From IMG/VR virus record IMGVR_UViG_3300030673_000004, positions 62,001 to 126,000 of that record: 64,000 nt of DNA; one strand, 5' to 3'. The position numbers were made by a program, and so were the translations under genes. The notes beneath the pieces were generated by a model. The model was given only the letters and a program-made list of their open reading frames with translations, was not told the origin of the DNA and made no database searches. Of the stretch, positions 1 through 64,000 are shown in pieces; positions within the stretch are counted from its first letter, which is position 1; every line of letters begins with the position of its first letter.

Positions 1-127
1 TACTGCTCAACTCGTTGCCCGACACACAGACAAGAGCAGCCAGATTGGGAACCGCATCAAACACAATCTCCATCGCGTCGATGGTATTGTTGCGAGAACA
101 GTTCCGGCTGCGAATGATCTTGACCAT
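1..127 (-). CDS. Partial hypothetical protein running off the left edge
   Basis: ATG at 127 with a TAGGAG RBS; frame open to base 1 (MVKIIRSRNCSRNN...). Confidence 0.6.
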   Translation of the reverse strand, partial: MVKIIRSRNCSRNNTIDAMEIVFDAVPNLAALVCVSGNELSS

Positions 128-180
128 TAGATATCTCCTAAATGCTTAAGGTTGAACAAAGTAGACTAACCAACAACCAA

Positions 181-209
181 AAGATAACCAATATTTGTAT
201 AGATGTCAA
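181..209 (-). promoter_or_regulatory. sigma70-type promoter
   Basis: TTGACA-17 nt-TATCTT on the minus strand, upstream of the ATG at 127. Confidence 0.7.
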
Positions 210-226
210 GGTCCTGCTTGCTAATT

Positions 227-2863
227 CTACAGTTTTGGTGCATCTAAAGACCATACCTGAGAAATTCCACCAGCAGCCAGAGCCTCTAAAACAGAGGATC
301 CCTTAAGGAAAGCACGCCGACCGGACTCGTAAGCCACGAGGTTTCTGCTGCCAACAGACAAAAGATCTGCAGAACTAAAAGAACTAAGAGATGCTTTTGA
401 AACAAAAGCACCAGAACGAGACATCAACTTATCCCCGTCATGATACATATAGACAGAAGACGGAATAAACTTAAACAGACGGGTACCGCGACCATTTCTA
501 CGATTCTCGGGGATATCTTTAACAAGCACACGGTGTGCTTGCCCAGCAGTATCCCACGCAACAAGAGTAGAACTATCTTGAGCGCTGAAGGCATAGCGTA
601 AGCCTGTTTTTGCTAAAGGGTAGTCAGAGCCACGAGCAGACAAAGCAACCTTCACCACAAAACCATCCTCAGTCACAGCCACAATATACGAAAAAGCATG
701 GGACGCAATCCCTACAATGTTCCTAAATGTTTTGCTTTGAACGCCAGAAGCATCACTAGACACATTTAGAGCAAGACCCGAAGCATCAACCAGAGTTATC
801 CCAGAATACGATCCAACAACATACATATCCGAAGTTGTTGTTGTACGAATTGGTTGGATATCACTAAAAACACGACCGTCACGTGTGACGCCAAATGCAA
901 GGGTGTCCCCTTGAGAGACTAAAGCTGCGACAGGTGCAGCATCCGGGCGAATCTGTGTTCGACGGGCATCTTGATATTTCCGAAGCGCCTGTAACTCCCT
1001 AATAACAACCGCAGCTAAATTAGCTTTATCTGCAGTTACAGAAGCAAGAGATGCCTCCAGCTTAACAATACGACCCCTCTGTACTGTTAGGTCAGCACGA
1101 CGTAAATCACGCAAACGCAGATCTAAAATAAAACGAGCGGCCTCCTTCGTACATTTAAGAACACTACATAATTCATCTATTGATGATGATACATCACCAT
1201 CGGTAGCAAGAATCTTAACAAGGACAGAAATATTCAACATAGCAAGTAATCGAGCATTCTCAATCATCAAATCATGTTCAATCTTATCACCCTGTAGACC
1301 AAGCAGCTTGGCTTCCTCACCCTCCCGCCAAGAGATCCAAGACTTAAGCAACGTGAGAAGATTTGTCGGACGAAAAGCTATATCATCGACACTGTTACGT
1401 ACTGTAATGTTCAAGTTATAAGAACTACGCGAATGCAGAGATTTGATAACAGCATCTAAAGCAGGTTTATTATCAACACCCACATGTATCTCTTTAATCG
1501 TACCATTATTCTCATCATAAATCAAATCAAACGAACGGATCATCCGAGCTTCAGTTAAAGCTGGAATTGTCTTTTCGGCAAATTTAGTAACTCGCCAGCT
1601 ATCAGGCCAACCTACAATTTTTATAGACGTAATCTTGGGGTCAAAATCATCAGGACCCACGGTATAGTCACAAGCGTATTCTAATCGACCAGACCCGCGT
1701 TCGTAAAGAGAATAAACATCATCAGGGGATGATAAAAGAATACCACCAGAAATACAGTCAGGTCCCTGTATATGCTTAAGAACAGTACGAAGTGTTGCAG
1801 ACTCACCAGATCTAGCTACATAAATCAAAGCATCAATCACTTCTTTCAGATTATGTGATGGTAGTGTGTTTTTTAGACCAACAGCAATACCGTCAGAACC
1901 ATTAAGTAGGATCAGTGGTAGGCGTGAGCTGAAAATCAAAGGTTCTTTCAATTCATCTGAGTAGTTAGGAACCATAGGCGCAACAGACAAACAAGAAAAT
2001 ACAGAATCTGTTATAGGAGCTAACCTAACCTCGGTATAGCGTTCTGCGGCAGGTGGATCAAATTCGTTACCGAAGGACCCCTGAGGTACAACCAAAGGGT
2101 ATCGTTGAAAGGCTAGTCGAACAAGAGTTGAATACGTACTACTATGTGGATGATATTTTCCAGAACAATTATGAACCAACATACCATTTGCATAAAATTC
2201 ATGCACAGACCCTACACCTATATCATAGGTTACTTGTGGCTCAGCTACCTCAACGGACAACACAGGAACTACGTGTAGATTACAATCAAGAACATACCCA
2301 GGCACATCCAAGTCACATTTATACAAAGCCGCATTAAGATTAGGACGCACACAAACAAGATCATCAGGCTTAAGATTGGCAGCAGACACCCACGCAAAAT
2401 CCAGAGTCCTTGAACATATAACACGGAATTTTTGGTTACTAGTACAGGTCACCAAAGAACCCGAGGAAAGCTTTACCTGCAATAAAGTCTTTTCAGGCTG
2501 CTCAAATAAACCAGTCACAGGCTGTACACCTGTTGATGTACATACTAAAGAACCAAGAACTAAATCTTCTATAGGCACAAGCCCCGTAGGCGTAGAAACT
2601 AAAGTCCCGGCGACAAAACAATCTCCGGTCACACGCGCACTCTTTTTGAAGCATTTATCTGGTAAAGCACCAAGTTCATACATAGAATACAAAATACGAC
2701 GTTGCGCAGGCTTTAGGCCATCACGATACTCGGGAATGGCCCTATCCTCAATTACATGGCAGCCATAACGATACATGGAAGATCTAACAAAATGCCCAAT
2801 CTTCTGCTCTGTGATATCATTATCAGAAATAACACACTTTGGAGCTTTAGCTTTAGATCTCAT
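227..2863 (-). CDS. gyrA: Type IIA topoisomerase/gyrase subunit A, intein-containing
   Basis: [47 protein letters not shown] (catalytic Tyr), GIAVG..T.LPSHNL, HIQGPD. Gyrase versus Topo IV cannot be resolved. Confidence 0.95.
2168..2620 (-). mobile_element. Mini-intein (151 aa, no homing endonuclease) in gyrA
   Basis: Starts CFVAGTLV (block A) at aa 82 and has TSNQKF (block B-like), VTYDIGV (block F) and [12 protein letters not shown] (block G) ending at aa 232; +1 residue is Cys. Confidence 0.92.
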
Positions 2864-4785
2864 ACAGCATCACCATCTTCCTCGGTATCACCAGCGTCAA
2901 TTCCCAACAATTCACGACGATACTGAACTTCACTACCCATCATGTGATCTATTTCCATATCATCATCGTCATCAATAGTCAACCGCACAAGTCTACGTTT
3001 TGAAGGATCCATTGCAATCAGTCTCAGTTGATCCGGACGAAGCTCTCCCCAGCCTTTAGCTCTAGTCAAAAGTACGCTACTTCGAGGCGTTGCCTTGAAC
3101 TGAGAATACACGTCATCAGGAGTATCACCAAAAAACTTTTGGTCCTTATATGAACCTAAGTACAAAGGAGCATTTATAAAATATACGCGACCCTGCTCAA
3201 CCCAGGGACGAAAGTATAAAACAAAAAGAGCAGAAAGTAACGATGCAATGTGATATCCATCATCATCAGCATCAGTCAACATGGCAATCTTACCTACCCT
3301 GCCCTTAGATGGGTCACAACGAGAACCAACAGGCGTACCTATTGTTGTAATAATATCCATCACAGAGGGACTCTTAAGAACTTTAGCCAAAGATACCCTA
3401 CCTGTATTTAAGATCTTACCACGAATGGGTAGTATCTCCTGCCAATCAAAAGATGCAGGTTTTGCTGTGGTCCCCGCACTATCACCCTCAACGATAATAA
3501 GTTCACGATCCTCAGGACGAACCCAAGGCTTAGCTTGCTTAAGCTTTATAGGAAGATCAACACGAGCATCGCGTGCAACAATCTTCATAGATTTCACAGC
3601 TTTATTATCTTCAGATAACCGAGTAAAATTAGACTGAAATCTTTGAGATCTATCTAAGATAGCTTTAACAAGAGTCTTATTACGGGTAAAGAACTCAATA
3701 AGAGCAGGCTCTAACATATCACGAATAGGCTTAACTACGTCAGGACTCATTAATTTATTCTTTGTCTGACCCTCATAGACAGGATCCTGCATCTTAATCT
3801 GAATAGCAGCACGTAAACCAAACACTAGAAAACGAGCATCAATATCAACCTTACTATCCGTATTTACTGCTGAGGCTAAAGCAGCCTTCAAAGCACTGAC
3901 ATGAAAACCTGCCTCTTTTGTAAACGAGGAATTACAGTACGAACGTATATCAATTAAATCATTATCATACCAACATAGAGCCACAGACAAAGAAATCTGA
4001 CACTTAGCATAAGATTCTATCAAAGCAGCTCGTGAATCTAAAACAGATGCCTCTAAGAAGAAGGGCTTGCCTAAAGCATCGGGTTCTTCATCACAAGATG
4101 AAACAAAATCAAGCATACCCCGCGATGATTTGTAAGTAGTTGAAACACCATCAACAACAACATCTAAAGTTAAACCAGGATTTAGATATGAAAGATCCCG
4201 AGCTTCTTCTTGCAACCTATCCAAACTAGGATGATAATCAGCAAATAATACTTTATCTAACCGAAACGCAATCACAGTACCGCACCCAAGGCTAATATTC
4301 TTATCAGGCACAGTTTTCTTTATATCACCTAAGGCCATGCCTTGACAAAAACTCTGATAATGCCATCTATTTGAACGAAAAGTCCAAAAAGCGAAATACT
4401 CAGACAAAGCATTTGTAGCCGAGGCACCAACACCGTTCATGCCAGAAGATGTTTTATAGCTATCAGCATCAAATTTAGCACCAGCATGAATACGAGTAAA
4501 CACCGTAGTAGCTGCAGGGAGACCTGTTGCTTCATGAATATCTACAGGTATGCCACGCCCCTTGTCTGCAACATAAAATGTCCACGTAGTTGTATCAACC
4601 GTGATTTTAATATAATCACCATGGCCATCTAAGTACTCATCAATAGCGTTATCAATAACCTCACGAAGACATCGAAAAGCACCCTCATGCTCGGTAGAAC
4701 CAACATACATACCAGGTCGTCTACGAATAGCTTCAGGGAAATCAAGAACACGAATAGACTTAGCTGAGTATTTATCAGCAGGCAT
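2860..4785 (-). CDS. gyrB: Type IIA topoisomerase/gyrase subunit B
   Basis: [87 protein letters not shown]. Confidence 0.95.
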
Positions 4786-4804
4786 ATATCTCCTTAAAAG
4801 CTAG

Positions 4805-5548
4805 TTATCTGACACGAAGAGCAGGTATAGTAAATACCTGAGTTAGATCATGTACATTTGTAACAATGATCTCTTCTCCAGATTTACGTTGAAAACCAAC
4901 AACGCGAACCTGAATCGGCCTACCAGCTTTTCTAACAGAAATAACGTCACCTAACTGATATCCAAAGCGCTCTCCATGCTTTTTTGCCAAGAACGAGCGA
5001 TGAACTTCAAAACCAACAACAGAAGTCTCTTCAAAAGATAACGAATCTAACTGTTCTATAATTTCGGCCACAGCGGCAGGAGCTTGATCATGATCTAATA
5101 AAAAAGCGTCACAACCAGACTGATCGGCCTGAGGTATAAATTCCTCAAGAGGGAGTGTAACAGGAATTGGCTGCTCTGTAAGGGTCAAACGAGGACAGTG
5201 CTCCCGCTGTTTCAAATCACCCATAAACACAGCGTCACGCCTTCTCGGATCATTCCACGAAAGAAACTTAATGCAGGAGCCACAAAAAAAGCCAAAAGGA
5301 ACATCACGTTTATCTGGACCAGCATCAAAATAGCGCAAGTCTAAAGAACTAACATCATGACAAGGCACTGCGTCTGGAACATGATCTTTAGATATTTCGT
5401 CATCTACAAGAACGGACGTATCTTTAACACCCATCCTACGAGATAAAGCTGCAAGCTTTGACAAGGTATCGGTAGTGCTAACACCTTCAGCAGAAGTAGG
5501 TGTTAGCACTAATCCAGGTCTAGGACGGGGAAAGGCTGATGGTAACAT
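4805..5548 (-). CDS. Hypothetical protein
   Basis: 247-aa ORF packed in the minus-strand gene run. Confidence 0.65.
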   Translation of the reverse strand: MLPSAFPRPRPGLVLTPTSAEGVSTTDTLSKLAALSRRMGVKDTSVLVDDEISKDHVPDAVPCHDVSSLDLRYFDAGPDKRDVPFGFFCGSCIKFLSWNDPRRRDAVFMGDLKQREHCPRLTLTEQPIPVTLPLEEFIPQADQSGCDAFLLDHDQAPAAVAEIIEQLDSLSFEETSVVGFEVHRSFLAKKHGERFGYQLGDVISVRKAGRPIQVRVVGFQRKSGEEIIVTNVHDLTQVFTIPALRVR

Positions 5549-6257
5549 TACGAACCGCCATGGCGTCTAAAGAGCTGTAGCGCTCAATAAAATTTGCTTC
5601 CAACAAACGACGCCTACGGAATGATTTTTTACAGGATCCTCTGTATGAAATACCCTTGCGCTTTAACAAACACGCAATTTCCTTAGACGACATATCCTTT
5701 AATTTACGTCTATCCTCAGGAAGATGACCGGTATGATAAGCATAGCTTAACAGTGAAGCCTGCGCAGCCGGGGAACATGCATGTAATTCGTCTCCATGAA
5801 CACTCTGCCAAATAAGAGCCAAGGCACGCCTGAAAACAGCACGCTGTGTGCTATCTGATAGCTTTATATGCGTATCATGGACCCAACGACGAGCATGAGC
5901 ACCTCGATATTTAGAGGCATGCACAATAGACTTCAAAGTAGATGGAGATACCAACCCAACAAAAATAGCCTGAACATTATCAGATCCAAGAGCGTTCAGG
6001 TCTACACCACAACTAATTGTCGGGCCACTCCGATGAGAAGGCACAATAAATGTATCAGTACACCCCTCAAGCAGAACAATCAAAGAACTGTCCGGAAGAG
6101 GAAATGTATCTAAAGGATTAACATCTTGCACGAGTACAGGCTTCTTTGGAACACCAGGGGCCAAAGAAACATGAAAAACTCTTTCTGCTCTAGGACTATG
6201 AAATGAAGATGATACGAGCATAGCCACAACGGGCACACAAATAGCAAATCTACGCAC
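5520..6257 (-). CDS. Putative pesticin-C/T4-lysozyme-like muramidase with N-terminal hydrophobic signal
   Basis: LLEG...SGPTISCGVDL pattern, LLSYAYHTG, C-terminal RRRLLEANF; hydrophobic N-terminus. Confidence 0.6.
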   Translation of the reverse strand: MRRFAICVPVVAMLVSSSFHSPRAERVFHVSLAPGVPKKPVLVQDVNPLDTFPLPDSSLIVLLEGCTDTFIVPSHRSGPTISCGVDLNALGSDNVQAIFVGLVSPSTLKSIVHASKYRGAHARRWVHDTHIKLSDSTQRAVFRRALALIWQSVHGDELHACSPAAQASLLSYAYHTGHLPEDRRKLKDMSSKEIACLLKRKGISYRGSCKKSFRRRRLLEANFIERYSSLDAMAVRNVTISLSPS

Positions 6258-6364
6258 AAATTTCCTTCCTGTCGTGCAGGCAGCTCTGTAACCGGGAACA
6301 CACCGCCTACAGACCGACCTCCTTAGTACCTAATTATTAAAGGCGTTAATGGGTGAGTGTACAA

Positions 6365-6398
6365 ATATAAAAGAGGTTGTCACTTCTGGCAACCTCTT
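6365..6398 (-). terminator. Probable intrinsic terminator
   Basis: AAGAGGTTG / CAACCTCTT 9-bp inverted repeat followed by a T-rich run on the minus strand. Confidence 0.55.
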
Positions 6399-6430
6399 AA
6401 ATTAAGTTATCTATACCAAAACGATAAGAG

Positions 6431-6925
6431 TCAAACAGAATTACGCTGTCTCAACGAGTAGATCGTATGATAGGGCTGCCCCAGTTCCTGGGCTATCTGC
6501 ATTGTCGTCATACCTTTGGCAACTAATTCAAGCACTCGTGGAAGTTCTTCAGAGGGCTTCTTACGCGCCTTAGACGTACCGGAGATCAACCTACTGCGAC
6601 GAGGCACCCGCAGGCGATTTTGACGGCAGTAATGGTCTACATAGGAAAAATCACGACCAACCTCAGAAGCAATCTCACCGACGGTACGACCTTCAGTAGC
6701 TAACGCCTCAATACGTTGATGAAGTTGTGAAATGCTCTCTTGTCGAAAGATACCGTAGCTCTGAACAATCTGACGAACACGCTCACGGGACAAGGAAACG
6801 CAGCACCCAATATCGTCATAAGTAGCACCACTCTTAGCTAGTGCTAATATAAAAGAATCTCGCGAATAGCTACTAGAAGCGCTACCACCAGAAGAGTCTA
6901 CCCTATTCTTATCAAGTGTATCCAT
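6431..6925 (-). CDS. Multi-HTH DNA-binding protein
   Basis: GATYDDIGCCVSLSRERVRQI (sigma region 4-like HTH) plus two further HTH-like segments (GRTVGEIASEVG, GMTTMQIAQELG). Confidence 0.75.
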   Translation of the reverse strand: MDTLDKNRVDSSGGSASSSYSRDSFILALAKSGATYDDIGCCVSLSRERVRQIVQSYGIFRQESISQLHQRIEALATEGRTVGEIASEVGRDFSYVDHYCRQNRLRVPRRSRLISGTSKARKKPSEELPRVLELVAKGMTTMQIAQELGQPYHTIYSLRQRNSV

Positions 6926-6969
6926 GATTACCCCAAAATAGATGTTGCACTAAAATACCAGTAACATAT

Positions 6970-6998
6970 AAAATACACTTTTTATGTGTGATTGTCAA
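6970..6998 (-). promoter_or_regulatory. sigma70 promoter with palindromic-spacer variant
   Basis: TTGACA-17-TATTTT; contains ACACA-N7-TGTAT. Confidence 0.6.
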
Positions 6999-7528
6999 GA
7001 GCAATTATGCTTGTATGCCTGAATGGGCAAACCCGTATAACGAGACACATACGAGGCACCAACCGGAAAAAATCCAAGATTATTAACCAGGTGGATAGAA
7101 GAGTTATTTGTAGTATGAACAGTTGAATACATATCCTTAGTGGGTATATAATCAAGCAGCATATTACACATAGTCGTGGCTATATGTTTACCGGCGTAAT
7201 CTGGTGCGACAACCACATAGCCAAGTTCTATAACATTTGGACAATTCTGTAATAACCAAACATAAAACAAAGAGGAGCGTCTAAAAAGAGCACGAGAAGA
7301 TGTTTGTGACAAAAATTTTAATGAGGCTGTACCAACAATACGAGACCCCTCCTTAGCTAAAACAATAAAGCTAGATCTCTGCATAAAATGATCATAATAC
7401 TCTTGGAGCGAAGCATTCGCAGCAAGAACACCCAAAAGTGTACGAGAGCCAGATCTAATCAACTGCATAACATGGAGTGCTGATAGGGCATCCAGACTAT
7501 CCGTAGGAACAAGAAAATATGTCACCAT
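6995..7528 (-). CDS. GNAT-family acetyltransferase
   Basis: ELGYVVVAPDYAGKHIAT (motif A), NNSSIHLVNNLGF (motif B). Confidence 0.75.
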   Translation of the reverse strand: MVTYFLVPTDSLDALSALHVMQLIRSGSRTLLGVLAANASLQEYYDHFMQRSSFIVLAKEGSRIVGTASLKFLSQTSSRALFRRSSLFYVWLLQNCPNVIELGYVVVAPDYAGKHIATTMCNMLLDYIPTKDMYSTVHTTNNSSIHLVNNLGFFPVGASYVSRYTGLPIQAYKHNCS

Positions 7529-8136
7529 TACGCACCGACCGATCTTACGTACACAACAAGATACCCATTGTCCTGTTTAACAGTACGAAAATGACTAAAC
7601 GCAGACATCTCACCAAAGGGTATCTGTGATGATAAAAAATTCCTCTTATGCTCCGTGGCCTGCTGAAAAGCACAATCAACGGATGAGTCAGACAACAAGG
7701 AATCACTACTAGCAGTACAGGAAAAAACATAATGATATCTAGTACCAACAAAAATAGACAGATTACGATACACGTCAAAAAATGTTGTCAGGGATGTCTT
7801 AATTAAAAAGACATTAAATGACAAAAAACCCAGCTTTATTTGGGCAATAGATCTAAACAAGGCAAAAACAAAACAAAAGCTTTCAGAAAAACAACAAAAA
7901 GCCAAATCATAAAACCCATACACGGCTAGAGCACCTTGACGCAGTTGCACAGAATGCGAGGAGGAACACAAATAAGGACGCCCCTCTGAACTATACAGAA
8001 AACATGAATGAAACAGCAGTAAACAAACCTTAGAAAGGAAACCACGAAAATCACGAATATGTACTACAAGGAGCACCTTGTGCAGGTACTCCCGTGAGAT
8101 AAACAACGGAAACAAGTAAACAGACTCAAAAGACAA
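7528..8136 (-). CDS. Hypothetical membrane protein
   Basis: TTG start preceded by an AGGAGG RBS; hydrophobic segments. Confidence 0.5.
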   Translation of the reverse strand: MSFESVYLFPLFISREYLHKVLLVVHIRDFRGFLSKVCLLLFHSCFLYSSEGRPYLCSSSHSVQLRQGALAVYGFYDLAFCCFSESFCFVFALFRSIAQIKLGFLSFNVFLIKTSLTTFFDVYRNLSIFVGTRYHYVFSCTASSDSLLSDSSVDCAFQQATEHKRNFLSSQIPFGEMSAFSHFRTVKQDNGYLVVYVRSVGA

Positions 8137-8139
8137 ATT

Positions 8140-8934
8140 CTACCCCCTCCTCAGGATTGAGAGCAGATTAAGCCCATGATCCAAAGCGCCACCAACAAAA
8201 TGATTAATAGCACGCAGAAAGATCTTCTGCACTACCAAAAAACCCTGGAAACCGCAAAAAACAAAAAGAACCACCAACAGATCTCTTGGAGCATCTCCAG
8301 AAAAATTCATGGTCTCGTGCAAATACAGCAACTGAGCACCAAGGGACAAACCAGAAGGAACCTGAGTTAGGGCAACCAAAGAATGGACATACAGAAAGAT
8401 CAAAGGAAATACCACAGATCCACCAACAAAAAAGAACATAGTCTTAGACGCAAGAGCATGCATCAAAAGATAGCCACGGACAGTCTGTTTGTCATCAGGA
8501 TCTACCGAAACCTTATAGCAGTAGGGCATAAAATTGCGGTCATTATAAATAGCTGAATCTAAATTTTCGGCTGCAAACTCAGCCATCCGCGATTCTTCTG
8601 TCTCAGGAGCAACCACAGTATGAGGAACGTCAGGTAGTTCAACACAGGACTCAGACGAAGATCCAGAGCAAGCAAGCAACGTTGACGAATGAAGTCCTGC
8701 CATCTTGGCTACCTGCATATAGTTCATACCGAAACAAGCGTCTACATGCTTCATGCAGTAACTAACAATAACACCACTTTTGATACCCAAATCATTACGA
8801 AGAAATGCTAAGATATCAGTATCAGACATACCAGGACAGACTTCCCGCGTCTTTTCCATAAGAGAAGTTTCCCACGAAGAACGCTCAATATCCTCAAACA
8901 TTTCCTGATCAAGAGCATCATTCGTAGTTGACAT
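8140..8934 (-). CDS. Hypothetical membrane protein
   Basis: ATG with a TAGGAG RBS downstream of two promoters; C-terminal hydrophobic helices. Confidence 0.7.
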   Translation of the reverse strand: MSTTNDALDQEMFEDIERSSWETSLMEKTREVCPGMSDTDILAFLRNDLGIKSGVIVSYCMKHVDACFGMNYMQVAKMAGLHSSTLLACSGSSSESCVELPDVPHTVVAPETEESRMAEFAAENLDSAIYNDRNFMPYCYKVSVDPDDKQTVRGYLLMHALASKTMFFFVGGSVVFPLIFLYVHSLVALTQVPSGLSLGAQLLYLHETMNFSGDAPRDLLVVLFVFCGFQGFLVVQKIFLRAINHFVGGALDHGLNLLSILRRG

Positions 8935-8973
8935 TGTATACTCCTAGAAAGACGACCAAACTGACCTATCTTT

Positions 8974-9002
8974 AATATACATTAACTTTGTATAAAAGTC
9001 AA
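8974..9002 (-). promoter_or_regulatory. sigma70 promoter with ATACA-N7-TGTAT palindrome
   Basis: TTGACT-tttatacaaagttaatg-TATATT. Confidence 0.75.
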
Positions 9003-9115
9003 GTAGTTTTGCTCAAGTTTGCATAGTTTTGCGTAGATTTATTGGAGCAGCTACGAACCCTATCATATGATTTAGCAGCAAACTTCATGACAGCCTCTTA
9101 ACTAAGTATACAAAC

Positions 9116-9144
9116 GATATACATTAATTTTGCATATTTGTAAA
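9116..9144 (-). promoter_or_regulatory. sigma70 promoter, same spacer family
   Basis: TTTACA-aatatgcaaaattaatg-TATATC. Confidence 0.6.
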
Positions 9145-9200
9145 ATAATAAAAAGCACAGGTACAATATGCACCTGCGCTCCATTTACACAAGCAAAAAC

Positions 9201-9956
9201 TTAATTTTTACCGTAGATCATCTCGCCGTTTTCAAACACAAGCAAAGAACCAGAAGAGATTGGTTCCCATGCCTTATTTTGTGTAAGACCATGAGTAGTG
9301 ACAACATAACCAGTCAGAGGCTCATCTGATGGCTCTGCATCAGCGATAGTACCATCAGCGAGGAGGGGCTCAACAGGGCAAATATCCAGCCCAAAAGCAC
9401 TACCCTTATCCTTGTAAACAAAAGTACAGGCCCCATCGCTGAACACGAGATTCATGTTCCCATCATCGTTGAAAGTACGGAGAAAGGACTCAAGCTCAGT
9501 AAAATTGTAAAAATCAAGATCCAACTGATGCAAAACAGTAGCGACAGAGCAAAGCAATTGCTCTGAATCAGTCTCGCCCTTGACCGGGTATGTCAGCTTG
9601 TTAGGTTCAATCAATCCAAAAAGTGTACCATTATGAGCAAACACCCAATGATGCTCACGATAATCCAACTCAAAAGGATGTGTGTTTAGAAGAGTATGAC
9701 TGCCACAAGAAGCAAACCGAACATGACCCAAAACAATATCAGAAACCCAAGTAGGATCAGTCGCAATCTTAGTTGCGGCTGCACTTGTAACAGCACTAAC
9801 AGGCTCTTTAGCGATATCCCACACATTACCGCCAACACGATTGACCCGAGCAAATCCCCATCCGTGAGGATTACCCTTAGCACGAGCCTGAAACAACGGC
9901 ATAATACCATTCAGGCGAGCAGCCTTGTTGAAATTCATAGCAAGAAGCTCACACAT
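9201..9956 (-). CDS. Class II glutamine amidotransferase (YafJ/EgtC-like)
   Basis: Start re-set to MCELL (N-terminal Cys nucleophile); NPHGWG, GHVRFAS, NTHPF, FAHNGTL, GETDSE. Confidence 0.88.
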   Translation of the reverse strand: MCELLAMNFNKAARLNGIMPLFQARAKGNPHGWGFARVNRVGGNVWDIAKEPVSAVTSAAATKIATDPTWVSDIVLGHVRFASCGSHTLLNTHPFELDYREHHWVFAHNGTLFGLIEPNKLTYPVKGETDSEQLLCSVATVLHQLDLDFYNFTELESFLRTFNDDGNMNLVFSDGACTFVYKDKGSAFGLDICPVEPLLADGTIADAEPSDEPLTGYVVTTHGLTQNKAWEPISSGSLLVFENGEMIYGKN

Positions 9957-10011
9957 AGCAAATCTTTCGGTTGAGAGTTCTAATACAATATACGAAAAAC
10001 ATGTACGTTTG

Positions 10012-10773
10012 TCAAGGCTCGGGAAGCGCAGATACAAAAGCATCTCGAAGAACCGAGTCTGTTATAGAGGCATCAGAACACAACAACGCCTTAGTCTCGT
10101 CAAACGCATTTCGTACTGTGTCTTGAACAGCCTGAAGCACAATAGGATCCATAACACGGAAAGATGTGCCAGACACTTGCGGACATATACGCTGTATATG
10201 TGACATTATGGAAAGTAAACAAAAACTACTCAGATGATTCGCAGAATCTATAGCAAAATCATAAAGCCAAGCATACACCGATTGATAAATACGCTCTGAC
10301 ACAAATAAAACAGTAGGATCCAACGCACCGTGCGGACGTAACAGAGCCATCACGATATTAAAAGAACATTGTAGAGCTAAAGGCAAATCAGATATTGAAT
10401 TAGAACAAAAACCAACTAAAGCATCTCTCAAGATCTGAACTAAAGATATACCAGTACTAGTAGAATATGGGCTCAGATCACACATATGTGGAAATAGAGG
10501 CTGCTCTAACAAATCAGGAGTAGCACAAGCAGCAAAAACAATATAAGTAGGATCAGTAGTACCCAAATCAGCCTCAGCAACAAAATTAGATGCACCTATG
10601 CGAACATGAGAAAAATGAGAAGCTATCTGAGGATCAACAGAGGATAAATAAACAGATTTATACAAAAACAATAAAACATTAGCATAAGCACAATCAGATA
10701 CACTAAGAAAATATAGTTCATCCCCATCTGTATGCATCCCAGCAAAATGCAAACTCATGTTTTGGTCATACAC
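10012..10773 (-). CDS. Hypothetical protein
   Basis: 253-aa ORF in the gene run; no recognised motif. Confidence 0.6.
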   Translation of the reverse strand: MYDQNMSLHFAGMHTDGDELYFLSVSDCAYANVLLFLYKSVYLSSVDPQIASHFSHVRIGASNFVAEADLGTTDPTYIVFAACATPDLLEQPLFPHMCDLSPYSTSTGISLVQILRDALVGFCSNSISDLPLALQCSFNIVMALLRPHGALDPTVLFVSERIYQSVYAWLYDFAIDSANHLSSFCLLSIMSHIQRICPQVSGTSFRVMDPIVLQAVQDTVRNAFDETKALLCSDASITDSVLRDAFVSALPEP

Positions 10774-10870
10774 AAAAGCAGACCTGCTGGAATCAAGAGA
10801 AAAACAATAATCTGTAGAGTGACTTAGAGTAACATCCTGATACTCAAGCGAGGGAGTAGGAGAATCATAC

Positions 10871-10911
10871 TCCTGTTTGTATTGAGGTGTTCCACCTCAA
10901 TACAAACAGGA
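10871..10911. repeat. Perfect 19-bp inverted repeat with 3-nt loop
   Basis: TCCTGTTTGTATTGAGGTG-TTC-CACCTCAATACAAACAGGA in an intergenic gap. Confidence 0.95.
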
Positions 10912-11053
10912 CGCAGAACAAATAAATGCTCATGCGCCCTATTAGAACTACCGTCAGGATTAAAGGATAAAACATTACGGCTGTACTTAGTTAGTCTCAA
11001 AGCAAGTAAGTGCATCCTTTAATAATACAACACCTCTGCCATAAATGCAAGGA

Positions 11054-11881
11054 TCAACCTCGTAAACGAGACTCTACATCTGTGACATCTCGTGTATCCA
11101 CGGCGTAACCTGGACGAATAAAGCCAATAAAACCATCAACCTTTGCCTGTTCCTCATTATAAAACTTACCAGCAGGACCATCCAAGTAATGCACAAGACC
11201 AGTCTTTGCTTTAACGGAAGCAGGCAGAGTAACTAGATCTGTATAGTGCGCATGCACGCCTGACTTGAAAGCAGCCGTCTCGCAGTCATGAAAAATCAAG
11301 TCAGCCTGTTCATAGAACACTTTTATCTGACTAGGACAAAACTGGGTATCTGTTGTAAAGAAAACACGATACCCTTCCTCGGATGTCACCAAAATGCCAA
11401 ATGAGTCAGTCAAGGCTCGTCCATTCATGACATGAACAGTCTGAACAGGATCAAACGAAATACCTTCCCAAGTAAACGACTCATTAGGCTCAATAGGATG
11501 TAGATCAAAGTAATCAGCAAAAGTATTCACATGACCTTCAATAGACTCCAACGTACCGCGAAGAACATGCGCCCATAGCTTCGTAAGAACGGTACTAATA
11601 CCATAAAGCTTTGGCTTAGGTGCCCGAGAAACACCTCCCCAAGGATAGCGGTTAAACGCCAACCACTCAAGCCCATGGACATGGTCACCGTGCAAATGAC
11701 TGATATAGACACCATCTACATCAAAAGCACCCAGATTAGCGTATTGTGCTAGCGAGTAGGGCGCTGTAGCACCACAGTCAACCAACAAACGCTTACCTGT
11801 ATTTGATTGAATCACAGCCTGACACTGCCATAGACCAGCAGGAGCAAACGCGGAACCAGCACCAGCCCAAAGAATTTTCAT
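11054..11881 (-). CDS. MBL-fold metallo-hydrolase, Apyc1-like (putative cyclic-nucleotide phosphodiesterase)
   Basis: GAGSAF, LLVDCG, SHLHGDHVHGLE, TDT, FHDC, GVHAHY..L..LP...K.K..LVHY. Confidence 0.8.
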   Translation of the reverse strand: MKILWAGAGSAFAPAGLWQCQAVIQSNTGKRLLVDCGATAPYSLAQYANLGAFDVDGVYISHLHGDHVHGLEWLAFNRYPWGGVSRAPKPKLYGISTVLTKLWAHVLRGTLESIEGHVNTFADYFDLHPIEPNESFTWEGISFDPVQTVHVMNGRALTDSFGILVTSEEGYRVFFTTDTQFCPSQIKVFYEQADLIFHDCETAAFKSGVHAHYTDLVTLPASVKAKTGLVHYLDGPAGKFYNEEQAKVDGFIGFIRPGYAVDTRDVTDVESRLRG

Positions 11882-11955
11882 AAAAATACCTCCAAGAACA
11901 AAGATACGTCAAAATCTAAAAATCAACAGATGCAAAAATAAAGATGTGATATTAA

Positions 11956-12774
11956 TCACAACGGTACATCTAAACCAGCAAGATCCTCGGGTATACTGTA
12001 AGCTACAGACAATTTACGAGCCAAATAAGAATCCACTAACTCAGAATTATCGGATATAGCCAATTTAGAGAATATAAAATCACTACCAGCTAAGGACAGC
12101 AAGCCAAAAAGATCTAAAACGTTTAGCTCACAACCTAGCCCAACAACTCGCGTTGTGCCCACCAAGGTATCATGGTACATATGGTAATGACCATGTAAAA
12201 TAAGTCGTGGCTGTATCGCAGCAGCTACGTTATCTAACGTAGCACGATTAGCCTCCCCTGCACTATATAAGTGCTTCAAATTAAAATCAATTGAAGTAGG
12301 AGCATCATGACAGACAAGAACATCACACCTAGGAGCACACAAAGTATGCATAATATCCTTGTAGCCAATACACTCCAGACCAGGAAAAACAGTAGCGCCA
12401 AGGACACGAGAAATGGCATCAATGGAATAAGCACCACCTAAAAAGACAAAATGTAACTTCTCAAAGATAAAATGAAATCCACGCGCTGCCCAAAACAACG
12501 AGGGTAATAGCTCATGAAAAGATAATACATCAGCGCGATGAGGCAGCATATAATGATCTTCATGATTACCATCAATAAAAACAACAGGTATCCCTGTCTC
12601 TTGAGCTAGCCGAGAACAAACACGAAGAAATCTACGAAACGCGGGAATACGCGGAAAATAACCAAAATCACCAACCTGAAGAATCCTATCAACAGATTGG
12701 AGACAAGCCAACTTAAACGCTAGCTCTATAGCAGCGATATCACCATGAATGTCACCAACGACTAAAATCTTCAT
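11956..12774 (-). CDS. Calcineurin-like metallophosphoesterase
   Basis: GDIHG, VGDFG, DGNHE, CHDAP, HGHYH. Confidence 0.9.
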   Translation of the reverse strand: MKILVVGDIHGDIAAIELAFKLACLQSVDRILQVGDFGYFPRIPAFRRFLRVCSRLAQETGIPVVFIDGNHEDHYMLPHRADVLSFHELLPSLFWAARGFHFIFEKLHFVFLGGAYSIDAISRVLGATVFPGLECIGYKDIMHTLCAPRCDVLVCHDAPTSIDFNLKHLYSAGEANRATLDNVAAAIQPRLILHGHYHMYHDTLVGTTRVVGLGCELNVLDLFGLLSLAGSDFIFSKLAISDNSELVDSYLARKLSVAYSIPEDLAGLDVPL

Positions 12775-13325
12775 ACAAAAATATCAGATAATGATGTTTG
12801 ACGCGCAGTCGTTAAACCCGACTCCTGCATTAAAACAGCAAGAACATACGAATTAGGCATAATATGAGGATTTAGTTTATTAAATTCCTGTTCAGATAAC
12901 CCAAAATAACGACAAAGAAACAGACCAACAGCACCACTACGAGAGACACCAGCAGCACAATGAACATAAATAGGAGTTTCTGATACATCAGAAACATAGT
13001 CTAAAATATTACGGGCCTGAGCCGAAGTAAACAATATAGAGGCACCATCAGCTATATTAGGCGTAGAGTCAGTAAAAACAAGAGACAGTACAGAATCAAC
13101 TCCAAGACAAGATAAACCAAGCTTAGCTGTCTCTGTGTCTGCCCAAATACCTCCACTATATGATGCATATGCCAAATCTGTATCTAAGGTTACTTCATCA
13201 CAAATAGAAATAAGTTTAGCTCCTGGCACATATAAAGCAGGAAATGCCCACCTATGATGCAGCACAGACAACACCATCGCGGCACGAGGTACCACACGAA
13301 CAAAAGTAGGCTTAGCTCTAAGCAT
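12771..13325 (-). CDS. Cys-dependent protein-tyrosine/dual-specificity phosphatase-like protein
   Basis: HCAAGVSRS (CX5R) P-loop; downstream PNSYV. Confidence 0.85.
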   Translation of the reverse strand: MLRAKPTFVRVVPRAAMVLSVLHHRWAFPALYVPGAKLISICDEVTLDTDLAYASYSGGIWADTETAKLGLSCLGVDSVLSLVFTDSTPNIADGASILFTSAQARNILDYVSDVSETPIYVHCAAGVSRSGAVGLFLCRYFGLSEQEFNKLNPHIMPNSYVLAVLMQESGLTTARQTSLSDIFV

Positions 13326-13361
13326 ACTGACAAGTATACAAAAAAGTAACCATAAATGAAA

Positions 13362-14621
13362 CTATTTAGTTGGTGCTTTTGTTGTTGGAACTTTAACAGG
13401 CAGTTCTTTTGGAACCTGAAGCATAGCAACAGGAACACGCAAACGACGAATCTCACCAAATTCAGAGTGGTAGTCTACAACCTCAGTGGCTCGCTGCGCC
13501 CTGTAACCCTCACCGGCAGCATAAGCGTCACGTGGGGGCATGATAGGATGATTCTCAACAAGAAGCCCTTCGGACTCATCACGAGTAGTCAAATAAGTAC
13601 CACCTTGACGTGTCTGATGAATATGGCCACAATGACCATATCGGTACTTAGTCTGCCCCCACAATTCAGGGAAATCTGCAGATACAACAGATTGCAACCT
13701 GCGTGCCTGTATGCGGTCACCATGGGTAAACACAAGAAAGGTCTTTCCATGTACAATAGGGATTATGTTACTCGTAGGAACAACAATATGTACCTGAGGA
13801 GATTTCTCGTAAGCAGCCGCCAAAATCATAGAGGCAGCACAACTTGTATGATAATCATGATTACCAGGAACAAAAACAACTTCAACTTCAGGAGCGCGAC
13901 GAGCTGCTTCTTCTATAATAGAACGAAAAGCGAGCACGCCAAGCTGCAATGTATGCATCCAGCGACTGTCAACATCAAGGATATTCCCAGAACGCTCTGT
14001 GACAGGTGTGCGTGAATCTGCGTGCCAAAAATCGCCTAAGGAAGCTATGAGTATTTTCTGGACTTCACCGGGCGCAGGTAAACAATACTCAGCAGCACGC
14101 TTCAGTAAATTAAGACCTGCTTTAGTATCGTAGTCATCATCATTTGTTTCCTTACCCCAAGCGCGCATACCTAAATGATGATCGCTAAGCATCCAAGTGC
14201 GTAATATATTTTCTCTAGGTAGCTTTCGACAAACAGGTATCTTGGGAGCGGCACCCCGGACCTGATCTGCAAATTCTTGAGCCCACGCCTCAAATTCAGC
14301 TACATCAGGATGAAGACGACGCCACTCTTCTATAATACCCTTTTCGGAATGCACATGAACAGTTGTTTTGCTCATACGCATGCTTAGTGGGATAGGTACT
14401 TTAACTAATGATGAGTGCTCACCAGCATTTATGCAACGCTGCTCTACTCGCTTGTAGACATCGCGAACAGTACTACGAGCAAGCCCAAGCTGAGTCGCAG
14501 CGGTCCTTATAGCACCTGTAGAAATCACAGCAGCTATAATATCACGCTCTTTGGATGTCTCAACAAAGTGACTCAACTCAACAGGTATACTAACGCTAGA
14601 ACGACTCATGGATACCCCCAT
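13362..14621 (-). CDS. Metallophosphoesterase with N-terminal HTH
   Basis: IRTAATQLGLARSTVRD (HTH); SDHHLG, LGDFWH, PGNHD, THGD, GHIH. Confidence 0.85.
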   Translation of the reverse strand: MGVSMSRSSVSIPVELSHFVETSKERDIIAAVISTGAIRTAATQLGLARSTVRDVYKRVEQRCINAGEHSSLVKVPIPLSMRMSKTTVHVHSEKGIIEEWRRLHPDVAEFEAWAQEFADQVRGAAPKIPVCRKLPRENILRTWMLSDHHLGMRAWGKETNDDDYDTKAGLNLLKRAAEYCLPAPGEVQKILIASLGDFWHADSRTPVTERSGNILDVDSRWMHTLQLGVLAFRSIIEEAARRAPEVEVVFVPGNHDYHTSCAASMILAAAYEKSPQVHIVVPTSNIIPIVHGKTFLVFTHGDRIQARRLQSVVSADFPELWGQTKYRYGHCGHIHQTRQGGTYLTTRDESEGLLVENHPIMPPRDAYAAGEGYRAQRATEVVDYHSEFGEIRRLRVPVAMLQVPKELPVKVPTTKAPTK

Positions 14622-14660
14622 GAGTCGTTATTTACGTATAGGAAGAATGTCCAATCAGAT

Positions 14661-16940
14661 TTAATACAAATCTGGGCAAATCGAACACACAGGTGCTGCC
14701 ATAAAGGCATTGAACTTTCGGATAGCTCGATCATTCAGGCACGTTTTCAATGTATCCATAGAACAATTCTGGACATCAAACACATGAAGTATATGATATA
14801 CAAACGACAAACGTGATGGGTGTGACCAAGAATTATCATTTGCAGATATGGCAGAAATGAAACACTGCAGAAATTGGATCTGAAAATAAGTGGAAAAAGC
14901 TATAACACGAGAAGATACGCTGCTGTACCGACTATGAGACATAACATAAGAAGGCACATCATCAATACGCCTCTTAAGCGTCTTAAGATACGCACCTGCG
15001 ATAACTTTATACAAATGTGATATATCATCTGTAGAGTAAACAAGAGATGGACGTTCAAAACCAACAGCATCAAACCAGATATCGTTAAAGTAGCCGAGCA
15101 TCTCAATACCAGGCGCAATGAACTTACGGTCTGAAATCTCAAAAAACCTAGTCACACTCTCATACAATTTTGACGCAATGTGACGTGCAACGGTATCTGC
15201 ATCATGATTACTTAGAAGCTCTACAATTTCTTGAGTATACTCAGATTTCACAGTCTTATCCAAATAAGACAAAGTGTCTTCTTCAGAAGCTCCAGTTAAA
15301 ACAGTCACAGCAACAGCAGGAATAAAACCACGAGATACTTCACCGAAAAGGTCCTGACGTGCATCCACGACATCAGAATACTGACTCAAATTATCCATGT
15401 CCAAAAGACGATCAAAAATTGACGCCCCACTCACCCGACCATAGGAATAGGACAAAGTATGCAGTAACTCACGCTTATCCTCATTACCACGATAAGTAGT
15501 ACGAGAAGACTGAAATTCACGCAAGGTCCTGATAGACGAAGACCAAGGAGACACAGAAATCCGATGTACCATAACCTTAAAAATCTTTAAGCTCTTCAAA
15601 GCCAAAGGAAGCCAAATCCTTTGATACTCATGATAGTGCTGACGAGTAAAGAATAGCTTTAACAACTTAGGTACATCTAGAGCAGTAGCTCGGCACAAAC
15701 GAAACAATACAAGACCAACAAGTTCTGCAAAACCTGGCGTAGCTGCTCTTCTAGAGTCTTCAACACAAATACCGGGATACTCATCATTTCGGATATTGAT
15801 ATAACCAATAAAACGAATATCCTTATTATAGAAATTAAGACGCAAAAATGAATTGCGAGATAAGTTTCTAGCGTTTAAGCCAATCCAAAAATCACCAAAC
15901 TTAGCTACAGGCATGTCAATATCAGGAAGAGATCCCGACCCAGGTAAGGGTTTATTATTCCCAATATAACCAATATCTAAATCAGAAGGAATCCCATGAA
16001 GGCAGCGACGATATGCGGGACGATCATGGAAGGATAGCTGCGTATCCAAGGCTACTAGCCATGACAGTAATACATCTTTATTAGCTGCAATCCACACAGG
16101 ATCACATGCTAAATGAGCACACGTCATATACTCCTTCATTATAGCATAAACATATGAAGGATTTACAGAATTTAAGTAATCACCACCAATACCACGATAT
16201 TCAATAACACCATGAGATTGAAATTTAACTAAATTAATACTGACATGCCTATGCTTCGCAGCTAACCCTGTAAGACGTAAAATACCCCGAGCAGCCTCAG
16301 GCAAAAGAATATGATCTAAGCCTAATGAGGCAATACCGCAAAAAGATTTCAAGCGGGCTAGGGCATAAGAAAACAAGGACATGGTTGGAAAGCAATAGCT
16401 GTTTCCAAGGCGATTTACATGACGTAGATCACGCTGATCCAAGCAAGAAGTCAGCAACAAAAAAACCAAAGGATTAAAGTCATCACGAGTAATGGAAGAG
16501 GACGAAAATGTAAAATGGAGACCACAACTATCATTTGTTAAGCCGTTAACACGTTTTAACAAATCAAAAGATCTGCACAGTAACTTCTCACTATCTAAAA
16601 TAGAAACAACAGGGCTAACAACTTCAACAGGTAAGAAACGTGACCCATCAGTCAAATCCTCATAGTCTTCCTGCTGAGGATCAATAGATCCATCACGAGT
16701 AAAATGCCAGCATGTATAGTCAGCTTCCCCTTGATGCTTGTGACCAGCATAAACATTACAGACAGCCCCAATAGGCTGATCAAACTCACGCTGAAAAGCC
16801 GATGCTAAATCTTCACGAGAAGCACCAGGAACAGCAATAACGGTTTCAAACTCGAAACCGCAAGAATAACCGGCACGAGATAATTCAAGATCACTCATGA
16901 CAGGTACATCAAGGCTTTTATGTGCAAGAGTCAGACGCAT
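14661..16940 (-). CDS. Putative amidoligase (COOH-NH2 ligase, Amidoligase_2-like), paralog 3
   Basis: CGFEFE, WHFTRDGSI, VEVVSP, SCGLHF, HVSINL, IEYRGIGG; long unique C-terminus. Confidence 0.78.
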   Translation of the reverse strand: MRLTLAHKSLDVPVMSDLELSRAGYSCGFEFETVIAVPGASREDLASAFQREFDQPIGAVCNVYAGHKHQGEADYTCWHFTRDGSIDPQQEDYEDLTDGSRFLPVEVVSPVVSILDSEKLLCRSFDLLKRVNGLTNDSCGLHFTFSSSSITRDDFNPLVFLLLTSCLDQRDLRHVNRLGNSYCFPTMSLFSYALARLKSFCGIASLGLDHILLPEAARGILRLTGLAAKHRHVSINLVKFQSHGVIEYRGIGGDYLNSVNPSYVYAIMKEYMTCAHLACDPVWIAANKDVLLSWLVALDTQLSFHDRPAYRRCLHGIPSDLDIGYIGNNKPLPGSGSLPDIDMPVAKFGDFWIGLNARNLSRNSFLRLNFYNKDIRFIGYINIRNDEYPGICVEDSRRAATPGFAELVGLVLFRLCRATALDVPKLLKLFFTRQHYHEYQRIWLPLALKSLKIFKVMVHRISVSPWSSSIRTLREFQSSRTTYRGNEDKRELLHTLSYSYGRVSGASIFDRLLDMDNLSQYSDVVDARQDLFGEVSRGFIPAVAVTVLTGASEEDTLSYLDKTVKSEYTQEIVELLSNHDADTVARHIASKLYESVTRFFEISDRKFIAPGIEMLGYFNDIWFDAVGFERPSLVYSTDDISHLYKVIAGAYLKTLKRRIDDVPSYVMSHSRYSSVSSRVIAFSTYFQIQFLQCFISAISANDNSWSHPSRLSFVYHILHVFDVQNCSMDTLKTCLNDRAIRKFNAFMAAPVCSICPDLY

Positions 16941-16969
16941 AGATTCCTTATATATTTAAGCAACAACTG

Positions 16970-18256
16970 TCAAGTGTTACCTGCAACAATAGACTGAAGA
17001 TCAGAAATAATGCTAGTAGTATGCACAATATTCTTCACATAGTTATAAACTACATGCAGATCTCGCATCTCTTGATGCCGACTGTGAACAAGAGCACGCA
17101 GAATAGAAACAAAATGAGATGATGTTAAAAAGTCAAGCAAAGATTTTGCCCAAACAACGCGCTCTTCCGGTGTTCTTCCAGCAGTCAACCAGCGTCGAGG
17201 AGATACTGCAATCTGATGCAAGGGAAGAAAAGAACCAACAGTAGAGTGTCCTAAATGCTCTTTCCTAAAAGACAGCACTAAACCATGAACGGTATCTTTA
17301 GTGCAACGCATTTTAATACTGGGTTCCTGCGGTGAAGACCTAGGGTGAGGACCATCAAGGTCACAAACAGGGTATGTATTACTAGCAGCAGAACTAGTTG
17401 GGATCAACTCCTGCTCTGCAAAATAACGAGCAACAACTAAAGAGAGGCGCTCATGCTTAAGATGAGTAGCAGCAATCAAAGCACCCGATAAATGCTTCGC
17501 AATACCAATCAGAAGCTCCGGTGTTAGTAAAGTCAGCCAAGCACCGCCAATACCACGATACTCAACTAACTTGTTGTTGTTAGACAACTTGCAAGTATTC
17601 ACAGATACATACTTACCATAGTTGTGTAAAATTCGCTGCGACTCACATAAAGTAGCAACACTCTCCTTGCGGGTCAATGTATGATGTTTTCTATGTGCAT
17701 CAAAGCCGCCAACAGCGGATAAGGTCAGCCGTGTTGTTGCCTGACAGTAATGATTTGAAGAACGCCCAAAGTAGTTAAGTAACCCCATATCATCAGCCAG
17801 AGCACAAAACACATTAGGACGAAAAGTATCCCGTGAAAGACCAAGACACGAAAGTGATATATGTAACCCAGTAGATGGTCCTGTTTTACCACCAATACTC
17901 TGAACTAAGGCAAAAACAGACGTTAATTCGGCCAAAGCCTGATCATCCAGGACTGAAAATGTAGGAGAAATCAATTCAACAGGGCATGAACAACGATGAG
18001 ATGTTGTTATTGAACTATCTGATGTAACAGACCACTTATCATAGCTACGCGGACCATTATGATGAACACCATAGCCACCAGCTTGATCTGATACGCGACT
18101 AGACCCAAGAACAGCCAGAAGTCTATCTCGCACAGCAGTCCAATCAAGAGGGCTCGCAAACTCCAATTCCACACCAAATTTGGATTTGAATGTCTCCAAA
18201 TTTGTAAGTATGGATGGTAACGTAGCTACACGAGCATAGGACTCTAAAAAGTTCAT
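16970..18256 (-). CDS. Putative amidoligase, paralog 2
   Basis: FGVELEF, WSVTSDSSI, VELISP, STGLHI, YVSVNT, VEYRGIGG; ATG overlaps the upstream TGA. Confidence 0.8.
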   Translation of the reverse strand: MNFLESYARVATLPSILTNLETFKSKFGVELEFASPLDWTAVRDRLLAVLGSSRVSDQAGGYGVHHNGPRSYDKWSVTSDSSITTSHRCSCPVELISPTFSVLDDQALAELTSVFALVQSIGGKTGPSTGLHISLSCLGLSRDTFRPNVFCALADDMGLLNYFGRSSNHYCQATTRLTLSAVGGFDAHRKHHTLTRKESVATLCESQRILHNYGKYVSVNTCKLSNNNKLVEYRGIGGAWLTLLTPELLIGIAKHLSGALIAATHLKHERLSLVVARYFAEQELIPTSSAASNTYPVCDLDGPHPRSSPQEPSIKMRCTKDTVHGLVLSFRKEHLGHSTVGSFLPLHQIAVSPRRWLTAGRTPEERVVWAKSLLDFLTSSHFVSILRALVHSRHQEMRDLHVVYNYVKNIVHTTSIISDLQSIVAGNT

Positions 18257-20280
18257 GCAAATTCTCCCAAAAGGATTGGCTTTATCGCACGACAACCCAA
18301 CTGACGAGACAACTCATGAACAGCGCCCGTAACATACCAAGCACGTCGCATCGTTGTTGACAACTGAGCACCTGACTGTACTAGAGACTTCCTCAAAGAA
18401 CGAGTAATTCCTACCGTGTCGGAGTCAAACGAGCGCATTAGAAAGGGTGCAAGAAGTCTGCGAAGTTCTGCATAGGGAGTGAAATCAGTAGGCTGTGCAA
18501 AAACAGACATCACGTTCTCAACAGTAACAAAACTGAGTGCATCATTCCTAATGTAGTCAGAAAGGGTCGTGCAGTTCAAAGAACACTCAGGAAACAAGCA
18601 AACAAGAAGCATGTTGCGCGATACAATTTTCGTATCTTCCATACCAACCTGACGGAAAACACGATGAATATCCGAAGGACCGCAAGGATTTCCCTGGTGC
18701 AGAGCATCATCCATTATCTGAGTAACAACACGCTGAGTCATCGCAGGAAATGTTGTAGTACTCATATAGAACAAGACAGAATCCTTAGAACGTTGCATAG
18801 CAACACGTCGGACTCTATCTGACACGGAAGATACCCAGAGAGTATGGAGAGAAGCACGGTACATCTGGCGATATCGCGAAGTGCGCAGCACACGATTCAG
18901 AGAGGCTACAGAAGTCACCAACGGGGTAGCAGCAGAGGCATACTCACGCAAGAGACGCCCAGGGCTACAAGAACGCAGGGCTGCAATCAAAGAAGAAGAA
19001 AAGTCATTAGGGACAAAAGTCACCTGTGACCACTGATACAAAGACTCAAGTGCGCAAAAAATATCAAGCGCCTGACTCCGGTTTACACCAGAAGTAGATT
19101 GACGGATATTCCAGGATTCACCCGTCTTCTCCAAAGTTACCAAAGATGTACCAGAAGGCTCACTAAAACCAACAGAGGACAATGCACGAGGAGCCTTCAT
19201 AATAAACAACGAATTATCTCGCAGGTAAGCAGCATATGAAACACCCCGTACACGAGGCAACTTCCAGTAAAGGCCGCGAGAAGCTTCTGCATCAAGCAAA
19301 GAAGGAAAAACAGTTACGCGAGACGAGGGGAATAAAGAGTTTGATGGGTCCGTAGCTTGCAAAGCATAGCACAAGCGAGACTCGTAGATCGCAGACAGCA
19401 AGGGATGATCCAAAACACCACTAGCCACAAGAAAAGCTACACCAATACGACGAAACAAATCCTGCATAAAGGGCTCAGGATGCTCCAACCAGTTACCACC
19501 AGGAGAACGATACTCCATATAACCACGGCTAGATAAATTACTGGTATTAACAGAGTACCTGTCACTATAACCACTATCTCTAATAGCCTGTGCCATGCGT
19601 GTTCGCAAAGAACCACCCGACGCATTTAGAGCAGTTCGTACCAAATCAGGATTGTTACCCAACAATGACGTATAGAATACGTTAGCATAGCTATTATTCA
19701 AACGCCCACACTGAGACAAAACAAAGTGATCATCAACCAAAAGGCTAAAAAGCAGAGGATCAAAGTTTTCTCGATGAGGTGTATGAGCAGAAGAGACACC
19801 GACATGCATGCCACAGGATTCGTTTGTGTATGCCCTAATAGGTGTTTCACCATGTGCCCACCTATGGACTTTTAGATAAGTAGAAAACATATCCTGATAA
19901 TCCATCACAGGAGATACCAGTTCCAAATCAAAGGAACCAGTATCCCCATCGTCATCAAAATCAACATCATCCGGATCTAGCGAGCCATCACCTGTGAAAT
20001 GCCACTTAGTGTAACCATCGCCACGATGATCACCATACTCACGTGTAACGTGTCCAACCTCGCCACCAACAGCAGGAATGAAACTCTCAACACAATGCTG
20101 CAGATAACCACGCTCAGAATCAAAATCAGAACGATCTGGGTGCGTACCCGCAAGAATCATCTCATACTCGGCACCCAAACGAATTCCATGATGAGTAAGA
20201 TCTGCGTCAGACACGCTATCAAAGAGCTTAAGAGGAGAACGAAACAACTCGGGTGTGATTACAGAAGTAGGCATAGACAA
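18253..20280 (-). CDS. Putative amidoligase, paralog 1
   Basis: LGAEYE, WHFTGDGSL, LELVSP, SCGMHV, RYSVNT, MEYRSPGG. Confidence 0.78.
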   Translation of the reverse strand: MSMPTSVITPELFRSPLKLFDSVSDADLTHHGIRLGAEYEMILAGTHPDRSDFDSERGYLQHCVESFIPAVGGEVGHVTREYGDHRGDGYTKWHFTGDGSLDPDDVDFDDDGDTGSFDLELVSPVMDYQDMFSTYLKVHRWAHGETPIRAYTNESCGMHVGVSSAHTPHRENFDPLLFSLLVDDHFVLSQCGRLNNSYANVFYTSLLGNNPDLVRTALNASGGSLRTRMAQAIRDSGYSDRYSVNTSNLSSRGYMEYRSPGGNWLEHPEPFMQDLFRRIGVAFLVASGVLDHPLLSAIYESRLCYALQATDPSNSLFPSSRVTVFPSLLDAEASRGLYWKLPRVRGVSYAAYLRDNSLFIMKAPRALSSVGFSEPSGTSLVTLEKTGESWNIRQSTSGVNRSQALDIFCALESLYQWSQVTFVPNDFSSSLIAALRSCSPGRLLREYASAATPLVTSVASLNRVLRTSRYRQMYRASLHTLWVSSVSDRVRRVAMQRSKDSVLFYMSTTTFPAMTQRVVTQIMDDALHQGNPCGPSDIHRVFRQVGMEDTKIVSRNMLLVCLFPECSLNCTTLSDYIRNDALSFVTVENVMSVFAQPTDFTPYAELRRLLAPFLMRSFDSDTVGITRSLRKSLVQSGAQLSTTMRRAWYVTGAVHELSRQLGCRAIKPILLGEFA

Positions 20281-20448
20281 AAAATAAGTTAACTATGCGA
20301 GCCTGTCAAGGCCAAAACCAAAAACATACAAGTATTGGAACAAAAACACGTATATGTGGATAAAATGTTGATAAAATGTTTACTAATACTGATAGCCCGC
20401 ACAAAATACATTGAAAATGTTGACAGTGGGGGTAAATGTACGTAGTTT

Positions 20449-21525
20449 ATGCGAACGATGCCGTTCACCATAGTTACATGCTTCTATAAACTGTTTCAGG
20501 ATGCAGGTATCCGAGAAACTGTCAGAAACGAAGTAGCACGAGCTATTATACGTGGATGTGTCCGCATAAAATCCTATAGAGATCAGCGCAAAGCTATCAA
20601 AAACTTGATAGGTGACACTAGCGAACATCAAGTATATATAAAAGTTCAAGAACTCAAGCACTGCTATGAGATGCAGGTGCTTCTATGGAGAGCACTTTAC
20701 TGTTACATTGATACACAAGATATCTCCAAAGCAGCCTACCTATACCAGATGTCTCTGGCCGATCTAACTTGGGTCATACAACTACTATCAGAAACGCACG
20801 AGTTACAGCAAATACCCGATGTAGCACCAGCACACTGGACAACAACCCCAATAACACAACAAGATGTCTACGACATTGTACAGCACAGACGGGTACAAAG
20901 TACAATCCAAGGTCTACTACGCTACTCCAAAAGCGGTGTTGTTTGGGCGTTTGATCAAGGTATAACTAAAGAAGACTTAAAAGCGGATTTAGAATATAAG
21001 GCTATTGCTACTATACTTAGATATGAAGCAAGTCGCAGAGCAAAATGGCATCTCATAAATGTAGTTGTAATTTCTATGGGAAATGAACTAAACAACAAAA
21101 CACGTAAGTCTACATCGTTAGAATCCGGAAGAATTGTTGAAGAAACAGTAGCTGGGCCAAAAGAAAATGAACCCCAGCACACCCATGCGGCAGCTATGCA
21201 ACGCATAGTATCATTGGTTAGTACAAATGATGAAGGTGATGAATTTGAAATATCACGTGTGCCGTCAGATAATGATTTTGCAAGCCTAAGAAAAGTAACA
21301 GACATTATTGAGTGCATGAAAGAATCCCTCAATAAGCGCATACTTGACTACTTAGACGTAACAGTACTCGGAACACATAATGAACCATTTGAAACGTGGA
21401 TTGAACAGCAAGAAATAGAACATAAGCACCAACTAACTGATGATGCTATTGTCAAAAAAGCACGACAATTCTTCAAACTGACAGCTAAAGATATCAAACT
21501 AATGCAAGAGGCCCTAGTTGTCTGA
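20449..21525 (+). CDS. Hypothetical protein; weak sigma-factor region-2-like segment
   Basis: 358-aa ORF, first gene of the divergent unit; EDLKADLEYKAIATILRYE loosely resembles sigma region 2. Function is weak inference. Confidence 0.6.
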   Translation: MRTMPFTIVTCFYKLFQDAGIRETVRNEVARAIIRGCVRIKSYRDQRKAIKNLIGDTSEHQVYIKVQELKHCYEMQVLLWRALYCYIDTQDISKAAYLYQMSLADLTWVIQLLSETHELQQIPDVAPAHWTTTPITQQDVYDIVQHRRVQSTIQGLLRYSKSGVVWAFDQGITKEDLKADLEYKAIATILRYEASRRAKWHLINVVVISMGNELNNKTRKSTSLESGRIVEETVAGPKENEPQHTHAAAMQRIVSLVSTNDEGDEFEISRVPSDNDFASLRKVTDIIECMKESLNKRILDYLDVTVLGTHNEPFETWIEQQEIEHKHQLTDDAIVKKARQFFKLTAKDIKLMQEALVV

Positions 21526-23017
21526 GATACCTGTTACAGATGCTCCCATTCACCAAGTACTCAATGCCCTTAACCGTATTGAAGCAGAAAAGCATAGAAC
21601 TAAAAAAATTGAAATTTTACAAGAGCTCAAAGATAATCAAATAGCTCAGTGGATGTTCTATATAGACAGTCCTGTTAATAGACACTTTGGTATTAAAGTG
21701 TCTACAGAGGCTACACGACTATACTCAGGAACAGCTAAACCCGACGAAATGCTGACAAGGTTTGAGCAGTTTCAACAAATACTTGAAAAATTACTACAAT
21801 TAAAAATCACAAAACAAGATGCACTAGAACAGCTAGAACATTTATTAGAATCCTGCTCATACACAGAGCTATTCCGTGAAGGTGTTTGGTACACCCGTTT
21901 AATAAACAACGGACTCAGATTGGGCCTGCCTACATCAGCAGTAACAGAATGCTGGCCAGACCTCAAAATCACATCAACACTACCATACGCTCGATCTATA
22001 CTTGATACAACAGGATCTGTATCCGAGCACAAAAGAAAACAAATACAATATCCTTGCGTAGCAGAGCCTATTGTTGGTGGCATCCTCGCATCTGTAATCG
22101 TAGTTAACAGCAATTCATATGTTACAGCATTTGGAAGCCGTAAAATACCATGTTTGCAGCCATGGGCAGACACACTTGCTAGTTTTCTTATGGACGCACC
22201 ACCACTTGTAATTAATGGTGAGTTTATTACAAAAAAAGCATATGATGGGCTATCACGAACAAAACAACGAGAGCGCGTAATACAGCTATGCAAAACAAGT
22301 ATTTTTAATCAAGATGATAATACAGATCAGGCTAAGCAAGAACTCGTATTTATAATCTATGATATATTTACACTAGTATCTCTTCATACAGGTATGTTCA
22401 CACTACCCTATGGGCATGCTAAGGAGTCTTCCTTTTGCCGCTCTACAATACTATCAGCTTTAGCAAAAAAAGCTAGCCACCTAGACGTAACAATTAGATG
22501 TGTACATCAAATACTATGTTTTAACTTTGACGACTTAGAAGAAGCTCATAGGTTTTATTTAACACAAGGCTTCGCAGGAAGCATAATAAAGCCCTGTAAG
22601 GCACCCATAGTATTTAGACCATCTGAGTGCTTATTCAAATGGAAAGAAACAAAAAAGCAGATAGGATATATATTATCTATCTTCCACATCAAAGAAACTA
22701 TAGGAATTGAAGTTTTTGTACCCGATACAGGAATGACAGAACATCTGTACATACCGAATAAAGATGTGCGTGACTGGTTTCAAGAACACAAAAATAACCT
22801 AAACGGATACGCAGTTGAATTTAAGGCCACATCCACAGAAGGTACAGCAAAACTATGTGTACTAACTAAGTTAGTAGCTACACAAGAACCACTATCAGAT
22901 GTGCAAATTGCTGCCTTGAGTGAACGCTTCGGGATAGCACTAAATAGTGCAGAACAAATGTCCTTAAAGCAGTTTCAGACAGCGGCATATGACCTAACAG
23001 AGGAAGATAATGTCTAA
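21518..23017 (+). CDS. T4-type ATP-dependent DNA ligase homolog lacking the catalytic Lys (pseudoenzyme)
   Basis: N-terminus LNRIEAEKHRTKKIEILQELKDN; motif I reads AEPIVGG (not KxDG); INGEF, IIYDIF, GFAGSIIK, LFKWK. Confidence 0.85.
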   Translation: MSEIPVTDAPIHQVLNALNRIEAEKHRTKKIEILQELKDNQIAQWMFYIDSPVNRHFGIKVSTEATRLYSGTAKPDEMLTRFEQFQQILEKLLQLKITKQDALEQLEHLLESCSYTELFREGVWYTRLINNGLRLGLPTSAVTECWPDLKITSTLPYARSILDTTGSVSEHKRKQIQYPCVAEPIVGGILASVIVVNSNSYVTAFGSRKIPCLQPWADTLASFLMDAPPLVINGEFITKKAYDGLSRTKQRERVIQLCKTSIFNQDDNTDQAKQELVFIIYDIFTLVSLHTGMFTLPYGHAKESSFCRSTILSALAKKASHLDVTIRCVHQILCFNFDDLEEAHRFYLTQGFAGSIIKPCKAPIVFRPSECLFKWKETKKQIGYILSIFHIKETIGIEVFVPDTGMTEHLYIPNKDVRDWFQEHKNNLNGYAVEFKATSTEGTAKLCVLTKLVATQEPLSDVQIAALSERFGIALNSAEQMSLKQFQTAAYDLTEEDNV

Positions 23018-24485
23018 ATCATATCTAGAATACGTAAGTGAAGCTATTGAGGCATATAAAAACAAAGATGCAAAGACATTAGCTGCCTGTAAGCAATTAG
23101 CATTTACAGCACGAAGGTACCAAAAACAGAATAGCCAAAGCACAGATACAGTACTTAATCTCTACCCAATACTAGGTATTCATCAGTTAACAGAACTCAC
23201 TTGTAAGTATGAAGTCACATCAATTGAACAGTTCTATCAAGCCGTTCAGTCATATCAGCTAACAGATGTTATCGCTACAAATGCCTTGTGGCAGTGGCGT
23301 GCAGCGAAACAACGAATCCTGCGCACTAGCACCACAAATATTGTTGAACACATCAAACGTACACTCGCCAGAGTAGGCATAAAAACAACTGTAGTAGGGG
23401 AGTTCTCTAGACACAAGGATACAATAGCTAATCTAGAGTTTTGTATTGAAGTAGGATCACAAGATGAAATACTTTTAGCAAAAGCTACACTACAACAAGA
23501 ATTGCTAGCTGAAACTAAAATTACAGATATAGGTCTGAGTATAGATCTCAAAACAGACATATTTGATATTAACTGTTTCCTATATTTTGGAACACATCAA
23601 AATTTCTGCACGTGTTCAATATATCATATTGGACCTAAATGTTTTATTGATAAATTAAATCATAAGCTAGTTAGTCGTGGCTATGAATTAACAAGCACAG
23701 GATTACAAACACTAGAAGGCTTGCAAGTACCGTGTAGGTCGGAGAAGACTATATGGGATATAGTTGGATCTACCATACCCCCAACATCAGCACGTGATAG
23801 TATTGATGACATCATGTATGATACTACAAATCTCGTAACATATAAAACGAGTACAGGTGACACAGGAATAACCTATAGAGCAAAAGACTCAGCAAAAATA
23901 AAGCATTGCTTAGAAAATAAGAGTTTAACGCATGTAGCACTTATTATACAAGAGAATTCCTTAGATGCAGTAACACAAGCTATAGACCAGATACACATAC
24001 TAGTCAAAGATAGTGCTATTCCTGTCTATACAGGACTACTAGTAACATCAAACACACTAGAACATCTAAGTCTTGCAGCTAAAGTAGATTTTCTTATCAT
24101 AGAAGATGATGAAATCAATGCTCTATACAAAATAACACTACCCAAAGCAAGAAAGGTAGCTAAAAACATTATCATACGAAATCCCTTCATGTTCTCCCAA
24201 GGGATGTGTCTGACCAACTCATCTTTCCCAAAAGATGAAATTCTTACTATTCTAAACAAAAACAAAATAGCTATTGAGATAACAGGTAACTGCAACTACG
24301 CAGGAACGCCTGTTGACGCATGGAAAGACGTAATACAGACAAGGTGCGCTATAACCATAGGTTCGGCACAGTACGCAAAACAACAAACACAAAGCATAGT
24401 CTCAGCTAGAATAAAGTGCTGTCAAGCTCTCATAAGCCAACAACGTTTAATGGATGCGGCAGCCTTTGAAGAGTGGCTTAGGTAA
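23010..24485 (+). CDS. DNA polymerase X-PHP homolog with degenerate active sites
   Basis: VVGEFSRHKDTIANLEF (DxD changed to NLE), YHIGPKCF, GYELTSTGL, SEKTIW...IPPTSARD; PHP-like C-half lacks the HxH metal motif. Confidence 0.82.
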   Translation: MSKSYLEYVSEAIEAYKNKDAKTLAACKQLAFTARRYQKQNSQSTDTVLNLYPILGIHQLTELTCKYEVTSIEQFYQAVQSYQLTDVIATNALWQWRAAKQRILRTSTTNIVEHIKRTLARVGIKTTVVGEFSRHKDTIANLEFCIEVGSQDEILLAKATLQQELLAETKITDIGLSIDLKTDIFDINCFLYFGTHQNFCTCSIYHIGPKCFIDKLNHKLVSRGYELTSTGLQTLEGLQVPCRSEKTIWDIVGSTIPPTSARDSIDDIMYDTTNLVTYKTSTGDTGITYRAKDSAKIKHCLENKSLTHVALIIQENSLDAVTQAIDQIHILVKDSAIPVYTGLLVTSNTLEHLSLAAKVDFLIIEDDEINALYKITLPKARKVAKNIIIRNPFMFSQGMCLTNSSFPKDEILTILNKNKIAIEITGNCNYAGTPVDAWKDVIQTRCAITIGSAQYAKQQTQSIVSARIKCCQALISQQRLMDAAAFEEWLR

Positions 24486-24517
24486 AATAGACTACACCTC
24501 CTATCAGGAGGTGTCTT

Positions 24518-24907
24518 ATGGACTTAGAATCTGAGCTGCAACAGAAAAAGAGTAGTTTAATACGCATTGGAGTAATCGGTGTTATCCTGGTAGTACTGGG
24601 TGCTGTTATAGGACGAACATCCGCGCCTCTTGAAGGAGTTTATAGCTCCAAATGGGCACGAACCATAGACAGCTTAAAAGTTGTCAATGAACAACAGAAA
24701 AAACTTGCAGATACGGCTAAGATCCGCATTGACTCCCTACAGATCATTCTAAAAAAACAAAAAGAGCTAACTGCTAGCTTGTATGCCGATGTAGTTAATG
24801 CTAAGTCAAATAGGACAGTAGAACATAACAAAGTCCTTGTACTAAATGATGCAGATCTCATTGCTAAATTTCAAGATGAGATAAGCAAAGTTAAACAAGG
24901 ACACTAA
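24518..24907 (+). CDS. N-terminal TM plus coiled-coil protein (i-spanin-like)
   Basis: RIGVIGVILVVLGAVIG transmembrane helix followed by a long helical Lys/Gln-rich region. Confidence 0.5.
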   Translation: MDLESELQQKKSSLIRIGVIGVILVVLGAVIGRTSAPLEGVYSSKWARTIDSLKVVNEQQKKLADTAKIRIDSLQIILKKQKELTASLYADVVNAKSNRTVEHNKVLVLNDADLIAKFQDEISKVKQGH

Positions 24908-25551
24908 TGGGTGCTCCACACAAACGTGAGGGCCATACTGTTAAAAAGTATGAAAATGGCCGTTTCACATGTGAAATCTGTGGTAGAAACTATAGCCTTA
25001 CAGCTTTAGATGAGCACCACAAAATACCCCAAGAGATTGGTGGCCCCAACACAGATGACAACATAGCATCTCTCTGTGATGGCTGCCACCAGACATTACA
25101 TCGCATTGCATTTGATCTAGTGTCTCTTAGCAAAAAGAAACGCTCCGCCCAAGAAGAAGCCACAGATTACTTAACAGCGCTTGAAGTATCTGATGTAGGA
25201 ACAAGTACAGCAAAATTACTTGAGTTTGCTGTTTACCTAGCGCAAGCTAAGACACTAAAAAAAGATAAGTCATTAGCTGTTCCTGATGGCGATGTAACTA
25301 TTGAACTACCTCAAAGGTACAAAGCCTTACTCATACAAGCAGGTAGAGAAGTCAAAGATGGTGCAGGAAAACGACTAGGTATGAAGGGCATAGTCACACT
25401 GGCAGCACTAGACTATCTAAAAAAGAGGCATCCCGAGCTTAAAGCTGAAATAGAAAAATACATATTTGATGGAATTATCTATGCACAACGCTCTAAAGTA
25501 GACATAGAACAAACTGCAAACAAATATCAGTTTGAAGTACAAAACCTTTAG
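24907..25551 (+). CDS. HNH endonuclease domain protein
   Basis: CEICG...LDEHHKIPQEIGGPNTDDNIASLCDGCH. Confidence 0.85.
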   Translation: MGAPHKREGHTVKKYENGRFTCEICGRNYSLTALDEHHKIPQEIGGPNTDDNIASLCDGCHQTLHRIAFDLVSLSKKKRSAQEEATDYLTALEVSDVGTSTAKLLEFAVYLAQAKTLKKDKSLAVPDGDVTIELPQRYKALLIQAGREVKDGAGKRLGMKGIVTLAALDYLKKRHPELKAEIEKYIFDGIIYAQRSKVDIEQTANKYQFEVQNL

Positions 25552-25735
25552 CTGTTGACAAGCAGACAAAAGTTAACTAAATTAGTTCTATGAAAGAACT
25601 AATTGAAGTAGACAAAGCTACTTGGGAAGCTCTAGTTGAGCTTCTTAATGCTACGGAACTGGCTCGATTCAGTTACACAACTCAAGAATCTGTGAACCAG
25701 AAAAGCGAAGCTGCCAGAAAAGCTCTCCAAGCCTC

Positions 25736-26386
25736 GTGAGTCGCTTTGAAGAAACTCTTGATGCGGAGCAGCTAAAAGAACTAGATCGCCGCTCAGGGAG
25801 GCTTGTGGCCGCTCTGACACCTGTTGCGAACAGTGGCTGGATCTCCAATATGAGACCATCACAAGCGATCCTGTGCTGCATAGGTTCAGGACCGTGGCGA
25901 ATTGAGCGACGAACGCTTATAGAAAAAGGCGCTTTAGATATTTTAGGTAAAAATGACCTAGTAGAAAAATCTATAGAGCTAGATGCATATTTTCCATTAG
26001 AGTGGCAAAAATATTTAGTACAAGACATTGTTCTATATACAGTAAGTACAAAATACCATAAATTTGATACTCTTGTACAGTATCAGCCGTCTAGGGATGC
26101 GTTACGGGACTTAGAAAATGCTCTCAATAAAGACCTGTACAACTTTCCTAAAGTCATATGTATGTTTGTTCGTGATTACTTAGAGTTACCCATAGTTCCA
26201 CGAGATAGACATGTCAACGCTAAACTAAAAGAGTACGGGATACCTCAAAACACACGTTTAGTCACAGAATCTCTTATCCGCATAGTCAATACTATGTCTG
26301 TGAACTCTTATGCTAGAGCTTTGTTTGAAGAAAAGAGTAGTAATCCTCAACATCTTTTGATAGAAGATCATCCTCTTTACTCTTAG
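25736..26386 (+). CDS. HhH-type DNA glycosylase-like protein
   Basis: FPKVICMF...IVPRDRHV resembles the HhH/PVDxHV signature of EndoIII/Ogg families. Confidence 0.5.
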   Translation: MSRFEETLDAEQLKELDRRSGRLVAALTPVANSGWISNMRPSQAILCCIGSGPWRIERRTLIEKGALDILGKNDLVEKSIELDAYFPLEWQKYLVQDIVLYTVSTKYHKFDTLVQYQPSRDALRDLENALNKDLYNFPKVICMFVRDYLELPIVPRDRHVNAKLKEYGIPQNTRLVTESLIRIVNTMSVNSYARALFEEKSSNPQHLLIEDHPLYS

Positions 26387-26917
26387 TAGTTCTTAGTTAC
26401 TCTTTACAGTAATCTTAACTACTTATATTTACTTACATATGCTGGAAGGGTTTGTTAGATTCAAGGAGATTGATGCGCCTCCCCAAACCCCTCCATAACT
26501 TTCCTTGCCCAGAGATGGCTAAAAGCTCAACTCTGTAAGTAATAATTAAGGATGGTAAGGTGGCGCATCGCTCTGCCCTCAGATCTAACAAGCCTTCCGG
26601 ATATGCCGTATAGGGCTTGCTGAGTTCTTAGGCTAACCCACCCGCCTCCCGCCGTTAGATCGGCATGTACCCAAGACTTTTTCAAGTCGCCGCAAGCTTC
26701 TGAGAAGTCCTTTGCGTGTAGAGGTGCCTGTAGTTTCCTACAGAGGGGTGTTGTATCACCCCAGATAGTGATCCGTAGGCCATCTACGGCAGCAGACAGG
26801 GCTCGTCCCTGTTGGTGGGTTCCAGTGTCTCCCACGCGGCTGTTAAGAATTTACAGCAATCATTTCCAAAATCTCGGGCTTCTTCAATTTTTTTTATTTT
26901 ACATGTAAATCTATAAG
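26374..26917. other. Candidate bidirectional replication origin
   Basis: Non-coding gap where the plus strand switches from A/C-rich to T/G-rich; AT-rich periodic tract at 26374-26440. Confidence 0.6.
26624..26646 (+). repeat. 23-bp direct repeat, copy 1
   Basis: GTTCTTAGGCTAACCCACCCGCC, identical to 28184-28206. Confidence 0.95.
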
Positions 26918-27898
26918 ATGAAAACAGTAAAAGCTCTTACACGAAATACACAACTAACTCATGATTTTGACGTGTCTTTTCATGGACCCGATGCGACCTT
27001 ATCTTGTGAGTCTGGAGGCTTTGAAGATAATACTTCATTGGTACTGTTTTTGTTTCTGCTCTTGCGTGATCATTTGCCCTCCGGTGTTGTTGAGGAACTT
27101 GTGCGTGAGAGCAGCGTTGCTCCTGAGGCTGGTGTGCGTTACAGTAATGCGTACTTAGCCCAGTACGCTACTAACTTAGCATTACGTCTATTGTGTATAG
27201 ATGTACCTGAAGTTACACCTATTTTTGATGGTGTTAAGATAACAGAATGGTTGAATCAGAACCAGATAAGCATCATTAATAGATTTCATCGTCATCAGCC
27301 GAAGGGATTGGAGCTGTGTCCAAAAGCTGTTGATGGCTCTGGTTGGGCTTTAGTTACATTTTCTTCTGCTCATCTTAGTTTCCCTTTTCCCTGCGTGCTT
27401 GTTGGTCGGAACTATATTTTAGTACCATCTGGGACTACTAATCTTCGCATTGAGTGGGACAGCGCTTCTAGTTTATGGACTCTTTGGAACCCTACAACTG
27501 AAGATACTCATGTACAAGAGAAACATAAAATCAACTATGTGCTGAAACCTAATAACACGCAAGATGAGTGTCGTCAGTTAAGTAATTTGTTAGGTGTTGC
27601 TGTTGATAGACTATCCTCTATGAGGATTTTAGATGCTCGTGGTTGTAGCATTCCTCGTGTTATACGGCTAGATTTATCAACAGGTGCTGCCTTAGTTGGA
27701 ATTTCTGCGTTTCCTGAAAGTAAGGCCGATCATCCTAAACCTACTACGGATGTTCCTGGCTGCACAGATGCTGTCCTGGGTACTTTATTAGAAGCACATG
27801 TTAATCTTTCTGGGTGCTTTTTGCACTTCCCTCAATATGAGCCCTCATGGGAGCCTATTGCTGATATAGTTATTCCTTTATGTACATCTGCAGGTTGA
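26918..27898 (+). CDS. Hypothetical protein
   Basis: 326-aa ORF between the two direct repeats. Confidence 0.7.
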   Translation: MKTVKALTRNTQLTHDFDVSFHGPDATLSCESGGFEDNTSLVLFLFLLLRDHLPSGVVEELVRESSVAPEAGVRYSNAYLAQYATNLALRLLCIDVPEVTPIFDGVKITEWLNQNQISIINRFHRHQPKGLELCPKAVDGSGWALVTFSSAHLSFPFPCVLVGRNYILVPSGTTNLRIEWDSASSLWTLWNPTTEDTHVQEKHKINYVLKPNNTQDECRQLSNLLGVAVDRLSSMRILDARGCSIPRVIRLDLSTGAALVGISAFPESKADHPKPTTDVPGCTDAVLGTLLEAHVNLSGCFLHFPQYEPSWEPIADIVIPLCTSAG

Positions 27899-27928
27899 TG
27901 CTTGTTTTATTTTGAAAGGATTTCATGA

Positions 27929-28117
27929 GTGAGCTGTCTTAAGGGATGGGGGATTCTGTACGCAGACCACTCAGACGTGACGGATTCCACTGAGACAAAC
28001 GTTGAACGAGCTGTAGCATGTCTGAAAACTCATTTCAGTGAGGTCACTGATGTTCCTATGGAGTACTCCTGTGCTGTTATGGGCGAGTGCTGTGAAGAAG
28101 AATGTTGCGATGAATAA
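27929..28117 (+). CDS. Small acidic Cys-rich protein
   Basis: 62 aa ending GECCEEECCDE; AAGGA RBS upstream. Confidence 0.5.
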   Translation: MSCLKGWGILYADHSDVTDSTETNVERAVACLKTHFSEVTDVPMEYSCAVMGECCEEECCDE

Positions 28118-28183
28118 ATAAAATTGATGTCTAACAAGTGGTGTAGCTGACACAACCGAGATACACGCATCTCATACATGTGG

Positions 28184-28206
28184 GTTCTTAGGCTAACCCA
28201 CCCGCC
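28184..28206 (+). repeat. 23-bp direct repeat, copy 2
   Basis: GTTCTTAGGCTAACCCACCCGCC. Confidence 0.95.
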
Positions 28207-28270
28207 GTCGCACTTCTCACGCTTGCGTGAGGCTCTGGTATAAGAAAAGTTTTGTTCTTTTGAAAAAATC

Positions 28271-28298
28271 TTGACTTCTTCAATTTTTTGTGTATACT
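28271..28298 (+). promoter_or_regulatory. sigma70 promoter
   Basis: TTGACT-16-TG.TATACT. Confidence 0.75.
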
Positions 28299-28305
28299 TA
28301 TGTTT

Positions 28306-28434
28306 ATGAGAACGACAACACAAGCACAGGCGGCTAAAGCCGAACAAGGTAATACAATTACCAGTGCTCAGACATGTGGGTATAATAGCTTACGTGTCCG
28401 TGTGGGTCAAAGTTCTCAGGTTGATCTGCCTTAA
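28306..28434 (+). CDS. 42-aa leaderless micro-ORF
   Basis: MRTTTQAQAAKAEQGNTITSAQTCGYNSLRVRVGQSSQVDLP; ATG 7 nt after the -10 box; terminator follows. Confidence 0.55.
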   Translation: MRTTTQAQAAKAEQGNTITSAQTCGYNSLRVRVGQSSQVDLP

Positions 28435-28461
28435 AGAAAGGCAACAAATCTAAGAGACCTT

Positions 28462-28490
28462 GGCCCACTTCTCCGGAAGCGGGCCTTTTT
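28462..28490 (+). terminator. Intrinsic terminator
   Basis: GGCCC.CTTC-TCCG-GAAG.GGGCC followed by TTTTTGTTTTT. Confidence 0.8.
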
Positions 28491-28534
28491 GTTTTTGTGC
28501 ATTCTTGAAACAAAAGAAGATAAAAACAAAACTC

Positions 28535-28563
28535 TTGACAAATCTACATAAATTGAGTATCTT
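28535..28563 (+). promoter_or_regulatory. sigma70 promoter at the head of the RNA island
   Basis: TTGACA-17-TATCTT. Confidence 0.75.
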
Positions 28564-28569
28564 TAGAAT

Positions 28570-29530
28570 ATCAGCACAGAGCAAGAGCATCGACAGCGTC
28601 ACAAGACAATATCGGTAATCAAGCGAAGTGTCATTCATCTTTGACAGTTTTGGTGGGCGCATTGCCCAAGTGAGTGTTAAGCAATCATCTTCATTGGGAG
28701 GTTGGCCTAAAAGCAGCCATCCTATAATGAGTGACGAGCAGAACCGAACAGTAAAGGCTTTAGAGGAAACATCCTGTGACTGGGAGAGCTCACATGTCTT
28801 GAAAGACAGCACGTGGGTGTTGACACCGAATATGAAGCAGGGTGCTAAAGTTCTTGGGGAAGGTTGATAGGAAAGTCGCATGGGAGTCGCGTCCCTGGCA
28901 ACGTCAAAATGGCTAAGACTGAAACTATCTTTTAATGTGAAGTCCATCATAGCAATATGTTCACCTTAGTGACAGCCTGTCTATTCCGATGCACTCGGAC
29001 GGCAGAGAGACTTGATTTGTGGTTGGTTTGTCTCTTTCTGTCGGACTCGGTCAATCAATCTTGTGTAGTCTTTGGCGTATAAGCACACCAATGGAAGTGA
29101 TCGTAGATTACAGTACTTGTGAAACTAAACGCTCGGGTGGTAGCCAACCCACAGAGGCGCTAAGGGGTACAATGGAAAGTTGTACCTGTCGATAGGGACC
29201 TAAGCTACCCCTACAGGGAAATGAGTCGGGTGATCCGAATGATACCTTGTACAGCCGTAGTAATACGGTCTTCTCGGAACTTGCGTGAAATTAAACCACA
29301 CGGGAAGAGAAGCGTAAGTGCGCTTTGAAATAAGCTAGACAATAAGTACTGTTTTTTACTGCAGGCTCACGCTTGCGTGAGTCTGAAACGCCATCTCAGT
29401 GAGAGTGCTGATGGCATTATGCATGATAGAATGCTGGTATTGCATAACTTGTACCTTAGCCAACCTAGGGAATCAAGTCCAGAATCGTAGCGTTGGGACT
29501 CAACCGAGTCGGTGAAATTCCTGTCGGTTA
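28570..29530 (+). ncRNA. Large structured ncRNA candidate (family unassigned; GOLLD/ROOL-like context)
   Basis: About 960 nt after a promoter with no credible plus-strand gene; dense hairpins at 28795-28808, 29166-29186, 29255-29268 and 29362-29385; abuts the first tRNA. Confidence 0.6.
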
Positions 29531-29532
29531 TT

Positions 29533-29606
29533 TGGGGTATAGCTCAGTAGGTAGTAGCTCCGTGCTGTTAACACGGTGGTCAAAGGTTCGAGTCCTTTTA
29601 CCCCAG
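29533..29606 (+). tRNA. tRNA-Asn(GTT)
   Basis: TGGGGTA/TACCCCA acceptor; CCGTG-CTGTTAA-CACGG; AAAGG-TTCGAGT-CCTTT. Confidence 0.92.
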
Positions 29607-29659
29607 CTATCGAACTTTAGTTTTAGTTCGTGGTCAAACTTTGTATAAATCTGGTAAAA

Positions 29660-29720
29660 CGGGAAGGTAGGACGCTGGGTCTGAAAACCCTGGGTATCAG
29701 TTCGATTCTGATAGTGTGCT
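29660..29720 (+). pseudogene. Degenerate tRNA-Phe(GAA) fragment
   Basis: GGGT-CTGAAA-ACCC arm and ATCAG-TTCGATT-CTGAT T-arm; no pairable D-arm or acceptor 5' strand. Confidence 0.45.
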
Positions 29721-29723
29721 TTT

Positions 29724-29877
29724 GTTCTTCCGCTGAAATGGACACTAAGCGGACGTGGTGCTGGGACCTTTAAGTTACAGGTAATGCTGGGCGGCGGTCA
29801 AAATCGGACAGAACCTTGTAGGTTGTATTGGGTCGCTCCCTATACAGCAAGTGGACTGGGCACCGCAGCGGAGGAAC
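29724..29877 (+). ncRNA. Unassigned structured RNA (~154 nt)
   Basis: 12-bp closing helix GTTCTTCCGCTG/CAGCGGAGGAAC; internal GGTGC/GCACC and a 29822-29848 hairpin. Confidence 0.55.
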
Positions 29878-29886
29878 TTTGTTGCT

Positions 29887-29960
29887 GGTCCTATCGTCTA
29901 ATTGGTTAGGACACCACCCTCTCACGGTGGGAGTGTGGAGTTCAAGTCTCCCTAGGACTA
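29887..29960 (+). tRNA. tRNA-Glu(CTC)
   Basis: GGTCCTA/TAGGACT; CCACC-CTCTCAC-GGTGG. Confidence 0.92.
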
Positions 29961-30187
29961 TAAATAAGTGTAGTTTTGCATTAAGCAGACTTTGAAATAA
30001 GAGTGCTTAATGTTTAGCTGCATGAAGTCCGGTAGTCGCCCTGAGTAGCCAGCGGAGACGTTGACCTTTGGGTGAAGCTGAAATAATTGCTTCCTACCGG
30101 CATTTTGCTTTGCTTATATGTACAATGTAATAACGCTATACATATAAGTGAATTGTGACTAGTTCTTCGTTAGGAGAATCCTCACAA

Positions 30188-30263
30188 GCCGCGCATTAGT
30201 CTAAATGGTAAAGACATTCCGGAATCATTCCGGAAAATGTTGGTTCGAATCCAGCACGTGGCA
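30188..30263 (+). ncRNA. Atypical tRNA-like RNA with TCA at the tip of a palindromic anticodon arm
   Basis: D-arm GTCT/AGAC, T-arm GTTGG-TTCGAAT-CCAGC, acceptor with a 2-nt bulge; anticodon arm TTCCGGAA-TCA-TTCCGGAA. Confidence 0.7.
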
Positions 30264-30264
30264 T

Positions 30265-30360
30265 GATGGGATAGCTCAATTGGTAGAGCGGCTCGCCCCC
30301 TTTAGGGATCGGGTGTGAAGGAGACTTCGTCGGTTGATGGTTCGAATCCATCGCTCATCT
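30265..30360 (+). ncRNA. Atypical tRNA-like RNA with expanded anticodon region and long variable arm
   Basis: GATGGGA..TAGCTCAATTGGTAGAGC; GCTCG[CCCCCTTTAGGGAT]CGGGT; variable arm GTGAAG-GAGA-CTTCGT; GATGG-TTCGAAT-CCATC. Confidence 0.7.
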
Positions 30361-30793
30361 ATCTGTATAATAAGTAGTTGCGAACTTATTATTGTGCGCT
30401 TGAGCACTAGCCTGTATAAGGTTTTCTTTATACAGAAAGCAGAGCAACTTGGGAGTAGCCAAGTTATATTAACCTACTCGCAATCATGATCAAGATTAAA
30501 TAGAATCCGTTCTTGCTCGGGGCATATTGCAGACCGCCCATAGGTTTCAGACGTTATTGAAAATCTATGAATGTTTCTGCTAGACAATAAGCATTTCATA
30601 TGGAGACTCTATGTCCCTGCACGCATGCATCTAGTTAGCGCTTGCTCTGCTTGCACGATATACAGAACAGTTGATATATGTGAATGCTGAGTTGCTGTTT
30701 CCTGTGTAAATAGGTTACAGTTTGGTAGCATTTTGTGAAAGCAACTTACTACCACGAGGATGATACAGGTAATCTCGTAAAAACTGTATCAAT

Positions 30794-30866
30794 GCCAGTG
30801 TAGCTCAGTTGGTAGAGCAGTTGCTTTGTAAGCATCAGGTCGCGAGTCCAAGTCTCGCCGCTGGCT
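30794..30866 (+). tRNA. tRNA-Thr(TGT)
   Basis: GCCAGTG/CGCTGGC; loop TTTGTAA. Confidence 0.92.
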
Positions 30867-30867
30867 C

Positions 30868-30996
30868 TTGTTCCTTGCTGTTAAGAATGAAGTTCATCTT
30901 ACCTAAAACAAGATATTTTGGATTCGAATCCAAAATACGCTTAACCGCGTATGGCTTTGGTGCCAATTTCTTCATTTTGCTTGTTTGCAGGAACAA
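30868..30996 (+). ncRNA. Y-RNA-like element 1 (degenerate tRNA-mimic domain)
   Basis: TTGTTCCT/AGGAACAA stem; TGCTGTT...TTGTTTGC signature; inner hairpins in T-AS-D order (TTTTGGA-TTCGAA-TCCAAAA, TACGC/GCGTA, GGC-TTTGGT-GCC). Confidence 0.7.
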
Positions 30997-31001
30997 ACTT
31001 T

Positions 31002-31074
31002 TCAGTCATGCTGTTCTGACATCAGGTTCATCCTTTTAAGATATTTTCCCGATGTTGATTTGTTTGCTGACTGA
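31002..31074 (+). ncRNA. Y-RNA-like element 2 (minimal, 73 nt)
   Basis: TCAGTCA/TGACTGA stem; TGCTGTT...TTGTTTGC; GGTTCATC motif; no tRNA domain. Confidence 0.7.
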
Positions 31075-31087
31075 TTTACTGTAGAAA

Positions 31088-31227
31088 GGTCAGTGCTGTT
31101 AGAGATCGGTTACTTCCAATTTCAAGGACGAGGTCACAGGTTCGAGTCCTGTTCCTGGCTTTTAATGCCGGGATAGCTCAGTTGGTTAGAGCGCGTAAAC
31201 TATCCGGTTTCGTTTGTTTGCCTGACT
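31088..31227 (+). ncRNA. Y-RNA-like element 3 (YrlA-type, full tRNA-mimic domain)
   Basis: GTCAG/CTGAC stem and signature; T-arm ACAGG-TTCGAGT-CCTGT precedes acceptor TCCTGGC-loop-GCCGGGA, then D-arm GCTC-AGTTGGTTA-GAGC. Confidence 0.85.
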
Positions 31228-31232
31228 GTTAA

Positions 31233-31305
31233 TGGCCCTTAGCTCATCTGGTAGAGCGCTACTCTGATATGGTAGAGGTGCTTGGTTCGAGTCCAAGAGG
31301 GCCAA
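31233..31305 (+). tRNA. tRNA-Ile(GAT)
   Basis: TGGCCCT/AGGGCCA; CTACT-CTGATAT-GGTAG. Confidence 0.92.
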
Positions 31306-31311
31306 TTCTTT

Positions 31312-31377
31312 ATACTTGCTGTTAGTCTTCAGATACATCTTTGGCTTGTAAAACCTGAAGACAGTTGTTTGCAGTAT
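31312..31377 (+). ncRNA. Y-RNA-like element 4 (minimal, 66 nt)
   Basis: ATACT/AGTAT stem; TGCTGTT...TTGTTTGC; GTCTTCAG/CTGAAGAC; GATACATC motif. Confidence 0.7.
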
Positions 31378-31385
31378 GAAGATAT

Positions 31386-31457
31386 GCACGAGTAGGTCAG
31401 TGGTAGACCACCTGCTTGCCAAGTAGGATGTCGTGGGTCCGAAACCCATCTCGTGCT
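31386..31457 (+). tRNA. tRNA-Gly(GCC)
   Basis: GCACGAG/CTCGTGC, U73; loop TTGCCAA. Confidence 0.92.
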
Positions 31458-31581
31458 TAGATGCGTAAATGAAATATGTCAACAAATGCTTCTATCATAT
31501 CTAGTAATCCGTGTATTCCATCTGGAGTTTATCCTGTGAAATCACCATCACCAGCCACACCTCCGAAGCATACATAAAAGT

Positions 31582-31706
31582 CCTATCTCAGTATAACCTT
31601 ACGAGCTAGCTGCCCTTGTTAGTGATAATAAGGAAGGTCAGGTCAAAGTCCTGGAGCGCCCCCGTTAGGCACAATAAGGAGCTTACGGTAACGGTACTGA
31701 GATAGG
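31582..31706 (+). ncRNA. Unassigned rod/multibranch RNA (125 nt)
   Basis: Perfect 12-bp helix CCTATCTCAGTA/TACTGAGATAGG enclosing further helices and CAGG-TCAAAGT-CCTG. Confidence 0.55.
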
Positions 31707-31710
31707 CAAT

Positions 31711-31782
31711 GCACCAGTAATTCAGTGGTAGAATCTCTGCCTTCCAAGCAGTTGGTCCCCAGTTCGATCCTGGGTTGGTGCT
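31711..31782 (+). tRNA. tRNA-Gly(TCC)
   Basis: GCACCAG/TTGGTGC, U73; loop CTTCCAA. Confidence 0.92.
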
Positions 31783-31966
31783 TTTGTTCATGGTGATGCT
31801 TGAGCAATAAATAGTATACTTTCATCACAGAGTATAATATAAATCTCCCGTGCATAAGAAGATGCGGAAATTCGGATAACGCAGCTTATGTGCTAACGGA
31901 CACTGGTGTTGATCGCACCCTGTTAGGGAGTTTTTGATCAGTACGTTTTCAGATCAAAACATTATT

Positions 31967-32050
31967 GGGTTGGATTGTAGTACGGCTACTACAGATGGAC
32001 TGTAAATCCATTGCCTTTCGGCTTTGCCTGTTCGAATCCGGAGCAACCCA
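31967..32050 (+). tRNA. tRNA-Tyr(GTA), imperfect T-stem
   Basis: ATGGA-CTGTAAA-TCCAT; variable arm GCC-TTTC-GGC; GGGTTG/CAACCC acceptor. Confidence 0.8.
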
Positions 32051-32089
32051 CTTCATTTTTCATAATCACCATTGTTAAGGGAGTTACTT

Positions 32090-33478
32090 ATGCCTACCAT
32101 CGTTGAGAATGCTCACGGTGTTCGGGCTTACGAATTTGGAGATGAAGTGTCTCTTCGTAGGCTTGTTCTTGCGTCCTTGCTGACTGAAGATTCTTCAGAC
32201 ATGCAAAAGCAAATCGCTGACTTGGTGCCTCGTGTAAGTCCTACGTCTGTGATGAATCTGGCGATCACAGCTCGTAAGGATTATGCGCTACGCAAGGTTC
32301 CCTTGTTTTTGGTTCGTGAGATGTCTCGCTATGAAAACCATCGTCCCTATGTAGCAGATACTCTAGCTCAAGTTATTGAGCGTGCTGATGAGATGAGCAC
32401 TTTTCTATCCATGTATTGGGCAGGAAAGAATGTAGGCGAGGGGCGTGAGCCTCTTGCTAGGCAGGTTAAGCTTGGGTTGGGGCGTGCTTTTGGGAAGTTC
32501 AATGCTTTCTCTTTGGCTCGTTATGATCGTAATAGTGCTGCATTTTCCATGCAGGATGTTATTAGGATCGCGCATCCTCGACCTGAGTCTCCTGAGCAGG
32601 AAGTACTCTTTCGACAGATTGCTAAGGGTGAAGCTCTTCCTCCTGTAAAGGATTGGGAACACGAGCTATCTCAGTCAAAGGACAAGAAGGCTTCATGGGT
32701 TTCTCTTTTGGAGAACAAGCAGCTTGGTGGCCTTGCTCTGTTGAAGAACTTGCGTAACATGCTGCAAGCCGGTGTCTCTCAAAGTTTGATTGTCTCAACT
32801 ATTGCTCAGCATCCGTTCAAGTATGTTTTGCCCTTTCGGTTCATCTCTGCTCTTCGTGAGCTTGTGCTATCTGATGTAGTTGTCTCTAACGAACTGCGGG
32901 ATGCTTTAGAACAAGCAATGTTTCGCGGTTTGGTGGATTTTCCTAAGCTTGACGGAGATACCGTGTTCCTTGTTGATGTGTCTGGGTCTATGAGTCATCC
33001 TCTTGGGATGTCTTTCTCAGATCGGCACGGTAGGACTCATGCTAGCTCTATGACTCGATCTGATGGCGCTGCTGCTTTGACTATGATGCTGAATGAAATT
33101 TGTGATGTACCTCACATCTTTAAGTTTCATACGCGAATCATTCCAATTTCCGGGTCTCGCGGTTTTGCTCTAGGGTCTCAAGTTAACTATGCGCGGCAAA
33201 ACACACGTCTGGGTGACTGCTTAAAGCAGGCTCAGCATGAGATGTTGGTTAAGGGAATCACTCCTAAGCGTTTGATTGTTTTAACGGATGAGGAGTCTCA
33301 GGATCCTGTTGGGGAAGGATTCGCTCAGTATAACTACATGATCAACGTGAAGTCGGCTTCTTACAGTATTGCTTATAAGTCATGGATCCGCATGACTGGC
33401 TTTAGTGAGCATATTGTTAAGCTGCTTGTTGGGCATGAGCGGTTAGATAAGTATGTTAAGGAACATGTAGCATTGTGA
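32090..33478 (+). CDS. rsr: Ro60/Rsr TROVE-vWA RNA-binding protein
   Basis: LRRLVLASLL, LRKVPLFLVREM, VIERADEM, KFNAFSLARYDR, WEHELS, LALLKNLRNM, VLPFRFISA, VDVSGSM (MIDAS), LIVLTDEESQD; ATG with an AAGGGAG RBS. Confidence 0.93.
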   Translation: MPTIVENAHGVRAYEFGDEVSLRRLVLASLLTEDSSDMQKQIADLVPRVSPTSVMNLAITARKDYALRKVPLFLVREMSRYENHRPYVADTLAQVIERADEMSTFLSMYWAGKNVGEGREPLARQVKLGLGRAFGKFNAFSLARYDRNSAAFSMQDVIRIAHPRPESPEQEVLFRQIAKGEALPPVKDWEHELSQSKDKKASWVSLLENKQLGGLALLKNLRNMLQAGVSQSLIVSTIAQHPFKYVLPFRFISALRELVLSDVVVSNELRDALEQAMFRGLVDFPKLDGDTVFLVDVSGSMSHPLGMSFSDRHGRTHASSMTRSDGAAALTMMLNEICDVPHIFKFHTRIIPISGSRGFALGSQVNYARQNTRLGDCLKQAQHEMLVKGITPKRLIVLTDEESQDPVGEGFAQYNYMINVKSASYSIAYKSWIRMTGFSEHIVKLLVGHERLDKYVKEHVAL

Positions 33479-33529
33479 ATTTCTGCCTGCAGTGCCTTGA
33501 GGGGAGGGTATTGTGGGTAGATTTTGTTC

Positions 33530-33603
33530 GGGCGAGTAGCTCAGATGGCTAGAGCAGTTGGTTCTTAACCAACGGGTCGTGGGTTCGAGTCCCACCTCGC
33601 CCA
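33530..33603 (+). tRNA. tRNA-Lys(CTT)
   Basis: GGGCGAG/CTCGCCC; GTTGG-TTCTTAA-CCAAC. Confidence 0.93.
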
Positions 33604-33606
33604 TAG

Positions 33607-33750
33607 CTTGAATACATGCTGTTTGACTTCGGATACATCAACTAGATGGTCGCAGGTTCGAATCCTGTTAAGGCTTTGAAAGAAGCTTTATAGCTCAGTT
33701 GGTAGAGCACCAAGCTAAATTTCCGATTTCTTTTGTTTGCTGTATTTGAG
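33607..33750 (+). ncRNA. Y-RNA-like element 5 (YrlA-type, full tRNA-mimic domain)
   Basis: AATACA/TGTATT stem and signature; GCAGG-TTCGAAT-CCTGT, then TAAGGCTTT-GAAA-GAAGCTTTA, then GCTC-AGTTGGTA-GAGC. Confidence 0.85.
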
Positions 33751-33755
33751 TTTTT

Positions 33756-33819
33756 GGGGATGTCGTCTAGTGGTCTAGTTTTCATGGTGGCTACTTGAGT
33801 TCGAATCTCAGCCTCCCTA
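33756..33819 (+). pseudogene. tRNA-Glu(TTC)-like pseudogene with internal deletion
   Basis: GGGGATGTCGTCTAGTGGTCTAG joins directly to TTTTCATGGTGG; the D-stem 3' strand and anticodon-stem 5' strand are missing; T-arm intact. Confidence 0.7.
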
Positions 33820-33832
33820 TTACTTAGATCTG

Positions 33833-33861
33833 TTGACACAAATCTTTGACTGTTGTATATT
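33833..33861 (+). promoter_or_regulatory. sigma70 promoter
   Basis: TTGACA-17-TG.TATATT. Confidence 0.75.
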
Positions 33862-33872
33862 TGGTTGTGTTA

Positions 33873-33957
33873 GCCCAGATGGTGGAACTAGGTAGACACT
33901 GGGGTCTTAAAAACCCTTGACTGTAATGTCGTGCGGGTTCAAATCCCGCTTTGGGCA
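33873..33957 (+). tRNA. tRNA-Leu(TAA)
   Basis: GCCCAGA/TTTGGGC A73; loop CTTAAAA; long variable arm. Confidence 0.92.
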
Positions 33958-34028
33958 CTTTATATAATGTGGTGCATTGCCCTCTAGGCGTGGTTACTAG
34001 GCTAAGTTGCGGGCATCTCAGAAGACAC

Positions 34029-34057
34029 TTGACATCCATGCAATAGTATAGTATATT
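34029..34057 (+). promoter_or_regulatory. sigma70 promoter
   Basis: TTGACA-17-TATATT upstream of a tRNA and tmRNA. Confidence 0.75.
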
Positions 34058-34066
34058 TGTTTTACT

Positions 34067-34137
34067 GGGGCTATAGGCTAGGGGTAAACCTGCGCGTCTG
34101 CAACGCGCCTTCCCCGGTTCGATTCCGGGTGGCTCCA
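34067..34137 (+). tRNA. tRNA-Ala(TGC) with C33, or Cys(GCA) anticodon on an Ala acceptor (ambiguous)
   Basis: Acceptor GGGGCTA/TGGCTCC-A gives G3-U70 and A73; arm GCGCG-TCTGCAA-CGCGC, alternative register CTGCAAC. Confidence 0.7.
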
Positions 34138-34159
34138 CTTCTTTGATATCTTTGAATTC

Positions 34160-34512
34160 GGGGGTGTATTGGTTTCGACAGATTCTGTGAGAATGATAGC
34201 GCGTGTCGAGGGTCCAGGTGGCCTCGTAAAAACCTGGAAAAAGTCAAACGGCGAAGAGATCTACTCTTACGCTCTGGCTGTCTGAGAAATCAGATACCAG
34301 AACCTTGCAATGAGATGCTGTTGTAGTTGCTTGGTATAATCTAGACGGCTGGGTTACAGTAATGTTTGTAGTCTGTAACTAAGAAAATCAAACTACGGTG
34401 TGTATGAGTCTGTTCTTCGACGCATGCGCAGTTAAGATCAAAAGAAGAACTACACACGTAGTGTTTTCATTTAAGTAGTTTTTGGACGCGGGTTCGAGTC
34501 CCGCCACCTCCA
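34160..34512 (+). ncRNA. ssrA: tmRNA; tag (A)GEEIYSYALAV at 34250-34285
   Basis: GGGGGTG TATTGGTTTCGAC 5' end; GACGCGGGTTCGAGTCCCGCCACCTCCA 3' end with G3-U; internal tag ORF ending ALAV-stop. Confidence 0.95.
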
Positions 34513-34545
34513 TTGTGTAAATGAGATCTATTTAAGGAGATCTCT

Positions 34546-34878
34546 ATGTCGGATGTAGTAAAAGATTTGTTACCTGATGAATATAACAGGGTACTTTCTT
34601 CAAATTCTGTGTCTGTAGTTGATTTTTGGGCTTCATGGTGTGGTCCGTGTACCGCGTTAGCTCCTGTCTACGAGGATATTGCCTCGGAGTATCAGACGAA
34701 AGCTAATTTTTACAAACTTGATGCTGGAGAACATACTGCTTTCGCAAAACAATTAGGGATACGAACGATTCCTACCTTGCAATTTCTGAGTAAAGGTACT
34801 ATTGTTCAAACCCTTACAGGTGCTACTACGAAAGACGCTATCATGGCTGCTCTTTTGCAGGCACTCTCTCTCATTTAA
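34546..34878 (+). CDS. trxA: Thioredoxin
   Basis: VDFWASWCGPC, IRTIPTL; AAGGAG RBS. Confidence 0.95.
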   Translation: MSDVVKDLLPDEYNRVLSSNSVSVVDFWASWCGPCTALAPVYEDIASEYQTKANFYKLDAGEHTAFAKQLGIRTIPTLQFLSKGTIVQTLTGATTKDAIMAALLQALSLI

Positions 34879-35006
34879 CTCTGCTTTTAGCAGATATAGA
34901 CTTGCCTAGATTAGTTTCTAGACAGCATTCGAGTGAAATCGAATGGCCCATACAGGGCAAAATAGCAGCAGAACTGCTATTCACCAACTTAGAGAAAGTA
35001 GATACT

Positions 35007-35576
35007 ATGAGCACCAAGATTGCTCTTGCAAATGTTCTTCGCATCGTTGCCGAGAACAAGGATTCGCTGACCAAGGAGATCCTTGCGGATGTTCTTGATG
35101 GTGTTGCTGATGGCTTGGAGTCGGATGTTACTGTTGGAATCTCGCTTCAGCGTGCTCCGCAGGCTCCTGGAACCAAGGCACCTACCGCTCCAGCTACTTC
35201 TGCTTCTGACACGGATGCCACTTCTGAAGAAGGCTATGAAGCTGTCACCGAAGGCTTCATCGAGGCTGGTGACGAGTGGAAACTTCGTGATGGTTTGACG
35301 CACACTGATGGTCGTGAGGTCACCTGGCGTGAAGTTACTGCTGACCTTGTTGGAAAGCCTGTCACTGACTTTAGCAAGTCACTCCTTCGTCGTCCTGATG
35401 AGGACGCTTTTGAGGATGTCACCGAAGGCTTCATCGAAGCTGGTGACCAGTGGAAGCTCAGTGCTGGTTTGAAGCACCGCGATGGCCGTCCCACTGTGTG
35501 GCGCACTGTGGAAGATTCTCTTGTCGGCAAGGACGTTGCCGAGTTCGAGAAGTCTCAGTTCCGTCGCAAGGCTTAA
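35007..35576 (+). CDS. Hypothetical protein with two tandem 58-aa domains
   Basis: Start re-set to MSTKIALA; repeats VTEGFIEAGD.WKL..GL.H.DGR...WR.V...LVGK.V..F.KS..RR, 174 nt apart. Confidence 0.8.
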   Translation: MSTKIALANVLRIVAENKDSLTKEILADVLDGVADGLESDVTVGISLQRAPQAPGTKAPTAPATSASDTDATSEEGYEAVTEGFIEAGDEWKLRDGLTHTDGREVTWREVTADLVGKPVTDFSKSLLRRPDEDAFEDVTEGFIEAGDQWKLSAGLKHRDGRPTVWRTVEDSLVGKDVAEFEKSQFRRKA

Positions 35577-35582
35577 GCCTCT

Positions 35583-35631
35583 TTCCCTTGTTATACTACG
35601 GGTTTTACTCTTAGTGTAGCAAGGGATTTTT
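35583..35631 (+). terminator. Probable intrinsic terminator
   Basis: TCCCTTGTTATACTA...TAGTGTAGCAAGGGA followed by TTTTT. Confidence 0.55.
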
Positions 35632-35638
35632 GTATACT

Positions 35639-35724
35639 GCCGAGGTGGTGGAATTGGTAGATCACGGTAGACTCAAAATCTACTGCCTGTAATGGGCGTG
35701 AGGGTTCAAGTCCCTCTCTCGGTA
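35639..35724 (+). tRNA. tRNA-Leu(CAA)
   Basis: GCCGAGG/TCTCGGT A; GTAGA-CTCAAAA-TCTAC; long variable arm. Confidence 0.92.
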
Positions 35725-35819
35725 CTACTTGTAGTTCAGCAGTTTGTTAAGATGGATTCTCAAGAATATGATTGGTCATAATTTAATAGGCCGTACATTT
35801 GAGAAAATAGGAGATCTCA

Positions 35820-36011
35820 ATGAGTAACAGGAGAAAGACTTTGGTGGATGTTAGGCGAGAGTTCAACATCACAATTCCAGGTCCTGTTCCGAAGCAGCCG
35901 GAATTCAATGATCACATCCAATGTACTTGTGATCATTGCAAGGCTTATCTTGGGACATACCAAGTAGATCCTGTAGATCAGGATGAATTTGGAATTGACT
36001 TAGTTCAGTGA
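35820..36011 (+). CDS. Small hypothetical protein
   Basis: AGGAG RBS; H.QCTCDHC motif. Confidence 0.6.
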   Translation: MSNRRKTLVDVRREFNITIPGPVPKQPEFNDHIQCTCDHCKAYLGTYQVDPVDQDEFGIDLVQ

Positions 36012-36039
36012 ATATCGCAGGTTGTCGGTACTAATTGTT

Positions 36040-36122
36040 GGAGAGTTCGCATAACTGGTAGTGCAGCACTGTGCTAAGGTGCCGTCCGCAAGGATATGAG
36101 GGTCCGAATCCCTCACTCTCCG
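36040..36122 (+). tRNA. tRNA-Ser(GCT)
   Basis: GGAGAGT/ACTCTCC G73; loop GTGCTAA; variable arm GTCC-GCAA-GGAT. Confidence 0.9.
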
Positions 36123-36475
36123 TTTCTTTGAAAGGTTGGTCATGGAAAATGTTGTAGTGGATTCTCCTTGTGAGAAGCTGGCAGATTTTGCGTTAAGTAT
36201 GCTTGAGTTTAATTTCTCTTTAGGTCCGTTTCCTCTTCAAGGTTTGCTTGATCGCGGTATTTATCTTGATGATGTCCTTCGTGATCCTTTGTGTGTTTTT
36301 AATGAACGCTAAGGTGGTGTAGAATGCCAATGTCTGAAGAAGAAATCCGTGAATGGGAAGAAACTCGTGATCTTGAGAAAGAGATCATAGCTGGTGTTGA
36401 TGAGTTCCTTAAGACGGGACCTGCTCGTATTACTCAAGTTCGTCGTGAGATTAAGCAAGAGTCCTAAGAACTAAC

Positions 36476-36547
36476 TGGGGCGTAGTTCAATGGCAGTAAC
36501 AACGGTTTTTGGAGCCGTATATGCAGGTTCGATCCCTGCCACCCCAA
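36476..36547 (+). tRNA. tRNA-Gln(TTG)
   Basis: TGGGGCG/CACCCCA; ACGGT-TTTTGGA-GCCGT. Confidence 0.9.
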
Positions 36548-36562
36548 CTTTTACGTTACTGA

Positions 36563-36633
36563 TGCCCTTTCGTCCAATGGCAAGACACTGCTCTCTGGAA
36601 GCAGCTATCCTCGTTCGAATCGGGGAAGGGCAA
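36563..36633 (+). tRNA. tRNA-Gln(CTG)
   Basis: TGCCCTT/AAGGGCA; CTGCT-CTCTGGA-AGCAG. Confidence 0.92.
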
Positions 36634-36841
36634 TTCTTTTGGTGTGCTGGAATAAGACAGTAAGAGATGGTTATGAGTCAGAGTAGCTGCTGATTACTTA
36701 GCCTGTAAGCTACTGCTACAAAGAAATATTTAGTAGTTTGGATACGGCAGTATGTTCAGCTATCCTACTAGAGCAACGAACGGTATCCTGCCGGGTATTG
36801 GTTTACTTTGTCGAGATGCCTAGCGTGCTGAGGTGTGGGTT

Positions 36842-36914
36842 GGGTTTATAACACAATTGGTTAGTGTAGCGCCCTTTTAAGGCGCGAATCTGAGTTCAAA
36901 CCTCAGTGGACCCA
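36842..36914 (+). tRNA. tRNA-Lys(TTT)
   Basis: GGGTTTA/TGGACCC; GCGCC-CTTTTAA-GGCGC. Confidence 0.92.
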
Positions 36915-37125
36915 TTATTTGTGATTAAGCTACGCAGTGTCTAAGCAGTTAGACAAAATGTGAAAAGATTGGCGCACTTTTGTCGTTAATCTGGAGTAGC
37001 AAGATTAGCGTGCTGTACGTGCGATTGGTATTTAGGATATTACCTATCTTCCTTCCTACTTGTCCGGCTGTTCTTTTCTGTTGGTTTCCTGGGCCAACAT
37101 TAACGTATAACTTAGGTACTTATCT

Positions 37126-37434
37126 ATGGATATCTTAAATAAGCGTATTAGTCCAGAAGCATTTGGGGTATACGTGGGTCGTCCTTCTCGTTGGGGAAAT
37201 CCTTTTGAGATATGTCCTGGAGTAACTAGGGAAGCTGCTTGTTCAGCGTTTGAATCTTGGGCGTTTTCTCCAGAACAAGCATCGTTTCGGGAAGATGTTC
37301 GTCAACATCTTCGAGGTAACAATTTAATTTGTTGGTGCTTTCCTAAACGTTGTCATGCAGAAACGTTACGGAAAATAGCGTTAACAAAAACAGATGCTGA
37401 CTTGTTTAGAGTTGCACCTCTGTTTGGTTTGTAA
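37126..37434 (+). CDS. DUF4326-like protein
   Basis: YVGRPSRWGNPF...LRGNNLICWCFPKRCHAETL. Confidence 0.85.
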   Translation: MDILNKRISPEAFGVYVGRPSRWGNPFEICPGVTREAACSAFESWAFSPEQASFREDVRQHLRGNNLICWCFPKRCHAETLRKIALTKTDADLFRVAPLFGL

Positions 37435-37438
37435 ATGC

Positions 37439-37512
37439 GCCTTGTTAGCTCAATCGGATAGAGCACCTGATTACGAATCAGGAGGTTGAGCGTTCGAATC
37501 GCTCATAAGGCA
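37439..37512 (+). tRNA. tRNA-Arg(ACG)
   Basis: GCCTTGT/ATAAGGC; CCTGA-TTACGAA-TCAGG. Confidence 0.93.
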
Positions 37513-37532
37513 TTTTGTAGGAGGAGGTATAC

Positions 37533-37913
37533 ATGAATCCGAATGGTCGTAAGCGTAAGCCTCGCACAACAGGTGGAGAGATTAGTGGCTTTGCTTTGGA
37601 TTGTCATGGGAATCCTTGGGGATTGAGTCCACGTATTCGACGCAAGCTGAATGCGCGTATCGCTCAAGGTCTCTGTGCCGCTTGTGGAAAGAACCCTTGC
37701 GCGTGTAAATCTTTTCGCGTTGATACTGAAGAGCGTACTTTCTTTTACGGTGAGACGGAGAGGGAACGCCTGCAACGGAAGGTACTTAAGCCCGAACTAC
37801 AAGGCATTAACGGTTGTGATCATTTTCGAGCTGGTGGCTTTGGACAGCGTGACCCGAACGATTTGCCTGCACAATATCTAAGACAGGATCCGCGCACACC
37901 TATAGAGGAATGA
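37533..37913 (+). CDS. Basic hypothetical protein with Cys cluster
   Basis: GGAGG RBS; CAACGKNPCAC. Confidence 0.55.
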   Translation: MNPNGRKRKPRTTGGEISGFALDCHGNPWGLSPRIRRKLNARIAQGLCAACGKNPCACKSFRVDTEERTFFYGETERERLQRKVLKPELQGINGCDHFRAGGFGQRDPNDLPAQYLRQDPRTPIEE

Positions 37914-37916
37914 TAT

Positions 37917-38201
37917 ATGTCAAAAGTAACCGTTGAACAGGCTGTGACTGTTCTAAATGAAGCTCTTGCTTTAGATCCAAAGGCCATAGGTGCCTTACTG
38001 GCTACACGCATTTCCTGTAATGCCGAGTTGTCTGAACATCCAACAGTTCAAGTTTGCGAGGATGCTCCTGGTAAAACTACTGTAGGTATTCTAGGTTTGC
38101 TCAATGGTATTTTTGGTGTTACATCTAAGGGAAATGGTTTTATTAAGGCATCCCTTAGCGATTCTGGTGCTGTAGAATCATTTCATGCTAGTGGTTCCTA
38201 A
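37917..38201 (+). CDS. Hypothetical protein
   Basis: GAGGA RBS; 94 aa. Confidence 0.7.
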   Translation: MSKVTVEQAVTVLNEALALDPKAIGALLATRISCNAELSEHPTVQVCEDAPGKTTVGILGLLNGIFGVTSKGNGFIKASLSDSGAVESFHASGS

Positions 38202-38252
38202 TTACGCTGGTGGAGCTCGATGAGACGGGGATAGCATCATCACTATTACTAC

Positions 38253-38325
38253 TGGCTTGTAGCTCAGTGGATAGAGCAACGGACTTCTAATCCGTGGGTC
38301 GAGAGTTCAAGTCTCTCCAGGCCAA
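38253..38325 (+). tRNA. tRNA-Arg(TCT)
   Basis: TGGCTTG/CAGGCCA; ACGGA-CTTCTAA-TCCGT. Confidence 0.93.
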
Positions 38326-38328
38326 TTT

Positions 38329-38402
38329 GTCTGCATAGCTCAACTGGATAGAGCGCAAGTTTCCTAAATTTGAGGTTGATCGTTCAATTCGATCTGCAGA
38401 CA
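38329..38402 (+). tRNA. tRNA-Arg(CCT)
   Basis: GTCTGCA/TGCAGAC; CAAGT-TTCCTAA-ATTTG. Confidence 0.92.
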
Positions 38403-38450
38403 TGTTTGTAAATTAACGGTAGAGACACTCACTTGGACTGGAGTTAACTA

Positions 38451-39038
38451 GTGACCTACCCGAACGAAAAATATGTTGAAAAGTTTCAAAGCCTGATGCA
38501 CAGTAACCGTGGTCAGGCTTCTGTTGTTTCTGGGATACTGGGTCTCCCTTTAACTCAAGTTATTTATGCTTGTTTTTATTTGCGGGGTTTGCCTACAATT
38601 CTTAGTGATATATTTCCACAAGCTGCTGAGCGTGATACGTCAGGTATTGATTTTTACTGGGAATTCACAGATGAGCATAAATCTGTTCTTTCTACATTTT
38701 ATCTTGAATCTGGATTTAAGCGTAATGATATATGTACATTTTTTAATATAGCTCGTGGTAGTGCTACATCTTTTTTCTCGCGACAATTAGGTACTTTGCG
38801 TAAGCAAGGTAACGCCTACATGACAGATGATCACAAGATTATTCGGCATAAGTTAGCTTTTGATATGAGAATAGCCTTTACAGATTTGATTGATAGGTTA
38901 TCTTTATTAGAAACCGCTGCTGAGCGGGCTAGTAATGCAACACATGCATCTGACGTAGTTGTTACTCCTGATGCACCAGCAGTACCTAAGCAGAAGTCTT
39001 GGTATTCGCGATTCTTGGAGGTTATTCATGTACGATGA
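38451..39038 (+). CDS. Hypothetical protein (possible HTH)
   Basis: TGGAG RBS with GTG start; GFKRNDICTFFNIARGSA is HTH-like. Confidence 0.6.
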   Translation: MTYPNEKYVEKFQSLMHSNRGQASVVSGILGLPLTQVIYACFYLRGLPTILSDIFPQAAERDTSGIDFYWEFTDEHKSVLSTFYLESGFKRNDICTFFNIARGSATSFFSRQLGTLRKQGNAYMTDDHKIIRHKLAFDMRIAFTDLIDRLSLLETAAERASNATHASDVVVTPDAPAVPKQKSWYSRFLEVIHVR

Positions 39039-39267
39039 TATTAAGGCCAAGGTACTATCCTTGGCCTCTGATGTTTCTGGGATGCCTGAGGAGACTATTC
39101 GTAAAAGTGGTTACTTATGTAACGTCATGGAGTATGAAGTTTACATACAGCTACTTCCTGTTTTAGAAGCATTTTTTCATATTAAGTACGATATGCGTAA
39201 GTATGAAATAGATAGCATTGAGGGCTTGTGTCTTTTGACGCGGGATTTGATTTTGATACCCGCTTAA
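39028..39267 (+). CDS. Small protein with acyl-carrier-like N-terminus
   Basis: GGAGG RBS; MYDDIKAKVLSLASDVSG loosely ACP-like but lacks the DSL motif. Confidence 0.55.
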   Translation: MYDDIKAKVLSLASDVSGMPEETIRKSGYLCNVMEYEVYIQLLPVLEAFFHIKYDMRKYEIDSIEGLCLLTRDLILIPA

Positions 39268-39281
39268 CGTAAATTTAATCT

Positions 39282-39911
39282 ATGATTTTCACACAAGCTA
39301 TTTTAGACCTACAGACAGCCTTGCGTGCTGCTGGTTATCATGTTGAAGAGACACCTGCTGAGTCTTCTGGGTGGCTTGCCTATTTGCCGGATCGGGATAC
39401 GACATTAAAGTGCTGTCATAGCAGTGGTAAACCACCTGCTCTATGCATTACAGCCGATGATATCCAGCTTCCGACTACTTCTTACAAGGCTGCTACCTTC
39501 TCTATTCGTGGGCAGGCTGGTGAGTCGGAAGATACATGGATGCAGATTCAGGTATACAGTGTAGCCTTTAAGGCACCTGACGATGTCATGCGTGCTATTC
39601 CGCTCTCTGCTGAATTGTGCCGTTCTGCGTGGAATGCTGTCGTAACTGCTGTAACTCCCGTTTTGCCCGTTCAGGATACATCTATCTGTTATGACGATTA
39701 TCCTGATGTTGTATATGATGAGTGTTTTAATTCTTATCGTAAACCGCGACAATGTACACTTGGTTTTGACTTGGCTCTCCCTAGTAGTTGTACTGAGTGC
39801 CACAAACCTCTACTTTGGAATCGTCCCACTAATAGGCGTCCACCTCATTTGCCATTTTGTAGTAAGGTTTGTGCTTCGAACTTTAATGGTCATGATTTTG
39901 GGCGCAGATAA
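39282..39911 (+). CDS. Hypothetical protein with C-terminal Cys4 zinc finger
   Basis: CTECHKPLLW...PFCSKVC. Confidence 0.65.
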   Translation: MIFTQAILDLQTALRAAGYHVEETPAESSGWLAYLPDRDTTLKCCHSSGKPPALCITADDIQLPTTSYKAATFSIRGQAGESEDTWMQIQVYSVAFKAPDDVMRAIPLSAELCRSAWNAVVTAVTPVLPVQDTSICYDDYPDVVYDECFNSYRKPRQCTLGFDLALPSSCTECHKPLLWNRPTNRRPPHLPFCSKVCASNFNGHDFGRR

Positions 39912-39917
39912 GCATTT

Positions 39918-40133
39918 GTGTTTTTTGACGATAGGAAATATATGCTTGAATTCAAAACTGCTGCTGAGGAAGCTGCCTATTATGAACGCGAGAAGATACA
40001 GAAAGCCTTAATGGGCTTAGATCTTGATCGTTCTGTTTCTGTGATTATGCGAGACGTGCTGGTTAAACTGCACGGCAAGATAAATCCAGCGTCTGTTCAA
40101 AAGTATTTAGTGACAGAGTTGGGTATACTGTAA
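39918..40133 (+). CDS. Small hypothetical protein (weak GatB/YqeY C-terminal resemblance)
   Basis: VIMRDVLVKLHGKINPASVQKYL. Confidence 0.45.
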   Translation: MFFDDRKYMLEFKTAAEEAAYYEREKIQKALMGLDLDRSVSVIMRDVLVKLHGKINPASVQKYLVTELGIL

Positions 40134-40433
40134 GTGCTTGGTTTGCTCTTCTGTGATCTAAAGTTTTGTTTTTTGTAGAAAACTCTTGCATCTGTCTAAA
40201 TTTTGTTGTATACTTCTTTCTGTAGACACGACCTTGTGTCTCAGCACACTTTACTAGATAAAAGAAAATGACTCTCTCACATCCAACAGTCCCGACAATG
40301 CATCTAAGCTCCTGGCTTATGTTGCTATCGTTTATGCTGTTTATTTGTGTGAGTCCTTCATTTTCTTGTTGATCTAGCTAACCTAGTCATCTAAGAAGAA
40401 AGAGGGAGCCTCACACAAGCCTCCCTCCCAACT

Positions 40434-40505
40434 GACGTTGTGGTTGAGTGGCTTAAACAGCAGTCTGCAAAACTGTCTACGCGGGTTCGAATCCCGCCAA
40501 CGTCT
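40434..40505 (+). tRNA. tRNA-Cys(GCA)
   Basis: GACGTTG/CAACGTC U73; GCAGT-CTGCAAA-ACTGT. Confidence 0.93.
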
Positions 40506-40561
40506 TGCGAGATATCCGAGATATCTTATTACAATTTAGGTTACATAGTAACCTTCCGGGT

Positions 40562-40634
40562 GTGGCCGTAGCTCAATTGGTAGAGCTTCTGTTTGTGGAA
40601 CAGACGGTTATGGGTTCAAATCCCATCGGTCACC
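40562..40634 (+). tRNA. tRNA-His(GTG)
   Basis: GTGGCCG/CGGTCAC C73; TCTGT-TTGTGGA-ACAGA; the genomic -1 base is T, not G. Confidence 0.9.
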
Positions 40635-40687
40635 TGATACGGGAGTATCGTCTTTGACATTTTTGACTCTGTTTGGAGTTAGTGTTT

Positions 40688-40769
40688 GCGCAGATGGTGA
40701 AACTGGTAACCACGTTCGTTTCAGAGGCGAATGGAGCAATCCTTGAGGGTTCAAGTCCCTCTCTGTGCA
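40688..40769 (+). tRNA. tRNA-Leu(CAG)
   Basis: GCGCAGA/TCTGTGC A; loop TTCAGAG; variable arm GGA-GCAA-TCC. Confidence 0.92.
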
Positions 40770-40779
40770 ATCTAGATAT

Positions 40780-40851
40780 GCCCTCGTAGCTGAGGTGGTT
40801 TAGCGCTGGACTGAAAATCCGGGTACATTGGTTCGATTCCAATCGTGGGCA
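40780..40851 (+). tRNA. tRNA-Phe(GAA)
   Basis: CTGGA-CTGAAAA-TCCGG; ATTGG-TTCGATT-CCAAT. Confidence 0.92.
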
Positions 40852-40860
40852 CTTGTTACT

Positions 40861-40942
40861 GCGGAGATGGTGAAATTGGTAACCACGCTGCCCTAAGAAG
40901 GCGGTGGAGCAATCCTTGAGGGTTCAAGTCCCTCTTTCCGCA
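40861..40942 (+). tRNA. tRNA-Leu(AAG)
   Basis: GCGGAGA/TTTCCGC A; CTGCC-CTAAGAA-GGCGG; body nearly identical to Leu(CAG) at 40688. Confidence 0.92.
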
Positions 40943-40953
40943 CTTGTTGTGAT

Positions 40954-41027
40954 AGACGTGTAGCTCAATTGGCTAGAGTTGCAGACTCCAAATCTGCCGG
41001 ATGTAGGTTCAACTCCTACTGCGTCTG
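40954..41027 (+). tRNA. tRNA-Trp(CCA)
   Basis: AGACGTG/TGCGTCT G73; GCAGA-CTCCAAA-TCTGC. Confidence 0.92.
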
Positions 41028-41083
41028 TTTTATTGTAAATGAAGTCTTGCCAGGTGTCTGGCGTCTTCTTAACTTAGGAATGT

Positions 41084-42331
41084 ATGCCTGATACAAAAGT
41101 TGCTTTGCATGTAGAAATTCCTGATGATATTCTGAAGTTGATCCAAGGTAAAGCAAACATATTGATTCATGGTCGTGCTGGTACAGGTAAGTCAACTATT
41201 TTGCGAGCAATAACTGCTAAATACCAAAATAGTGTTGTTTTGTCTCCTACGGGCATAGCAGCATTAAATGTGGGTGGTCAAACGATTCATTCATTTTTTG
41301 GTTTAGGCTTTGGTTTTCTGCAGCCTAAAGATGTGCGTTCTTGCTATCGTCAAAAATCCGTGCTGGAGAAGCATCCGATCATTATTATTGATGAAGTATC
41401 TATGGTACGCTCTGATGTCTTTACCGCGATAGACGTAGCCTTAAGGAAGACTCTTGGTGTTAAGCGTCCTTTTGGTGGCCTTCAGGTAATACTGCTTGGT
41501 GATACAGGTCAACTACCTCCTGTTGTTGTTTCAAACGAAAAAGCATTCTTTCCTGATGGAACATCTATGTTTTTTCGTTCTCAGTCTTTTGCCGATGCTC
41601 TTTTTGAGCATGTTGAACTAAACCATGTGTATAGGCAGACACATGCCGGGTTTATTGAGTTTTTGACCCGTATTAGGAATCTGTCTGTGACTCCTCGTGA
41701 CATGCACGATTTTAATGCACGTGTTTCTGTGTGTAATACAGAAGAGTCTTTAGGTGATCATATAATTCTATGTTTAACCAATAGAGCTGCCGAAGAGGTG
41801 AATGCTTCTAGATATCAAGAAATCCAATCTCCTGAGCATGTGTATCATGCAAACATCACAGGTTCTATAGCTGAAAGGGATTTTCCTACAGCCGAGTCCT
41901 TGAGATTGAAATGTGGCACTAAAGTGCTGATGCTTAGAAATGATAGTGATGGTCGTTGGGTTAATGGTACCATGGCTGTTGTTAGTAAGCTTTTGCCTCG
42001 TCAGATCTGGGTGACGATAAAAGGTAAGGAACATGAAGTTACTAAAGAAGTTTGGGAGAAGTTTAAGTACGACGTATCTGGTCAGGCTATACGTAAAACA
42101 GTAGCGGGGTCATTTGAACAATTTCCCTTGAAGCTTGCTTGGGCAATTACGGTACATAAGTCGCAAGGTATGACTTTAAGTCGTTTTCATTTGGATTTAA
42201 GTACTCCTCCTTTTGAGCACGGGCAACTTTACGTGGCCCTATCGCGTGCTGAGGGTCTTGATAGTATCTCATTGTCCCGTGCTCTTGAGATGACTGATGT
42301 AAAAGTTGATCGTGACTTGCTTTTAACCTAA
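41084..42331 (+). CDS. PIF1/RecD-like SF1B helicase
   Basis: GRAGTGKS, SPTGIAA, GQTIHSFF, IIDEVSM, GDTGQLPPV, YRQ, LRNDS..WVNG, QFPLKLAWAITVHKSQG, GQLYVALSR. Confidence 0.95.
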   Translation: MPDTKVALHVEIPDDILKLIQGKANILIHGRAGTGKSTILRAITAKYQNSVVLSPTGIAALNVGGQTIHSFFGLGFGFLQPKDVRSCYRQKSVLEKHPIIIIDEVSMVRSDVFTAIDVALRKTLGVKRPFGGLQVILLGDTGQLPPVVVSNEKAFFPDGTSMFFRSQSFADALFEHVELNHVYRQTHAGFIEFLTRIRNLSVTPRDMHDFNARVSVCNTEESLGDHIILCLTNRAAEEVNASRYQEIQSPEHVYHANITGSIAERDFPTAESLRLKCGTKVLMLRNDSDGRWVNGTMAVVSKLLPRQIWVTIKGKEHEVTKEVWEKFKYDVSGQAIRKTVAGSFEQFPLKLAWAITVHKSQGMTLSRFHLDLSTPPFEHGQLYVALSRAEGLDSISLSRALEMTDVKVDRDLLLT

Positions 42332-42349
42332 TTTTAGTTTGGAGTAACT

Positions 42350-42559
42350 ATGTCAGTTGAATTTATCTATGAAGAAGGATGTCTTCAGGCTGAAGAGGAA
42401 ATCATTTCTGAAGTACGTGAAATTCTACGTGCTCGGGTGAAGGCAGAGGCTATTAAGTCTGATGCCCGAGATGCCAAAAATAGACTTGTTGTTAAGAAAG
42501 AACATGTTCCTGATCTATCTAAGATAGGTTCTCATCTATTTGACGTGATTTGCTTGTAA
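42350..42559 (+). CDS. Small hypothetical protein
   Basis: GGAG RBS; 69 aa. Confidence 0.65.
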   Translation: MSVEFIYEEGCLQAEEEIISEVREILRARVKAEAIKSDARDAKNRLVVKKEHVPDLSKIGSHLFDVICL

Positions 42560-42572
42560 ATTTTAGACTTAA

Positions 42573-42645
42573 CGGGATGTAGCTCAACTGGTAGAGTACC
42601 TGCTTTGGGAGCAGGTTGTTGCAGGTTCAAATCCTGTCATCCCGA
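42573..42645 (+). tRNA. tRNA-Pro(TGG)
   Basis: CGGGATG/CATCCCG A; CCTGC-TTTGGGA-GCAGG. Confidence 0.93.
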
Positions 42646-42708
42646 CTTTTCTGGAGGTGCTTGTTTGTATTTTGATCTTACTTGGTAAATTGTTTTATAT
42701 TGGGTTAT

Positions 42709-42791
42709 GCCTAGGTGGTGGAATTTGGTAGACACATGCGCCTTAGGAGCGCACGCCGCGAGGTATGAGGGTTCAAGTCCCTCCCTGGGTA
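42709..42791 (+). tRNA. tRNA-Leu(TAG)
   Basis: GCCTAGG/CCTGGGT A; TGCGC-CTTAGGA-GCGCA. Confidence 0.93.
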
Positions 42792-42808
42792 CTCGTTGAA
42801 AGGATACA

Positions 42809-43414
42809 TTGATGCCTGATGATGTGTTTGACACTACAGAGACGCTGGTAATTAATTTATTCGGCGGTCCTTGTTCCGGTAAGTCTACGCTAGCTGCTCA
42901 ACTCTTTAGTTCTCTGAAAGCTCGTGGCGTGTCTTGCGAGTATAACGTGGAATACGCTAAGCGAAAAACGTGGGAGCGCTCCTTGTTTATGCTTCAGGAT
43001 CAATTTTACGTATCGGCAAAACAGCATCATGAGCTCCTTATGGCATCACAGGGATGTTCTGTTATTGTCACAGATTCTCCTTTGATTCTTGGTGCTGCCT
43101 ATATGTCTCCTCGGGATGCTGAATCTGGCTTAGCTGATACTCTTTGTCAGTATTCTCGTCTCTTCAAGAACTTCAACGTTTTCCTTGATAGATCCACACT
43201 TAAATACGATACTGTTGGTAGAAATCAAGAATATACTGAAGCCATTGCGTTGGATCGTAGAATCTTACAAATCCTTCATGATTATCCTATAATGGCTGGC
43301 TGTCCTTGGACAAATGCTGAAGGTATCGCTATGGTCCTTACAAATAATAAAACACCTCCTGAACTGGCTGCTCATGTGATAAATACTTTGAGTACCTATG
43401 GTGTGATTTTGTAA
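42809..43414 (+). CDS. P-loop kinase (NadR/AAA_28-like)
   Basis: INLFGGPCSGKST, EYAK, IVTDSPL, GRNQ. Confidence 0.85.
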   Translation: MMPDDVFDTTETLVINLFGGPCSGKSTLAAQLFSSLKARGVSCEYNVEYAKRKTWERSLFMLQDQFYVSAKQHHELLMASQGCSVIVTDSPLILGAAYMSPRDAESGLADTLCQYSRLFKNFNVFLDRSTLKYDTVGRNQEYTEAIALDRRILQILHDYPIMAGCPWTNAEGIAMVLTNNKTPPELAAHVINTLSTYGVIL

Positions 43415-43443
43415 ATAGTTTGTGTTTGAGTTTGGAGGAACAT

Positions 43444-43713
43444 ATGCCTGATGTATCTGTTGGTGTTGCGATAACATTGAAAATTGGAGATAGCTCGTTT
43501 GAACTATCTAGAGATGATGCTTTAGCTGTATATACTACTCTTGGGGCTGCTCTAGGTATTCCTGCTGTGCAAAGTTCCCTGCCTGCTTTTGCTCCCTGTA
43601 CAACTCCTTGGAAGTATCCTATGTATCCTGCGCCGTATTCGCCGGATATTGTTTATACTACTGCAGGTCCTGTAACTGTATCTGTGTCCGCTCCTGTGAT
43701 GCAGCAAGATTAG
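43444..43713 (+). CDS. Hypothetical protein
   Basis: GGAGG RBS; 89 aa. Confidence 0.6.
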   Translation: MPDVSVGVAITLKIGDSSFELSRDDALAVYTTLGAALGIPAVQSSLPAFAPCTTPWKYPMYPAPYSPDIVYTTAGPVTVSVSAPVMQQD

Positions 43714-43723
43714 TTTTGAGTTT

Positions 43724-43806
43724 GGAGGGATAGGCTAATTGGTAAGTCAGTTCTCTTGAAAAGAACCGTCCTAACGGACTTGGGGGTTCGAGACCCTCTC
43801 CCTCCG
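43724..43806 (+). tRNA. tRNA-Ser(TGA)
   Basis: GGAGGGA/TCCCTCC G73; GTTCT-CTTGAAA-AGAAC; variable arm GTCC-TAAC-GGAC. Confidence 0.93.
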
Positions 43807-43874
43807 CTGTAAGTAGCTTGATTCGAAGAGTTTCAATAGTACCTATTGGTTATGTAAAGTTATAACATCTTATT

Positions 43875-44081
43875 ATGGTTACTTCCTTTTTGATTTTCAA
43901 ATTGTGGTTGGCTCCTCTATCCGTTAATTCAGATGATGCTTTTGGAGCTAAGCTTACATTACAAGTTGGTTCAGATCTGTGGTTAAAGGTTCGTGTGAAA
44001 GATGAGGGTGTTGATCTGAATAAACTGCAGCTCAAAGATGGCACACCTAAATTTCGCTTCTGGGCAGAAACGGATTTTTAG
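43875..44081 (+). CDS. Small hypothetical protein
   Basis: 68-aa ORF between tRNAs; start uncertain. Confidence 0.4.
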   Translation: MVTSFLIFKLWLAPLSVNSDDAFGAKLTLQVGSDLWLKVRVKDEGVDLNKLQLKDGTPKFRFWAETDF

Positions 44082-44138
44082 TATGGTTTATATCAGTATT
44101 GAAGAAACACCAATAGAATTACTCGATGCTTTAGATGA

Positions 44139-44333
44139 ATGCTTTTGGGATATTTTAGCATGACGGCTACTCTCCAAAATATAAAGTATTGGTTGATCTA
44201 TTCTTCTGTGATTTTTATTTTGCTTTTAGGTTTGTTGCACTATTTAGATATCTTGAGCCTTTTAGGCATATCTGTTGTTCTCAGGTACTTGTGCGGTATT
44301 TGCAATAGTATTTATAGGAATACCTGTCGTTAG
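44139..44333 (+). CDS. Small hydrophobic protein
   Basis: 64 aa, two hydrophobic stretches. Confidence 0.4.
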   Translation: MLLGYFSMTATLQNIKYWLIYSSVIFILLLGLLHYLDILSLLGISVVLRYLCGICNSIYRNTCR

Positions 44334-44338
44334 CCTTT

Positions 44339-44421
44339 GGAGAAGTCGCTCAATTGGTAGAGCAGCACTCTCGAAAAGTGCCGTCCTAACGGATCTGTGG
44401 GTTCAAGTCCCTCCTTCTCCG
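44339..44421 (+). tRNA. tRNA-Ser(CGA)
   Basis: GGAGAAG/CTTCTCC G73; GCACT-CTCGAAA-AGTGC. Confidence 0.93.
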
Positions 44422-44545
44422 CTCTGTGTGCCAAAGGTGCTATCCACGCATTTTCGACATATTTTGTGTTTTTGCCTTGACAAGCCTACATGTTTACTCT
44501 ATTTTTCAAGTATCGTTCACCCTAACCTTACTCGAAAGTTGGTTC

Positions 44546-45226
44546 ATGTACGCTGCTAAGGTAGTTAAACTTGATTTGGATAATGCTGGTATTCGTGTTA
44601 TCCCGTGGGAAGAGGCGGAGAGGCTGCAGGTTGCTATGAAGGAGCAGTTTGGTACTTCCTTGCGTGGCTTTTCTCATATTTCAAAGAAAGCCTGTCCTAC
44701 ATTGGAGACGATGTGCTCTTTGAAGCTGTCGTGTGGCACCGTGAGCATCCCCTTTGCTTCTGTGCCTGAGTTGTACGAGCATATCACCCGAGCTGTTGAT
44801 CGCAAGACTTGGAAGCATCGGTCTACTAAGGAACTCCTGAAAGACTCTAAGTGGCGTGCTGCTCATCCGGAGCGTGTTAAGAGTCTTAACACCTCATTAC
44901 GCAGCGAACACACTGCTGTCGTTACAACCGCTCCTACTCAGACGGCTGCTGACTCTACACCAAGGGCCGACGTTCTGTCTCTGGCTACTGCTATTAGCGA
45001 CTCAGGAACATCCGCTCTTTTTGATGCCCTGTCTCGTTCTGAGCAGGAACGTCTTGTTTTTGTTGTGTACAAGACGGGTGCTTATACCTATGATGGTCTT
45101 GCTGAGTACCTCCATGTGTCTACTCAGGTGATCAAGAACAACCTGTGTCAGTATAGGAAGCATCACGGTATTCCCCCTCTGCCATCTGGAAAGAAATCTA
45201 TGAATGTTCTTTCGCTGAACATTTAA
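44546..45226 (+). CDS. Hypothetical protein with C-terminal HTH, paralog A
   Basis: Start re-set to MYAAKVVKLDLDNAG; GAYTYDGLAEYLHVSTQVIK HTH. Confidence 0.75.
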   Translation: MYAAKVVKLDLDNAGIRVIPWEEAERLQVAMKEQFGTSLRGFSHISKKACPTLETMCSLKLSCGTVSIPFASVPELYEHITRAVDRKTWKHRSTKELLKDSKWRAAHPERVKSLNTSLRSEHTAVVTTAPTQTAADSTPRADVLSLATAISDSGTSALFDALSRSEQERLVFVVYKTGAYTYDGLAEYLHVSTQVIKNNLCQYRKHHGIPPLPSGKKSMNVLSLNI

Positions 45227-45232
45227 GTCGTT

Positions 45233-45319
45233 GGAAGCGTAAAGCGTAATTGGTTGACCGCCCTGGTTTAGAAAACCAGTATCCGAAAGGGTTTGTAGGT
45301 TCGAGTCCTACCGCTTCCG
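45233..45319 (+). tRNA. tRNA-Ser(AGA)
   Basis: GGAAGCG/CGCTTCC G73; CTGGT-TTAGAAA-ACCAG; variable arm ATCC-GAAA-GGGT. Confidence 0.9.
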
Positions 45320-45349
45320 TTTTTAATTCACCTGAACTTGAGGTATCAG

Positions 45350-46000
45350 ATGCGTATCAATAAACTTATCCAGTTTGACTTGGATAATGCTGGAACTTAT
45401 GTTGTTAGCTGGGATGAGGCTTGCGCTCTCCATACGGCATTACAGCCGGTTGCGTTCCAAGTCCGTAAGCTTCCTACAAGTGTCGATACTAAGGTGTGTT
45501 TGGCTACATCCTGTACTCTACAGTTGGCTACTACATCTACTGTAATTCCTTATGAGCAAGTTCCTGCATTGTATAATGCTCTGTCTGAGGAACTGGGTAT
45601 CAAAACTGCGCGTAAGGGCCGACGCAGATCTTATGATGAGTTGCTTGCTGATGTCTCTTGGTGCTCTAAGAATCCAGATCGTGTCAAAAAGGCTCGTGAG
45701 TATGTTCAGAGACGCCGCTTGTCTGCAGTGGTTCCTAAACGATCAGCACCCACAATTGCTCTAGCTCAACAGATTCACGAATCGGGCTCATCTCTTTTGT
45801 TTCACTCGTTGTCTCAAGGTGATCGTGATGCTATGATTTCCGGGTTGTATAGCACAGGATCCTATACATATAAAGAGCTTGCTGCTTATCTCTGGGTGTC
45901 TATTAGTACCATTCAGAAACACTTACAGCAGTATCGTCGGTGCTCTGGGCTGCCTAAGTATATAAGACCTACTAGAGCTGATCTCACTCTGGCTTTGTGA
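45350..46000 (+). CDS. Hypothetical protein with C-terminal HTH, paralog B
   Basis: MRINKLIQFDLDNAG; GSYTYKELAAYLWVSISTIQK; colinear with paralog A. Confidence 0.75.
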   Translation: MRINKLIQFDLDNAGTYVVSWDEACALHTALQPVAFQVRKLPTSVDTKVCLATSCTLQLATTSTVIPYEQVPALYNALSEELGIKTARKGRRRSYDELLADVSWCSKNPDRVKKAREYVQRRRLSAVVPKRSAPTIALAQQIHESGSSLLFHSLSQGDRDAMISGLYSTGSYTYKELAAYLWVSISTIQKHLQQYRRCSGLPKYIRPTRADLTLAL

Positions 46001-46007
46001 TATTCTT

Positions 46008-46306
46008 GGGCCTTTAGCTCAGTTGATTTGTAAACATGAGCTTGGAATCAAGATGTAGGTAACGCATACGAAAAGTGCAGAGACTAACGCCCTATGCAAT
46101 TCGCAGTAACAACTACATTAGTGCTGACATCTATACCCGTTGTGCTGCTGTAGTTTATTAGTCTTCAATAATGCACAAGTTTCTGTAAATAATAAGTGTG
46201 GGGATTGCAGCTCAATGGTTCGTAGCACCGGCCTTATAAGCCGTTGGTTGTGGGTTCGACTCCCATCAGTCCCACTTGGTCCTGGGTTCAAGTCCCAGAA
46301 GGCCCA
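46008..46306 (+). pseudogene. Split tRNA: 5' piece 46008-46025 and 3' piece ~46277-46306 around a ~250-nt insert
   Basis: GGGCCTT-TA-GCTCAGTTG pairs with TGGTC-CTGGG-TTCAAGT-CCCAG-AAGGCCC-A; its own anticodon arm is absent. Confidence 0.8.
46201..46274 (+). tRNA. tRNA-Ile(TAT), nested inside the split tRNA
   Basis: GGGATTG/CAGTCCC A; CGGC-CTTATAA-GCCG; GTGGG-TTCGACT-CCCAT. Confidence 0.85.
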
Positions 46307-46348
46307 CTTGGATTGTAAATAACTCTTAACTTTATGTTTGGAGTTTTT

Positions 46349-46741
46349 ATGATGCCTCTTACGTTTACAATAGATTTTGATGGTACTTGTGTAGATCACA
46401 GGTTTCCTAGGATAGGTCCATCGCTACCTGATGCTGTAGAAACAATGCAGGAGATGGCTCGTAGAGGTCACCGGCTGATCTTAGATACTATGCGCTCTGA
46501 TTTTGAGGGTCCCTATCTAACTGAGGCTATTGCTTGGTTTCGCTCTAATGACATTCCACTGTTCGCTGTTAATGAAAATAAGGAACAGTTATCTTGGACA
46601 ACAAGTCCAAAGATTCACTGTGACTACAGCATAGATGATCGAAATTTGGGATCACCTTTAATGCAGGTACCTTGGATGAAGAGCCCTGGTGTTGACTGGG
46701 AGCAAGTACATGCTTTGTTGTTGCAGGATACTCGGTACTAG
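46349..46741 (+). CDS. HAD-superfamily hydrolase
   Basis: IDFDGTC, LILDTMR, AVNEN, SPKIHCDYSIDDRNLG. Confidence 0.88.
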   Translation: MMPLTFTIDFDGTCVDHRFPRIGPSLPDAVETMQEMARRGHRLILDTMRSDFEGPYLTEAIAWFRSNDIPLFAVNENKEQLSWTTSPKIHCDYSIDDRNLGSPLMQVPWMKSPGVDWEQVHALLLQDTRY

Positions 46742-46744
46742 CTT

Positions 46745-47038
46745 ATGGCACGCTCTACGTTTCCTATAAATTCAGCTATCCTTGTATTTGAACAAGGATC
46801 TTCTGATTTTAAGCGTGCTACATCTGCTGATAGCTTGGTAGCATCTATGTCCGATGTGCTTCAAGATTTGCGCAACGTAGTAAAGCATGATAGGTTACAG
46901 TCTGGTGCCTTTGACTTCAGTCGGCTATCTGAGAAATATGATGTCTCCTTAGCTACTATCCAGTGTATTGTTGATGAGGTTCGTCGTGGCATGTATGAAA
47001 CTCTAAGTAATCAAGGTATTGATATAGATTCAATTTAA
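46745..47038 (+). CDS. Hypothetical protein
   Basis: 97 aa in the gene run. Confidence 0.65.
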   Translation: MARSTFPINSAILVFEQGSSDFKRATSADSLVASMSDVLQDLRNVVKHDRLQSGAFDFSRLSEKYDVSLATIQCIVDEVRRGMYETLSNQGIDIDSI

Positions 47039-47325
47039 TGAAAATCTGGGAGGACTTGATGTCACACGATTCTTTACACATGCCAGAGTGTAACTTTCCG
47101 CATGGTGACTTAGGTCAGCCCGGTTGCATTTGTATTGTTGCAAATCGTAATTATGTCAAAGATCTTGAGGATAAAGCTTGTGCTTTTGAGCAGATTAAAT
47201 CTGTTGTTGAAAAGCTGCAGCAGGATTTAACGCAGAAGCATTATAATCGCTGGGATTGCTTAGACGCAGCTATGCGAATAATTGATGTTGCTTCTGTTGC
47301 TACAACAGGAAAGTACGTAGACTAA
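47038..47325 (+). CDS. Hypothetical protein
   Basis: 95 aa, overlapping stop/start. Confidence 0.6.
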   Translation: MKIWEDLMSHDSLHMPECNFPHGDLGQPGCICIVANRNYVKDLEDKACAFEQIKSVVEKLQQDLTQKHYNRWDCLDAAMRIIDVASVATTGKYVD

Positions 47326-47326
47326 A

Positions 47327-47399
47327 CGCGCATTAGCTCATTAGGTAGAGCGGGATTTTCATAAGGTCTAGGTGGCAAGTTCGAATCTTGCATGCGCGA
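47327..47399 (+). tRNA. tRNA with CAT anticodon (elongator Met or Ile2)
   Basis: CGCGCAT/ATGCGCG A, paired 1-72; loop TTCATAA; weak anticodon stem. Confidence 0.8.
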
Positions 47400-47449
47400 C
47401 TTTAGTTGTAAATAAGCCTTGTACCATTAACTACGAGGCACATATATAT

Positions 47450-47887
47450 ATGTCAGATGAGTCCCTTACAAAAGTTCAGCATCGTGTATCTTCTATCCTG
47501 CATGTGCAGGTGGGTGAATCAGGTGTCTGGGAGCCTACTACAGATCAGCTTGATGCTCTAGTCAGTCAGTTTGTTTCGGCAGTAAACACAAATGTAGCTC
47601 TTGCAGTAGTAGCTACTCGTAAGGGCGTGACTGCTCAGTGTATCCATATTCCAGATACCGATGCTGCTATACTGCATGTTGAGGCAGGCGCACCTGGATG
47701 GGAGCCGTTACCATCCGAGCTTAAAGATCTAACAGATTTGTTTGAGAAAGCAGCTACTTCTGACGGTAGTATTGCTGTAGTAGCTACTCGTACCGGTGTG
47801 ACTGCTCATGTTGTGGATTTATCCAATCCTGATTCTGAGGCATTTCCTGAGTTTCTATATGACACTGATTGCGAGGATGCGTCATGA
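47450..47887 (+). CDS. Protein with two tandem ~60-aa repeats
   Basis: ILHV..G..G.WEP....L..L...F..A.....AVVATR.GVTA occurs twice. Confidence 0.8.
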   Translation: MSDESLTKVQHRVSSILHVQVGESGVWEPTTDQLDALVSQFVSAVNTNVALAVVATRKGVTAQCIHIPDTDAAILHVEAGAPGWEPLPSELKDLTDLFEKAATSDGSIAVVATRTGVTAHVVDLSNPDSEAFPEFLYDTDCEDAS

Positions 47888-48561
47888 ATCTCTATGAACA
47901 TGCTGTGAGCGAATTTGAGTTGCTTGAGCAGAATTTGGACAGTGATCCAGATAAGCATCCTATCATTTTAGAATTCAAAGCTGAAATTCTTTCTCTAGTT
48001 AAGCGTTTTGCGGACTCTGGTCCATCTGGTGGTTCTGCTCCCTTTTATGCGTCTGCCGTATCTCGGGCTATTAAAGATCTCTTTATGTTTGATCCTATTG
48101 GTCCCCTCACAGGAGATGATAGTGAGTGGGTAGATACATCTGAAATTAGTGGCCTGTCTGAAGGAACGCTATGGCAGAATAAGCGGCTATCTTCTGTGTT
48201 TAAGGATGGTAATGATCCGGCTCATTACTTGGATGCTGTTGTATTCCAAGGTGAGTCTGATTATGATCGTTTCAGTGGTCATGTTGATAATGTTTCCAGT
48301 GTTTGGTGTATTAAGAGTTTTCCTTTTAGACCCAAAACATTCACAATAGACGTGTATCGTGTTCCTAGTGAGACAGATCCAGATCGTGTCAGTTGCCGTG
48401 AAGGTGATTATTTATACCACATTAAAGATCCTTCACAGTTAGAGGCTGTTCGCGACTACTATGATGAGAAGATATCTCGGATATCTTCAATAGACTCAAC
48501 ATCGGCTGTAGGCGCGCAAGTTGATGCTGTTTGCTGCCCAAAGACAGTAAAGTTGGACTAA
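47884..48561 (+). CDS. Hypothetical protein
   Basis: GAGG RBS; GPSGGSA, PIGPLTGDDSEW, WQNKRLSSVFK. Confidence 0.75.
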   Translation: MNLYEHAVSEFELLEQNLDSDPDKHPIILEFKAEILSLVKRFADSGPSGGSAPFYASAVSRAIKDLFMFDPIGPLTGDDSEWVDTSEISGLSEGTLWQNKRLSSVFKDGNDPAHYLDAVVFQGESDYDRFSGHVDNVSSVWCIKSFPFRPKTFTIDVYRVPSETDPDRVSCREGDYLYHIKDPSQLEAVRDYYDEKISRISSIDSTSAVGAQVDAVCCPKTVKLD

Positions 48562-48574
48562 TTTTGTTTGCATC

Positions 48575-48603
48575 TTGACATTTTCAGATATTGGTAGTAT
48601 ATT
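48575..48603 (+). promoter_or_regulatory. sigma70 promoter
   Basis: TTGACA-17-TATATT directly upstream of tRNA-fMet. Confidence 0.75.
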
Positions 48604-48609
48604 TCTTTT

Positions 48610-48682
48610 AGCGGGATAGAGCAGTTGGTAGCTTGCTTGGTTCATACCCAAGAGGTCGTTGGTTCAAATCCAACTCCCGCAA
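48610..48682 (+). tRNA. Initiator tRNA-fMet(CAT)
   Basis: A1:A72 mismatch, GAGCAG..GGTAGC D-arm; CTTGG-TTCATAC-CCAAG (only two of the three G-C pairs). Confidence 0.85.
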
Positions 48683-48704
48683 CTTTTCTTAGTGCATACT
48701 TAAA

Positions 48705-48793
48705 CTCAATATACTGTTAGTTTTCGGATACATCTTCGCCATACATGAAGACCTCCTGAAAGGGTAATCCGATTACGTAAGTTTGTTATTGAG
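48705..48793 (+). ncRNA. Y-RNA-like element 6 (divergent, remote)
   Basis: CTCAATA/TATTGAG stem; TACTGTT..TTTCGGATACATC...TCCGAT..TTTGTT matches elements 4 and 5. Confidence 0.55.
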
Positions 48794-48802
48794 GTTACTT
48801 GA

Positions 48803-48875
48803 GGGCGGATAGATTAGCGGCTAAATCCATACGTTTACACCGTATTGACCGTGGGTTCGAGTCCCACTTCGCCCA
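48803..48875 (+). tRNA. tRNA-Val(TAC)
   Basis: GGGCGGA/TTCGCCC A; ATACG-TTTACAC-CGTAT. Confidence 0.92.
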
Positions 48876-48894
48876 TTAAGTGTAAATAGTACCT

Positions 48895-49725
48895 ATGGCT
48901 AAATGTTTGAATTGTGGTACTGATTTGCTTGGAAAATATCAAAGAAAATTTTGTTCTCACTCATGTTCTGCTACGTATAACCAAACAGGTCGTTCTAGCA
49001 ACAATAAAAATACACGAGTTAACAAGATTTGTTTTCAGAAAGCGCATATAGCACAATGTTCTATATGCGGAAAGACAATTAAACGCGAATCAACATGTTG
49101 TGCCCCTTGTGCTAAGCGTCAGCGTAGATGTAATTCATATATCTCACATGGTCCCTATGCTGGGTGTTTAACATCCTTGCCATACATTGCGTCGATACAT
49201 GGACGACGTATTGTTCGGTATACTGATGCTTTAGGTAAGAAAAGAAGTACATCTTTAGCGCGCTATCTAATGTCACTTTACCTTGGTTATATACCAACTA
49301 ATGCGTGGGATGTAGATCATATAGATCAAGATCCTACAAATGATCGTATATCTAATCTACAGTTGATATCAAAACAAGCTAATCTGTCTAAGGGTGGTAA
49401 ACATAATTCACGGCATGTTATTCATGCAACGTGCGCTGTATGTGGCGCTGTTGTTCAAAAACCGGGTCTTATTGCTTATTATCCGAGGGATACTATTTTT
49501 ACTTGTTCTCGTATGTGTGCTGGTCATATCTCACACATGCGAAAAACTATGTCTCTTTCAGAGCTTCATTTACGTAATGCTGCTTTTGATGTTGATGTGC
49601 CTAGACAAAGTGTTCCTATCATTGAATATAAGCGTATTGAGAGATTATCACCAGATTTAGAATTCGTATTGAATATCCTGCTTGCTTATGGGCAGGACTA
49701 CTATCCTAGTAAATGTTCTGCTTGA
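48895..49725 (+). CDS. HNH (homing-type) endonuclease with Zn fingers
   Basis: CLNCG..KFCSHSC; SLARYLM; WDVDHIDQDPTNDRISNLQLIS; CAVCG..FTCSRMC. Confidence 0.88.
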   Translation: MAKCLNCGTDLLGKYQRKFCSHSCSATYNQTGRSSNNKNTRVNKICFQKAHIAQCSICGKTIKRESTCCAPCAKRQRRCNSYISHGPYAGCLTSLPYIASIHGRRIVRYTDALGKKRSTSLARYLMSLYLGYIPTNAWDVDHIDQDPTNDRISNLQLISKQANLSKGGKHNSRHVIHATCAVCGAVVQKPGLIAYYPRDTIFTCSRMCAGHISHMRKTMSLSELHLRNAAFDVDVPRQSVPIIEYKRIERLSPDLEFVLNILLAYGQDYYPSKCSA

Positions 49726-49746
49726 AGTAACTACGACTGGTCCTAA

Positions 49747-49780
49747 GGGGAGGTAGCTTCGGTTGCCTCCCTTTTCTTTT
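49747..49780 (+). terminator. Intrinsic terminator
   Basis: GGGAGGTAGC-TTCG-GTTGCCTCCC-TTTTCTTTT. Confidence 0.85.
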
Positions 49781-49790
49781 GAGTATTGTC

Positions 49791-49819
49791 TTGACATACA
49801 TACAAAATTAATGTATATT
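49791..49819 (+). promoter_or_regulatory. sigma70 promoter with ATACA-N7-TGTAT
   Basis: TTGACA-tacatacaaaattaatg-TATATT. Confidence 0.85.
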
Positions 49820-49903
49820 GTGATTACTGCTCTACCGGTGAACACTCGTACTTATGGGTATTTTACAGTGGCTTTAGTCATAACAAAACAGCAATTTAAG
49901 TCT

Positions 49904-50314
49904 ATGGTTCTGGCTATGCCGACTAGGGCCTCATCAGGTAGTCGGTCTGCTGCTTGGTATAGTTTTTTGGATTTTCATATAAATGCTTACATTAAAATAC
50001 TTCCATTAAAATTTAGTTTTATGAATCTTGGTGATCGCTATAAGGGCATAGATGACCCTACTCTTATTCTAGCTAATGTTGCTCTTGTATCAGAGTCTTG
50101 GCTGCATCAAGGTTATTTTACAGCTTTTCGCGAGTATCTTGAGGATGTCACTGATGTAGCTGATCGTGTTTTTGTTGTAGAGGATATAATGAATCCCGTT
50201 CTTTTGGCTTCATTAGGCTGTCATGGTTATTCACCTGTTATATCTACTGTACATTATGATTCAACTACTATTGTGTATCCAACATTAGCTCGAATGTATA
50301 AACAATCAAAGTGA
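49904..50314 (+). CDS. Hypothetical protein (possible GNAT-like fold); start uncertain
   Basis: LANVAL...HQGYFT...VEDIMNP.L..GY. Confidence 0.5.
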   Translation: MVLAMPTRASSGSRSAAWYSFLDFHINAYIKILPLKFSFMNLGDRYKGIDDPTLILANVALVSESWLHQGYFTAFREYLEDVTDVADRVFVVEDIMNPVLLASLGCHGYSPVISTVHYDSTTIVYPTLARMYKQSK

Positions 50315-50327
50315 GAGGTGCTTGATA

Positions 50328-50549
50328 ATGGCGGCTGTTGACGTTCGTTCTTTCATAGGAAAGCCTGTTGAGTTGCGTAAGGTCTCTGGTGCTCTCTACC
50401 GAGGAACCTTTTGGCGCACAGGTATTAATCGCTATGCATTAGTGCATGTTACATTTATCAGCAAGCACGGTACAGAGACTACTCCTGGGAGTAGTGAGAC
50501 TCGTAGAATTAAGCTGGAAGATATTTCTACAATAAAGTTCCTTGCTTAG
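50328..50549 (+). CDS. Small hypothetical protein
   Basis: GAGG RBS; 73 aa. Confidence 0.65.
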   Translation: MAAVDVRSFIGKPVELRKVSGALYRGTFWRTGINRYALVHVTFISKHGTETTPGSSETRRIKLEDISTIKFLA

Positions 50550-50578
50550 TTGACAAACATACAAAATTAATGTATATT
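50550..50578 (+). promoter_or_regulatory. sigma70 promoter with ATACA-N7-TGTAT
   Basis: TTGACA-aacatacaaaattaatg-TATATT. Confidence 0.85.
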
Positions 50579-50610
50579 GTGTTTATCACTTTAGCAAAAA
50601 GGATACTCTA

Positions 50611-50988
50611 ATGTCTCTTCGTCGGTTTACCTGGATGCTTGCTAATCTCAACGAAATTCATCCTGTGCGCGGGGTCTCCTTTCAAGGTTCGGAGGACCAC
50701 GGGCAGATTGAGATTAAGTTCAACACAGAGTCCGTTTCAGACAGTTTCACTCTAGTTCTTTATGGCAAGAGCACCAAGAATACCATCAATGTTGGTCTTG
50801 ACCGTGTTAGTGCGCCACGTATGGATAACATTCATCCGAATACCCTTGGTCGTATCTTCTCTACTGTCGGGTCGTTCTCGCACAAGAACCTCAGCCTCCC
50901 TCGTAATTATGTAAGTGTTCGGAAAGCAATTATGTCTGCTGGTTTTTCGTCCTATTTGTGGGCTGGTTCCATGTTTAATAAAGCCTAA
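50611..50988 (+). CDS. Hypothetical protein
   Basis: AAGGA RBS; 125 aa. Confidence 0.75.
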   Translation: MSLRRFTWMLANLNEIHPVRGVSFQGSEDHGQIEIKFNTESVSDSFTLVLYGKSTKNTINVGLDRVSAPRMDNIHPNTLGRIFSTVGSFSHKNLSLPRNYVSVRKAIMSAGFSSYLWAGSMFNKA

Positions 50989-51020
50989 TTCAACTACACC
51001 ACGAAACCTAGGAACTCATC

Positions 51021-51422
51021 ATGGCACGCTTTGATCTTACCCAGTTCGAGACACTCTCCGGATCTGTCAACGCAATTCGTTACGAGGCAGGCGAGCGCCT
51101 CACCAAGTTGGGTGTACCGAAGGCTCCCTTCTCCCTGTCCGTGTCGAAGCTCAAGCACATCCTCCGGAACATGGAAGAGCACAACCGTGCTACTGTGCAG
51201 GAGGTTCGGATTCTTAAGCGCGAATTCGATCTTGTTGATAAGCACGATCAGTACGAAACCGCAGCGGAACGTATCATCCGCTATCACATGATGCGGCGTT
51301 TCTTGGCGGCTGCGGAGTTCCACGCCCAGCTCTGGACCACCATTCACGAACTGCGCAGGCGGCTGGAGATCCTTGAAGCTGAAGGTGCCACGCAGTTTTC
51401 GGAGGGTTCTCATGTCAACTGA
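51021..51422 (+). CDS. Hypothetical helical protein
   Basis: AGGA RBS; C/G-ending codons. Confidence 0.75.
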   Translation: MARFDLTQFETLSGSVNAIRYEAGERLTKLGVPKAPFSLSVSKLKHILRNMEEHNRATVQEVRILKREFDLVDKHDQYETAAERIIRYHMMRRFLAAAEFHAQLWTTIHELRRRLEILEAEGATQFSEGSHVN

Positions 51423-51693
51423 AGCAGGTCGTTTGATCGACATGAAGCAGCGCAGGAAGTACCTTCGCACTCGGTACAAGGTCTTGCTTGACGAAGCGTC
51501 TCGCGTGTACAAGCCATACACTGGTCGCTTCTGTGATCCGGACGATGACCCCACGTTTGACCGCAATATGGCTATTTACGAGCACGCACAGGAGCGTCTC
51601 CGTGAAGCTAAGTGCGAACTGGATGCCTTTGAGTTGGAATTTGCTTGTTGCTATCCGCAGTGTGTTAATCTGACACAGATAAAATTAATGTAA
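51412..51693 (+). CDS. Hypothetical protein (MSTEAGRLID start)
   Basis: GGAGG RBS; 93 aa. Confidence 0.7.
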   Translation: MSTEAGRLIDMKQRRKYLRTRYKVLLDEASRVYKPYTGRFCDPDDDPTFDRNMAIYEHAQERLREAKCELDAFELEFACCYPQCVNLTQIKLM

Positions 51694-51768
51694 CTTTACT
51701 TAGGAGTTATTATGGTTGAGTTTCAAGCCCAATTCACTCTCGCACACCAATCTATCCGGAGAGTTCTT

Positions 51769-51975
51769 ATGTCAACTGAAGCTGGTCGTTTGATCAACAA
51801 GCACGGATTTCAGATCACCGACAAGCACGTGTCTTGTGGTGAGTCTGTTCCTGTGTCGCTGTTCCGTCACAGCCTCGGTCACATGTCCATTGCCGAAGCC
51901 AGAACTCTTCTATCCGACCTCGGCAAGGTCATCGCGGTCGCTGATAGTCTCAACTCCAAATCAACTCCGAGGTAA
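51769..51975 (+). CDS. Hypothetical protein (MSTEAGRLIN start)
   Basis: GGAG RBS; 5' end duplicated from the 51412 gene. Confidence 0.65.
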   Translation: MSTEAGRLINKHGFQITDKHVSCGESVPVSLFRHSLGHMSIAEARTLLSDLGKVIAVADSLNSKSTPR

Positions 51976-51978
51976 TAC

Positions 51979-52578
51979 ATGGGAACCATCGTCATCTGTC
52001 GAGGTAAGTCGAACTCGTCTCTCATCTTCCCTGTTGAGCTATCTGTCAGCCACGGACTGATCTCGTTGGTTAACGAGGAGTTTCGTGTTCTCAACGAGAA
52101 CCTCGCCTCGCTCCAGTTTGACGGCATTGTTCCCATGTTCTCTATCCACGACATGGACGACAGCTTTAACTTCAATAAGGAGAATCTGGGGTTCTTCGGT
52201 GTTAGCTGCGGCATCCTCATGTCGCTCACTGAGTTTGTGTCTCACGTCTCCCATGCGGAGATCTCACGTGTGACCGAGCAGTATGTCCTTGCCAAGTCCA
52301 TGCTCAAGCTCCATATTGGTGGGAAGCCCCAGGTGGTTAGGCGTATCATCAATGGGAATCGTGTGCGCGTGGCATACTCCGAGGCTGAACTTGTTGCTGC
52401 CGTTGGTAAGACACAGTTTTCTCGGGACGCTGTGCTTCGCAAGTATGCGGCCATCTTCAAGGCCTTCGTTCAAGCCGGGGCACACGTCAACTTTGGTGCA
52501 TTTGATAAGGAAGTCGGCAGAATACTCATTCGCGCTGTTGAGTGCAGGGAGCGTGAACTTGCTCGTGGAAATAGTTGA
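51979..52578 (+). CDS. Hypothetical protein
   Basis: GAGG RBS; 199 aa. Confidence 0.75.
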   Translation: MGTIVICRGKSNSSLIFPVELSVSHGLISLVNEEFRVLNENLASLQFDGIVPMFSIHDMDDSFNFNKENLGFFGVSCGILMSLTEFVSHVSHAEISRVTEQYVLAKSMLKLHIGGKPQVVRRIINGNRVRVAYSEAELVAAVGKTQFSRDAVLRKYAAIFKAFVQAGAHVNFGAFDKEVGRILIRAVECRERELARGNS

Positions 52579-52603
52579 CAATAATACAAAATTAATGTAT
52601 ATT
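52575..52603 (+). promoter_or_regulatory. sigma70 promoter with ATACA-N7-TGTAT
   Basis: TTGACA-ataatacaaaattaatg-TATATT. Confidence 0.85.
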
Positions 52604-52632
52604 GTGTTTATCACTTCAGCAAGGAGTTACGA

Positions 52633-52986
52633 ATGATTACGAAGCAGCAGTTGACAGATGCTTTAATTACTACTTGGGGTACACTTGAAGATGCTGGTGA
52701 CAGCCTTGCTGTCATTATGCCTGTACCTAAGGAATCATCGGATGCTCGTATAATGCTCACGTTTTCTGTGTTTTCTGATGATGCTGTGGATTTTGCTATA
52801 TCTGGCATACCTGTGGAGACTCTTGATTACTTTAAGGAGACTCTTAAGTGCTTGTTGTCTATCTCAGCAGTTGAGGATAACTTTAAGCCTTACGAAAATT
52901 CAGATATCCGTATTTTTATTCAAACGGACGTGGATACAGGTTTAGTTGTCAAATGTATCATTTATTGCGAATTGAACTATAAATAA
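52633..52986 (+). CDS. Hypothetical acidic protein
   Basis: AAGGAG RBS; 117 aa. Confidence 0.75.
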   Translation: MITKQQLTDALITTWGTLEDAGDSLAVIMPVPKESSDARIMLTFSVFSDDAVDFAISGIPVETLDYFKETLKCLLSISAVEDNFKPYENSDIRIFIQTDVDTGLVVKCIIYCELNYK

Positions 52987-53009
52987 ATAAATTTAATAAA
53001 GGAAATCCT

Positions 53010-53222
53010 ATGTCGATTGCTATTTGTAGGTTGACTCTTCGGGCTCATTGGTTGTTTCCTCTTGTGCTTGGGGATGCTATTAGCACTTTAGAGGAAGCAC
53101 AGCGTGTCATTAAGGATCTTAATGTACACATTCCTGGTGCTGATACCATTACGCTGCTTTATTTTTTGTCAGGCACGAATGCGGCGATTATATCTGAGTC
53201 CCCTTCGTCCTGTGCTCCATGA
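53010..53222 (+). CDS. Small hypothetical protein
   Basis: AAGGA RBS; 70 aa. Confidence 0.55.
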   Translation: MSIAICRLTLRAHWLFPLVLGDAISTLEEAQRVIKDLNVHIPGADTITLLYFLSGTNAAIISESPSSCAP

Positions 53223-53580
53223 ATTGCTTGCAGGAAGTATTTCTTGTTTAGCTAAAAATTTTGCGGTTGACCAATATCGCTTGAATAGTTCTTTGCAGGG
53301 ACACTCTTACTATAAGAAAACAAACTCCTCTCGTATTAAGCTGACTGAGGCAGATTTGCGTCGAGCCCTGCTTGTATCTCGACAGGCATTTAACACTAAG
53401 TTTCAAGAACTACTCCTTAGTACTAATAAACTGGCAGATATTGTTCCTATGTCTACTGATTCTGTTGCTGGGGTGCTTCATCAAGTATACCTTAAAGCTT
53501 ATGACGCAGAGTGCAATGCGGCTGCTCGTCACGCTGTGGCCTGTGTCGCAGGTGCGGGTGTTCGTCGTAGGCGCACTTAA
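53104..53580 (+). CDS. Hypothetical protein; true start probably downstream
   Basis: Open frame filling the gap before the next promoter. Confidence 0.45.
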   Translation: MSLRILMYTFLVLIPLRCFIFCQARMRRLYLSPLRPVLHELLAGSISCLAKNFAVDQYRLNSSLQGHSYYKKTNSSRIKLTEADLRRALLVSRQAFNTKFQELLLSTNKLADIVPMSTDSVAGVLHQVYLKAYDAECNAAARHAVACVAGAGVRRRRT

Positions 53581-53593
53581 GATTAATTTCATG

Positions 53594-53622
53594 TTGACAA
53601 GTATACATTAGAAATGTATACT
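53594..53622 (+). promoter_or_regulatory. sigma70 promoter with extended GTATACA-N7-TGTATAC palindrome
   Basis: TTGACA-agtatacattagaaatg-TATACT. Confidence 0.85.
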
Positions 53623-53660
53623 TGTTTTTGTACTTAAACTTTAACTGTGGCTGTACTTTA

Positions 53661-54317
53661 ATGTCTGTTCAAAAATATCCACGAACGTATCATGCGCCCT
53701 GGTCTGATTGTCTTGCTTCAGATGACAAGTACATCGGGTCGTTGGTTGCCTTTGATGGTAAGCGTGTTATTGTTACAGAGAAAATGGATGGTGAGAACAC
53801 TACGCTTATGTCTGACCGGGCTTTTGCTCGCAGCATTGATTCCGTTCATCATTACAGTCGTGATTGGGTTAAGGCATTTTGGGCTACAATCAAAAATGAT
53901 ATTCCTAAGGACTGGCGTATCTGTGGTGAGAATTTGTGGGCACAACACGCTATTGCCTACAACGACCTCAAGTCTTTCTTTATGGGGTTTTCTGTCTGGG
54001 ATGACAGGAACATCTCATTGTCCTGGGATGCTACTCTTGAGTGGTTTGACCTTCTGGGTGTTACTCCAGTAACAGCCATCTATGATGGCCTCTACGATGT
54101 TGCTGCTATCATGGATGCTTTTGATGCTTATAAGAAAACAGCAGGTCATGACGTAGAGGGGTATGTCATTCGCGTGGCAGATGAGATTGCTTATGCTGAT
54201 TTCAGGACGCACATGTGCAAGTACGTTCGTAAGAATCTTGTTCAGCTTGATACGGCTCATTGGCTGTATGGCGGTCGTGCTGTCATTCCAAATAAACTCT
54301 ATACTGAAAGCACCTAA
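53661..54317 (+). CDS. ATP-dependent RNA ligase (Rnl2-like)
   Basis: KYPRTYH.PWS, VIVTEKMDGENT (intact KxDG), ICGENL, GFSVWD, EGYVIR, KYVR. Confidence 0.9.
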   Translation: MSVQKYPRTYHAPWSDCLASDDKYIGSLVAFDGKRVIVTEKMDGENTTLMSDRAFARSIDSVHHYSRDWVKAFWATIKNDIPKDWRICGENLWAQHAIAYNDLKSFFMGFSVWDDRNISLSWDATLEWFDLLGVTPVTAIYDGLYDVAAIMDAFDAYKKTAGHDVEGYVIRVADEIAYADFRTHMCKYVRKNLVQLDTAHWLYGGRAVIPNKLYTEST

Positions 54318-54616
54318 TGCTCAAGTTTCTTCTGTTCCTTGGATTCTTTACTGTACTGACCGGGTGCGATACATCGGATCATGCTATAAAGGCACCTTGT
54401 TCTAGCTATACAATTAAAATTGATTCCGTGCTTTTTCGTGAGGCATATATCACTTTGGTTCCTACCTGCAGTTTGGCTGTGCCTATTAAATGTATTCAAA
54501 ACCAAGATCACTTTGGTTACGGAGATACGGTTATTGGTGTAGAGACTCGGGACCTAAGCGATTCTTCTTTTAGCGGGTATGCTATCTGGGATACGCTAAA
54601 GCGGTATCATAAGTGA
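54317..54616 (+). CDS. Putative lipoprotein
   Basis: MLKFLLFLGFFTVLTGC lipobox. Confidence 0.7.
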   Translation: MLKFLLFLGFFTVLTGCDTSDHAIKAPCSSYTIKIDSVLFREAYITLVPTCSLAVPIKCIQNQDHFGYGDTVIGVETRDLSDSSFSGYAIWDTLKRYHK

Positions 54617-54942
54617 GTCCACATGTAATAAATGCTACTGTGGACAACATTTTGATGGTTGTTTCTACACCGACAACTATTACACTGCTTGCTTCAAATA
54701 ATCCGAAGCTGCGTCGTTGGAGTGGATTGACAGGTATGTTTGGGCAGATCTTTTGGATCACATCTAACTGTACTTGGGAGCGTTGGGGGATGTGTTTGGT
54801 ATCTTTCTATATGGCTTTGATCTATGTTAGGTCTTTCCTTACTTATTGGTTGATTCCACATAAGCATGATTTTTATGATATGTGGATGCAGTATATACAT
54901 GCTCCTCATATTTTAGTTCATTTCAAACACGGGAGGCACTGA
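54613..54942 (+). CDS. Small membrane protein
   Basis: WSGLTGMFGQIFW...WGMCLVSFYMALIY hydrophobic helices. Confidence 0.65.
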   Translation: MSPHVINATVDNILMVVSTPTTITLLASNNPKLRRWSGLTGMFGQIFWITSNCTWERWGMCLVSFYMALIYVRSFLTYWLIPHKHDFYDMWMQYIHAPHILVHFKHGRH

Positions 54943-55018
54943 TGGGTTGCTGGGATGGAATATGCGCTCTTTCTAACTTAAGTATCCCTGGGGGTGCTAA
55001 GGTTACGGAGGAATTCTA

Positions 55019-55540
55019 GTGGCTATTACTTATATGGTGGGTGATCTAGTAGATCTTGCCGCTAATGGTACCTTTAGTGTTGTGGTTCACGGCGCGAATT
55101 GCAAACAAACTATGAATAGTGGTGTGGCTAAAGCGCTACGTGATAAGTGGCCTCAGGTATATGCTGCTGACCTTGCATATAGTACGGCAGGTAATCCTTT
55201 GAAGCTTGGCCGTTATTCTCAGGCATATGTAGATTGTGGCACCATAAAAATTGCTATTATCAACGCTTATATTCAGTTTGACTTTGGATACGATGGAGCA
55301 CGTTACGTAGAGTACTGCGCTATTCACGATGTATTTTCTGGGCTTGCTGCTCACTATAGGTCGTGTGCAGCACAACCCGTGATTGGATTGCCTCGTATTG
55401 GTTGTGGTCGTGCTGGTGGGAAGTGGGACATCGTATCTGGTATTTTAGATGCAACTATGCCTGATTTTGATCTACGTGTCGTAGATTTACCTCAACCTGA
55501 AGTATGGTACAATCGGGTTTTAGCTGGAGGTAGGTCGTGA
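55019..55540 (+). CDS. Macro domain (ADP-ribose hydrolase) protein
   Basis: VGDL, VVHGANCKQTMNSGVAKALRDKWP, IINAYIQ, IGLPRIGCGRAGGKW. Confidence 0.9.
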   Translation: MAITYMVGDLVDLAANGTFSVVVHGANCKQTMNSGVAKALRDKWPQVYAADLAYSTAGNPLKLGRYSQAYVDCGTIKIAIINAYIQFDFGYDGARYVEYCAIHDVFSGLAAHYRSCAAQPVIGLPRIGCGRAGGKWDIVSGILDATMPDFDLRVVDLPQPEVWYNRVLAGGRS

Positions 55541-55598
55541 TGCTATGTTATCAAAACAATAAAGTTTTGTAAAACTTGGGATTTTCTTGTTTTGACTC

Positions 55599-55627
55599 TT
55601 GACATAGATACTTCTTTATAGTATATT
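55599..55627 (+). promoter_or_regulatory. sigma70 promoter with ATACT-N7-AGTAT variant palindrome
   Basis: TTGACA-tagatacttctttatag-TATATT. Confidence 0.8.
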
Positions 55628-55641
55628 GTACTTACTGTTGA

Positions 55642-55732
55642 ATGCAGCAAGTTTTGACGGGTCACCCACGCAATGGGTTCGAGCCTAATTAGTAGGTAAA
55701 CTACTATCGTCAGATTGCGAAACAAACTGCAT
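55642..55732 (+). ncRNA. Unassigned structured RNA (~90 nt) ahead of tRNA-Asp
   Basis: ATGCAG/CTGCAT and TTTGACGG/TCGTCAGA helices enclosing CCCA-CGCAA-TGGG and AGTAG-GTAAA-CTACT. Confidence 0.5.
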
Positions 55733-55744
55733 GACACGGTAACC

Positions 55745-55818
55745 GGGTGGTTAACTCAATTGGTTAGAGTACCTGCCTGTCTCGCAGGATGTTAAGAGTT
55801 CGAATCTCTTACCGCTCG
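55745..55818 (+). tRNA. tRNA-Asp(GTC)
   Basis: GGGTGGT/ACCGCTC G73; CCTGC-CTGTCTC-GCAGG (pyrimidine at position 37). Confidence 0.9.
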
Positions 55819-55821
55819 TAT

Positions 55822-55857
55822 AAGACCTCTAGGTTTTCCTGGGGGTCTTTTTTTGTT
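55822..55857 (+). terminator. Intrinsic terminator
   Basis: AAGACCTCTAGG-TTTT-CCTGGGGGTCTT followed by a T-run. Confidence 0.85.
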
Positions 55858-55894
55858 TTGGTAGTAAATCAGAAGAAAACCACTGGAGGTCTTC

Positions 55895-56665
55895 GTGAAA
55901 TATGCTATCAGCTACCGTGATCTAAACGGTACCAAGTTTACTACAGTTGTTGCTGAGACATCTTTGAAAGTTGAGCCTGTTTATCTGCTTCGGATCTTTG
56001 AAGAGCGGGTACGTAAAATACCTGATTTATTGGCATCTAAGAATTTTCGTCTTGCTGATGCTGACATTATTTTGGATACAAATACAGTACACACCAGTCG
56101 CGGTGATGTTATTCTGAACGCTCCTTCTGTTCTTTTATTTGTTCAGGTGAACTCTTCCGATTATTGTACTCTTGCACTTTATGTTGCAGCCGTACTGTTT
56201 GAGACAGTGGGCGTGTCATGGAGTGGGGACTCTACTCGTGATTCGCTGGAAGAGTTATTAGATCTTCAAGCCAGTATGAATGATGTTGCTTTTGCAAAAC
56301 AGAACATACATTCTGTTGCATCTGGCGAAGCGATGCAGACATCGTTCTTTTTTCGTAACTTGACTGATCCAGCAAAGAAGCTGACATCAAACTCCGACAC
56401 TTGTGTGTGGCTCCGTAACTATCTGTGGGCCGCTAAGGAGGAGCTTGGGGAGCTGGCTGAACTGATACCTCAGAAGTGGTGGTCTAAGAATGAATTTGAT
56501 ATGGAGTCTGCTCGGGAAGAATTTATTGATGTTGTCCATTTTGTCCTTAGCATTGGATTAGCTCTGGGACTAGACAAAGATGGTATTCTTGCTGTGTACC
56601 GTAAAAAGAATGCGGTTAACTTAAAGCGTCAAGCTGGCGGTTACACGGCTCGTGGTAATGGTTGA
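55895..56665 (+). CDS. Dimeric all-alpha dUTPase/dCTPase with N-terminal extension
   Basis: EELGELAELIPQKWW, EEFIDVVHFVLS, YRKKNAVNLKRQAGGY. Confidence 0.85.
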   Translation: MKYAISYRDLNGTKFTTVVAETSLKVEPVYLLRIFEERVRKIPDLLASKNFRLADADIILDTNTVHTSRGDVILNAPSVLLFVQVNSSDYCTLALYVAAVLFETVGVSWSGDSTRDSLEELLDLQASMNDVAFAKQNIHSVASGEAMQTSFFFRNLTDPAKKLTSNSDTCVWLRNYLWAAKEELGELAELIPQKWWSKNEFDMESAREEFIDVVHFVLSIGLALGLDKDGILAVYRKKNAVNLKRQAGGYTARGNG

Positions 56666-56690
56666 CAATAATACATTTTTAATGTATCTT
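56662..56690 (+). promoter_or_regulatory. sigma70 promoter with ATACA-N7-TGTAT
   Basis: TTGACA-ataatacatttttaatg-TATCTT. Confidence 0.8.
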
Positions 56691-56696
56691 TAATCC

Positions 56697-57083
56697 ATGA
56701 CTATCTTGTATCTTCTGATGATGTCGTTCTCTGCTCTTCTCTGTACCAAGGAAGAGCATTTGTTTGTTCATACTTTGGATGCTCAACTCTCTTCTGCTGA
56801 CGGTCAATATCATCGCACGGCTTTCCCTCGTGCGGATCTTGCCTTTGATAGTAGCGCTGATTTGTTTGAGAGTTTGGTACATCGTGATTCTGGATACATC
56901 CTACAGGGCGTAACTTGGATGTGGGATCTTAAACCGGGGCATGTGCTGGTTCTTCGTGTTCGTCCGTTTAAGACAGAGGGTGCTTGTATTGAACTATATG
57001 AGGCACAGGTTGTTGTTTACTATGCTGATGTTTTCAGGTTGCCTGCAGTGAGGCGTAATATTGAACGATCTTTCGCCAAGTGA
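56697..57083 (+). CDS. Hypothetical protein
   Basis: 128 aa; ATG immediately after the promoter (possibly leaderless). Confidence 0.55.
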   Translation: MTILYLLMMSFSALLCTKEEHLFVHTLDAQLSSADGQYHRTAFPRADLAFDSSADLFESLVHRDSGYILQGVTWMWDLKPGHVLVLRVRPFKTEGACIELYEAQVVVYYADVFRLPAVRRNIERSFAK

Positions 57084-57441
57084 AACACTAGAACTGGCTG
57101 AGTTTCTTTCTTGCTACTCGAAAGATGAACAGGGTGCGGCTTTGTCTTTAGATGATGCTCTGCGTGTTGTTGAATCTACCGATGCTTATGCTCTGCAATT
57201 GTCACCTAATGATTACTTGGTTTATTTGAAGCTTATTCAATCAATCCAAGAAAATGGTCCCCTGATGCCTGTAAGTAAATTACCAGATGCTATATCTAAG
57301 TTTATACTAGATATGTTTAATCATGGTTATACGCTTATGGAGCAGCAGGTCTTGTTGCGATCGGTGCATCGTGTGCAGTTAATTTGGTTTATTTTAGGTG
57401 CTTCCTTGACATTCGGGCTCTGTTTCTTTATATTTCGATGA
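57061..57441 (+). CDS. Hypothetical protein with C-terminal TM helix
   Basis: LIWFILGASLTFGLCFFIF C-terminus. Confidence 0.6.
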   Translation: MNDLSPSETLELAEFLSCYSKDEQGAALSLDDALRVVESTDAYALQLSPNDYLVYLKLIQSIQENGPLMPVSKLPDAISKFILDMFNHGYTLMEQQVLLRSVHRVQLIWFILGASLTFGLCFFIFR

Positions 57442-57938
57442 TGCCTCTTTCTACTCCTTTGGGAAATTTAGACCCATCATCTACTATGTTTTCTGTGTTT
57501 GTTTACGGAAGTTTACTTCCTGGATTACACAATCACATCCTGATTAGGCACGCCGAGTGTATTGGGGATGGTGAGATTTCCGGCGTCTTGTTTTCTATGG
57601 GTGCTTTTCCTGCTATTGTCCCTTTGCGCTTCTTTAAGGATAAGACGCTTACAAACACAGTAAAAGGTAAAGTCTATCAGGTAGATAGAGATACCATGTC
57701 TGATTTAGATACTCTTGAGGGTTACACGCCTGGGTCTCATAGCAATTTATATGATCGGGCTATTGTTCCTGTTCACATGAAGAGTGGATCTACCTTGGAT
57801 GCTTTTGTTTATCAAGCATCTCATTATATTGTATCTAATATCGCTCAAGGACAGAATCCTATTGTGCCTGAGGGTGACTGGGCTACGTATGCTCGGCACT
57901 ACGTTACACCTGCTATGGTTAAGCACCAAAGGTCTTAA
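57438..57938 (+). CDS. Gamma-glutamylcyclotransferase (AIG2-like)
   Basis: VFVYGSLLPGLHNH, FPAIV, VKGKVYQV, LDTLEGY, LYDR, AFVY. Confidence 0.9.
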   Translation: MMPLSTPLGNLDPSSTMFSVFVYGSLLPGLHNHILIRHAECIGDGEISGVLFSMGAFPAIVPLRFFKDKTLTNTVKGKVYQVDRDTMSDLDTLEGYTPGSHSNLYDRAIVPVHMKSGSTLDAFVYQASHYIVSNIAQGQNPIVPEGDWATYARHYVTPAMVKHQRS

Positions 57939-57940
57939 TA

Positions 57941-58573
57941 ATGTCTCGTGCTGTAATTGATATTGCTACAAGTGGTACCGATCCTAAGTTGCATGCTATC
58001 TTGGAACTTTGTATTATCAAAGTTGATGAAAGTTACAATGTAATAGATACTTTATCCTTGCGTATTAGGCATAAGAATCTTGTTGTAGCTCCAGAGGCTG
58101 TTGCTTTTAACGGGTTAGATCTCCGTGAATCTATTGATTGGACTGATGAGTCGGCTGCACGAGATACAATTTGTTTATTTCTTTCTCATAGTTCGTTTGA
58201 TGCGATTCAGTCCGGTGCTCGTATTGCAAAGTGTACATATACAGGTTTAGGCGCGGCTCAGGATGCTTTGTTTTTGCGCTCTTTTCTTGGTGAGACTGTG
58301 TACACTGCCTTGTTTATGCCTCGTATTTCTGAGTTAGGTACTTTAGCTGAGGCTTGTGTTATAGAAGGACTGATACCACAACCCAGGTCTTCGTCTATGT
58401 TAGAGTTGGCTTATGCTGCTGGTGTTGATGTTCCTGATGAAGGTACACACTCTGCTAATTTGGATGCTCAGATGGCACGTGACTTAGGCCGAGCTCTCTT
58501 TTTGCAGTTACGTAATGCGGGATCTCGTTTGCGTGGTGAGGAACCCTGTGCTACATTTGATGTGAATGTATAA
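57941..58573 (+). CDS. DEDDh 3'-5' exonuclease homolog with ExoI Glu lost
   Basis: VIDIATSGTDP (normally DxETTG), AILELC, NG, QDALFL, THSANLDA. Confidence 0.75.
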   Translation: MSRAVIDIATSGTDPKLHAILELCIIKVDESYNVIDTLSLRIRHKNLVVAPEAVAFNGLDLRESIDWTDESAARDTICLFLSHSSFDAIQSGARIAKCTYTGLGAAQDALFLRSFLGETVYTALFMPRISELGTLAEACVIEGLIPQPRSSSMLELAYAAGVDVPDEGTHSANLDAQMARDLGRALFLQLRNAGSRLRGEEPCATFDVNV

Positions 58574-58599
58574 CTAACTTATAGTGTTTGTCAAATACT

Positions 58600-58630
58600 A
58601 AAACCCGCTTAATGCGGGTTTTTTGTTTTC
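58600..58630 (+). terminator. Intrinsic terminator
   Basis: AAAACCCGC-TTAAT-GCGGGTTTT followed by a T-run. Confidence 0.8.
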
Positions 58631-58672
58631 AAGTTTTGCATAAATGTGATTTCGCGATGATTCTCTCTGTTT

Positions 58673-59509
58673 TTGAACAAAAGTCTTTTTGTCATGACAG
58701 ATGCAACATCACACATTCTGGATCCTTATAGTCGTTCGCTTAGTATTGCGAGTGATACTTTTGAGGTTACTGGGTCTGTTGCAACTCATGAGGGTCGTCT
58801 TGTTGAAGCCCGTAGTCTGTTTTCGGATTTCTCATCTGAGAGAAAGCGTATTGGGACAGATTTTTTTGAGGTTAACGCTGCTGAGGAAGACGCCTCTGCT
58901 TTTAGGAATCGTGTTGATATTTCATGGTTAGCTTCCGCTGCTGATACATTTAAGGTCAGCCCGGACATTGGTGATTATGTATTAACCACCGTAGGCATTG
59001 TGACGAGTGATCTCCCTAATAAGAATATGCAGGGATTCACCAAGCAAGAGCTTACTTATTTTGACCCCATAATTGGAAGACCTACATATAAAACATTCGT
59101 TGGTGCTGGTTTGCACTACGAGCACCAGAATAAGGATCCCTTAAAAGCTAAGGGGGTAATCCTTGATTCTATGATTACATATATACCTAAATACGATGTA
59201 TTTAAGGTATTAGTTCTTGCTGCTTGGGATCGCACTAAAGATGTGGATCTTGTAAAGCAGATTATGAGTGGCGAACGCAGTGGCTACTCAATGGGATGCT
59301 TAGTTAAAGCATTTGTTTGTTCTGTATCTGGTCAGATTGTAACTCCGGATAAAGGACCCTATCGTAGAGGCCAAATCGTATATGTCGATGGGCAGCCTCG
59401 TTTATGCTACCACTTATGCACGGGTAGCAACTTTTTTGAGATGTCCTCCGTTGGCAACCCCGCAGATGTTTCTGCCATTGGAGATCGTCTTGGTGTTTTG
59501 AAGTCTTGA
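58673..59509 (+). CDS. Probable prohead (maturation) protease
   Basis: PNKNMQGF..EL, LHYEH (His), GVILDS, GYSMG (Ser), FFEMSSVGNPAD; sits upstream of scaffold and capsid genes. Confidence 0.75.
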   Translation: MNKSLFVMTDATSHILDPYSRSLSIASDTFEVTGSVATHEGRLVEARSLFSDFSSERKRIGTDFFEVNAAEEDASAFRNRVDISWLASAADTFKVSPDIGDYVLTTVGIVTSDLPNKNMQGFTKQELTYFDPIIGRPTYKTFVGAGLHYEHQNKDPLKAKGVILDSMITYIPKYDVFKVLVLAAWDRTKDVDLVKQIMSGERSGYSMGCLVKAFVCSVSGQIVTPDKGPYRRGQIVYVDGQPRLCYHLCTGSNFFEMSSVGNPADVSAIGDRLGVLKS

Positions 59510-59606
59510 ATTTTTGAGGGCAGACAGCCACGCCCAGAACTTTCGATAGCAGTGGCCTACAAGTTAATACGAAGGCTATCGGAATAGTCAACAAGGAAAC
59601 CATACG

Positions 59607-61532
59607 ATGAGGCAATCATCTAAGATTCAGAAAGGCTTCGCAGAGTTTGAACGACTCATGCTTGCTGAAGCCGCTGGTGAAGCCCCTGAGTCGGTTCCTG
59701 CTCCTGCGCCTGCTCCTGTAGCAGAGCCTGCTCCTGTAGAAACAGCTCCAGCACCTACTGCTGATCCTGCTGCTCTTCCATCGGAACCTGCTCCAGCTCC
59801 TGTAGCAGATCCTGCTGCTCTTCCACCAGAACCTGCTCCTGTAGCAGATCCTGCTTTGGAAGCTCCAGCACCTGTTGAGCCGGTTACCGCCCCTGTAGCT
59901 GAAAACCAGACAAATGATATTGATGCAGATCTAGATCTGTCCGATCTAGAGGGATTAGAGCCTGCTGAGCCCGCTCCTGCGGCATTGGCACCAGAAGCTC
60001 CGGCACCTACTGCTGATCCTACTGCTCTTCCACCAGAACCTGCTCCTGTAGCGGATCCTGCTTTGGAAGCTCCAGCACCCGCACCTGCACAAGAAAATCC
60101 TGCTAATTTTACAGTTGCTTGTGCTTCTGTCGAAGATGTTATGGAGCACTTGGAAGCTCTTGCTTCTGCTGGTTCCGAGGATCCTGTAGCACAATTAGTT
60201 GCTACTGGTGCTGTTCATCGTATTGAAGTTCCTTCGGCTGACGTAGACATGGTTGCTTTTGCTTCCGCTATTGATGCTCTGGAAGATGAAGATGACGACG
60301 ACAAGGAGAATGTAGAAGTCTCTGAGGATGGTACAAATCATGTACACGTCACTACAGTTGACGCAGATCTAGAAGACGAAGATGACTACCGTGAGCTAGA
60401 TCGCATTCTTAATGAGCTGTTTAATGGCGGTGATAGTGCTGAGGTATTTGATGAAGGTTCTGATGAGGGTGCAATCCCTACAGAAGAGCCCGAAACTACT
60501 GAGGATTCTGAGGTTGGGGATGAGGTAACTCCCTCTACAGACGAATCTGAAGAGGCTGAAGCTGAGACCGATCCCATAGTTCCCGAGGGTGATGAGTCTG
60601 CTACCCCCGAAGTTTCTGATGAAGAAGAGCAGGCTAATGCTTCAACACAATCTGGCGCGGGTGAAGCCGTTGCCAAGGAGGATAACGACATGGTTGTTCG
60701 ACCTGTGGCTGATGAAGAGGCAATTGCCTCGGCCACCCCTGATCAAGTACAGCTTGTACTAAGTAACACACCTGAGCCAACTTGGAATGTGATTGTTGCT
60801 GGCGTAGCCGCTGCTTCAATTGCACTCAAAGATCAGGCAGATCCAGCACGTTCCGCTACTGTTTTTGGTACTCAGAAGTATCATGACGGTTTGCTGCGGG
60901 CCATGGCTTCTCAGGGAATTCTTCCTGTGTTGCAAAGTGTTAATGCGACACTTTATGGGAATGAATTCCGTAAGTCAGAGTTGGCTCAAGAAATTCGTGC
61001 CTCTGTTGAGCAAGAGAGTTTGGAAGCTACTGCTTCTACTCTTGTTGATATGCGTGATAAGTTTCTTGATCGTTGCAACTTGGTAGCTGTGGGATCCTCC
61101 AAGGGATTCTTTGCCAAGGTAAAGAATCCTATGACAGGTAAGCTGGCTTTTGCTCTAGCGTCTGTCGGGGTACCTGATGCTGATGCTAACCGTATGGCTA
61201 AGGCTTTAGTTCTGGCTTCTGCTCCTGAGATGTTCAAGGTTATCGCTGATGAAGCTACTAATCTGATGGACAAGCCGGATGATACTGTTGAAGCACTCCG
61301 CGAGAATATTGATGACTCGTCTGACATTGATCGTGATGAGGTAAAGGCTACACCCGATTCTGTCACAGATGAAGAGTGCGATGCTTGCAATACACGTGCT
61401 ACTGCATCCGCTAGCTTTGCTTCTCGCTTGAGTCGCCAGGCTGGTGCTTTTGGGGTTCCCGCTGCTCAAACTACTACTGCTAGTGCTCAACCAAGTTTTG
61501 CCAAGATATTTGGCAAGCTTAGCATGCACTAA
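59607..61532 (+). CDS. Acidic Pro/Ala-rich head scaffold-like protein
   Basis: APAP/ADPAALP repeats, Asp/Glu-rich linker, helical C-terminus; between protease and capsid genes. Confidence 0.7.
   Translation: MRQSSKIQKGFAEFERLMLAEAAGEAPESVPAPAPAPVAEPAPVETAPAPTADPAALPSEPAPAPVADPAALPPEPAPVADPALEAPAPVEPVTAPVAENQTNDIDADLDLSDLEGLEPAEPAPAALAPEAPAPTADPTALPPEPAPVADPALEAPAPAPAQENPANFTVACASVEDVMEHLEALASAGSEDPVAQLVATGAVHRIEVPSADVDMVAFASAIDALEDEDDDDKENVEVSEDGTNHVHVTTVDADLEDEDDYRELDRILNELFNGGDSAEVFDEGSDEGAIPTEEPETTEDSEVGDEVTPSTDESEEAEAETDPIVPEGDESATPEVSDEEEQANASTQSGAGEAVAKEDNDMVVRPVADEEAIASATPDQVQLVLSNTPEPTWNVIVAGVAAASIALKDQADPARSATVFGTQKYHDGLLRAMASQGILPVLQSVNATLYGNEFRKSELAQEIRASVEQESLEATASTLVDMRDKFLDRCNLVAVGSSKGFFAKVKNPMTGKLAFALASVGVPDADANRMAKALVLASAPEMFKVIADEATNLMDKPDDTVEALRENIDDSSDIDRDEVKATPDSVTDEECDACNTRATASASFASRLSRQAGAFGVPAAQTTTASAQPSFAKIFGKLSMH
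59700..60090 (+). repeat. Imperfect coding repeats (PAPTADP.ALP.EPAPVADPALEAPAP)
   Basis: GCTCTTCCACCAGAACCTGCTCCTGTAGC.GATCCTGCTTTGGAAGCTCCAGCAC occurs near 59815 and 60025. Confidence 0.85.
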
Positions 61533-61636
61533 TTGATTCTTTAATGCAATAAAAATTGCATAAAGTTTTGCACACCGTATAAACACCGAATTACACCGTT
61601 TTTTAATAAAACTTCTGCTCAAAGGAGAACATTACA

Positions 61637-62341
61637 ATGTTCAATCTAGCGAATTTCCGTCATCTTCAGACAGTTACTCGTTCTGTAACTCCCGGTGCTT
61701 CGATCACCGCAGAGGGACAGATCTTGAAGTCCATTCTTACTCAGGGTCAGGAGACTCTGCAGCCCGCTACTGGTGCAGCCGGTGAAGTTCTTGTTGGATT
61801 TGCTATCCAGCGTAATCTTCGTCCTAGCACTAAGGTTGTGGTTGAGACTCTCGCTGTAAGCGTTGCTGCTGGTGGCACTGTTACCCTGTCTCACTCGAAC
61901 TTGGTTTCGAGTACTCTGCGCGTTCATAACGAAGCCACGGGTACAGACGTAGTTGTTACAACAGGCTACACTGTGAATTTGACTTCCGGTGTTGTGACTT
62001 TTGTTGCTGCTACGACTGCAAGCGTTACCTTCACCTATGTCTACAATCTGACTGCTGTTGAAGCTGACATTCTGTTTAAGAATGCTCCTATTGGCTCCAA
62101 TGCTTCCTCTGTCTGGGGAACTGCTACAGTTGCTGTTGGCTTCGGTGAGATCAGCACAGATCAGTATGATACCACTAAGGATTACACCGTTGCCGGTACT
62201 TTGCGTGTTGGCGCTGCTGGTGTAATCACTCTGGATACCGCTGGTACTGGAACAGCCACTGCAATTCCTGGTGGTCGCGTTATCAAGGCCCCGACCTCTG
62301 ATGATCCGCTGCTCACTATCGGTTTCAACTTCGCTGGCTGA
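61637..62341 (+). CDS. Probable capsid decoration/cement protein
   Basis: Thr/Gly/Val-rich beta protein with an AAGGAG RBS, directly upstream of the major capsid gene. Confidence 0.65.
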   Translation: MFNLANFRHLQTVTRSVTPGASITAEGQILKSILTQGQETLQPATGAAGEVLVGFAIQRNLRPSTKVVVETLAVSVAAGGTVTLSHSNLVSSTLRVHNEATGTDVVVTTGYTVNLTSGVVTFVAATTASVTFTYVYNLTAVEADILFKNAPIGSNASSVWGTATVAVGFGEISTDQYDTTKDYTVAGTLRVGAAGVITLDTAGTGTATAIPGGRVIKAPTSDDPLLTIGFNFAG

Positions 62342-62380
62342 TAATAACCTGAGCAAAAATTCACCAAGGAGAATATTACA

Positions 62381-63496
62381 ATGAAAAAGACATGGATTGC
62401 TACTAAGAATCAGGCCCCTGTATCGGGCAATGCGGCGTTTTCGCCTGAAAGTATTGCTCGCGCTGTTGGCGCTGAGGGTACTTGGTCGGCGGAAGCTGCT
62501 GTCGCTAATGATGGCGAGTTGAATGCTGGCAGCAAGCAGGAGCTTATGCGCCTTGCTGGCTTGCTTGCACAGGCAGCCGGTGCCGGTGTGGCTCAGGCTC
62601 ACGTAGAAGAAGATACTTCTGCCGACGAAGCAAAGCAAGCAATTGCTTCTGCTTTCTCCGATAAGGAAGGCCATCAGTGGCAGGCAGTTGGTGAGTATCT
62701 TGGTGACCAGGTCGAACAGACTCTTGGTCGTGTTGGATTTACTCGTCGTCTTCTGCAGTTCAAGCAGTTGGCTAAGGGTGAAGTGCCCCGTGTTCGCTTC
62801 CGTGAGCGTGACTCTGATGTGTACTTCTTGACCGATGACCCAACTGTTGTGGCTTCACAGCCTCGTCAGCAGTTTGAGTTCCCGCCCATTTTCAAGTTGG
62901 CCTTCCGCGCTAACATTGATGTGCAAGAAATTGCTCTTGATCCGGGTGACATCCTGGAAGATCGTTACAATGACGGTCTTGAGCAGTTGATGGTTGGTGA
63001 AGACCGTGCATTCAAGCGCTTGGCTGATACCGTTGCTCCTATGTACAACCCTTACGTGTTCTTCCCCTCATTGACTCCTGCAGTCTTCATGGGAATGAAG
63101 AACGAAGTTGAGAAGTGGGGTGGACTTCCTGTGACCAATACTCTTCTGAGCATTGATCTGTGGAATGATATCACAACTGATCAGGAGTTTGTATCATGGT
63201 GGTCCGAGATCTCGAAGCACGAGATCAACTTGGAAGGTAACTTGGGTCGTATCGGTGGTGTTGAGATCATCACTGATGGCTGGCGCAACAAGCGTTTCCA
63301 GGTGTTGAACAGCGGCGAAATCTATATGCTTTCGCACCCGAAGACCCTTGGTATGATCCTTCAGTTGGATCAGTTGGATGTTCAGTCCACCAATGGCTTC
63401 AACCTGGGACAGACATGGAAGGGCTGGCTGATGACTCAGATGGAGTCTATCGTCCTCCCCAACCCGTATGGTATCATTCGCGGTCAGCGCACCTGA
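62381..63496 (+). CDS. Probable major capsid protein
   Basis: AAGGAG RBS, strong codon bias, HK97-like layout (GFTRRLL..KQL..GEVPR, GNLGRIGGVEII, SGEIYML), followed by a terminator. Confidence 0.8.
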   Translation: MKKTWIATKNQAPVSGNAAFSPESIARAVGAEGTWSAEAAVANDGELNAGSKQELMRLAGLLAQAAGAGVAQAHVEEDTSADEAKQAIASAFSDKEGHQWQAVGEYLGDQVEQTLGRVGFTRRLLQFKQLAKGEVPRVRFRERDSDVYFLTDDPTVVASQPRQQFEFPPIFKLAFRANIDVQEIALDPGDILEDRYNDGLEQLMVGEDRAFKRLADTVAPMYNPYVFFPSLTPAVFMGMKNEVEKWGGLPVTNTLLSIDLWNDITTDQEFVSWWSEISKHEINLEGNLGRIGGVEIITDGWRNKRFQVLNSGEIYMLSHPKTLGMILQLDQLDVQSTNGFNLGQTWKGWLMTQMESIVLPNPYGIIRGQRT

Positions 63497-63518
63497 TATT
63501 AAGTTTGATATTTTTTAC

Positions 63519-63552
63519 AAGGGGCATTTGGGAAACCAAATGTCCTTTTTTG
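63519..63552 (+). terminator. Intrinsic terminator
   Basis: AAGGGGCATTTGG-GAAA-CCAAATGTCCTT followed by a T-run. Confidence 0.85.
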
Positions 63553-63590
63553 TTTTCACTTCTATTGGAAAACATATGTGAGGATTTGCC

Positions 63591-63890
63591 ATGGTTACAG
63601 AACGTGATATTTGTGTTCTTACAACGTATCTTAAAGATGCCGGTTGTTCTGACGTAGCTTTAGCTATGGAAATGGCTTTGTTCTCAGAAGAGTCTGCTGA
63701 TCTTGGTGAGGGTGTTACTGAGGCTGCTGCCGATACATCTGACGTGTCTTTAGGTTCTTTATCTTTAAGAATACCCCAGATATCTAGTGAGACAAAAGAT
63801 AGTTATCGTGTTATTGCGTCATCTCTGTTAAAAAACAGTAGTGTTGATGTACAGAAGCGTGCTCGTACTCTCTTGAAGGTTCTTGGTTAA
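63591..63890 (+). CDS. Hypothetical protein
   Basis: GAGGA RBS; 99 aa. Confidence 0.7.
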   Translation: MVTERDICVLTTYLKDAGCSDVALAMEMALFSEESADLGEGVTEAAADTSDVSLGSLSLRIPQISSETKDSYRVIASSLLKNSSVDVQKRARTLLKVLG

Positions 63891-63891
63891 T

Positions 63892-64000
63892 ATGGCAGGT
63901 CGTGGCTTTAGTGGATCTGTTCCTGTAGGTACTCCTGTATTTGTAAATGTTACAGGTACTAAAACTACATCTTTACTTGATTCTTATGGTAAACGAAATG
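63892..64000 (+). CDS. Partial protein running off the right edge
   Basis: ATG 1 nt after the previous stop; frame open (MAGRGFSGSVPVGTP...). Confidence 0.6.
   Translation, partial: MAGRGFSGSVPVGTPVFVNVTGTKTTSLLDSYGKRN

What the first reader, a model, noticed from the sequence alone, without database searches (positions are those of the whole stretch)
23010..24485. PolX-PHP with both catalytic centres degenerate, coupled to the dead ligase
Seen: the DxD dyad reads N141-L-E143 and the PHP metal-binding histidines are absent. The start overlaps the dead ligase stop by 8 nt. Established: many bacterial PolX proteins have non-canonical triads but usually keep PHP exonuclease activity. Inference: two adjacent pseudoenzymes from the same gap-filling pathway imply joint repurposing rather than random decay.
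Basis: partly seen in the sequence, partly recalled or inferred. Interest (0 to 1): 0.7.

Follow-up and report, generated by a model that had tools for sequence, protein, structure and literature searches.

The report
Doubly inactive PolX paired with lysine-less ligase
A 375-kb jumbo phage from peat carries a DNA-repair polymerase look-alike that has lost both of its catalytic sites, next to a DNA-ligase look-alike that has lost its catalytic lysine; the two genes are conserved, under selection and predicted to bind each other, so they look like a repurposed non-enzymatic complex rather than decaying genes.

Summary
ORF 23010-24485 (+) encodes a 491-aa protein with the full bacterial PolX-PHP architecture. 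Foldseek matches it to B. subtilis PolX at E 4e-19. The palm and thumb superpose on Pol beta at 2.4 A.

Both catalytic centres are missing:
- The polymerase Asp triad reads N141 / E143 / F190.
- The PHP-like domain has no conserved histidine in any of six full-length family members.

The start overlaps the stop of the upstream gene by 8 nt. That upstream gene is a T4-type ATP-ligase homolog. Its motif I (KxDGxR) reads I-V-G-G-I-L in all nine family members (R for the first I in one). Motifs III to V are largely kept.

The pair is neither unique nor eroding:
- The same gene order occurs on contigs from at least six other jumbo-phage lineages. These are 26-72% identical in the PolX-like protein, and every full-length copy is intact.
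- dN/dS against the closest relative is 0.10 for the ligase-like gene and 0.125 for the PolX-like gene.
- Strain-level variants are 20 synonymous to 9 non-synonymous, with no indels.
- A complex prediction passes (score 0.75, best control 0.00).
- An intact ligase with a KLDG motif lies elsewhere in the genome.

Best reading: a non-catalytic heterodimer derived from a gap-filling and sealing module, probably a DNA-discontinuity binder or scaffold. Its actual function is not shown.

The parts
20449..21525 (+). First gene of the coupled trio (P0003, 358 aa). All-alpha protein of unknown function. Its stop overlaps the ligase-like start by 8 nt.
   Evidence: ORF map and translation. Eight homologs at 43-85% identity. 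dN/dS 0.067. No Pfam, PHROG, PADLOC or NCBIfam family. Only sub-threshold sigma-factor-like leads.
21518..23017 (+). T4-type ATP-dependent DNA-ligase homolog without the catalytic lysine (P0002, 499 aa; TTG start).
   Evidence: phrog_114 ATP-dependent DNA ligase, E 5e-17. The family profile's best PDB match is T4 DNA ligase 6dt1, aligned over motifs IV-V. tblastn finds only T4-like phage ligases at 22-25% identity. Nine-member family at 36-77% identity.
22064..22087 (+). Degenerate ligase motif I: E183-P-I185-V-G187-G-I-L190, where active ligases have K-x-D-G-x-R.
   Evidence: Alignment with two annotated T4-like phage ligases (LKADGSR and LKADGAR) puts I185 on the Lys, G187 on the Asp and L190 on the Arg. 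This holds in the family members aligned; one has R for the first I.
22883..22957 (+). Family-specific C-terminal insertion of the ligase-like protein (aa ~456-480, with a conserved R/K-F-G motif). It is the predicted docking element for the PolX-like protein.
   Evidence: Absent from the two active T4-like ligases in alignment A4. Residues 460-475 are in the predicted interface. G472 is invariant; F471 and R/K470 are nearly so.
23010..24485 (+). PolX-PHP-fold protein with both canonical catalytic centres absent (P0001, 491 aa).
   Evidence: Foldseek: Thermus and Deinococcus PolX at E 3e-17 to 1e-13; B. subtilis PolX at E 4.4e-19 over residues 6-490. VIA Z ~20 against Thermus PolX over 3-491. 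Family profile against ASFV Pol X, E 5e-7. Pfam DNA_pol_B_thumb hit in all six full-length members and one of the two fragments, above the curated cut-off in two.
23010..23017 (+). 8-nt overlap (ATGTCTAA) of the PolX-like start with the ligase-like stop, indicating translational coupling.
   Evidence: Sequence read directly. The same kind of overlap (4 to 11 nt) is seen in relatives L002, L006, L010 and L011.
23310..23801 (+). Palm and thumb subdomains (aa 101-264).
   Evidence: Superpose on Pol beta residues 148-335 with rmsd 2.4 A over 163 residues, Z ~18.
23430..23438 (+). Former catalytic dyad, now N141-L142-E143. The third former carboxylate position is F190 (23577-23579).
   Evidence: HMM alignment to ASFV Pol X D49, D51 and D100. 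Column contents across the family.
23847..24482 (+). PHP-like (beta/alpha)7 barrel (aa 280-491) without the His/Asp/Glu metal-ligand set. Conserved instead: D284, G286, D360, E365, R390-N391-P392, G426, Y430, S452-A453.
   Evidence: Residues 280-490 alone match stand-alone PHP phosphatases at E 4e-5 to 1e-4, TM by hit 0.54-0.57. Seven strands in the model. No conserved His column. No Pfam PHP hit.
24494..24514 (+). Conserved hairpin between the PolX-like stop and the next gene. It pairs CCTCC with the GGAGG Shine-Dalgarno sequence of that gene and probably marks the end of the three-gene unit.
   Evidence: Found by the terminator scan and read directly. A hairpin at the same place in six lineages, with different stem sequences (-14 to -30 kcal/mol).
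24518..24907 (+). 129-aa protein with one N-terminal transmembrane helix and a coiled coil (P0030). Coupled to the HNH gene by a 1-nt overlap.
   Evidence: Translation. A small gene (123-150 aa where called) follows the PolX-like gene on every relative contig that extends past it, and is followed by the HNH gene where the contig reaches. No family hit.
24907..25551 (+). HNH endonuclease with an intact motif (P0031, 214 aa). By far the most conserved gene of the cluster.
   Evidence: Pfam HNH, E 1.7e-9. McrA HNH match, E 2.6e-5, with the catalytic His/Asn/His aligned. 75-100% identity across relatives in which the PolX-like protein falls to 26%; dN/dS 0.01.

Best explanation
The ORF encodes a pseudoenzyme. 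It is a full-length bacterial-type PolX-PHP protein in which neither the two-metal polymerase site nor the PHP metal cluster exists any more. It is made together with a T4-type ATP-ligase homolog that cannot self-adenylylate, and probably in stoichiometric complex with it.

Shown:
- The folds of both proteins.
- The loss of the canonical catalytic residues across whole families.
- Purifying selection on both genes.
- Conserved gene order and translational coupling.
- An intact ligase elsewhere in the genome.

Predicted: a heterodimer. In the model, the ligase-like OB domain and a family-specific C-terminal R-F-G segment dock on the PolX-like palm, against its former dNTP-binding G-E-F-A-R-H loop, and on the PHP barrel.

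Inferred: the pair descends from an active PolX plus ligase gap-filling and sealing module. It now works without synthesis, exonucleolysis or sealing, as a binder or scaffold. Most likely it recognises a DNA discontinuity (nick, gap or end) in phage DNA metabolism, possibly together with the upstream 358-aa protein. The target and the biological process are not known.
For: Fold:
- Searches support the PolX-PHP fold. rows 26-30 support a PHP fold for the C-terminal domain on its own.
- Searches support the ligase fold of the neighbour.

Catalytic loss across the families:
- (polymerase triad).
- (PHP ligands).
- (ligase motif I).

Not decaying:
- Seven PolX-like homologs were found among 1.84 billion representatives; five are full length, two are shorter fragments, and none shows an internal stop.
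- Two further intact copies lie on L010 and L011.
- dN/dS is 0.125 for PolX-like, 0.10 for ligase-like and 0.067 for the upstream gene.
- Strain variants are 20 synonymous to 9 non-synonymous, with no indels.

Coupling:
- 8-nt overlaps join three successive genes, and overlaps are kept in relatives.
- A conserved hairpin closes the unit.

Binding:
- Predicted complex score 0.75 (three runs: 0.75, 0.74, 0.77) against a best control of 0.00. This mark was reached by 58 of 80 solved complexes and 2 of 110 mismatched pairs.
- The runs share at least 91% of contacts, and partner pLDDT is at least 86.
- The ligase segment at the interface is an insertion absent from active T4-like ligases.

Redundancy: an intact ligase with TKLDGVR lies at G000:C1:246366-247361.

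Precedent:
- The E. coli Pol III PHP domain lost its metal ligands and keeps a structural role (PMC3666897).
- Noncanonical PolXs lost polymerase activity (PMC9226535).
Against: - No experiment supports any of this. Inactivity is inferred from residues.
- Conserved polar residues persist at both former sites: E131, D137 and E143 in the palm; D284, D360, E365, R390 and N391 at the barrel strand ends. Ligase motifs III, IIIa, IV-Lys and V also persist. A rewired catalytic or ligand-binding site is therefore possible.
- DNA binding is not shown. No HhH Pfam domains are detected. The hairpin glycine of the putative HhH is not conserved. The proteins are near neutral, unlike basic PolXs.
- The predicted interface is no more conserved than the protein average.
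- The alignments behind the complex job were shallow (8 and 9 rows) and were my own, so the calibration counts hold only roughly.
- Synteny among related phages with collinear genomes is weak evidence of functional linkage.
Confidence: 0.5

Rival explanations
1. Rewired enzymes. One or both proteins are still catalytic or ligand-binding, but with a different chemistry. The ligase-like protein could bind a nucleotide or a pre-adenylylated 5' end through the retained motifs III, IIIa, IV-Lys and V, and so perform only a late ligation step or a de-adenylylation. The PHP-like barrel could use the new D284/D360/E365/R390/N391 cluster as a hydrolase or phosphate-binding site.
For: Conserved residues sit where the old sites were, at the C-terminal strand ends of the barrel, and E131/D137/E143 sit in the palm. 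Ligase motifs III (NGEF), IIIa (YD), IV (IIKP) and V (FKWK) are invariant or nearly so. It is my own knowledge, not tested here, that lysine-less ligase mutants can seal pre-adenylylated nicks.
Against: The metal-binding Glu of ligase motif IV is also replaced by A, S or D, and the motif I Asp and Arg are gone. There is no conserved carboxylate triad in the palm, and the third position is hydrophobic. None of the nine PHP ligand positions can be filled by a conserved His. The retained motifs may be structural only.
Confidence: 0.2
2. A protein-level scaffold, decoy or counter-defence factor unrelated to DNA binding. The two folds are kept only as stable shapes. They could, for example, sequester a host repair or defence protein that normally docks on PolX or ligase, or bind a nucleotide signal.
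For: The PolX-like protein evolves fastest in the cluster: 26% identity where the HNH protein keeps 75%. Fast evolution is typical of host-interaction proteins. The DNA-binding hallmarks (HhH, basic charge) are weak or absent.
Against: No match to any PADLOC model. The ligase-like protein keeps all three DNA-encircling domains and is well conserved, with 64% mean column identity. No host partner is identifiable, because the phage is uncultured.
Confidence: 0.2
3. Random decay: two recently inactivated genes on their way to loss.
For: Only the absence of catalytic residues supports this.
Against: Intact full-length copies occur in at least seven lineages down to 25-26% identity. dN/dS is 0.10-0.125. 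Synonymous changes exceed non-synonymous ones and there are no indels in natural populations.
Confidence: 0.02
4. Wrong family assignment: the protein is not PolX-derived at all.
For: Single-sequence Pfam evidence is weak (thumb domain, E 0.0012, below the cut-off). The Pfam PHP model does not match.
Against: Four independent lines agree. These are profile against PDB, Foldseek PDB and Swiss-Prot models, VIA and language-model neighbours. Two family members pass the Pfam cut-off.
Confidence: 0.02

Closest known systems
Bacterial PolX (PolX1: 8-kDa/fingers, palm, thumb and C-terminal PHP), e.g. B. subtilis YshC and Thermus thermophilus PolX
   Same: Same domain order and folds over nearly the whole length. 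The thumb motif Y-x-T-G-P..F is recognisable.
   Different: All three catalytic Asp are replaced, and the dNTP-contacting Ser, Asn and Arg equivalents are replaced. The N-terminal region is shorter and has no detectable HhH domains. No PHP metal ligands remain. Sequence identity is 12-15%.
Noncanonical prokaryotic PolXs (Prostova et al. 2022, PMC9226535)
   Same: The polymerase active site is substituted, so polymerase activity is presumably lost. Some are encoded next to ligase genes: LigD in Alphaproteobacteria, and an ATP-dependent ligase next to canonical archaeal PolXs.
   Different: Those proteins keep a functional PHP 3'-5' exonuclease. PHP ligands are conserved in 95% of bacterial PolX1 (PMC12926913). 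Here the PHP site is gone as well, the neighbouring ligase is also inactive, and the carrier is a phage.
PHP domain of E. coli DNA polymerase III alpha (Barros et al. 2013, PMC3666897)
   Same: A PHP barrel that has lost metal-coordinating residues and is retained for a structural role.
   Different: That domain belongs to an active C-family replicase. Here the whole protein lacks a canonical active site.
T4 DNA ligase (gp30) and T4-like phage ATP-dependent ligases
   Same: The partner protein shares the N-terminal DNA-binding domain, the nucleotidyltransferase domain with motifs III-V, and the OB domain.
   Different: Motif I Lys, Asp and Arg and the motif IV Glu are replaced. There is an extra C-terminal insertion that is predicted to hold the PolX-like protein.
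Stand-alone ligase DNA-binding domain of subgroup 2.1 jumbo phages (Iyer et al. 2021, PMC7824862)
   Same: A non-catalytic derivative of an ATP-dependent ligase kept by jumbo phages.
   Different: That is only the alpha-helical domain, in phages without a ligase of their own. Here the whole three-domain ligase body is kept, beside an intact ligase elsewhere in the genome.

Membership tests
Family X DNA polymerase (PolX) | Pol beta-type palm and thumb fold | tested here: met
   rmsd 2.4 A over 163 residues against Pol beta, Z ~18. Profile hit to ASFV Pol X at E 5e-7. Pfam thumb domain above the cut-off in two members.
Family X DNA polymerase (PolX) | Three catalytic carboxylates (D-x-D plus a third Asp) that bind two metals | tested here: not met
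   N141 / E143 / F190. The first and third positions are never acidic in full-length members.
Family X DNA polymerase (PolX) | dNTP-binding residues (G-S-x-R-R loop; thumb Asn and Arg) | tested here: not met
   The loop reads G-E/D-F-A-R-H. The Ser is replaced by an acidic residue and only R134 is kept. By my reading of the thumb motif, the positions equivalent to Pol beta N279 and R283 are I213 and N217. The Pol beta numbering is from my own knowledge.
Family X DNA polymerase (PolX) | Helix-hairpin-helix DNA-binding motifs in the N-terminal domains | tested here: inconclusive
   No HHH_5 or HHH_8 Pfam hit in any member. A motif-like L-G-I stretch exists, but its Gly is not conserved. The helical N-terminus still aligns to the PolX N-terminal domains structurally.
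PHP (polymerase and histidinol phosphatase) superfamily | Seven-stranded beta/alpha barrel fold | tested here: met
   Residues 280-490 match stand-alone PHP phosphatases at E 4e-5, TM by hit 0.54-0.57. Seven strands in the model.
PHP (polymerase and histidinol phosphatase) superfamily | Metal-ligand set H-H-D-H-E-H-[C/H]-D-H (as given in PMC12926913) | tested here: not met
   No column with a conserved His. One member has a single His in the whole domain. No Pfam PHP match at E 0.1.
Noncanonical PolX (polymerase-dead, exonuclease-active) | Retained functional PHP exonuclease site | tested here: not met
   As above. The definition is from PMC9226535.
ATP-dependent DNA ligase (the neighbouring gene) | Homology and three-domain architecture | tested here: met
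   phrog_114 at E 5e-17 over residues 11-377. T4 ligase motifs IV-V aligned. Aligns with annotated T4-like ligases.
ATP-dependent DNA ligase (the neighbouring gene) | Motif I lysine nucleophile (KxDGxR) | tested here: not met
   I/R-x-G-G/S-x-L in all nine members.
ATP-dependent DNA ligase (the neighbouring gene) | Enzymatic adenylylation and nick sealing | not testable with these tools
   Needs an [alpha-32P]ATP labelling assay and a nick-joining assay.

The most novel reading that the evidence does not exclude
A fossil gap-filling and sealing module has been exapted as a dedicated three-protein sensor of DNA discontinuities. The ligase-like ring recognises a nick or end without sealing it. 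Its lineage-specific tail plugs the former dNTP pocket of the PolX-like protein. The complex, with the upstream all-alpha and possibly sigma/HTH-like protein, then marks or shields such sites for a phage-specific process. That process could be transcription licensing, terminal-repeat formation or packaging, or protection from host ligase, nucleases or defence sensors.
Probability: 0.2. Interest if true: 0.8.

Novelty: new variant of a known kind. Interest (0 to 1): 0.6.

Why it matters
Polymerase-dead PolXs are known, and they keep their PHP nuclease. Metal-free PHP domains are known only inside active replicases. A PolX-PHP protein that lacks both centres, is still under purifying selection, and is coupled to a lysine-less ligase would be a clear natural example of a whole repair module turned into non-enzymatic parts.

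It also gives a testable pair: two soluble proteins of about 55 kDa with a confident predicted interface. This pair could show what the PolX and ligase scaffolds can do without chemistry. It also points to an unexplored function in a clade of uncultured peat and freshwater jumbo phages.

Tried and rejected
- DNA and protein searches of cultured phages with the region, the PolX-like protein and the HNH protein found nothing. A viral-contig pattern scan also found no relative. No cultured relative is therefore available.
- The word-indexed protein search found only the protein itself. The exhaustive search was needed to find the family.
- Single-sequence PDB searches were uninformative.
- Interface conservation gave no support for the predicted complex. 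Interface columns are not more conserved than average: permutation p = 0.91 for the ligase-like protein and 0.99 for the PolX-like protein.
- The sigma-factor idea for the upstream 358-aa protein stayed sub-threshold everywhere. This covers language-model and Atlas-structure neighbours, Foldseek at E ~1 and VIA at Z 5-7 on a helical model. The PDB profile and Pfam gave no hit. It is kept only as a lead.
- The charge and pI analysis did not discriminate DNA binding.
- No RNA-seq run holds the locus, so expression could not be checked.
- PADLOC and NCBIfam gave nothing for the three coupled genes.
- There is no Ku gene in the genome, so a phage NHEJ set is not supported.
- Literature searches for an inactive ligase plus polymerase pair in phages found nothing relevant.
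Full report
**Context**

The window is bases 62001-126000 of a 375,537-bp virus record with direct terminal repeats, that is, a complete jumbo phage genome. DNA runs that hold the locus are peat metagenomes. Near-identical strains occur in freshwater metagenomes, and traces occur in wastewater metagenomes. No cultured phage resembles the region at the DNA or protein level.

**The observation**

ORF 23010-24485 (+) is open and encodes 491 aa. Its ATG lies 8 nt before the end of ORF 21518-23017, in the sequence ATGTCTAA, behind a GAGGA ribosome-binding site.

A single-sequence Pfam scan gives only a sub-threshold DNA_pol_B_thumb hit, at E 0.0012. An exhaustive HMMER search of 1.84 billion representatives found seven relatives:
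- five are full length (483-500 aa, 25-50% identical);
- two are shorter fragments.

Two more intact copies lie on contigs found through the neighbouring gene. All six full-length members and one of the two fragments hit the Pfam thumb model, two of them above the curated cut-off.

**Fold of the PolX-like protein**

A profile of the family matches ASFV Pol X at E 5e-7 and Pol beta at about 1e-3.

An AlphaFold2 model built on the family alignment has mean pLDDT 81.6. Its structural matches are:
- Thermus and Deinococcus PolX at Foldseek E 3e-17 to 1e-13 over about 540 columns;
- B. subtilis PolX at E 4.4e-19 over residues 6-490;
- Pol beta residues 148-335 on model residues 101-264, with rmsd 2.4 A and Z ~18;
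- stand-alone PHP phosphatases on residues 280-490 alone, at E 4e-5 to 1e-4 and TM by hit 0.54-0.57.

Language-model neighbours are all PolX-PHP clusters. The PolX-PHP architecture is therefore established.

**Both catalytic centres are gone, family-wide**

In the profile alignment to ASFV Pol X, the three catalytic Asp residues (D49, D51, D100) fall on N141, E143 and F190. Across the family these columns read as follows:

| Former Asp | Residue in this protein | Residues across the family |
|---|---|---|
| D49 | N141 | N/A/N/R/T/A/S/K |
| D51 | E143 | E/E/Q/E/E/E/T/E |
| D100 | F190 | F/F/S/V/C/V/S |

The G-S-x-R-R triphosphate loop reads G-E/D-F-A-R-H.

In the PHP-like domain no alignment column holds a conserved His, and one member has a single His in the whole domain. 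The canonical ligand set is H-H-D-H-E-H-[C/H]-D-H (PMC12926913). The Pfam PHP model finds nothing in the genome at E 0.1, although it matches in all 14 control genomes.

Other residues are invariant instead: D284, G286, D360, E365, R390-N391-P392, G426, Y430 and S452-A453. By the model's strand positions, these lie mostly at the C-terminal strand ends, where the old site was. The pocket is remodelled rather than randomised, which keeps a rewired-site rival alive.

**The neighbouring ligase-like gene**

ORF 21518-23017 matches phrog_114 (ATP-dependent DNA ligase) at E 5e-17. Its nine-member family is 36-77% identical, with 64% mean column identity.

The family aligns best with T4 DNA ligase in the PDB, through motifs IV and V. 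Among cultured phages it matches only T4-like phage ligases, at 22-25% identity.

Aligned with two annotated active ligases:

| Motif | Active ligases | This family |
|---|---|---|
| I | L-K-A-D-G-S/A-R | P-I-V-G-G-I-L (Lys, Asp and Arg lost; one member has R for the first I) |
| III | D-G-E | N-G-E-F (the Glu kept) |
| IIIa | W-D | Y-D (kept) |
| IV | E-G-I-I-L-K | A-G-S-I-I-K (the Glu lost, the Lys kept) |
| V | K-F-K | F-K-W-K (kept) |

The family also carries a C-terminal insertion (aa ~456-480, with a conserved R/K-F-G motif) that the active ligases lack.

The genome has an intact small ATP-dependent ligase elsewhere, at G000:C1:246366-247361, with motifs TKLDGVR, LDGEF, EGGMLR and LLKVK. 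Sealing activity is therefore supplied separately.

**Neither unique nor eroding**

The same arrangement is found on contigs from other samples:
- three Amidoligase_2 genes on the minus strand;
- then, on the plus strand, a ~360-aa gene, the ~500-aa ligase-like gene, the ~490-aa PolX-like gene, a small gene (123-150 aa) and a 214-aa HNH gene.

Not every contig reaches every gene, because several are short. Short start/stop overlaps are kept between the first three plus-strand genes.

Comparison of the window with its closest relative, L010 (dS ~1.4-1.6, close to saturation):

| Gene | dN/dS |
|---|---|
| upstream 358-aa gene | 0.067 |
| ligase-like | 0.10 |
| PolX-like | 0.125 |
| 129-aa gene | 0.12 |
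| HNH | 0.01 |

Contigs of near-identical strains from four other runs (three freshwater, one peat) show 29 single-base differences in the PolX-like gene. Twenty are synonymous and nine are non-synonymous. There are no indels or stops.

**Do the two proteins bind?**

The complex prediction gave a score of 0.75 (runs 0.75, 0.74, 0.77) against a best control of 0.00. This mark was reached by 58 of 80 solved complexes and 2 of 110 mismatched pairs. The counts hold only roughly here, because my own shallow alignments were used. The runs agree in at least 91% of contacts, and partner pLDDT is at least 86.

The predicted interface joins two surfaces:
- on the ligase-like protein, the OB domain (387-445) and the family-specific insertion (460-475);
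- on the PolX-like protein, the palm (109-135, 147-149, 196-203), the thumb (243-246), the linker (278-279) and the PHP barrel (303-305, 460-468).

The conserved R470-F471-G472 of the ligase tail touches F132, S133 and H135 of the former dNTP loop.

The interface as a whole is not more conserved than the rest of either protein. The prediction therefore stands alone, and it supports binding without showing it.

**Limits of the unit**

A hairpin between the PolX-like stop and the next gene pairs CCTCC with that gene's GGAGG. It is present in six lineages with different stem sequences, and in some it is followed by a T-run. The three overlapping genes are thus the likely functional unit.

The downstream pair is coupled separately by a 1-nt overlap. 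It consists of a 129-aa protein with one transmembrane helix and a coiled coil, and the HNH protein.

The HNH motif is intact. The protein is 75-100% identical across relatives in which the PolX-like protein drops to 26%.

The upstream 358-aa protein is all-alpha, with a model pLDDT of 66. It has only sub-threshold resemblance to sigma factors.

**Interpretation**

The data fit a pseudoenzyme pair derived from an active PolX plus ligase module. Such active gene pairs exist:
- canonical archaeal PolX next to an ATP-dependent ligase;
- noncanonical PolX next to LigD (PMC9226535).

The most likely present role is a non-catalytic complex that binds or scaffolds at DNA nicks, gaps or ends. That last step is inference. 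DNA binding is not shown, HhH motifs are degenerate, and the proteins are near neutral.

Two rivals remain open:
- rewired active or ligand-binding sites;
- a protein-level decoy or scaffold.

Simple decay is excluded.

**Comparison with known systems and novelty**

Polymerase-dead PolXs keep their PHP exonuclease (PMC9226535). PHP ligands are conserved in 95% of bacterial PolX1 (PMC12926913). A metal-free PHP domain with a structural role is known in E. coli Pol III alpha (PMC3666897). Jumbo phages with a stand-alone ligase DNA-binding domain are known (PMC7824862).

I found no report of a PolX-PHP protein lacking both centres, or of its coupling to a lysine-less ligase. I therefore rate this a new variant of a known kind, of moderate to high interest.

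Noticed in passing
window 29533-55819 (+): An island of 34 tRNA genes covers most amino acids, and a full-length tmRNA lies at 34160-34515 (178.7 bits). All are on the plus strand, just downstream of the module.
   Followed up: partly
window 32072-33478 (+): A Ro60/TROVE-domain RNA-binding protein homolog (phrog_850 at E 9e-32; Pfam TROVE at E 1e-11) sits inside the tRNA island. Ro60 proteins usually act with Y RNAs. No Y RNA family reached Rfam's gathering score in the window.
   Followed up: no
window 30265-30360 (+): A 96-nt tRNA-like gene for which ARAGORN reports an irregular anticodon loop ('tt' at position 38). Rfam tRNA scores it at only 36.8 bits. It may carry an intron or be an unusual tRNA.
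   Followed up: no
window 14661-20280 (-): Three consecutive Amidoligase_2 paralogs (759, 441 and 675 aa) are transcribed divergently from the module and are syntenic with it on the relative contigs that reach that side. In L010 and L011 the middle paralog is called as two genes (127+275 aa and 184+275 aa). A GATase-like protein (9201-10043), two metallo-hydrolases (11054-12774) and an Mre11/SbcD-like nuclease (13362-14621) lie further on.
   Followed up: partly
window 24494-24514 (+); L010, L002, L011, L006, L007 at the same intergenic place: A hairpin sequesters the GGAGG ribosome-binding site of the 129-aa gene. It is kept in six lineages with different stem sequences (-14 to -30 kcal/mol). 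It is either a terminator or a translational control element.
   Followed up: partly
window 24907-25551 (+): The 214-aa HNH endonuclease is extraordinarily conserved: dN/dS 0.01, and 75-100% identity where its neighbours fall to 26-50%. It is translationally coupled to a small membrane-anchored coiled-coil protein (24518-24907). Its role is unknown.
   Followed up: partly
G000:C1:246366-247361 (outside the window): An intact small ATP-dependent DNA ligase with all motifs (TKLDGVR and the rest) is presumably the phage's working ligase.
   Followed up: yes
window 20449-21525 (+): For the first gene of the coupled trio (358 aa, all-alpha), sigma-factor chains recur among sub-threshold structural and language-model neighbours (region 130-220). 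No hit is significant.
   Followed up: partly
window 227-4785 (-): Two genes for T4-type topoisomerase II subunits (phrog_551 at E 1e-67; phrog_543 at E 7e-118). This indicates a T4-like DNA metabolism set in this phage.
   Followed up: no

What the first reader, a model, noticed from the sequence alone, without database searches (positions are those of the whole stretch)
26374..26917. Strand-composition inversion marks a candidate bidirectional origin
Seen: the plus strand is A/C-rich to the left and T/G-rich to the right even within plus-strand genes. Hand counts: 21541-21600 has A21 C17 T13 G9; 27601-27660 has A11 C10 T24 G15. The flip therefore follows position, not transcription, and falls in a 530-nt non-coding gap. 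Established: G/T excess usually marks the leading strand. Inference: theta replication starts here, with most genes co-oriented outward.
Basis: partly seen in the sequence, partly recalled or inferred. Interest (0 to 1): 0.68.

Follow-up and report, generated by a model that had tools for sequence, protein, structure and literature searches.

The report
Jumbo-phage replication origin with embedded RNA
The strand-composition flip is real and marks the most likely start point of two-way DNA replication in a 375-kb phage genome; the "empty" gap there holds a conserved, elaborately folded RNA gene of unknown family.

Summary
The window lies in a 375.5-kb circular-mapping jumbo-phage genome. The whole-genome cumulative G+T skew has its global minimum at window 26292, and a likelihood change point falls at 26288 (realistic resolution 26.0-26.9 kb). 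A second flip lies almost opposite, at genome 271.5 kb, giving arms of 183 and 192 kb. That second flip sits inside an unbroken plus-strand gene block, so the skew follows position and not transcription. Position outweighs gene strand for GC skew at third codon positions, roughly equals it for AT skew, and the skew holds in intergenic DNA. Related phages flip at the same syntenic spot. Bidirectional replication from here is therefore well supported, but only by composition. Skew-defined origins are already described for about 30% of huge phages.

Two corrections apply. Only 62% of coding DNA is co-oriented with the forks, and only 34% on one arm. The 530-nt gap is not empty. It holds a ~400-nt structured RNA (26442-26840) conserved in seven lineages, with about 50 compensatory base pairs and no Rfam match, flanked by AT-rich spacers. 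There are no DnaA boxes, no clear iterons and no recognisable initiator. The phage encodes PolA, a DnaB-like helicase and a Toprim protein. Transcript-primed initiation is my preferred mechanism, but it is unproven.

The parts
26062..26382 (.). Skew change point. The best position is 26288, and the cumulative keto-skew global minimum of the 375-kb genome is at 26292.
   Evidence: The realistic resolution is 26.0-26.9 kb.
26377..26441 (.). Left AT-rich spacer (76% A+T), pyrimidine-rich on the + strand. It is the least stable 60-nt duplex between 20 and 34 kb and carries TTTACA-type short repeats. It is the candidate unwinding or initiation site.
   Evidence: It is conserved with only small indels in the closest relatives. 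The pyrimidine bias is seen in 6 of 7 lineages and the duplex-stability rank is. The motifs are shown.
26442..26840 (.). Conserved structured RNA element of about 400 nt, with domain 1 at 26442-26600 and domain 2 at 26605-26840. The strand is unresolved, with the minus strand slightly favoured.
   Evidence: Folding z-scores are -5.1 and -6.5. It is about 93% identical where the flanks are 78%. There are 7 lineages. There are 48-51 pairs with compensatory double changes against 29 +/- 3 in shuffles. There is no Rfam match.
26841..26917 (.). Right AT-rich spacer (73% A+T overall, up to 85% locally, with a T8 run). It contains a conserved TA(A/T)AT(C/T) hexamer next to the RNA. Synteny with relatives loosens from here rightward.
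25736..26386 (+). Left neighbour of the RNA in every lineage: a 216-aa protein with an HhH-GPD DNA-glycosylase-like fold.
   Evidence: It has 8 homologues. The AlphaFold model has pLDDT 89.5. The best Foldseek hits are OGG1, EndoIII and MagIII, with TM about 0.5 and E about 0.02.
26918..27898 (+). Right neighbour: a 326-aa protein of unknown function. Its N- and C-terminal parts are shared with the 209-aa and 202-aa genes at the same place in two related lineages.
   Evidence: It has no Pfam or PHROG match. The fold model was unusable.
20449..25551 (+). A + strand block that keeps left-arm composition. It holds a ligase-like gene (21518-23017), a gene with a weak Pol beta thumb match (23010-24485) and an HNH endonuclease (24907-25551).
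28181..28206 (+). A 26-nt copy of an RNA-internal motif (GTTCTTAGGCTAACCCACCCGCC core). It is the only other match in the genome.
29533..55819 (+). An array of 34 tRNA genes plus a tmRNA (34160-34515), all co-oriented with the rightward fork and starting 2.6 kb from the switch.

Best explanation
Window 26.0-26.9 kb (genome about 88.3 kb) is the origin region of bidirectional replication of a circular-mapping 375.5-kb jumbo-phage genome. The forks meet near 271.5 kb. Shown: a strand asymmetry that follows position, with G/T excess on the presumed leading strand of both arms. Inferred: replication is the cause. The origin region is not empty. It consists of an AT-rich, strand-asymmetric spacer (26377-26441), a conserved structured RNA gene of about 400 nt (26442-26840) and a second AT-rich spacer (26841-26917). 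The mechanism I think most likely is DnaA-independent, transcription-dependent initiation. Host RNA polymerase would transcribe the RNA gene and run into an easily melted spacer. An RNA-DNA hybrid there would prime the phage's family-A polymerase. The DnaB-like helicase and the Toprim primase-like protein would then build the second fork. This is the logic of T4 oriF/oriG, the T7 primary origin and ColE1 RNA II. My probabilities are: origin at this site, about 0.8; the RNA element being a real structured RNA, about 0.95; initiation primed by or controlled through this transcript, about 0.3.
For: The global skew minimum lies here and the second flip lies 183/192 kb away. Genes run on the + strand from 82 to 370 kb, yet the skew flips at 271 kb inside that block. 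In a regression, the GC skew at third codon positions has a replichore coefficient of 0.166 against 0.055 for gene strand. For AT skew at third positions the two are equal (0.209 and 0.207). Intergenic DNA follows the replichore too. There are no exceptions in 5-kb bins. The same flip sits at the RNA in relatives L001 and L010. The junction is present in independent assemblies. The RNA is conserved above its flanks and shows strong covariation. The left spacer is the least stable duplex locally and is pyrimidine-rich on + in 6 of 7 lineages. There is no dnaA gene and no DnaA-box cluster. PolA, a DnaB-like helicase and a Toprim_2 protein are present. Two lineages carry TTGACA-N18-TATATC reading into the RNA on the minus strand (sequence shown). 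The T4 origin architecture of promoter plus AT-rich downstream unwinding element with an R-loop primer is described in PMC3016281.
Against: All evidence for origin function is compositional, with no coverage gradient and no replication assay. The RNA strand is unresolved. The minus strand is favoured by lower folding energy in 7 of 7 sequences and by wobble counts. Against that, a conserved TTTACA -35-like box and several conserved G-U pairs fit the + strand. No RNase H1 domain was found in the phage. No terminator or defined RNA 3' end was found. Large structured phage RNAs such as GOLLD and ROOL also sit near tRNA genes without any known link to replication (PMC5737381). The co-location could therefore be incidental.
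Confidence: 0.7

Rival explanations
1. The site is the origin, but the RNA has nothing to do with replication. It would be a free-standing phage non-coding RNA of the GOLLD/ROOL kind, belonging to the neighbouring block of tRNA, tmRNA and Y-RNA genes. Initiation would then use an unrecognised initiator protein that binds the short TTTAC-type repeats in the spacers.
For: The RNA lies 2.7 kb from a 34-tRNA array and 5 kb from a TROVE/Ro60-like gene. GOLLD and ROOL share the context of phage and nearby tRNA genes. TTTACA occurs three times on the + strand within the two short spacers, and a 12-mer TTTACAGYAATC flanks the RNA on both sides. A conserved protein of unknown function sits directly to the right in three lineages.
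Against: There is no Rfam match even at E up to 10. The 12-mer pair is not significant on its own, since 27 of 100 shuffles give two matches. No iteron array of three or more longer repeats was found. The right-hand gene is replaced by an unrelated minus-strand gene in three lineages. The RNA coincides with the skew flip in all three lineages that have long flanks.
Confidence: 0.45
2. The flip is not caused by replication. It would reflect two gene classes with different coding-strand composition, from expression timing or mosaic ancestry, or an old rearrangement.
For: Gene strand also contributes to the skew; the AT skew at third positions has a strand term as large as the replichore term. 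The left arm beyond 271 kb carries many very large ORFs, up to 2004 aa, which could form a distinct gene class.
Against: Intergenic DNA shows the same arm-specific skew. All four combinations of arm and strand fit an additive model with R2 of 0.56-0.90. The two flips are almost exactly opposite, at 48.8% and 51.2% of the circle. G/T-rich 8-mers are biased to the presumed leading strand in both arms, even though two thirds of left-arm coding DNA is head-on. The flip is conserved in diverged relatives.
Confidence: 0.1
3. The virion DNA is linear with fixed ends near genome 271.5 kb and replicates bidirectionally from a central internal origin, as T7 does. The second flip would then mark the physical ends and not a fork-meeting point, and the mode would not be theta.
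For: The assembly closes only through a 36-base overlap. IMG/VR classes the ends as direct terminal repeats. Nothing here shows the topology of the replicating molecule.
Against: The 271.5-kb flip lies in a tight + strand gene block with a 27-nt intergenic spacer and no long repeats. The flip there is gradual over several kb, as expected for variable fork meeting.
Confidence: 0.08

Closest known systems
Skew-defined bidirectional origins of huge phages (Al-Shayeb et al. 2020, PMC7162821)
   Same: It is a circularised phage genome above 200 kb with a bacterial-type V-shaped cumulative skew, that is, one origin and one terminus. The paper states that about 30% of such genomes show this pattern.
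   Different: Here the switch is mapped to under 1 kb and shown to be independent of gene orientation. It is conserved in relatives and occupied by a conserved structured RNA. No sequence relative was found among 50,697 deposited phage records or in IMG/VR.
Bacterial oriC (DnaA-dependent)
   Same: The skew minimum is at the origin, an AT-rich easily melted segment is present, and highly expressed RNA genes lie close by and co-oriented with the fork.
   Different: There is no dnaA gene. There is no cluster of DnaA boxes: one 1-mismatch box lies near the site and the genome-wide maximum is 3 per kb elsewhere.
Transcript-primed origins: T4 oriF/oriG (PMC3016281), T7 primary origin, ColE1 RNA II
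   Same: There is a promoter-like element, then an AT-rich unwinding segment. A family-A DNA polymerase and a DnaB-type helicase are encoded, with no dedicated initiator protein detectable. As in ColE1, a long folded RNA of several hundred nt lies directly beside the start point. The ColE1 and T7 details are from my own knowledge.
   Different: No R-loop, primer end or RNase H dependence has been shown. The strand of the RNA is unresolved. The RNA has no sequence or Rfam similarity to RNA II. T4 minimal origins are about 100 bp without a structured RNA.
GOLLD and ROOL large ornate RNAs (PMC5737381; bioRxiv 10.1101/2024.12.08.627333)
   Same: It is a large multi-junction RNA encoded by a phage, near tRNA genes, with no known function.
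   Different: It is shorter, at about 400 nt against the 581-nt average the paper gives for ROOL. No covariance-model match was found to either family. Neither family has a reported link to a skew switch.

Membership tests
Replication origin inferred from strand asymmetry (bidirectional ori/ter) | Global extremum of cumulative skew at the site | tested here: met
   The keto-skew minimum is at window 26292 and the AT-skew maximum at 26269 over 375,537 bases. The change point is at 26288.
Replication origin inferred from strand asymmetry (bidirectional ori/ter) | A second switch roughly opposite on the circle | tested here: met
   The second switch is at genome 271,460, giving arms of 183 and 192 kb.
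Replication origin inferred from strand asymmetry (bidirectional ori/ter) | Skew independent of transcription direction | tested here: met
   Four-class analysis and regression show the position effect, and intergenic DNA follows it. The + gene block spans the 271-kb flip.
Replication origin inferred from strand asymmetry (bidirectional ori/ter) | Replication demonstrably starts there (copy-number gradient, 2D gels, autonomous replication) | not testable with these tools
No wet-lab data are available.
DnaA-dependent oriC | Cluster of DnaA boxes, and a dnaA gene in the genome | tested here: not met
   There is no PF00308 match. There is no exact box within 3 kb and only one 1-mismatch box beside the gap.
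Iteron-type origin (lambda or plasmid Rep type) | Array of three or more direct repeats, plus an adjacent initiator gene | tested here: inconclusive
   No repeat family of three or more copies was found. Only short TTTAC-core repeats occur in the spacers. The neighbours are a glycosylase-like protein and a protein of unknown function.
Transcript-primed origin (T4 oriF/oriG, T7, ColE1) | Promoter directing transcription into an AT-rich unwinding element | tested here: inconclusive
   AT-rich, least-stable spacers are present. Promoter-like boxes exist on both strands: TTGACA-N18-TATATC on minus in L013 and L015, TTTACA-N16/17-TAT... on plus in the window, L001 and L010. The strand is unresolved.
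Transcript-primed origin (T4 oriF/oriG, T7, ColE1) | Persistent RNA-DNA hybrid whose 3' end primes DNA synthesis | not testable with these tools
   This needs R-loop mapping and mapping of nascent-strand ends.
Transcript-primed origin (T4 oriF/oriG, T7, ColE1) | A polymerase able to extend such a primer, and a replicative helicase, are encoded | tested here: met
   Family-A polymerase with 3'-5' exonuclease. DnaB-like helicase. Toprim_2 protein.
Structured non-coding RNA | Conserved secondary structure supported by compensatory changes, with no conserved reading frame | tested here: met
   There are 48-51 double-change pairs against 6-20 in slid controls and 29 +/- 3 in shuffled controls, with 0 of 300 shuffles reaching the observed value. 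The ORF is not conserved.
Known Rfam families (GOLLD, ROOL, RNase P, group I/II introns, tmRNA and others) | Covariance-model match | tested here: not met
   Nothing was found at the gathering threshold in the window. Only chance-level hits at E above 6 fell on the gap. Nothing fell on four diverged homologues.

The most novel reading that the evidence does not exclude
A previously undescribed, conserved and ornate RNA of about 400 nt is the working part of a jumbo-phage replication origin. Its transcript would fold and then run into the adjoining AT-rich, purine/pyrimidine-asymmetric spacer to form the primer or R-loop that starts bidirectional replication. That would be a ColE1 RNA II-like pre-primer on a 375-kb virus that lacks any recognisable initiator protein.
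Probability: 0.22. Interest if true: 0.8.

Novelty: new member of a known kind. Interest (0 to 1): 0.55.

Why it matters
How huge phages start replicating their DNA is almost unknown. Origins are usually only guessed from skew plots. Here the origin of one deep-branching lineage is narrowed to under 1 kb. It lacks the usual bacterial and plasmid signatures and coincides, in several diverged relatives, with a conserved structured RNA of no known family. That yields a short, clonable fragment for direct origin assays. It also yields a concrete, falsifiable question: is initiation RNA-primed? The genome is also a clean case in which replication-linked and transcription-linked strand bias can be separated, because about 100 kb of genes run head-on to the fork. 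If the RNA proves unrelated to replication, it is still a candidate new class of large phage RNA.

Tried and rejected
- **Rfam.** I scanned at the gathering threshold on the window, at permissive E-values on the gap, and on four diverged homologues. No family matched.
- **Group I intron idea.** I rejected it. The conserved block starts about 10 nt before the left gene's stop codon. The right-hand frame closes directly upstream of its ATG. The right-hand gene differs between relatives.
- **Protein-coding reading of the gap.** I rejected it, because the ORF at 26527-26835 is not conserved.
- **DnaA boxes, iterons and local k-mer enrichment.** Nothing convincing was found.
- **Relatives in public collections.** There were none among deposited phages. 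There were none in IMG/VR by two proteins. The JGI metagenome scan returned only the same genome.
- **DNA motif scans.** My first degenerate pattern had a wrong gap length: N{3,5} where the window's own sequence needs 6. The one hit, in an Acidobacteria MAG contig, is at chance level and nhmmer finds no RNA there. The corrected pattern matches all seven lineages and finds nothing more in IMG/VR.
- **Right-hand neighbour protein.** The AlphaFold model was unusable at pLDDT 41. The ESM Atlas gave no lead. PHROGs and Pfam were blank.
- **Strand of the RNA.** Energy, wobble counts and promoter reading were all tried and do not agree well enough to decide.
- **Covariance model.** I did not build one, because the alignment exceeds the 400-column limit and only session-held sequence could have been searched.
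- **Replication genes.** No T7-like RNA polymerase, PolB, Pol III alpha or RNase H1 domain was found in the genome. The control for the T7-like RNA polymerase family rang nowhere, so that absence is weak.

Full report
**What the window is.** The window is bases 62001-126000 of a single-contig virus record of 375,537 bases. Its first and last 36 bases are identical, which is the usual sign of a circular assembly. IMG/VR classes the ends as direct terminal repeats and rates the record 100% complete. The window carries 34 tRNA genes and a tmRNA gene. The genome encodes a family-A DNA polymerase interrupted by an intein with an HNH domain, a DnaB-like helicase and a Toprim_2 protein. The polymerase is only 25-31% identical to those of jumbo phages such as Pseudomonas phage Lu11 and Erwinia phage Yoloswag. 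No deposited phage matches at the DNA level. This is therefore a deep-branching jumbo phage known only from metagenomes.

**Checking the observation.** In the window the + strand has AT skew of about +0.2 and GC skew at or below 0 up to about 26 kb. It has AT skew of about -0.1 and GC skew of about +0.1 from 27 kb on. Gene orientation changes at 20.3-20.4 kb, but the + strand genes at 20449-26386 keep the left-hand composition.

**The whole-genome test.**
- Cumulative G+T-A-C has its global minimum at window 26292.
- Cumulative AT skew has its maximum at window 26269.
- Cumulative GC skew has a broad minimum at window 24444.

I then trained base frequencies by codon position and gene strand on each arm, away from the switches. 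The likelihood change point falls at 26288, with 2-log-unit support of 26062-26320. With the RNA masked, placing the switch at 26386, 26441 or 26917 costs 6-9 log units. Local composition is not stationary, so I take the honest resolution to be 26.0-26.9 kb. That range contains the reported gap.

**Position or transcription.** A simple ORF map shows genes on the + strand almost without interruption from 82 kb to 370 kb. The skew nevertheless flips a second time at genome 271,460, between two tightly packed + strand genes.

I split ORFs by arm and by strand. All values are read on the + strand, at third codon positions:

| Arm | Gene strand | Keto skew |
|---|---|---|
| Right | + | +0.29 |
| Right | - | +0.03 |
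| Left | + | -0.09 |
| Left | - | -0.39 |

- In a regression, the replichore term is 0.166 against 0.055 for strand in the GC skew at third positions.
- For the AT skew at third positions the two terms are equal, 0.209 and 0.207.
- Intergenic DNA follows the arm: GC/AT skew is +0.06/-0.10 on the right arm, and -0.09/+0.16 and -0.02/+0.10 on the two parts of the left arm.
- In 5-kb bins the genome reads left state for 0-90 kb, right state for 90-270 kb and left state for 270-375 kb, with no exception.
- The arms are 183 and 192 kb.
- G/T-rich 8-mers of the form TGNTGCTG are six- to twenty-fold biased to the presumed leading strand in both arms.

This is the pattern expected of bidirectional replication from one origin to an opposite terminus. 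Transcription alone cannot produce it.

Only 62% of coding DNA is co-oriented with the forks. The figure is 92% on the right arm and only 34% on the left arm.

**Artefact or inversion.** The same junction is present, letter for letter, in other assemblies of 375,030, 375,610 and 375,756 bases. In a relative that is about 78% identical in DNA (L001) the local skew minimum lies at 9336, with the RNA at 9510-9920. In a more distant relative (L010) the AT maximum is at 10626 and the keto minimum at 11160, with the RNA at 10777-11201. Shorter contigs of still more distant lineages mostly show the same sign change but are too short to weigh. The terminus region shows no long repeats and no sign of physical ends. 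The flip there is gradual over several kb.

**What is in the gap.** The 531 bases between the stop codon at 26386 and the ATG at 26918 are not plain spacer. The central ~400 nt fold far better than shuffled sequence on either strand, with z-scores of -5.1 and -6.5. I searched with the neighbouring proteins and fetched the contigs that encode their homologues. This gave the same element next to the same left-hand gene in seven distinct lineages.

- Between the window and L001 the element is about 93% identical, while the flanking genes are about 78% identical in DNA. The right-hand gene is largely replaced.
- An alignment of eight sequences gives a consensus fold with about 115 pairs. Of these, 48-51 keep pairing through changes on both sides.
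- Controls give 6-20 such pairs when partners are slid by 1-3 columns and 29 +/- 3 when partners are shuffled. None of 300 shuffles reaches the observed value.
- The 102-aa ORF on the minus strand is not conserved.
- The fold has two domains, closed by helices 26442-26600 and 26605-26840.
- No Rfam family matches the window copy or four diverged copies, even at permissive thresholds.
- A profile search finds no second copy in the genome, apart from a 26-nt motif at 28181-28206.
- The corrected motif scan finds nothing further in IMG/VR.

**The strand of the RNA is not settled.** The evidence points both ways.
- For the minus strand: it folds more stably in all seven lineages. It gives the better consensus energy, -202.7 against -186.8. 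Among pairs predicted on both strands, 32 are A-C and 16 are G-U when read on the + strand. Two lineages carry a strong TTGACA-N18-TATATC promoter reading into the element on the minus strand.
- For the + strand: a TTTACA box with a TAT-rich hexamer 16-17 nt downstream is conserved on the left side in the window, L001 and L010. Several G-U pairs are conserved on the + strand.

**The spacers.** The left spacer (26377-26441) is 76% A+T and is the least stable 60-nt duplex between 20 and 34 kb. It is 61-68% pyrimidine on the + strand in six of seven lineages, against 45-47% in the adjacent coding DNA. The right spacer (26841-26917) is 73% A+T overall and reaches 85% locally, with a T8 run. The skew change point sits at the left spacer's outer edge.

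**Classical origin signatures are missing.** There is no dnaA gene. There is no DnaA-box cluster and no iteron array. Neither neighbour looks like an initiator.
- The left one, 25736-26386, models with pLDDT 89.5 as an HhH-GPD glycosylase-like fold. Its best matches are OGG1, EndoIII and MagIII, at TM about 0.5 and E about 0.02. It belongs with the adjacent ligase-like gene and the gene with a weak Pol beta thumb match in what looks like a repair module.
- The right one remains unexplained.

**Mechanism.** I commit to the site being the origin, with probability about 0.8. For how it fires, the most economical reading of the anatomy is transcription-dependent, initiator-free initiation of the kind known from T4 oriF/oriG. 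There, a promoter is followed by an AT-rich downstream unwinding element in which the transcript forms a persistent R-loop that primes the leading strand (PMC3016281). The T7 primary origin and ColE1 work on the same logic; that comparison is from my own knowledge. The supporting anatomy here is a folded RNA gene, an easily melted strand-asymmetric spacer at the switch, no initiator signature, and a replisome of PolA, DnaB-like helicase and Toprim protein. The length and folding of the RNA recall the ColE1 RNA II pre-primer.

None of this is shown. I give about 0.3 to the RNA transcript being primer or regulator. I give about 0.45 to the RNA being an unrelated phage RNA that merely lies beside the origin at the head of the tRNA block, as GOLLD and ROOL lie near tRNA genes (PMC5737381).

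**Novelty.** Skew patterns of bidirectional replication are reported for about 30% of huge phage genomes (PMC7162821). The core finding is therefore a new member of a known kind. Three things are new here: the sub-kilobase localisation, the clean separation from transcription, and the conserved RNA of no known family at the switch.

**Limits.**
- My first two collection scans used a faulty pattern, so nothing can be said about bacterial genomes.
- The host is unknown.

Noticed in passing
window 32072-33478 and 31128-31198: There is a TROVE-domain (Ro60-like) protein gene (Pfam E 1e-11). A sub-threshold YrlA (Y RNA-like) match lies 0.9 kb upstream, next to tRNA-Ile. Together they suggest a phage-encoded Ro/Y-RNA pair. 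The TROVE gene is conserved in the relatives.
   Followed up: partly
window 27900-29530: This 1.6 kb has no convincing protein gene, and the listed minus-strand ORFs look spurious. It has two strong sigma-70-like + strand promoters (about 28270-28298 and 28536-28565) and palindromic hairpins built on CTCACGCTTGCGTGAG. It also has a weak RAGATH-33 match at 29159-29246. Part of it is conserved at about 76% in L001. It may hold further unrecognised small RNAs.
   Followed up: no
window 30265-30360: This is a 96-nt tRNA-like gene for which ARAGORN gives no normal anticodon ('tt' at position 38), with a low Rfam tRNA score of 36.8 bits. It may be an intron-containing or otherwise unusual tRNA.
   Followed up: no
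L010 13286-18309: A related phage lineage carries a Cas3-like HD/helicase gene, a Cas7fv-like gene and a gene with a CRISPR_assoc (PF08798) domain, about 2 kb to the right of its copy of the RNA. The window's phage has other genes at that place.
   Followed up: no
window 24907-25551: The 214-aa HNH endonuclease is 99.5% identical between the window's phage and the L001 lineage. Its neighbours are 72-91% identical. This suggests recent transfer of a mobile homing-type gene.
   Followed up: no
G000:C1:39046-42447 (L022, outside the window): The family-A DNA polymerase ORF (1133 aa) is interrupted by an intein splicing domain with an HNH_3 endonuclease at residues 590-769.
   Followed up: partly
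whole genome (G000): The 8-mers TGTTGCTG, TGATGCTG, TGGTGCTG and GTTTGCTG are 6- to 30-fold more frequent on the presumed leading strand in both arms. My rough estimate from the G/T excess alone is about 3-fold. They could be polar motifs of a Chi or KOPS kind.
   Followed up: no
G000:C1:270465-270507 (L023 4466-4507): A perfect-register tandem pair of a 21-nt unit (CTCTTGTTGCGTTCAAGGGGA, 95% identical) lies about 1 kb before the terminus-side skew flip. Its meaning is unknown.
   Followed up: no
G000:C1:271000-370000: About 100 kb of + strand genes, including ORFs of 1000-2004 aa, run head-on to the inferred leftward fork. This is an unusually large head-on fraction.
   Followed up: partly
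window 14661-20280: Three adjacent minus-strand genes of 759, 441 and 675 aa carry Amidoligase_2 matches, one of them weak. They are conserved in the relatives.
   Followed up: no

What the first reader, a model, noticed from the sequence alone, without database searches (positions are those of the whole stretch)
28570..29530. About 1-kb ORF-poor, hairpin-dense region: candidate giant ncRNA
Seen: its own promoter, no credible gene and many short helices (e.g. GGTACAA/TTGTACC, CCGTA-GTAA-TACGG, an 11-bp stem at 29362), ending flush with tRNA-Asn. Established: GOLLD and ROOL are very large phage RNAs typically found next to tRNA clusters. I cannot match this one to either family from memory, so it may be a new class.
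Basis: partly seen in the sequence, partly recalled or inferred. Interest (0 to 1): 0.72.

Follow-up and report, generated by a model that had tools for sequence, protein, structure and literature searches.

The report
Composite structured RNA heading phage tRNA array
The flagged 1-kb stretch of this 375-kb peat phage is a real, conserved, promoter-driven non-coding RNA unit at the head of a 34-tRNA array; it is not GOLLD or ROOL, its last 250 bases are a divergent copy of the little-studied phage RNA family RAGATH-33, and the 530 bases before that match no described RNA family.

Summary
Window 28570-29530 has a sigma-70-like promoter (28535-28563), no conserved ORF on either strand, and many helices. 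It ends at tRNA-Asn (29533).

A syntenic relative (L024, about 76% nt identity) keeps the promoter and the whole 28570-29365 block. Substitutions there show no codon periodicity (71/68/72), whereas flanking genes do (p 1e-21 to 1e-33). Nine indels are mostly not multiples of 3.

Consensus folding beats column shuffles (z about -8 to -9). G·U-type one-sided changes favour the + strand.

Rfam gives no GOLLD, ROOL, OLE or group I/II match, in the window or the whole genome. The only lead was a sub-threshold RAGATH-33 hit.

I found that RAGATH-33 is really the core of a roughly 240-nt RNA closed by a 5'/3' stem, found in tRNA arrays of large phages. 49 of 59 pairs show compensatory changes. A model built without the window matches 29107-29353 end to end (42.9 bits, E about 1e-10).

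The 5' 530 nt is structured and conserved, but I found it in only two phage lineages.

Metatranscriptome contigs recover only pieces, mainly the RAGATH-33-like module. A composite transcript processed into stable modules is therefore more likely than one giant RNA, though the latter is not excluded. Function is unknown.

The parts
28535..28563 (+). Sigma-70-like promoter (TTGACA, 17 nt, TATCTT). Predicted transcription start is near 28570.
   Evidence: Conserved in L024 with one spacer change (A3 columns 307-335). A DNA contig of run X5 ends at 28569.
28573..28678 (+). 5' hairpin domain of about 105 nt. It contains a 56-nt block (28627-28683) that is identical in L024 except for one loop base.
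   Evidence: Consensus folds. Block conservation. No Rfam match.
28681..29101 (+). Large multi-helix central domain of about 420 nt. About 20 helices are predicted, several with compensatory changes (for example 28932-28941/28960-28969 with 5, 28986-28989/28995-28998 with 3, 29001-29010/29033-29042 with 2). A candidate long-range closing stem pairs 28684-28707 with 29049-29101.
   Evidence: The closing stem competes with local alternatives and cannot be settled with two sequences. RNA contig 28903-29051 in X7.
29107..29353 (+). Divergent member of the extended RAGATH-33 family. Closing stem P1 is 29110-29120/29342-29352. The core GGAAAUGAGUCGGGUGAUCCGAAUGAUACC lies at 29216-29245. Other helices are 29163-29173/29179-29189, 29193-29197/29209-29213, 29254-29259/29264-29269 (GUAA loop), 29270-29275/29307-29312 and 29322-29325/29332-29335. 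A lineage-specific inserted hairpin lies at 29135-29152.
   Evidence: Rfam RF03102 gives 31 bits at 29159-29246. Model R1, built without the window, gives 42.9 bits over model positions 1-239 of 239. Covariation. RNA contigs 29128-29335 and 29144-29340.
29352..29357 (+). U-run directly after the P1 3' strand. It is the probable 3' end or partial terminator of the unit.
   Evidence: Seen in the sequence. A T-run follows P1 in nearly all family members. Collinearity with L024 ends at 29365.
29362..29385 (+). 11-bp hairpin CAGGCTCACGC/GCGTGAGTCTG. A 95% identical copy of its core lies at 28216-28234. It is not conserved in L024.
   Evidence: D3, I17.
29386..29445 (+). Variable spacer with two hairpins. 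L024 has about 430 nt of unrelated sequence here.
29446..29529 (+). Separate conserved element of about 85 nt (87% identical in L024) with two hairpins. It abuts tRNA-Asn here, but in L024 it abuts an HNH endonuclease ORF.
29533..29607 (+). tRNA-Asn (GTT), the first of 34 tRNAs of the array.
28271..28497 (+). Neighbouring upstream small unit, outside the finding. It has its own promoter (28271-28298), a body of about 190 nt and an intrinsic terminator (GGCCCAC...GCGGGCC plus T5, 28464-28492). It is either a small RNA or a 42-48-aa peptide gene.
   Evidence: A DNA contig in X9 covers 28248-28483. alifold z = -10.6.

Best explanation
Window 28535-29357 is one non-coding transcription unit at the head of the tRNA/tmRNA array of a huge phage. 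A sigma-70-type promoter drives an RNA of about 785 nt on the + strand. The RNA folds into three self-contained domains: a 105-nt 5' hairpin domain, a multi-helix domain of about 420 nt with no described family, and a 247-nt 3' domain. The 3' domain is a divergent member of the RAGATH-33 family and is closed by its own 5'/3' stem followed by a U-run.

Shown: the region is non-coding, conserved and structured; the RNA strand is +; the promoter is conserved; and the 3' domain is homologous to RAGATH-33.

Inferred:
- The transcript partly terminates at the U-run and partly reads through into the tRNAs.
- It is cut by the RNases that process the tRNAs into stable modules, of which the RAGATH-33-like RNA of about 240 nt accumulates most.
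- The RAGATH-33 core (GAAAUGAG-hairpin-AAUGAUAC), kept almost unchanged between rumen, gut and peat phages, is a docking site for a protein or another RNA. The lineage-specific 5' domains would be accessory.

The biological role is probably tied to the translation, RNA-quality-control and counter-defence genes of this island (tRNAs, tmRNA, Ro60 with a Y-like RNA, Tad3-like, Apyc1-like). That role is not established.
For: Non-coding:
- No codon periodicity and indels that are mostly not multiples of 3, against strong periodicity in three flanking genes.
- ORFs are broken in L024 and have no Pfam hits.

Conserved:
- 76% nt identity over 28245-29365 with L024, similar to coding DNA of the same genome pair (71-85%).
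- Blocks of complete identity alternate with variable stems.

Structured, on the + strand:
- alifold z = -7.9 and -9.3, with compensatory pairs about twice the shuffle expectation.
- One-sided G·U-compatible changes are 15 on + against 3 on -.

Promoter: conserved.

RAGATH-33 homology:
- Rfam sub-threshold hit.
- 22 IMG/VR loci share the core, most scoring 128-140 bits, all in tRNA arrays of 36-410-kb contigs.
- The extended structure has 59 pairs. 98.2% of cells are paired and 49 pairs have double changes, against 13-19 in the slid controls.
- R1, built without the window, hits 29107-29353 full length at 42.9 bits. L024 scores 50.6, L009 79.7 and L022 58.2.
- There is a single copy in the genome.

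Modularity:
- In other phages RAGATH-33 stands alone, directly after a tRNA or its own promoter.
- Synteny with L024 breaks right after the U-run.

RNA evidence:
- Contigs 100% identical to 28903-29051 and 29128-29340 occur in bioreactor metatranscriptomes at word depth 12-16, with nothing between them or on the tRNAs.
- Six RNA runs hold parts, at most 0.37 of the words.
Against: - Only two lineages carry the 5' 530 nt. Its covariation therefore rests on one pairwise comparison, in which roughly half of the 'compensatory' pairs are expected by chance.
- Alternative folds, local or long-range closing stems, cannot be told apart.
- Logan contigs break at strain variants and low coverage, and RNA libraries can contain DNA. 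The discrete RNA pieces are therefore weak evidence for processing (caveats).
- The window copy fails Rfam's gathering score for RAGATH-33 (31 against 120.4 bits) and lacks the family's 22-nt 5' hairpin in its usual form.
- No promoter-like site lies between 29357 and the tRNAs, so the tRNAs need read-through. The U-run may then not be a real 3' end.
- No function is known for any RAGATH-33 RNA.
Confidence: 0.6

Rival explanations
1. It is one giant functional RNA of about 785 nt (up to 960 nt if it runs to the tRNA), of a new class. A RAGATH-33-type domain has been fused to a novel 5' body of about 530 nt. It acts as a whole, possibly self-assembling as ROOL and GOLLD do.
For: - There is a single conserved promoter and no internal promoter or terminator.
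- The block 28245-29365 stays collinear with no indel over 7 nt in L024, while synteny breaks just after it.
- A possible 20-bp long-range closure pairs 28684-28707 with 29049-29101, with compensatory changes.
- The phage has no ROOL or GOLLD of its own, whereas several canonical RAGATH-33 phages carry ROOL nearby.
Against: - The RAGATH-33 domain is closed by its own P1 stem and is a stand-alone RNA in at least 20 other phages.
- No covarying pairing joins the 5' body to the 3' domain; the only joining helix predicted is a 3-bp GCA/UGC.
- No RNA run holds more than 0.37 of the words, and the pieces recovered are discrete.
Confidence: 0.25
2. It is only the structured 5' leader or spacer of the polycistronic pre-tRNA transcript. 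Its helices would serve transcript stability or RNase processing, and the fragments would be by-products with no function of their own.
For: - It lies directly upstream of 34 tRNAs on the same strand, with no other promoter in between.
- The other spacers of the array are also ORF-free and conserved; for example 30110-31459 is 85% identical in L024.
Against: - The RAGATH-33 core is nearly invariant across phages from rumen, gut and peat, and it has its own promoter in several of them. That is not expected of a passive spacer.
- Long blocks in the 5' part are 100% conserved at 24% overall divergence.
- L024 carries the same unit although its first tRNA lies about 1 kb further on, behind an HNH gene.
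Confidence: 0.12
3. It encodes one or more small proteins on either strand.
For: ORFs of 79 aa (+) and 166 aa (-) exist.
Against: - Both are disrupted in L024.
- There is no codon periodicity and no Pfam hits.
- Compensatory and G·U-type changes fit RNA helices.
Confidence: 0.02

Closest known systems
RAGATH-33 RNA (Rfam RF03102; candidate structured RNA from comparative genomics, function unknown)
   Same: - The 28-nt core GAAAUGAG-UCGG-loop-CCGA-AUGAUAC is shared.
- The GGnnnnCAuAGAAAG hairpin is shared.
- In the extended form defined here, the GNRA-type hairpin, the CUUCUC/GAGAAG-type helix, the UGAAAY hairpin, the closing P1 stem and the trailing U-run are all shared.
- The setting is the same: tRNA arrays of large phages.
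   Different: - The window copy scores 31 bits against a gathering score of 120.4.
- The 22-nt 5' element is replaced by a different inserted hairpin (29135-29152).
- One loop lacks GGUAAC.
- The copy has no promoter of its own. It sits at the 3' end of a longer conserved non-coding transcript, in a peat phage rather than a rumen or gut phage.
ROOL (RF03087) and GOLLD (RF02032): large ornate phage-associated RNAs near tRNAs
   Same: It is a large, ORF-free, highly structured RNA beside phage tRNA genes with unknown function (PMC5737381). ROOL lies within about 2 kb of canonical RAGATH-33 in L010, L012 and L016.
   Different: Neither model matches the window even at E<=10, nor the whole 375-kb genome. 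ROOL and GOLLD are described as single folds with multistem junctions and pseudoknots (PMC5737381). Here the fold is a string of self-closed domains, one of which occurs alone elsewhere.
Bacterial Y RNAs (YrlA, RF02553), partners of Ro60/Rsr
   Same: It is a stable RNA whose 5' and 3' ends pair, and a TROVE/Ro60 gene (32072-33478) lies 2.7 kb downstream.
   Different: - The YrlA-like signal lies elsewhere, at 31128-31198 (34.8 bits).
- Complete canonical RAGATH-33 phages lack TROVE.
- No YrlA similarity was found in 28570-29530.

Membership tests
GOLLD (RF02032) | Covariance-model score at or above the gathering score (150 bits). | tested here: not met
   There was no hit in the window at gathering, none at E<=10 in 28100-30300, and none in the whole genome. 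That last search had no positive control that rang.
ROOL (RF03087) | Covariance-model score at or above the gathering score (99.1 bits). | tested here: not met
   Searches gave no hit. The same Rfam model scored 158-320 bits in L010, L012 and L016, so it works.
OLE, group I and group II introns, RNase P, 6S and other Rfam 15 families | Any covariance-model match in 28570-29530. | tested here: not met
   Apart from RAGATH-33 there were only weak matches (E of 1 or more) to unrelated families, and those lie upstream of 28570.
RAGATH-33 (RF03102) | Rfam gathering score of 120.4 bits. | tested here: not met
   31.0 bits, E 7.5e-4, over model positions 1-113 with the 22-nt element skipped. L024 scores 37.7 bits.
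RAGATH-33 (RF03102) | Conserved core GAAAUGAG / 4-bp hairpin / AAUGAUAC. | tested here: met
   The pattern matches exactly at 29218-29245. The core is identical or nearly so in all 22 IMG/VR loci.
RAGATH-33 (RF03102) | Shared secondary structure, supported by covariation, over the full RNA of about 240 nt. | tested here: met
   Model R1, built from 17 loci without the window, aligns 29107-29353 to positions 1-239 at 42.9 bits, E about 1e-10 (rough). In A5, 98.2% of cells are paired and 49 of 59 pairs have double changes (that alignment was fitted to the model). The window and L024 show 11 compensatory pairs within it.
RAGATH-33 (RF03102) | Genomic setting inside tRNA arrays of large phages. 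| tested here: met
   Only 3 MAG contigs among 185,579 species genomes carry the core.
Y RNA / YrlA (RF02553) | tRNA-like module and a Ro-binding stem recognised by the model. | tested here: not met
   There is no hit inside 28570-29530. The sub-threshold hit is at 31128-31198.
Protein-coding gene | An ORF kept in relatives, with third-position bias of substitutions. | tested here: not met
Giant ornate RNA (as a kind, not a family) | A single discrete transcript over 500 nt forming one integrated fold. | not testable with these tools
   Only Logan contigs of metatranscriptomes were available, and they show pieces. Two sequences cannot resolve long-range pairings.

The most novel reading that the evidence does not exclude
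The whole 28570-29357 stretch is one functional RNA of about 785 nt and a new class. An ancient, widely distributed phage RNA module (RAGATH-33) has acquired a lineage-specific 5' body of about 530 nt. It takes the place that ROOL or GOLLD occupy in other large phages, and may form a large RNA-only or RNA-protein assembly.
Probability: 0.25. Interest if true: 0.75.

Novelty: new variant of a known kind. Interest (0 to 1): 0.55.

Why it matters
Large structured RNAs beside phage tRNA genes (GOLLD, ROOL) are among the least understood RNAs in biology. This locus adds three things.

1. RAGATH-33 is an Rfam motif of 113 nt with no literature in the searched library. It is really the core of an RNA of about 240 nt with nine helices and strong covariation, and it is essentially confined to tRNA arrays of large phages.
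2. A huge phage from peat carries a far-diverged copy at the 3' end of a conserved 785-nt non-coding unit. The first 530 nt of that unit match no described family. The module can therefore be stand-alone or embedded.
3. The unit sits in an island with 34 tRNAs, a tmRNA, a Ro60 homologue with a Y-like RNA, and anti-defence-type genes. That setting gives concrete hypotheses to test: translation take-over, RNA quality control or counter-defence.

The core is almost unchanged across very distant phages, which makes it a good target for pull-downs and structure determination.

Tried and rejected
- BLAST (distant mode) of 28100-29620 against 50,697 phage records hit only the tRNA-Asn part and one 39-nt chance hit.
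- The search for related loci with the upstream 326-aa protein and with TROVE in IMG/VR found nothing.
- nhmmer of seven sub-segments against L002-L023 found no homologue of any non-RAGATH part.
- Pattern scans for 5'-domain blocks:
  - TTTGACAGTTTTGGT..AAGTGAGTG in IMG/VR gave 0.
  - A relaxed form in JGI metagenomes returned only the source contig.
  - TAGGAAAG.CGCATG.GAGTCGCG gave 0.
  - GTTGAC.CCGAATATGAAGC gave one hit, L035, which lies in what reads as an open reading frame and has no other similarity, so I take it as chance.
- The protein search with the 491-aa neighbour returned only itself.
- TROVE homologues at 61-90% identity sit on short contigs that stop before the region.
- The idea that RAGATH-33 is the Y RNA of phage Ro was rejected. 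TROVE is absent from two complete canonical RAGATH-33 phages, and a YrlA-like signal lies elsewhere.
- An internal second copy of RAGATH-33 in the 5' part was suggested by AAUGAGUG and CCGAAUAUGA. It was rejected because R1 finds only one copy in the window and genome.
- My early impression that the region is better conserved than neighbouring genes was wrong. It is conserved about as well as coding DNA.
- The supplement of the paper that I believe first described the RAGATH motifs is not held, so I took no published description of RAGATH-33 from it.
- I did not build covariance models of the 5' domains. With two sequences they would add little beyond nhmmer.

Full report
**Setting**

The window is bases 62001-126000 of a 375.5-kb IMG/VR phage genome with direct terminal repeats. 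It was assembled from peat metagenomes.

From about 28.1 to 56 kb it carries 34 tRNA genes and a tmRNA, all on the + strand. Between them lie small ORFs. These include a TROVE/Ro60 homologue at 32072-33478, a Tad3-like ORF and HNH endonucleases. The stretch 28120-32070 has no ORF over 105 aa apart from the ones discussed below.

**The observation**

- A TTGACA-17-TATCTT promoter lies at 28535-28563.
- The named helices are there.
- tRNA-Asn starts at 29533.
- The single-sequence fold is only moderately better than shuffles: z = -2.49 on +, -1.57 on -.

The stronger test needed a relative.

**A relative**

The upstream 326-aa protein has one distant homologue, P0002. Its contigs (L024-L027, from ENA and Logan) are syntenic with the window.

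- Window 28245-29365 aligns to L024 11682-12800 at 76% identity. Coding DNA of the same genome pair is 71-85% identical.
- Both promoters and the terminator of the small upstream unit are kept.
- In 28568-29353 the substitutions fall 71/68/72 on the three codon phases (p = 0.94). There are nine indels, mostly of 1-2 nt. The 499-aa, 491-aa and TROVE genes show p of 1e-21 to 1e-33 and no indels.
- The 79-aa (+) and 166-aa (-) ORFs are broken in L024 and hit no Pfam family.

**Structure**

RNAalifold on the pair predicts 134 pairs in 28568-29110. Of these, 21 carry double changes, 14 carry one-sided compatible changes and none are broken.

Against 100 column shuffles:

| Region | Consensus-energy z | Compensatory pairs observed | Expected from shuffles |
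|---|---|---|---|
| 28568-29110 | -7.9 | 19 | 10.5 |
| 29107-29353 | -9.3 | 11 | 4.0 |

About half of the pairwise 'compensations' are thus expected by chance, so single helices in the 5' part are provisional. One-sided changes that keep a pair through G·U number 15 on the + strand and 3 on the - strand. The + strand consensus energy is also lower (-119.8 against -96.3 kcal/mol). This identifies + as the RNA strand.

**What the 3' part is**

Rfam gave no GOLLD, ROOL, OLE or intron hit at gathering, or at E<=10 in 28100-30300. The whole genome has no ROOL or GOLLD hit either. The ROOL model does ring in other loci.

The only lead was RAGATH-33 (RF03102) at 29159-29246: 31 bits against a gathering score of 120.4.

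- A pattern taken from its core found 22 IMG/VR loci in contigs of 36-410 kb.
- Sixteen of those loci are canonical RAGATH-33 at 128-140 bits. All are embedded among tRNA genes, and three lie within about 2 kb of ROOL.
- Reading their flanks shows that conservation runs about 110 nt beyond the Rfam model. The two ends pair.
- RNAalifold on 17 loci gives 59 pairs in nine helices, 19 with compensatory changes.

I built model R1 from these loci without the window. It matches:

| Locus | Position | Bits |
|---|---|---|
| Window | 29107-29353 (model 1-239 of 239) | 42.9, E about 1e-10, rough |
| L024 | 12532-12787 | 50.6 |
| L009 | 6458-6686 | 79.7 |
| L022 | 13094-13376 | 58.2 |

. There is exactly one copy in the 375-kb genome.

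On the 21-sequence alignment, 98.2% of cells pair. 49 of 59 pairs show double changes, against 13-19 when partners are slid. The caveat is that this alignment was fitted to the model.

They change compensatorily in L024, to GATGCAA/TTGCATC and CCTTA-GCAA-TAAGG.

In other phages the RNA follows a tRNA directly or has its own promoter, and a T-run follows the closing stem. It is therefore a stand-alone RNA of about 240 nt there. Among 185,579 species genomes the core occurs in only three MAG contigs, one of which is the 410-kb contig of L022. Within the collections searched, the family is thus essentially confined to large phage contigs.

**What the 5' part is**

28570-29106 has no Rfam match and no paralogue in the genome. 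I found no homologue in any other locus or collection that I could search.

Blocks of complete identity alternate with variable, often compensated stems. The longest is 28627-28683, with one difference in 57 nt.

Predicted top-level domains are 28573-28678 and a large domain 28681-29101. The large domain may be closed by 28684-28707 pairing with 29049-29101 or by local alternatives. Two sequences cannot decide between these.

**Where the unit ends**

Collinearity with L024 stops at 29365, just after the U-run (29352-29357) that follows P1. L024 then has about 430 nt of unrelated sequence.

The last 85 nt before tRNA-Asn (29446-29529) are a separate conserved element. In L024 that element abuts an HNH endonuclease ORF instead of the tRNA.

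The conserved unit is therefore promoter to U-run, about 785 nt, not the full 960 nt.

**RNA evidence**

Bioreactor metatranscriptome contigs 100% identical to the window cover 28903-29051 (depth 15.6) and 29128-29335 (depth 12) in run X7, and 29144-29340 in run X11. Both of the latter lie inside the R1 match.

Six RNA runs hold parts of 28570-29357, none more than 0.37 of the words.

There are caveats. Logan contigs break at variants and at low coverage. RNA libraries can contain DNA. No strand information is available.

The data fit accumulation of the RAGATH-33-like module as a discrete stable RNA. They do not prove it.

**Verdict**

The best reading is a composite non-coding transcription unit heading the tRNA array. 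It has two lineage-specific structured 5' domains and a divergent RAGATH-33 3' domain, and is probably processed into stable modules (confidence about 0.6).

- A single new giant RNA remains possible (about 0.25).
- A passive pre-tRNA leader is less likely (about 0.12), given the near-invariant core and the independent promoters elsewhere.
- Protein coding is excluded for practical purposes.

Function is unknown. The mechanism I commit to is a conserved docking module for a protein or RNA partner, co-expressed with the phage's translation and RNA-quality-control set. This is an inference from conservation pattern and context only.

Noticed in passing
window 31128-31198 (+), with ORF 32072-33478: There is a sub-threshold YrlA (Y RNA-like, RF02553) match of 34.8 bits, E 2e-5. 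It lies about 870 nt upstream of a phage TROVE/Ro60 gene. The same match occurs in L024 at 14932-15002 (33.1 bits). This suggests the phage encodes a Ro60-Y RNA pair inside its tRNA array. Other weak tRNA/YrlA-like signals lie at 30191-30360.
   Followed up: partly
window 29639-29873 (+): The 235-nt spacer between tRNA-Asn and tRNA-Glu is 96.6% identical to L033 314-546. L033 is a contig whose TROVE protein is only 62% identical to the window's. The spacer contains a tRNA-like T-arm. It looks like an ultra-conserved or horizontally moving ncRNA module.
   Followed up: no
window 28271-28497 (+): This is a small independent unit with a promoter (28271-28298), a body of about 190 nt and a strong intrinsic terminator (28464-28492). 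It is conserved in L024 and recovered as a 236-nt DNA contig from a freshwater sediment run. A 42-48-aa ORF keeps its frame in L024, but a 33-nt core is 100% identical and the fold z is -10.6. It could be an sRNA or a micro-protein; I could not decide.
   Followed up: partly
window 28216-28234 and 29366-29384: Two 95% identical copies of the hairpin CTCACGCTTGCGTGAG sit at module boundaries. One lies after the ORF ending at 28117 and one after the RAGATH-33-like RNA. They may be processing or termination signals.
   Followed up: no
L008 2428-4200 (-); also L011, L017, L019: Canonical RAGATH-33 phages have a promoter right after the RNA, followed by about 1.7 kb without ORFs over 77 aa. This stretch is conserved at 87-99% among them. 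It contains at least two similar copies of a motif like CGAATGGTYGGTGAG...CCRACT. Further undescribed ncRNAs are likely there.
   Followed up: partly
window 47869-48561 (+) and 11054-11881 (-): ORFs match the Tad3 Thoeris inhibitor (PF25185, 84.5 bits) and the anti-Pycsar Apyc1 / metallo-beta-lactamase fold (PF23023, 94 bits). Counter-defence-type genes therefore lie in and near the tRNA island.
   Followed up: no
window 227-2863 (-): The gyrase/topoisomerase IV subunit A homologue appears to be interrupted by an intein (Hint_2 and Intein_splicing matches at residues 82-232; both score below their Pfam cut-offs).
   Followed up: no
L024 13361-13837 (+): The relative carries a 158-aa HNH-type endonuclease ORF inserted just before its tRNA-Asn, and the ORF overlaps the tRNA's start. 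The window has no such ORF. This is evidence of homing-endonuclease traffic in these arrays.
   Followed up: no
L019 1595-1667 (+): A RAGATH-18 RNA (RF03064, 73.3 bits) lies in the same phage tRNA region as RAGATH-33.
   Followed up: no
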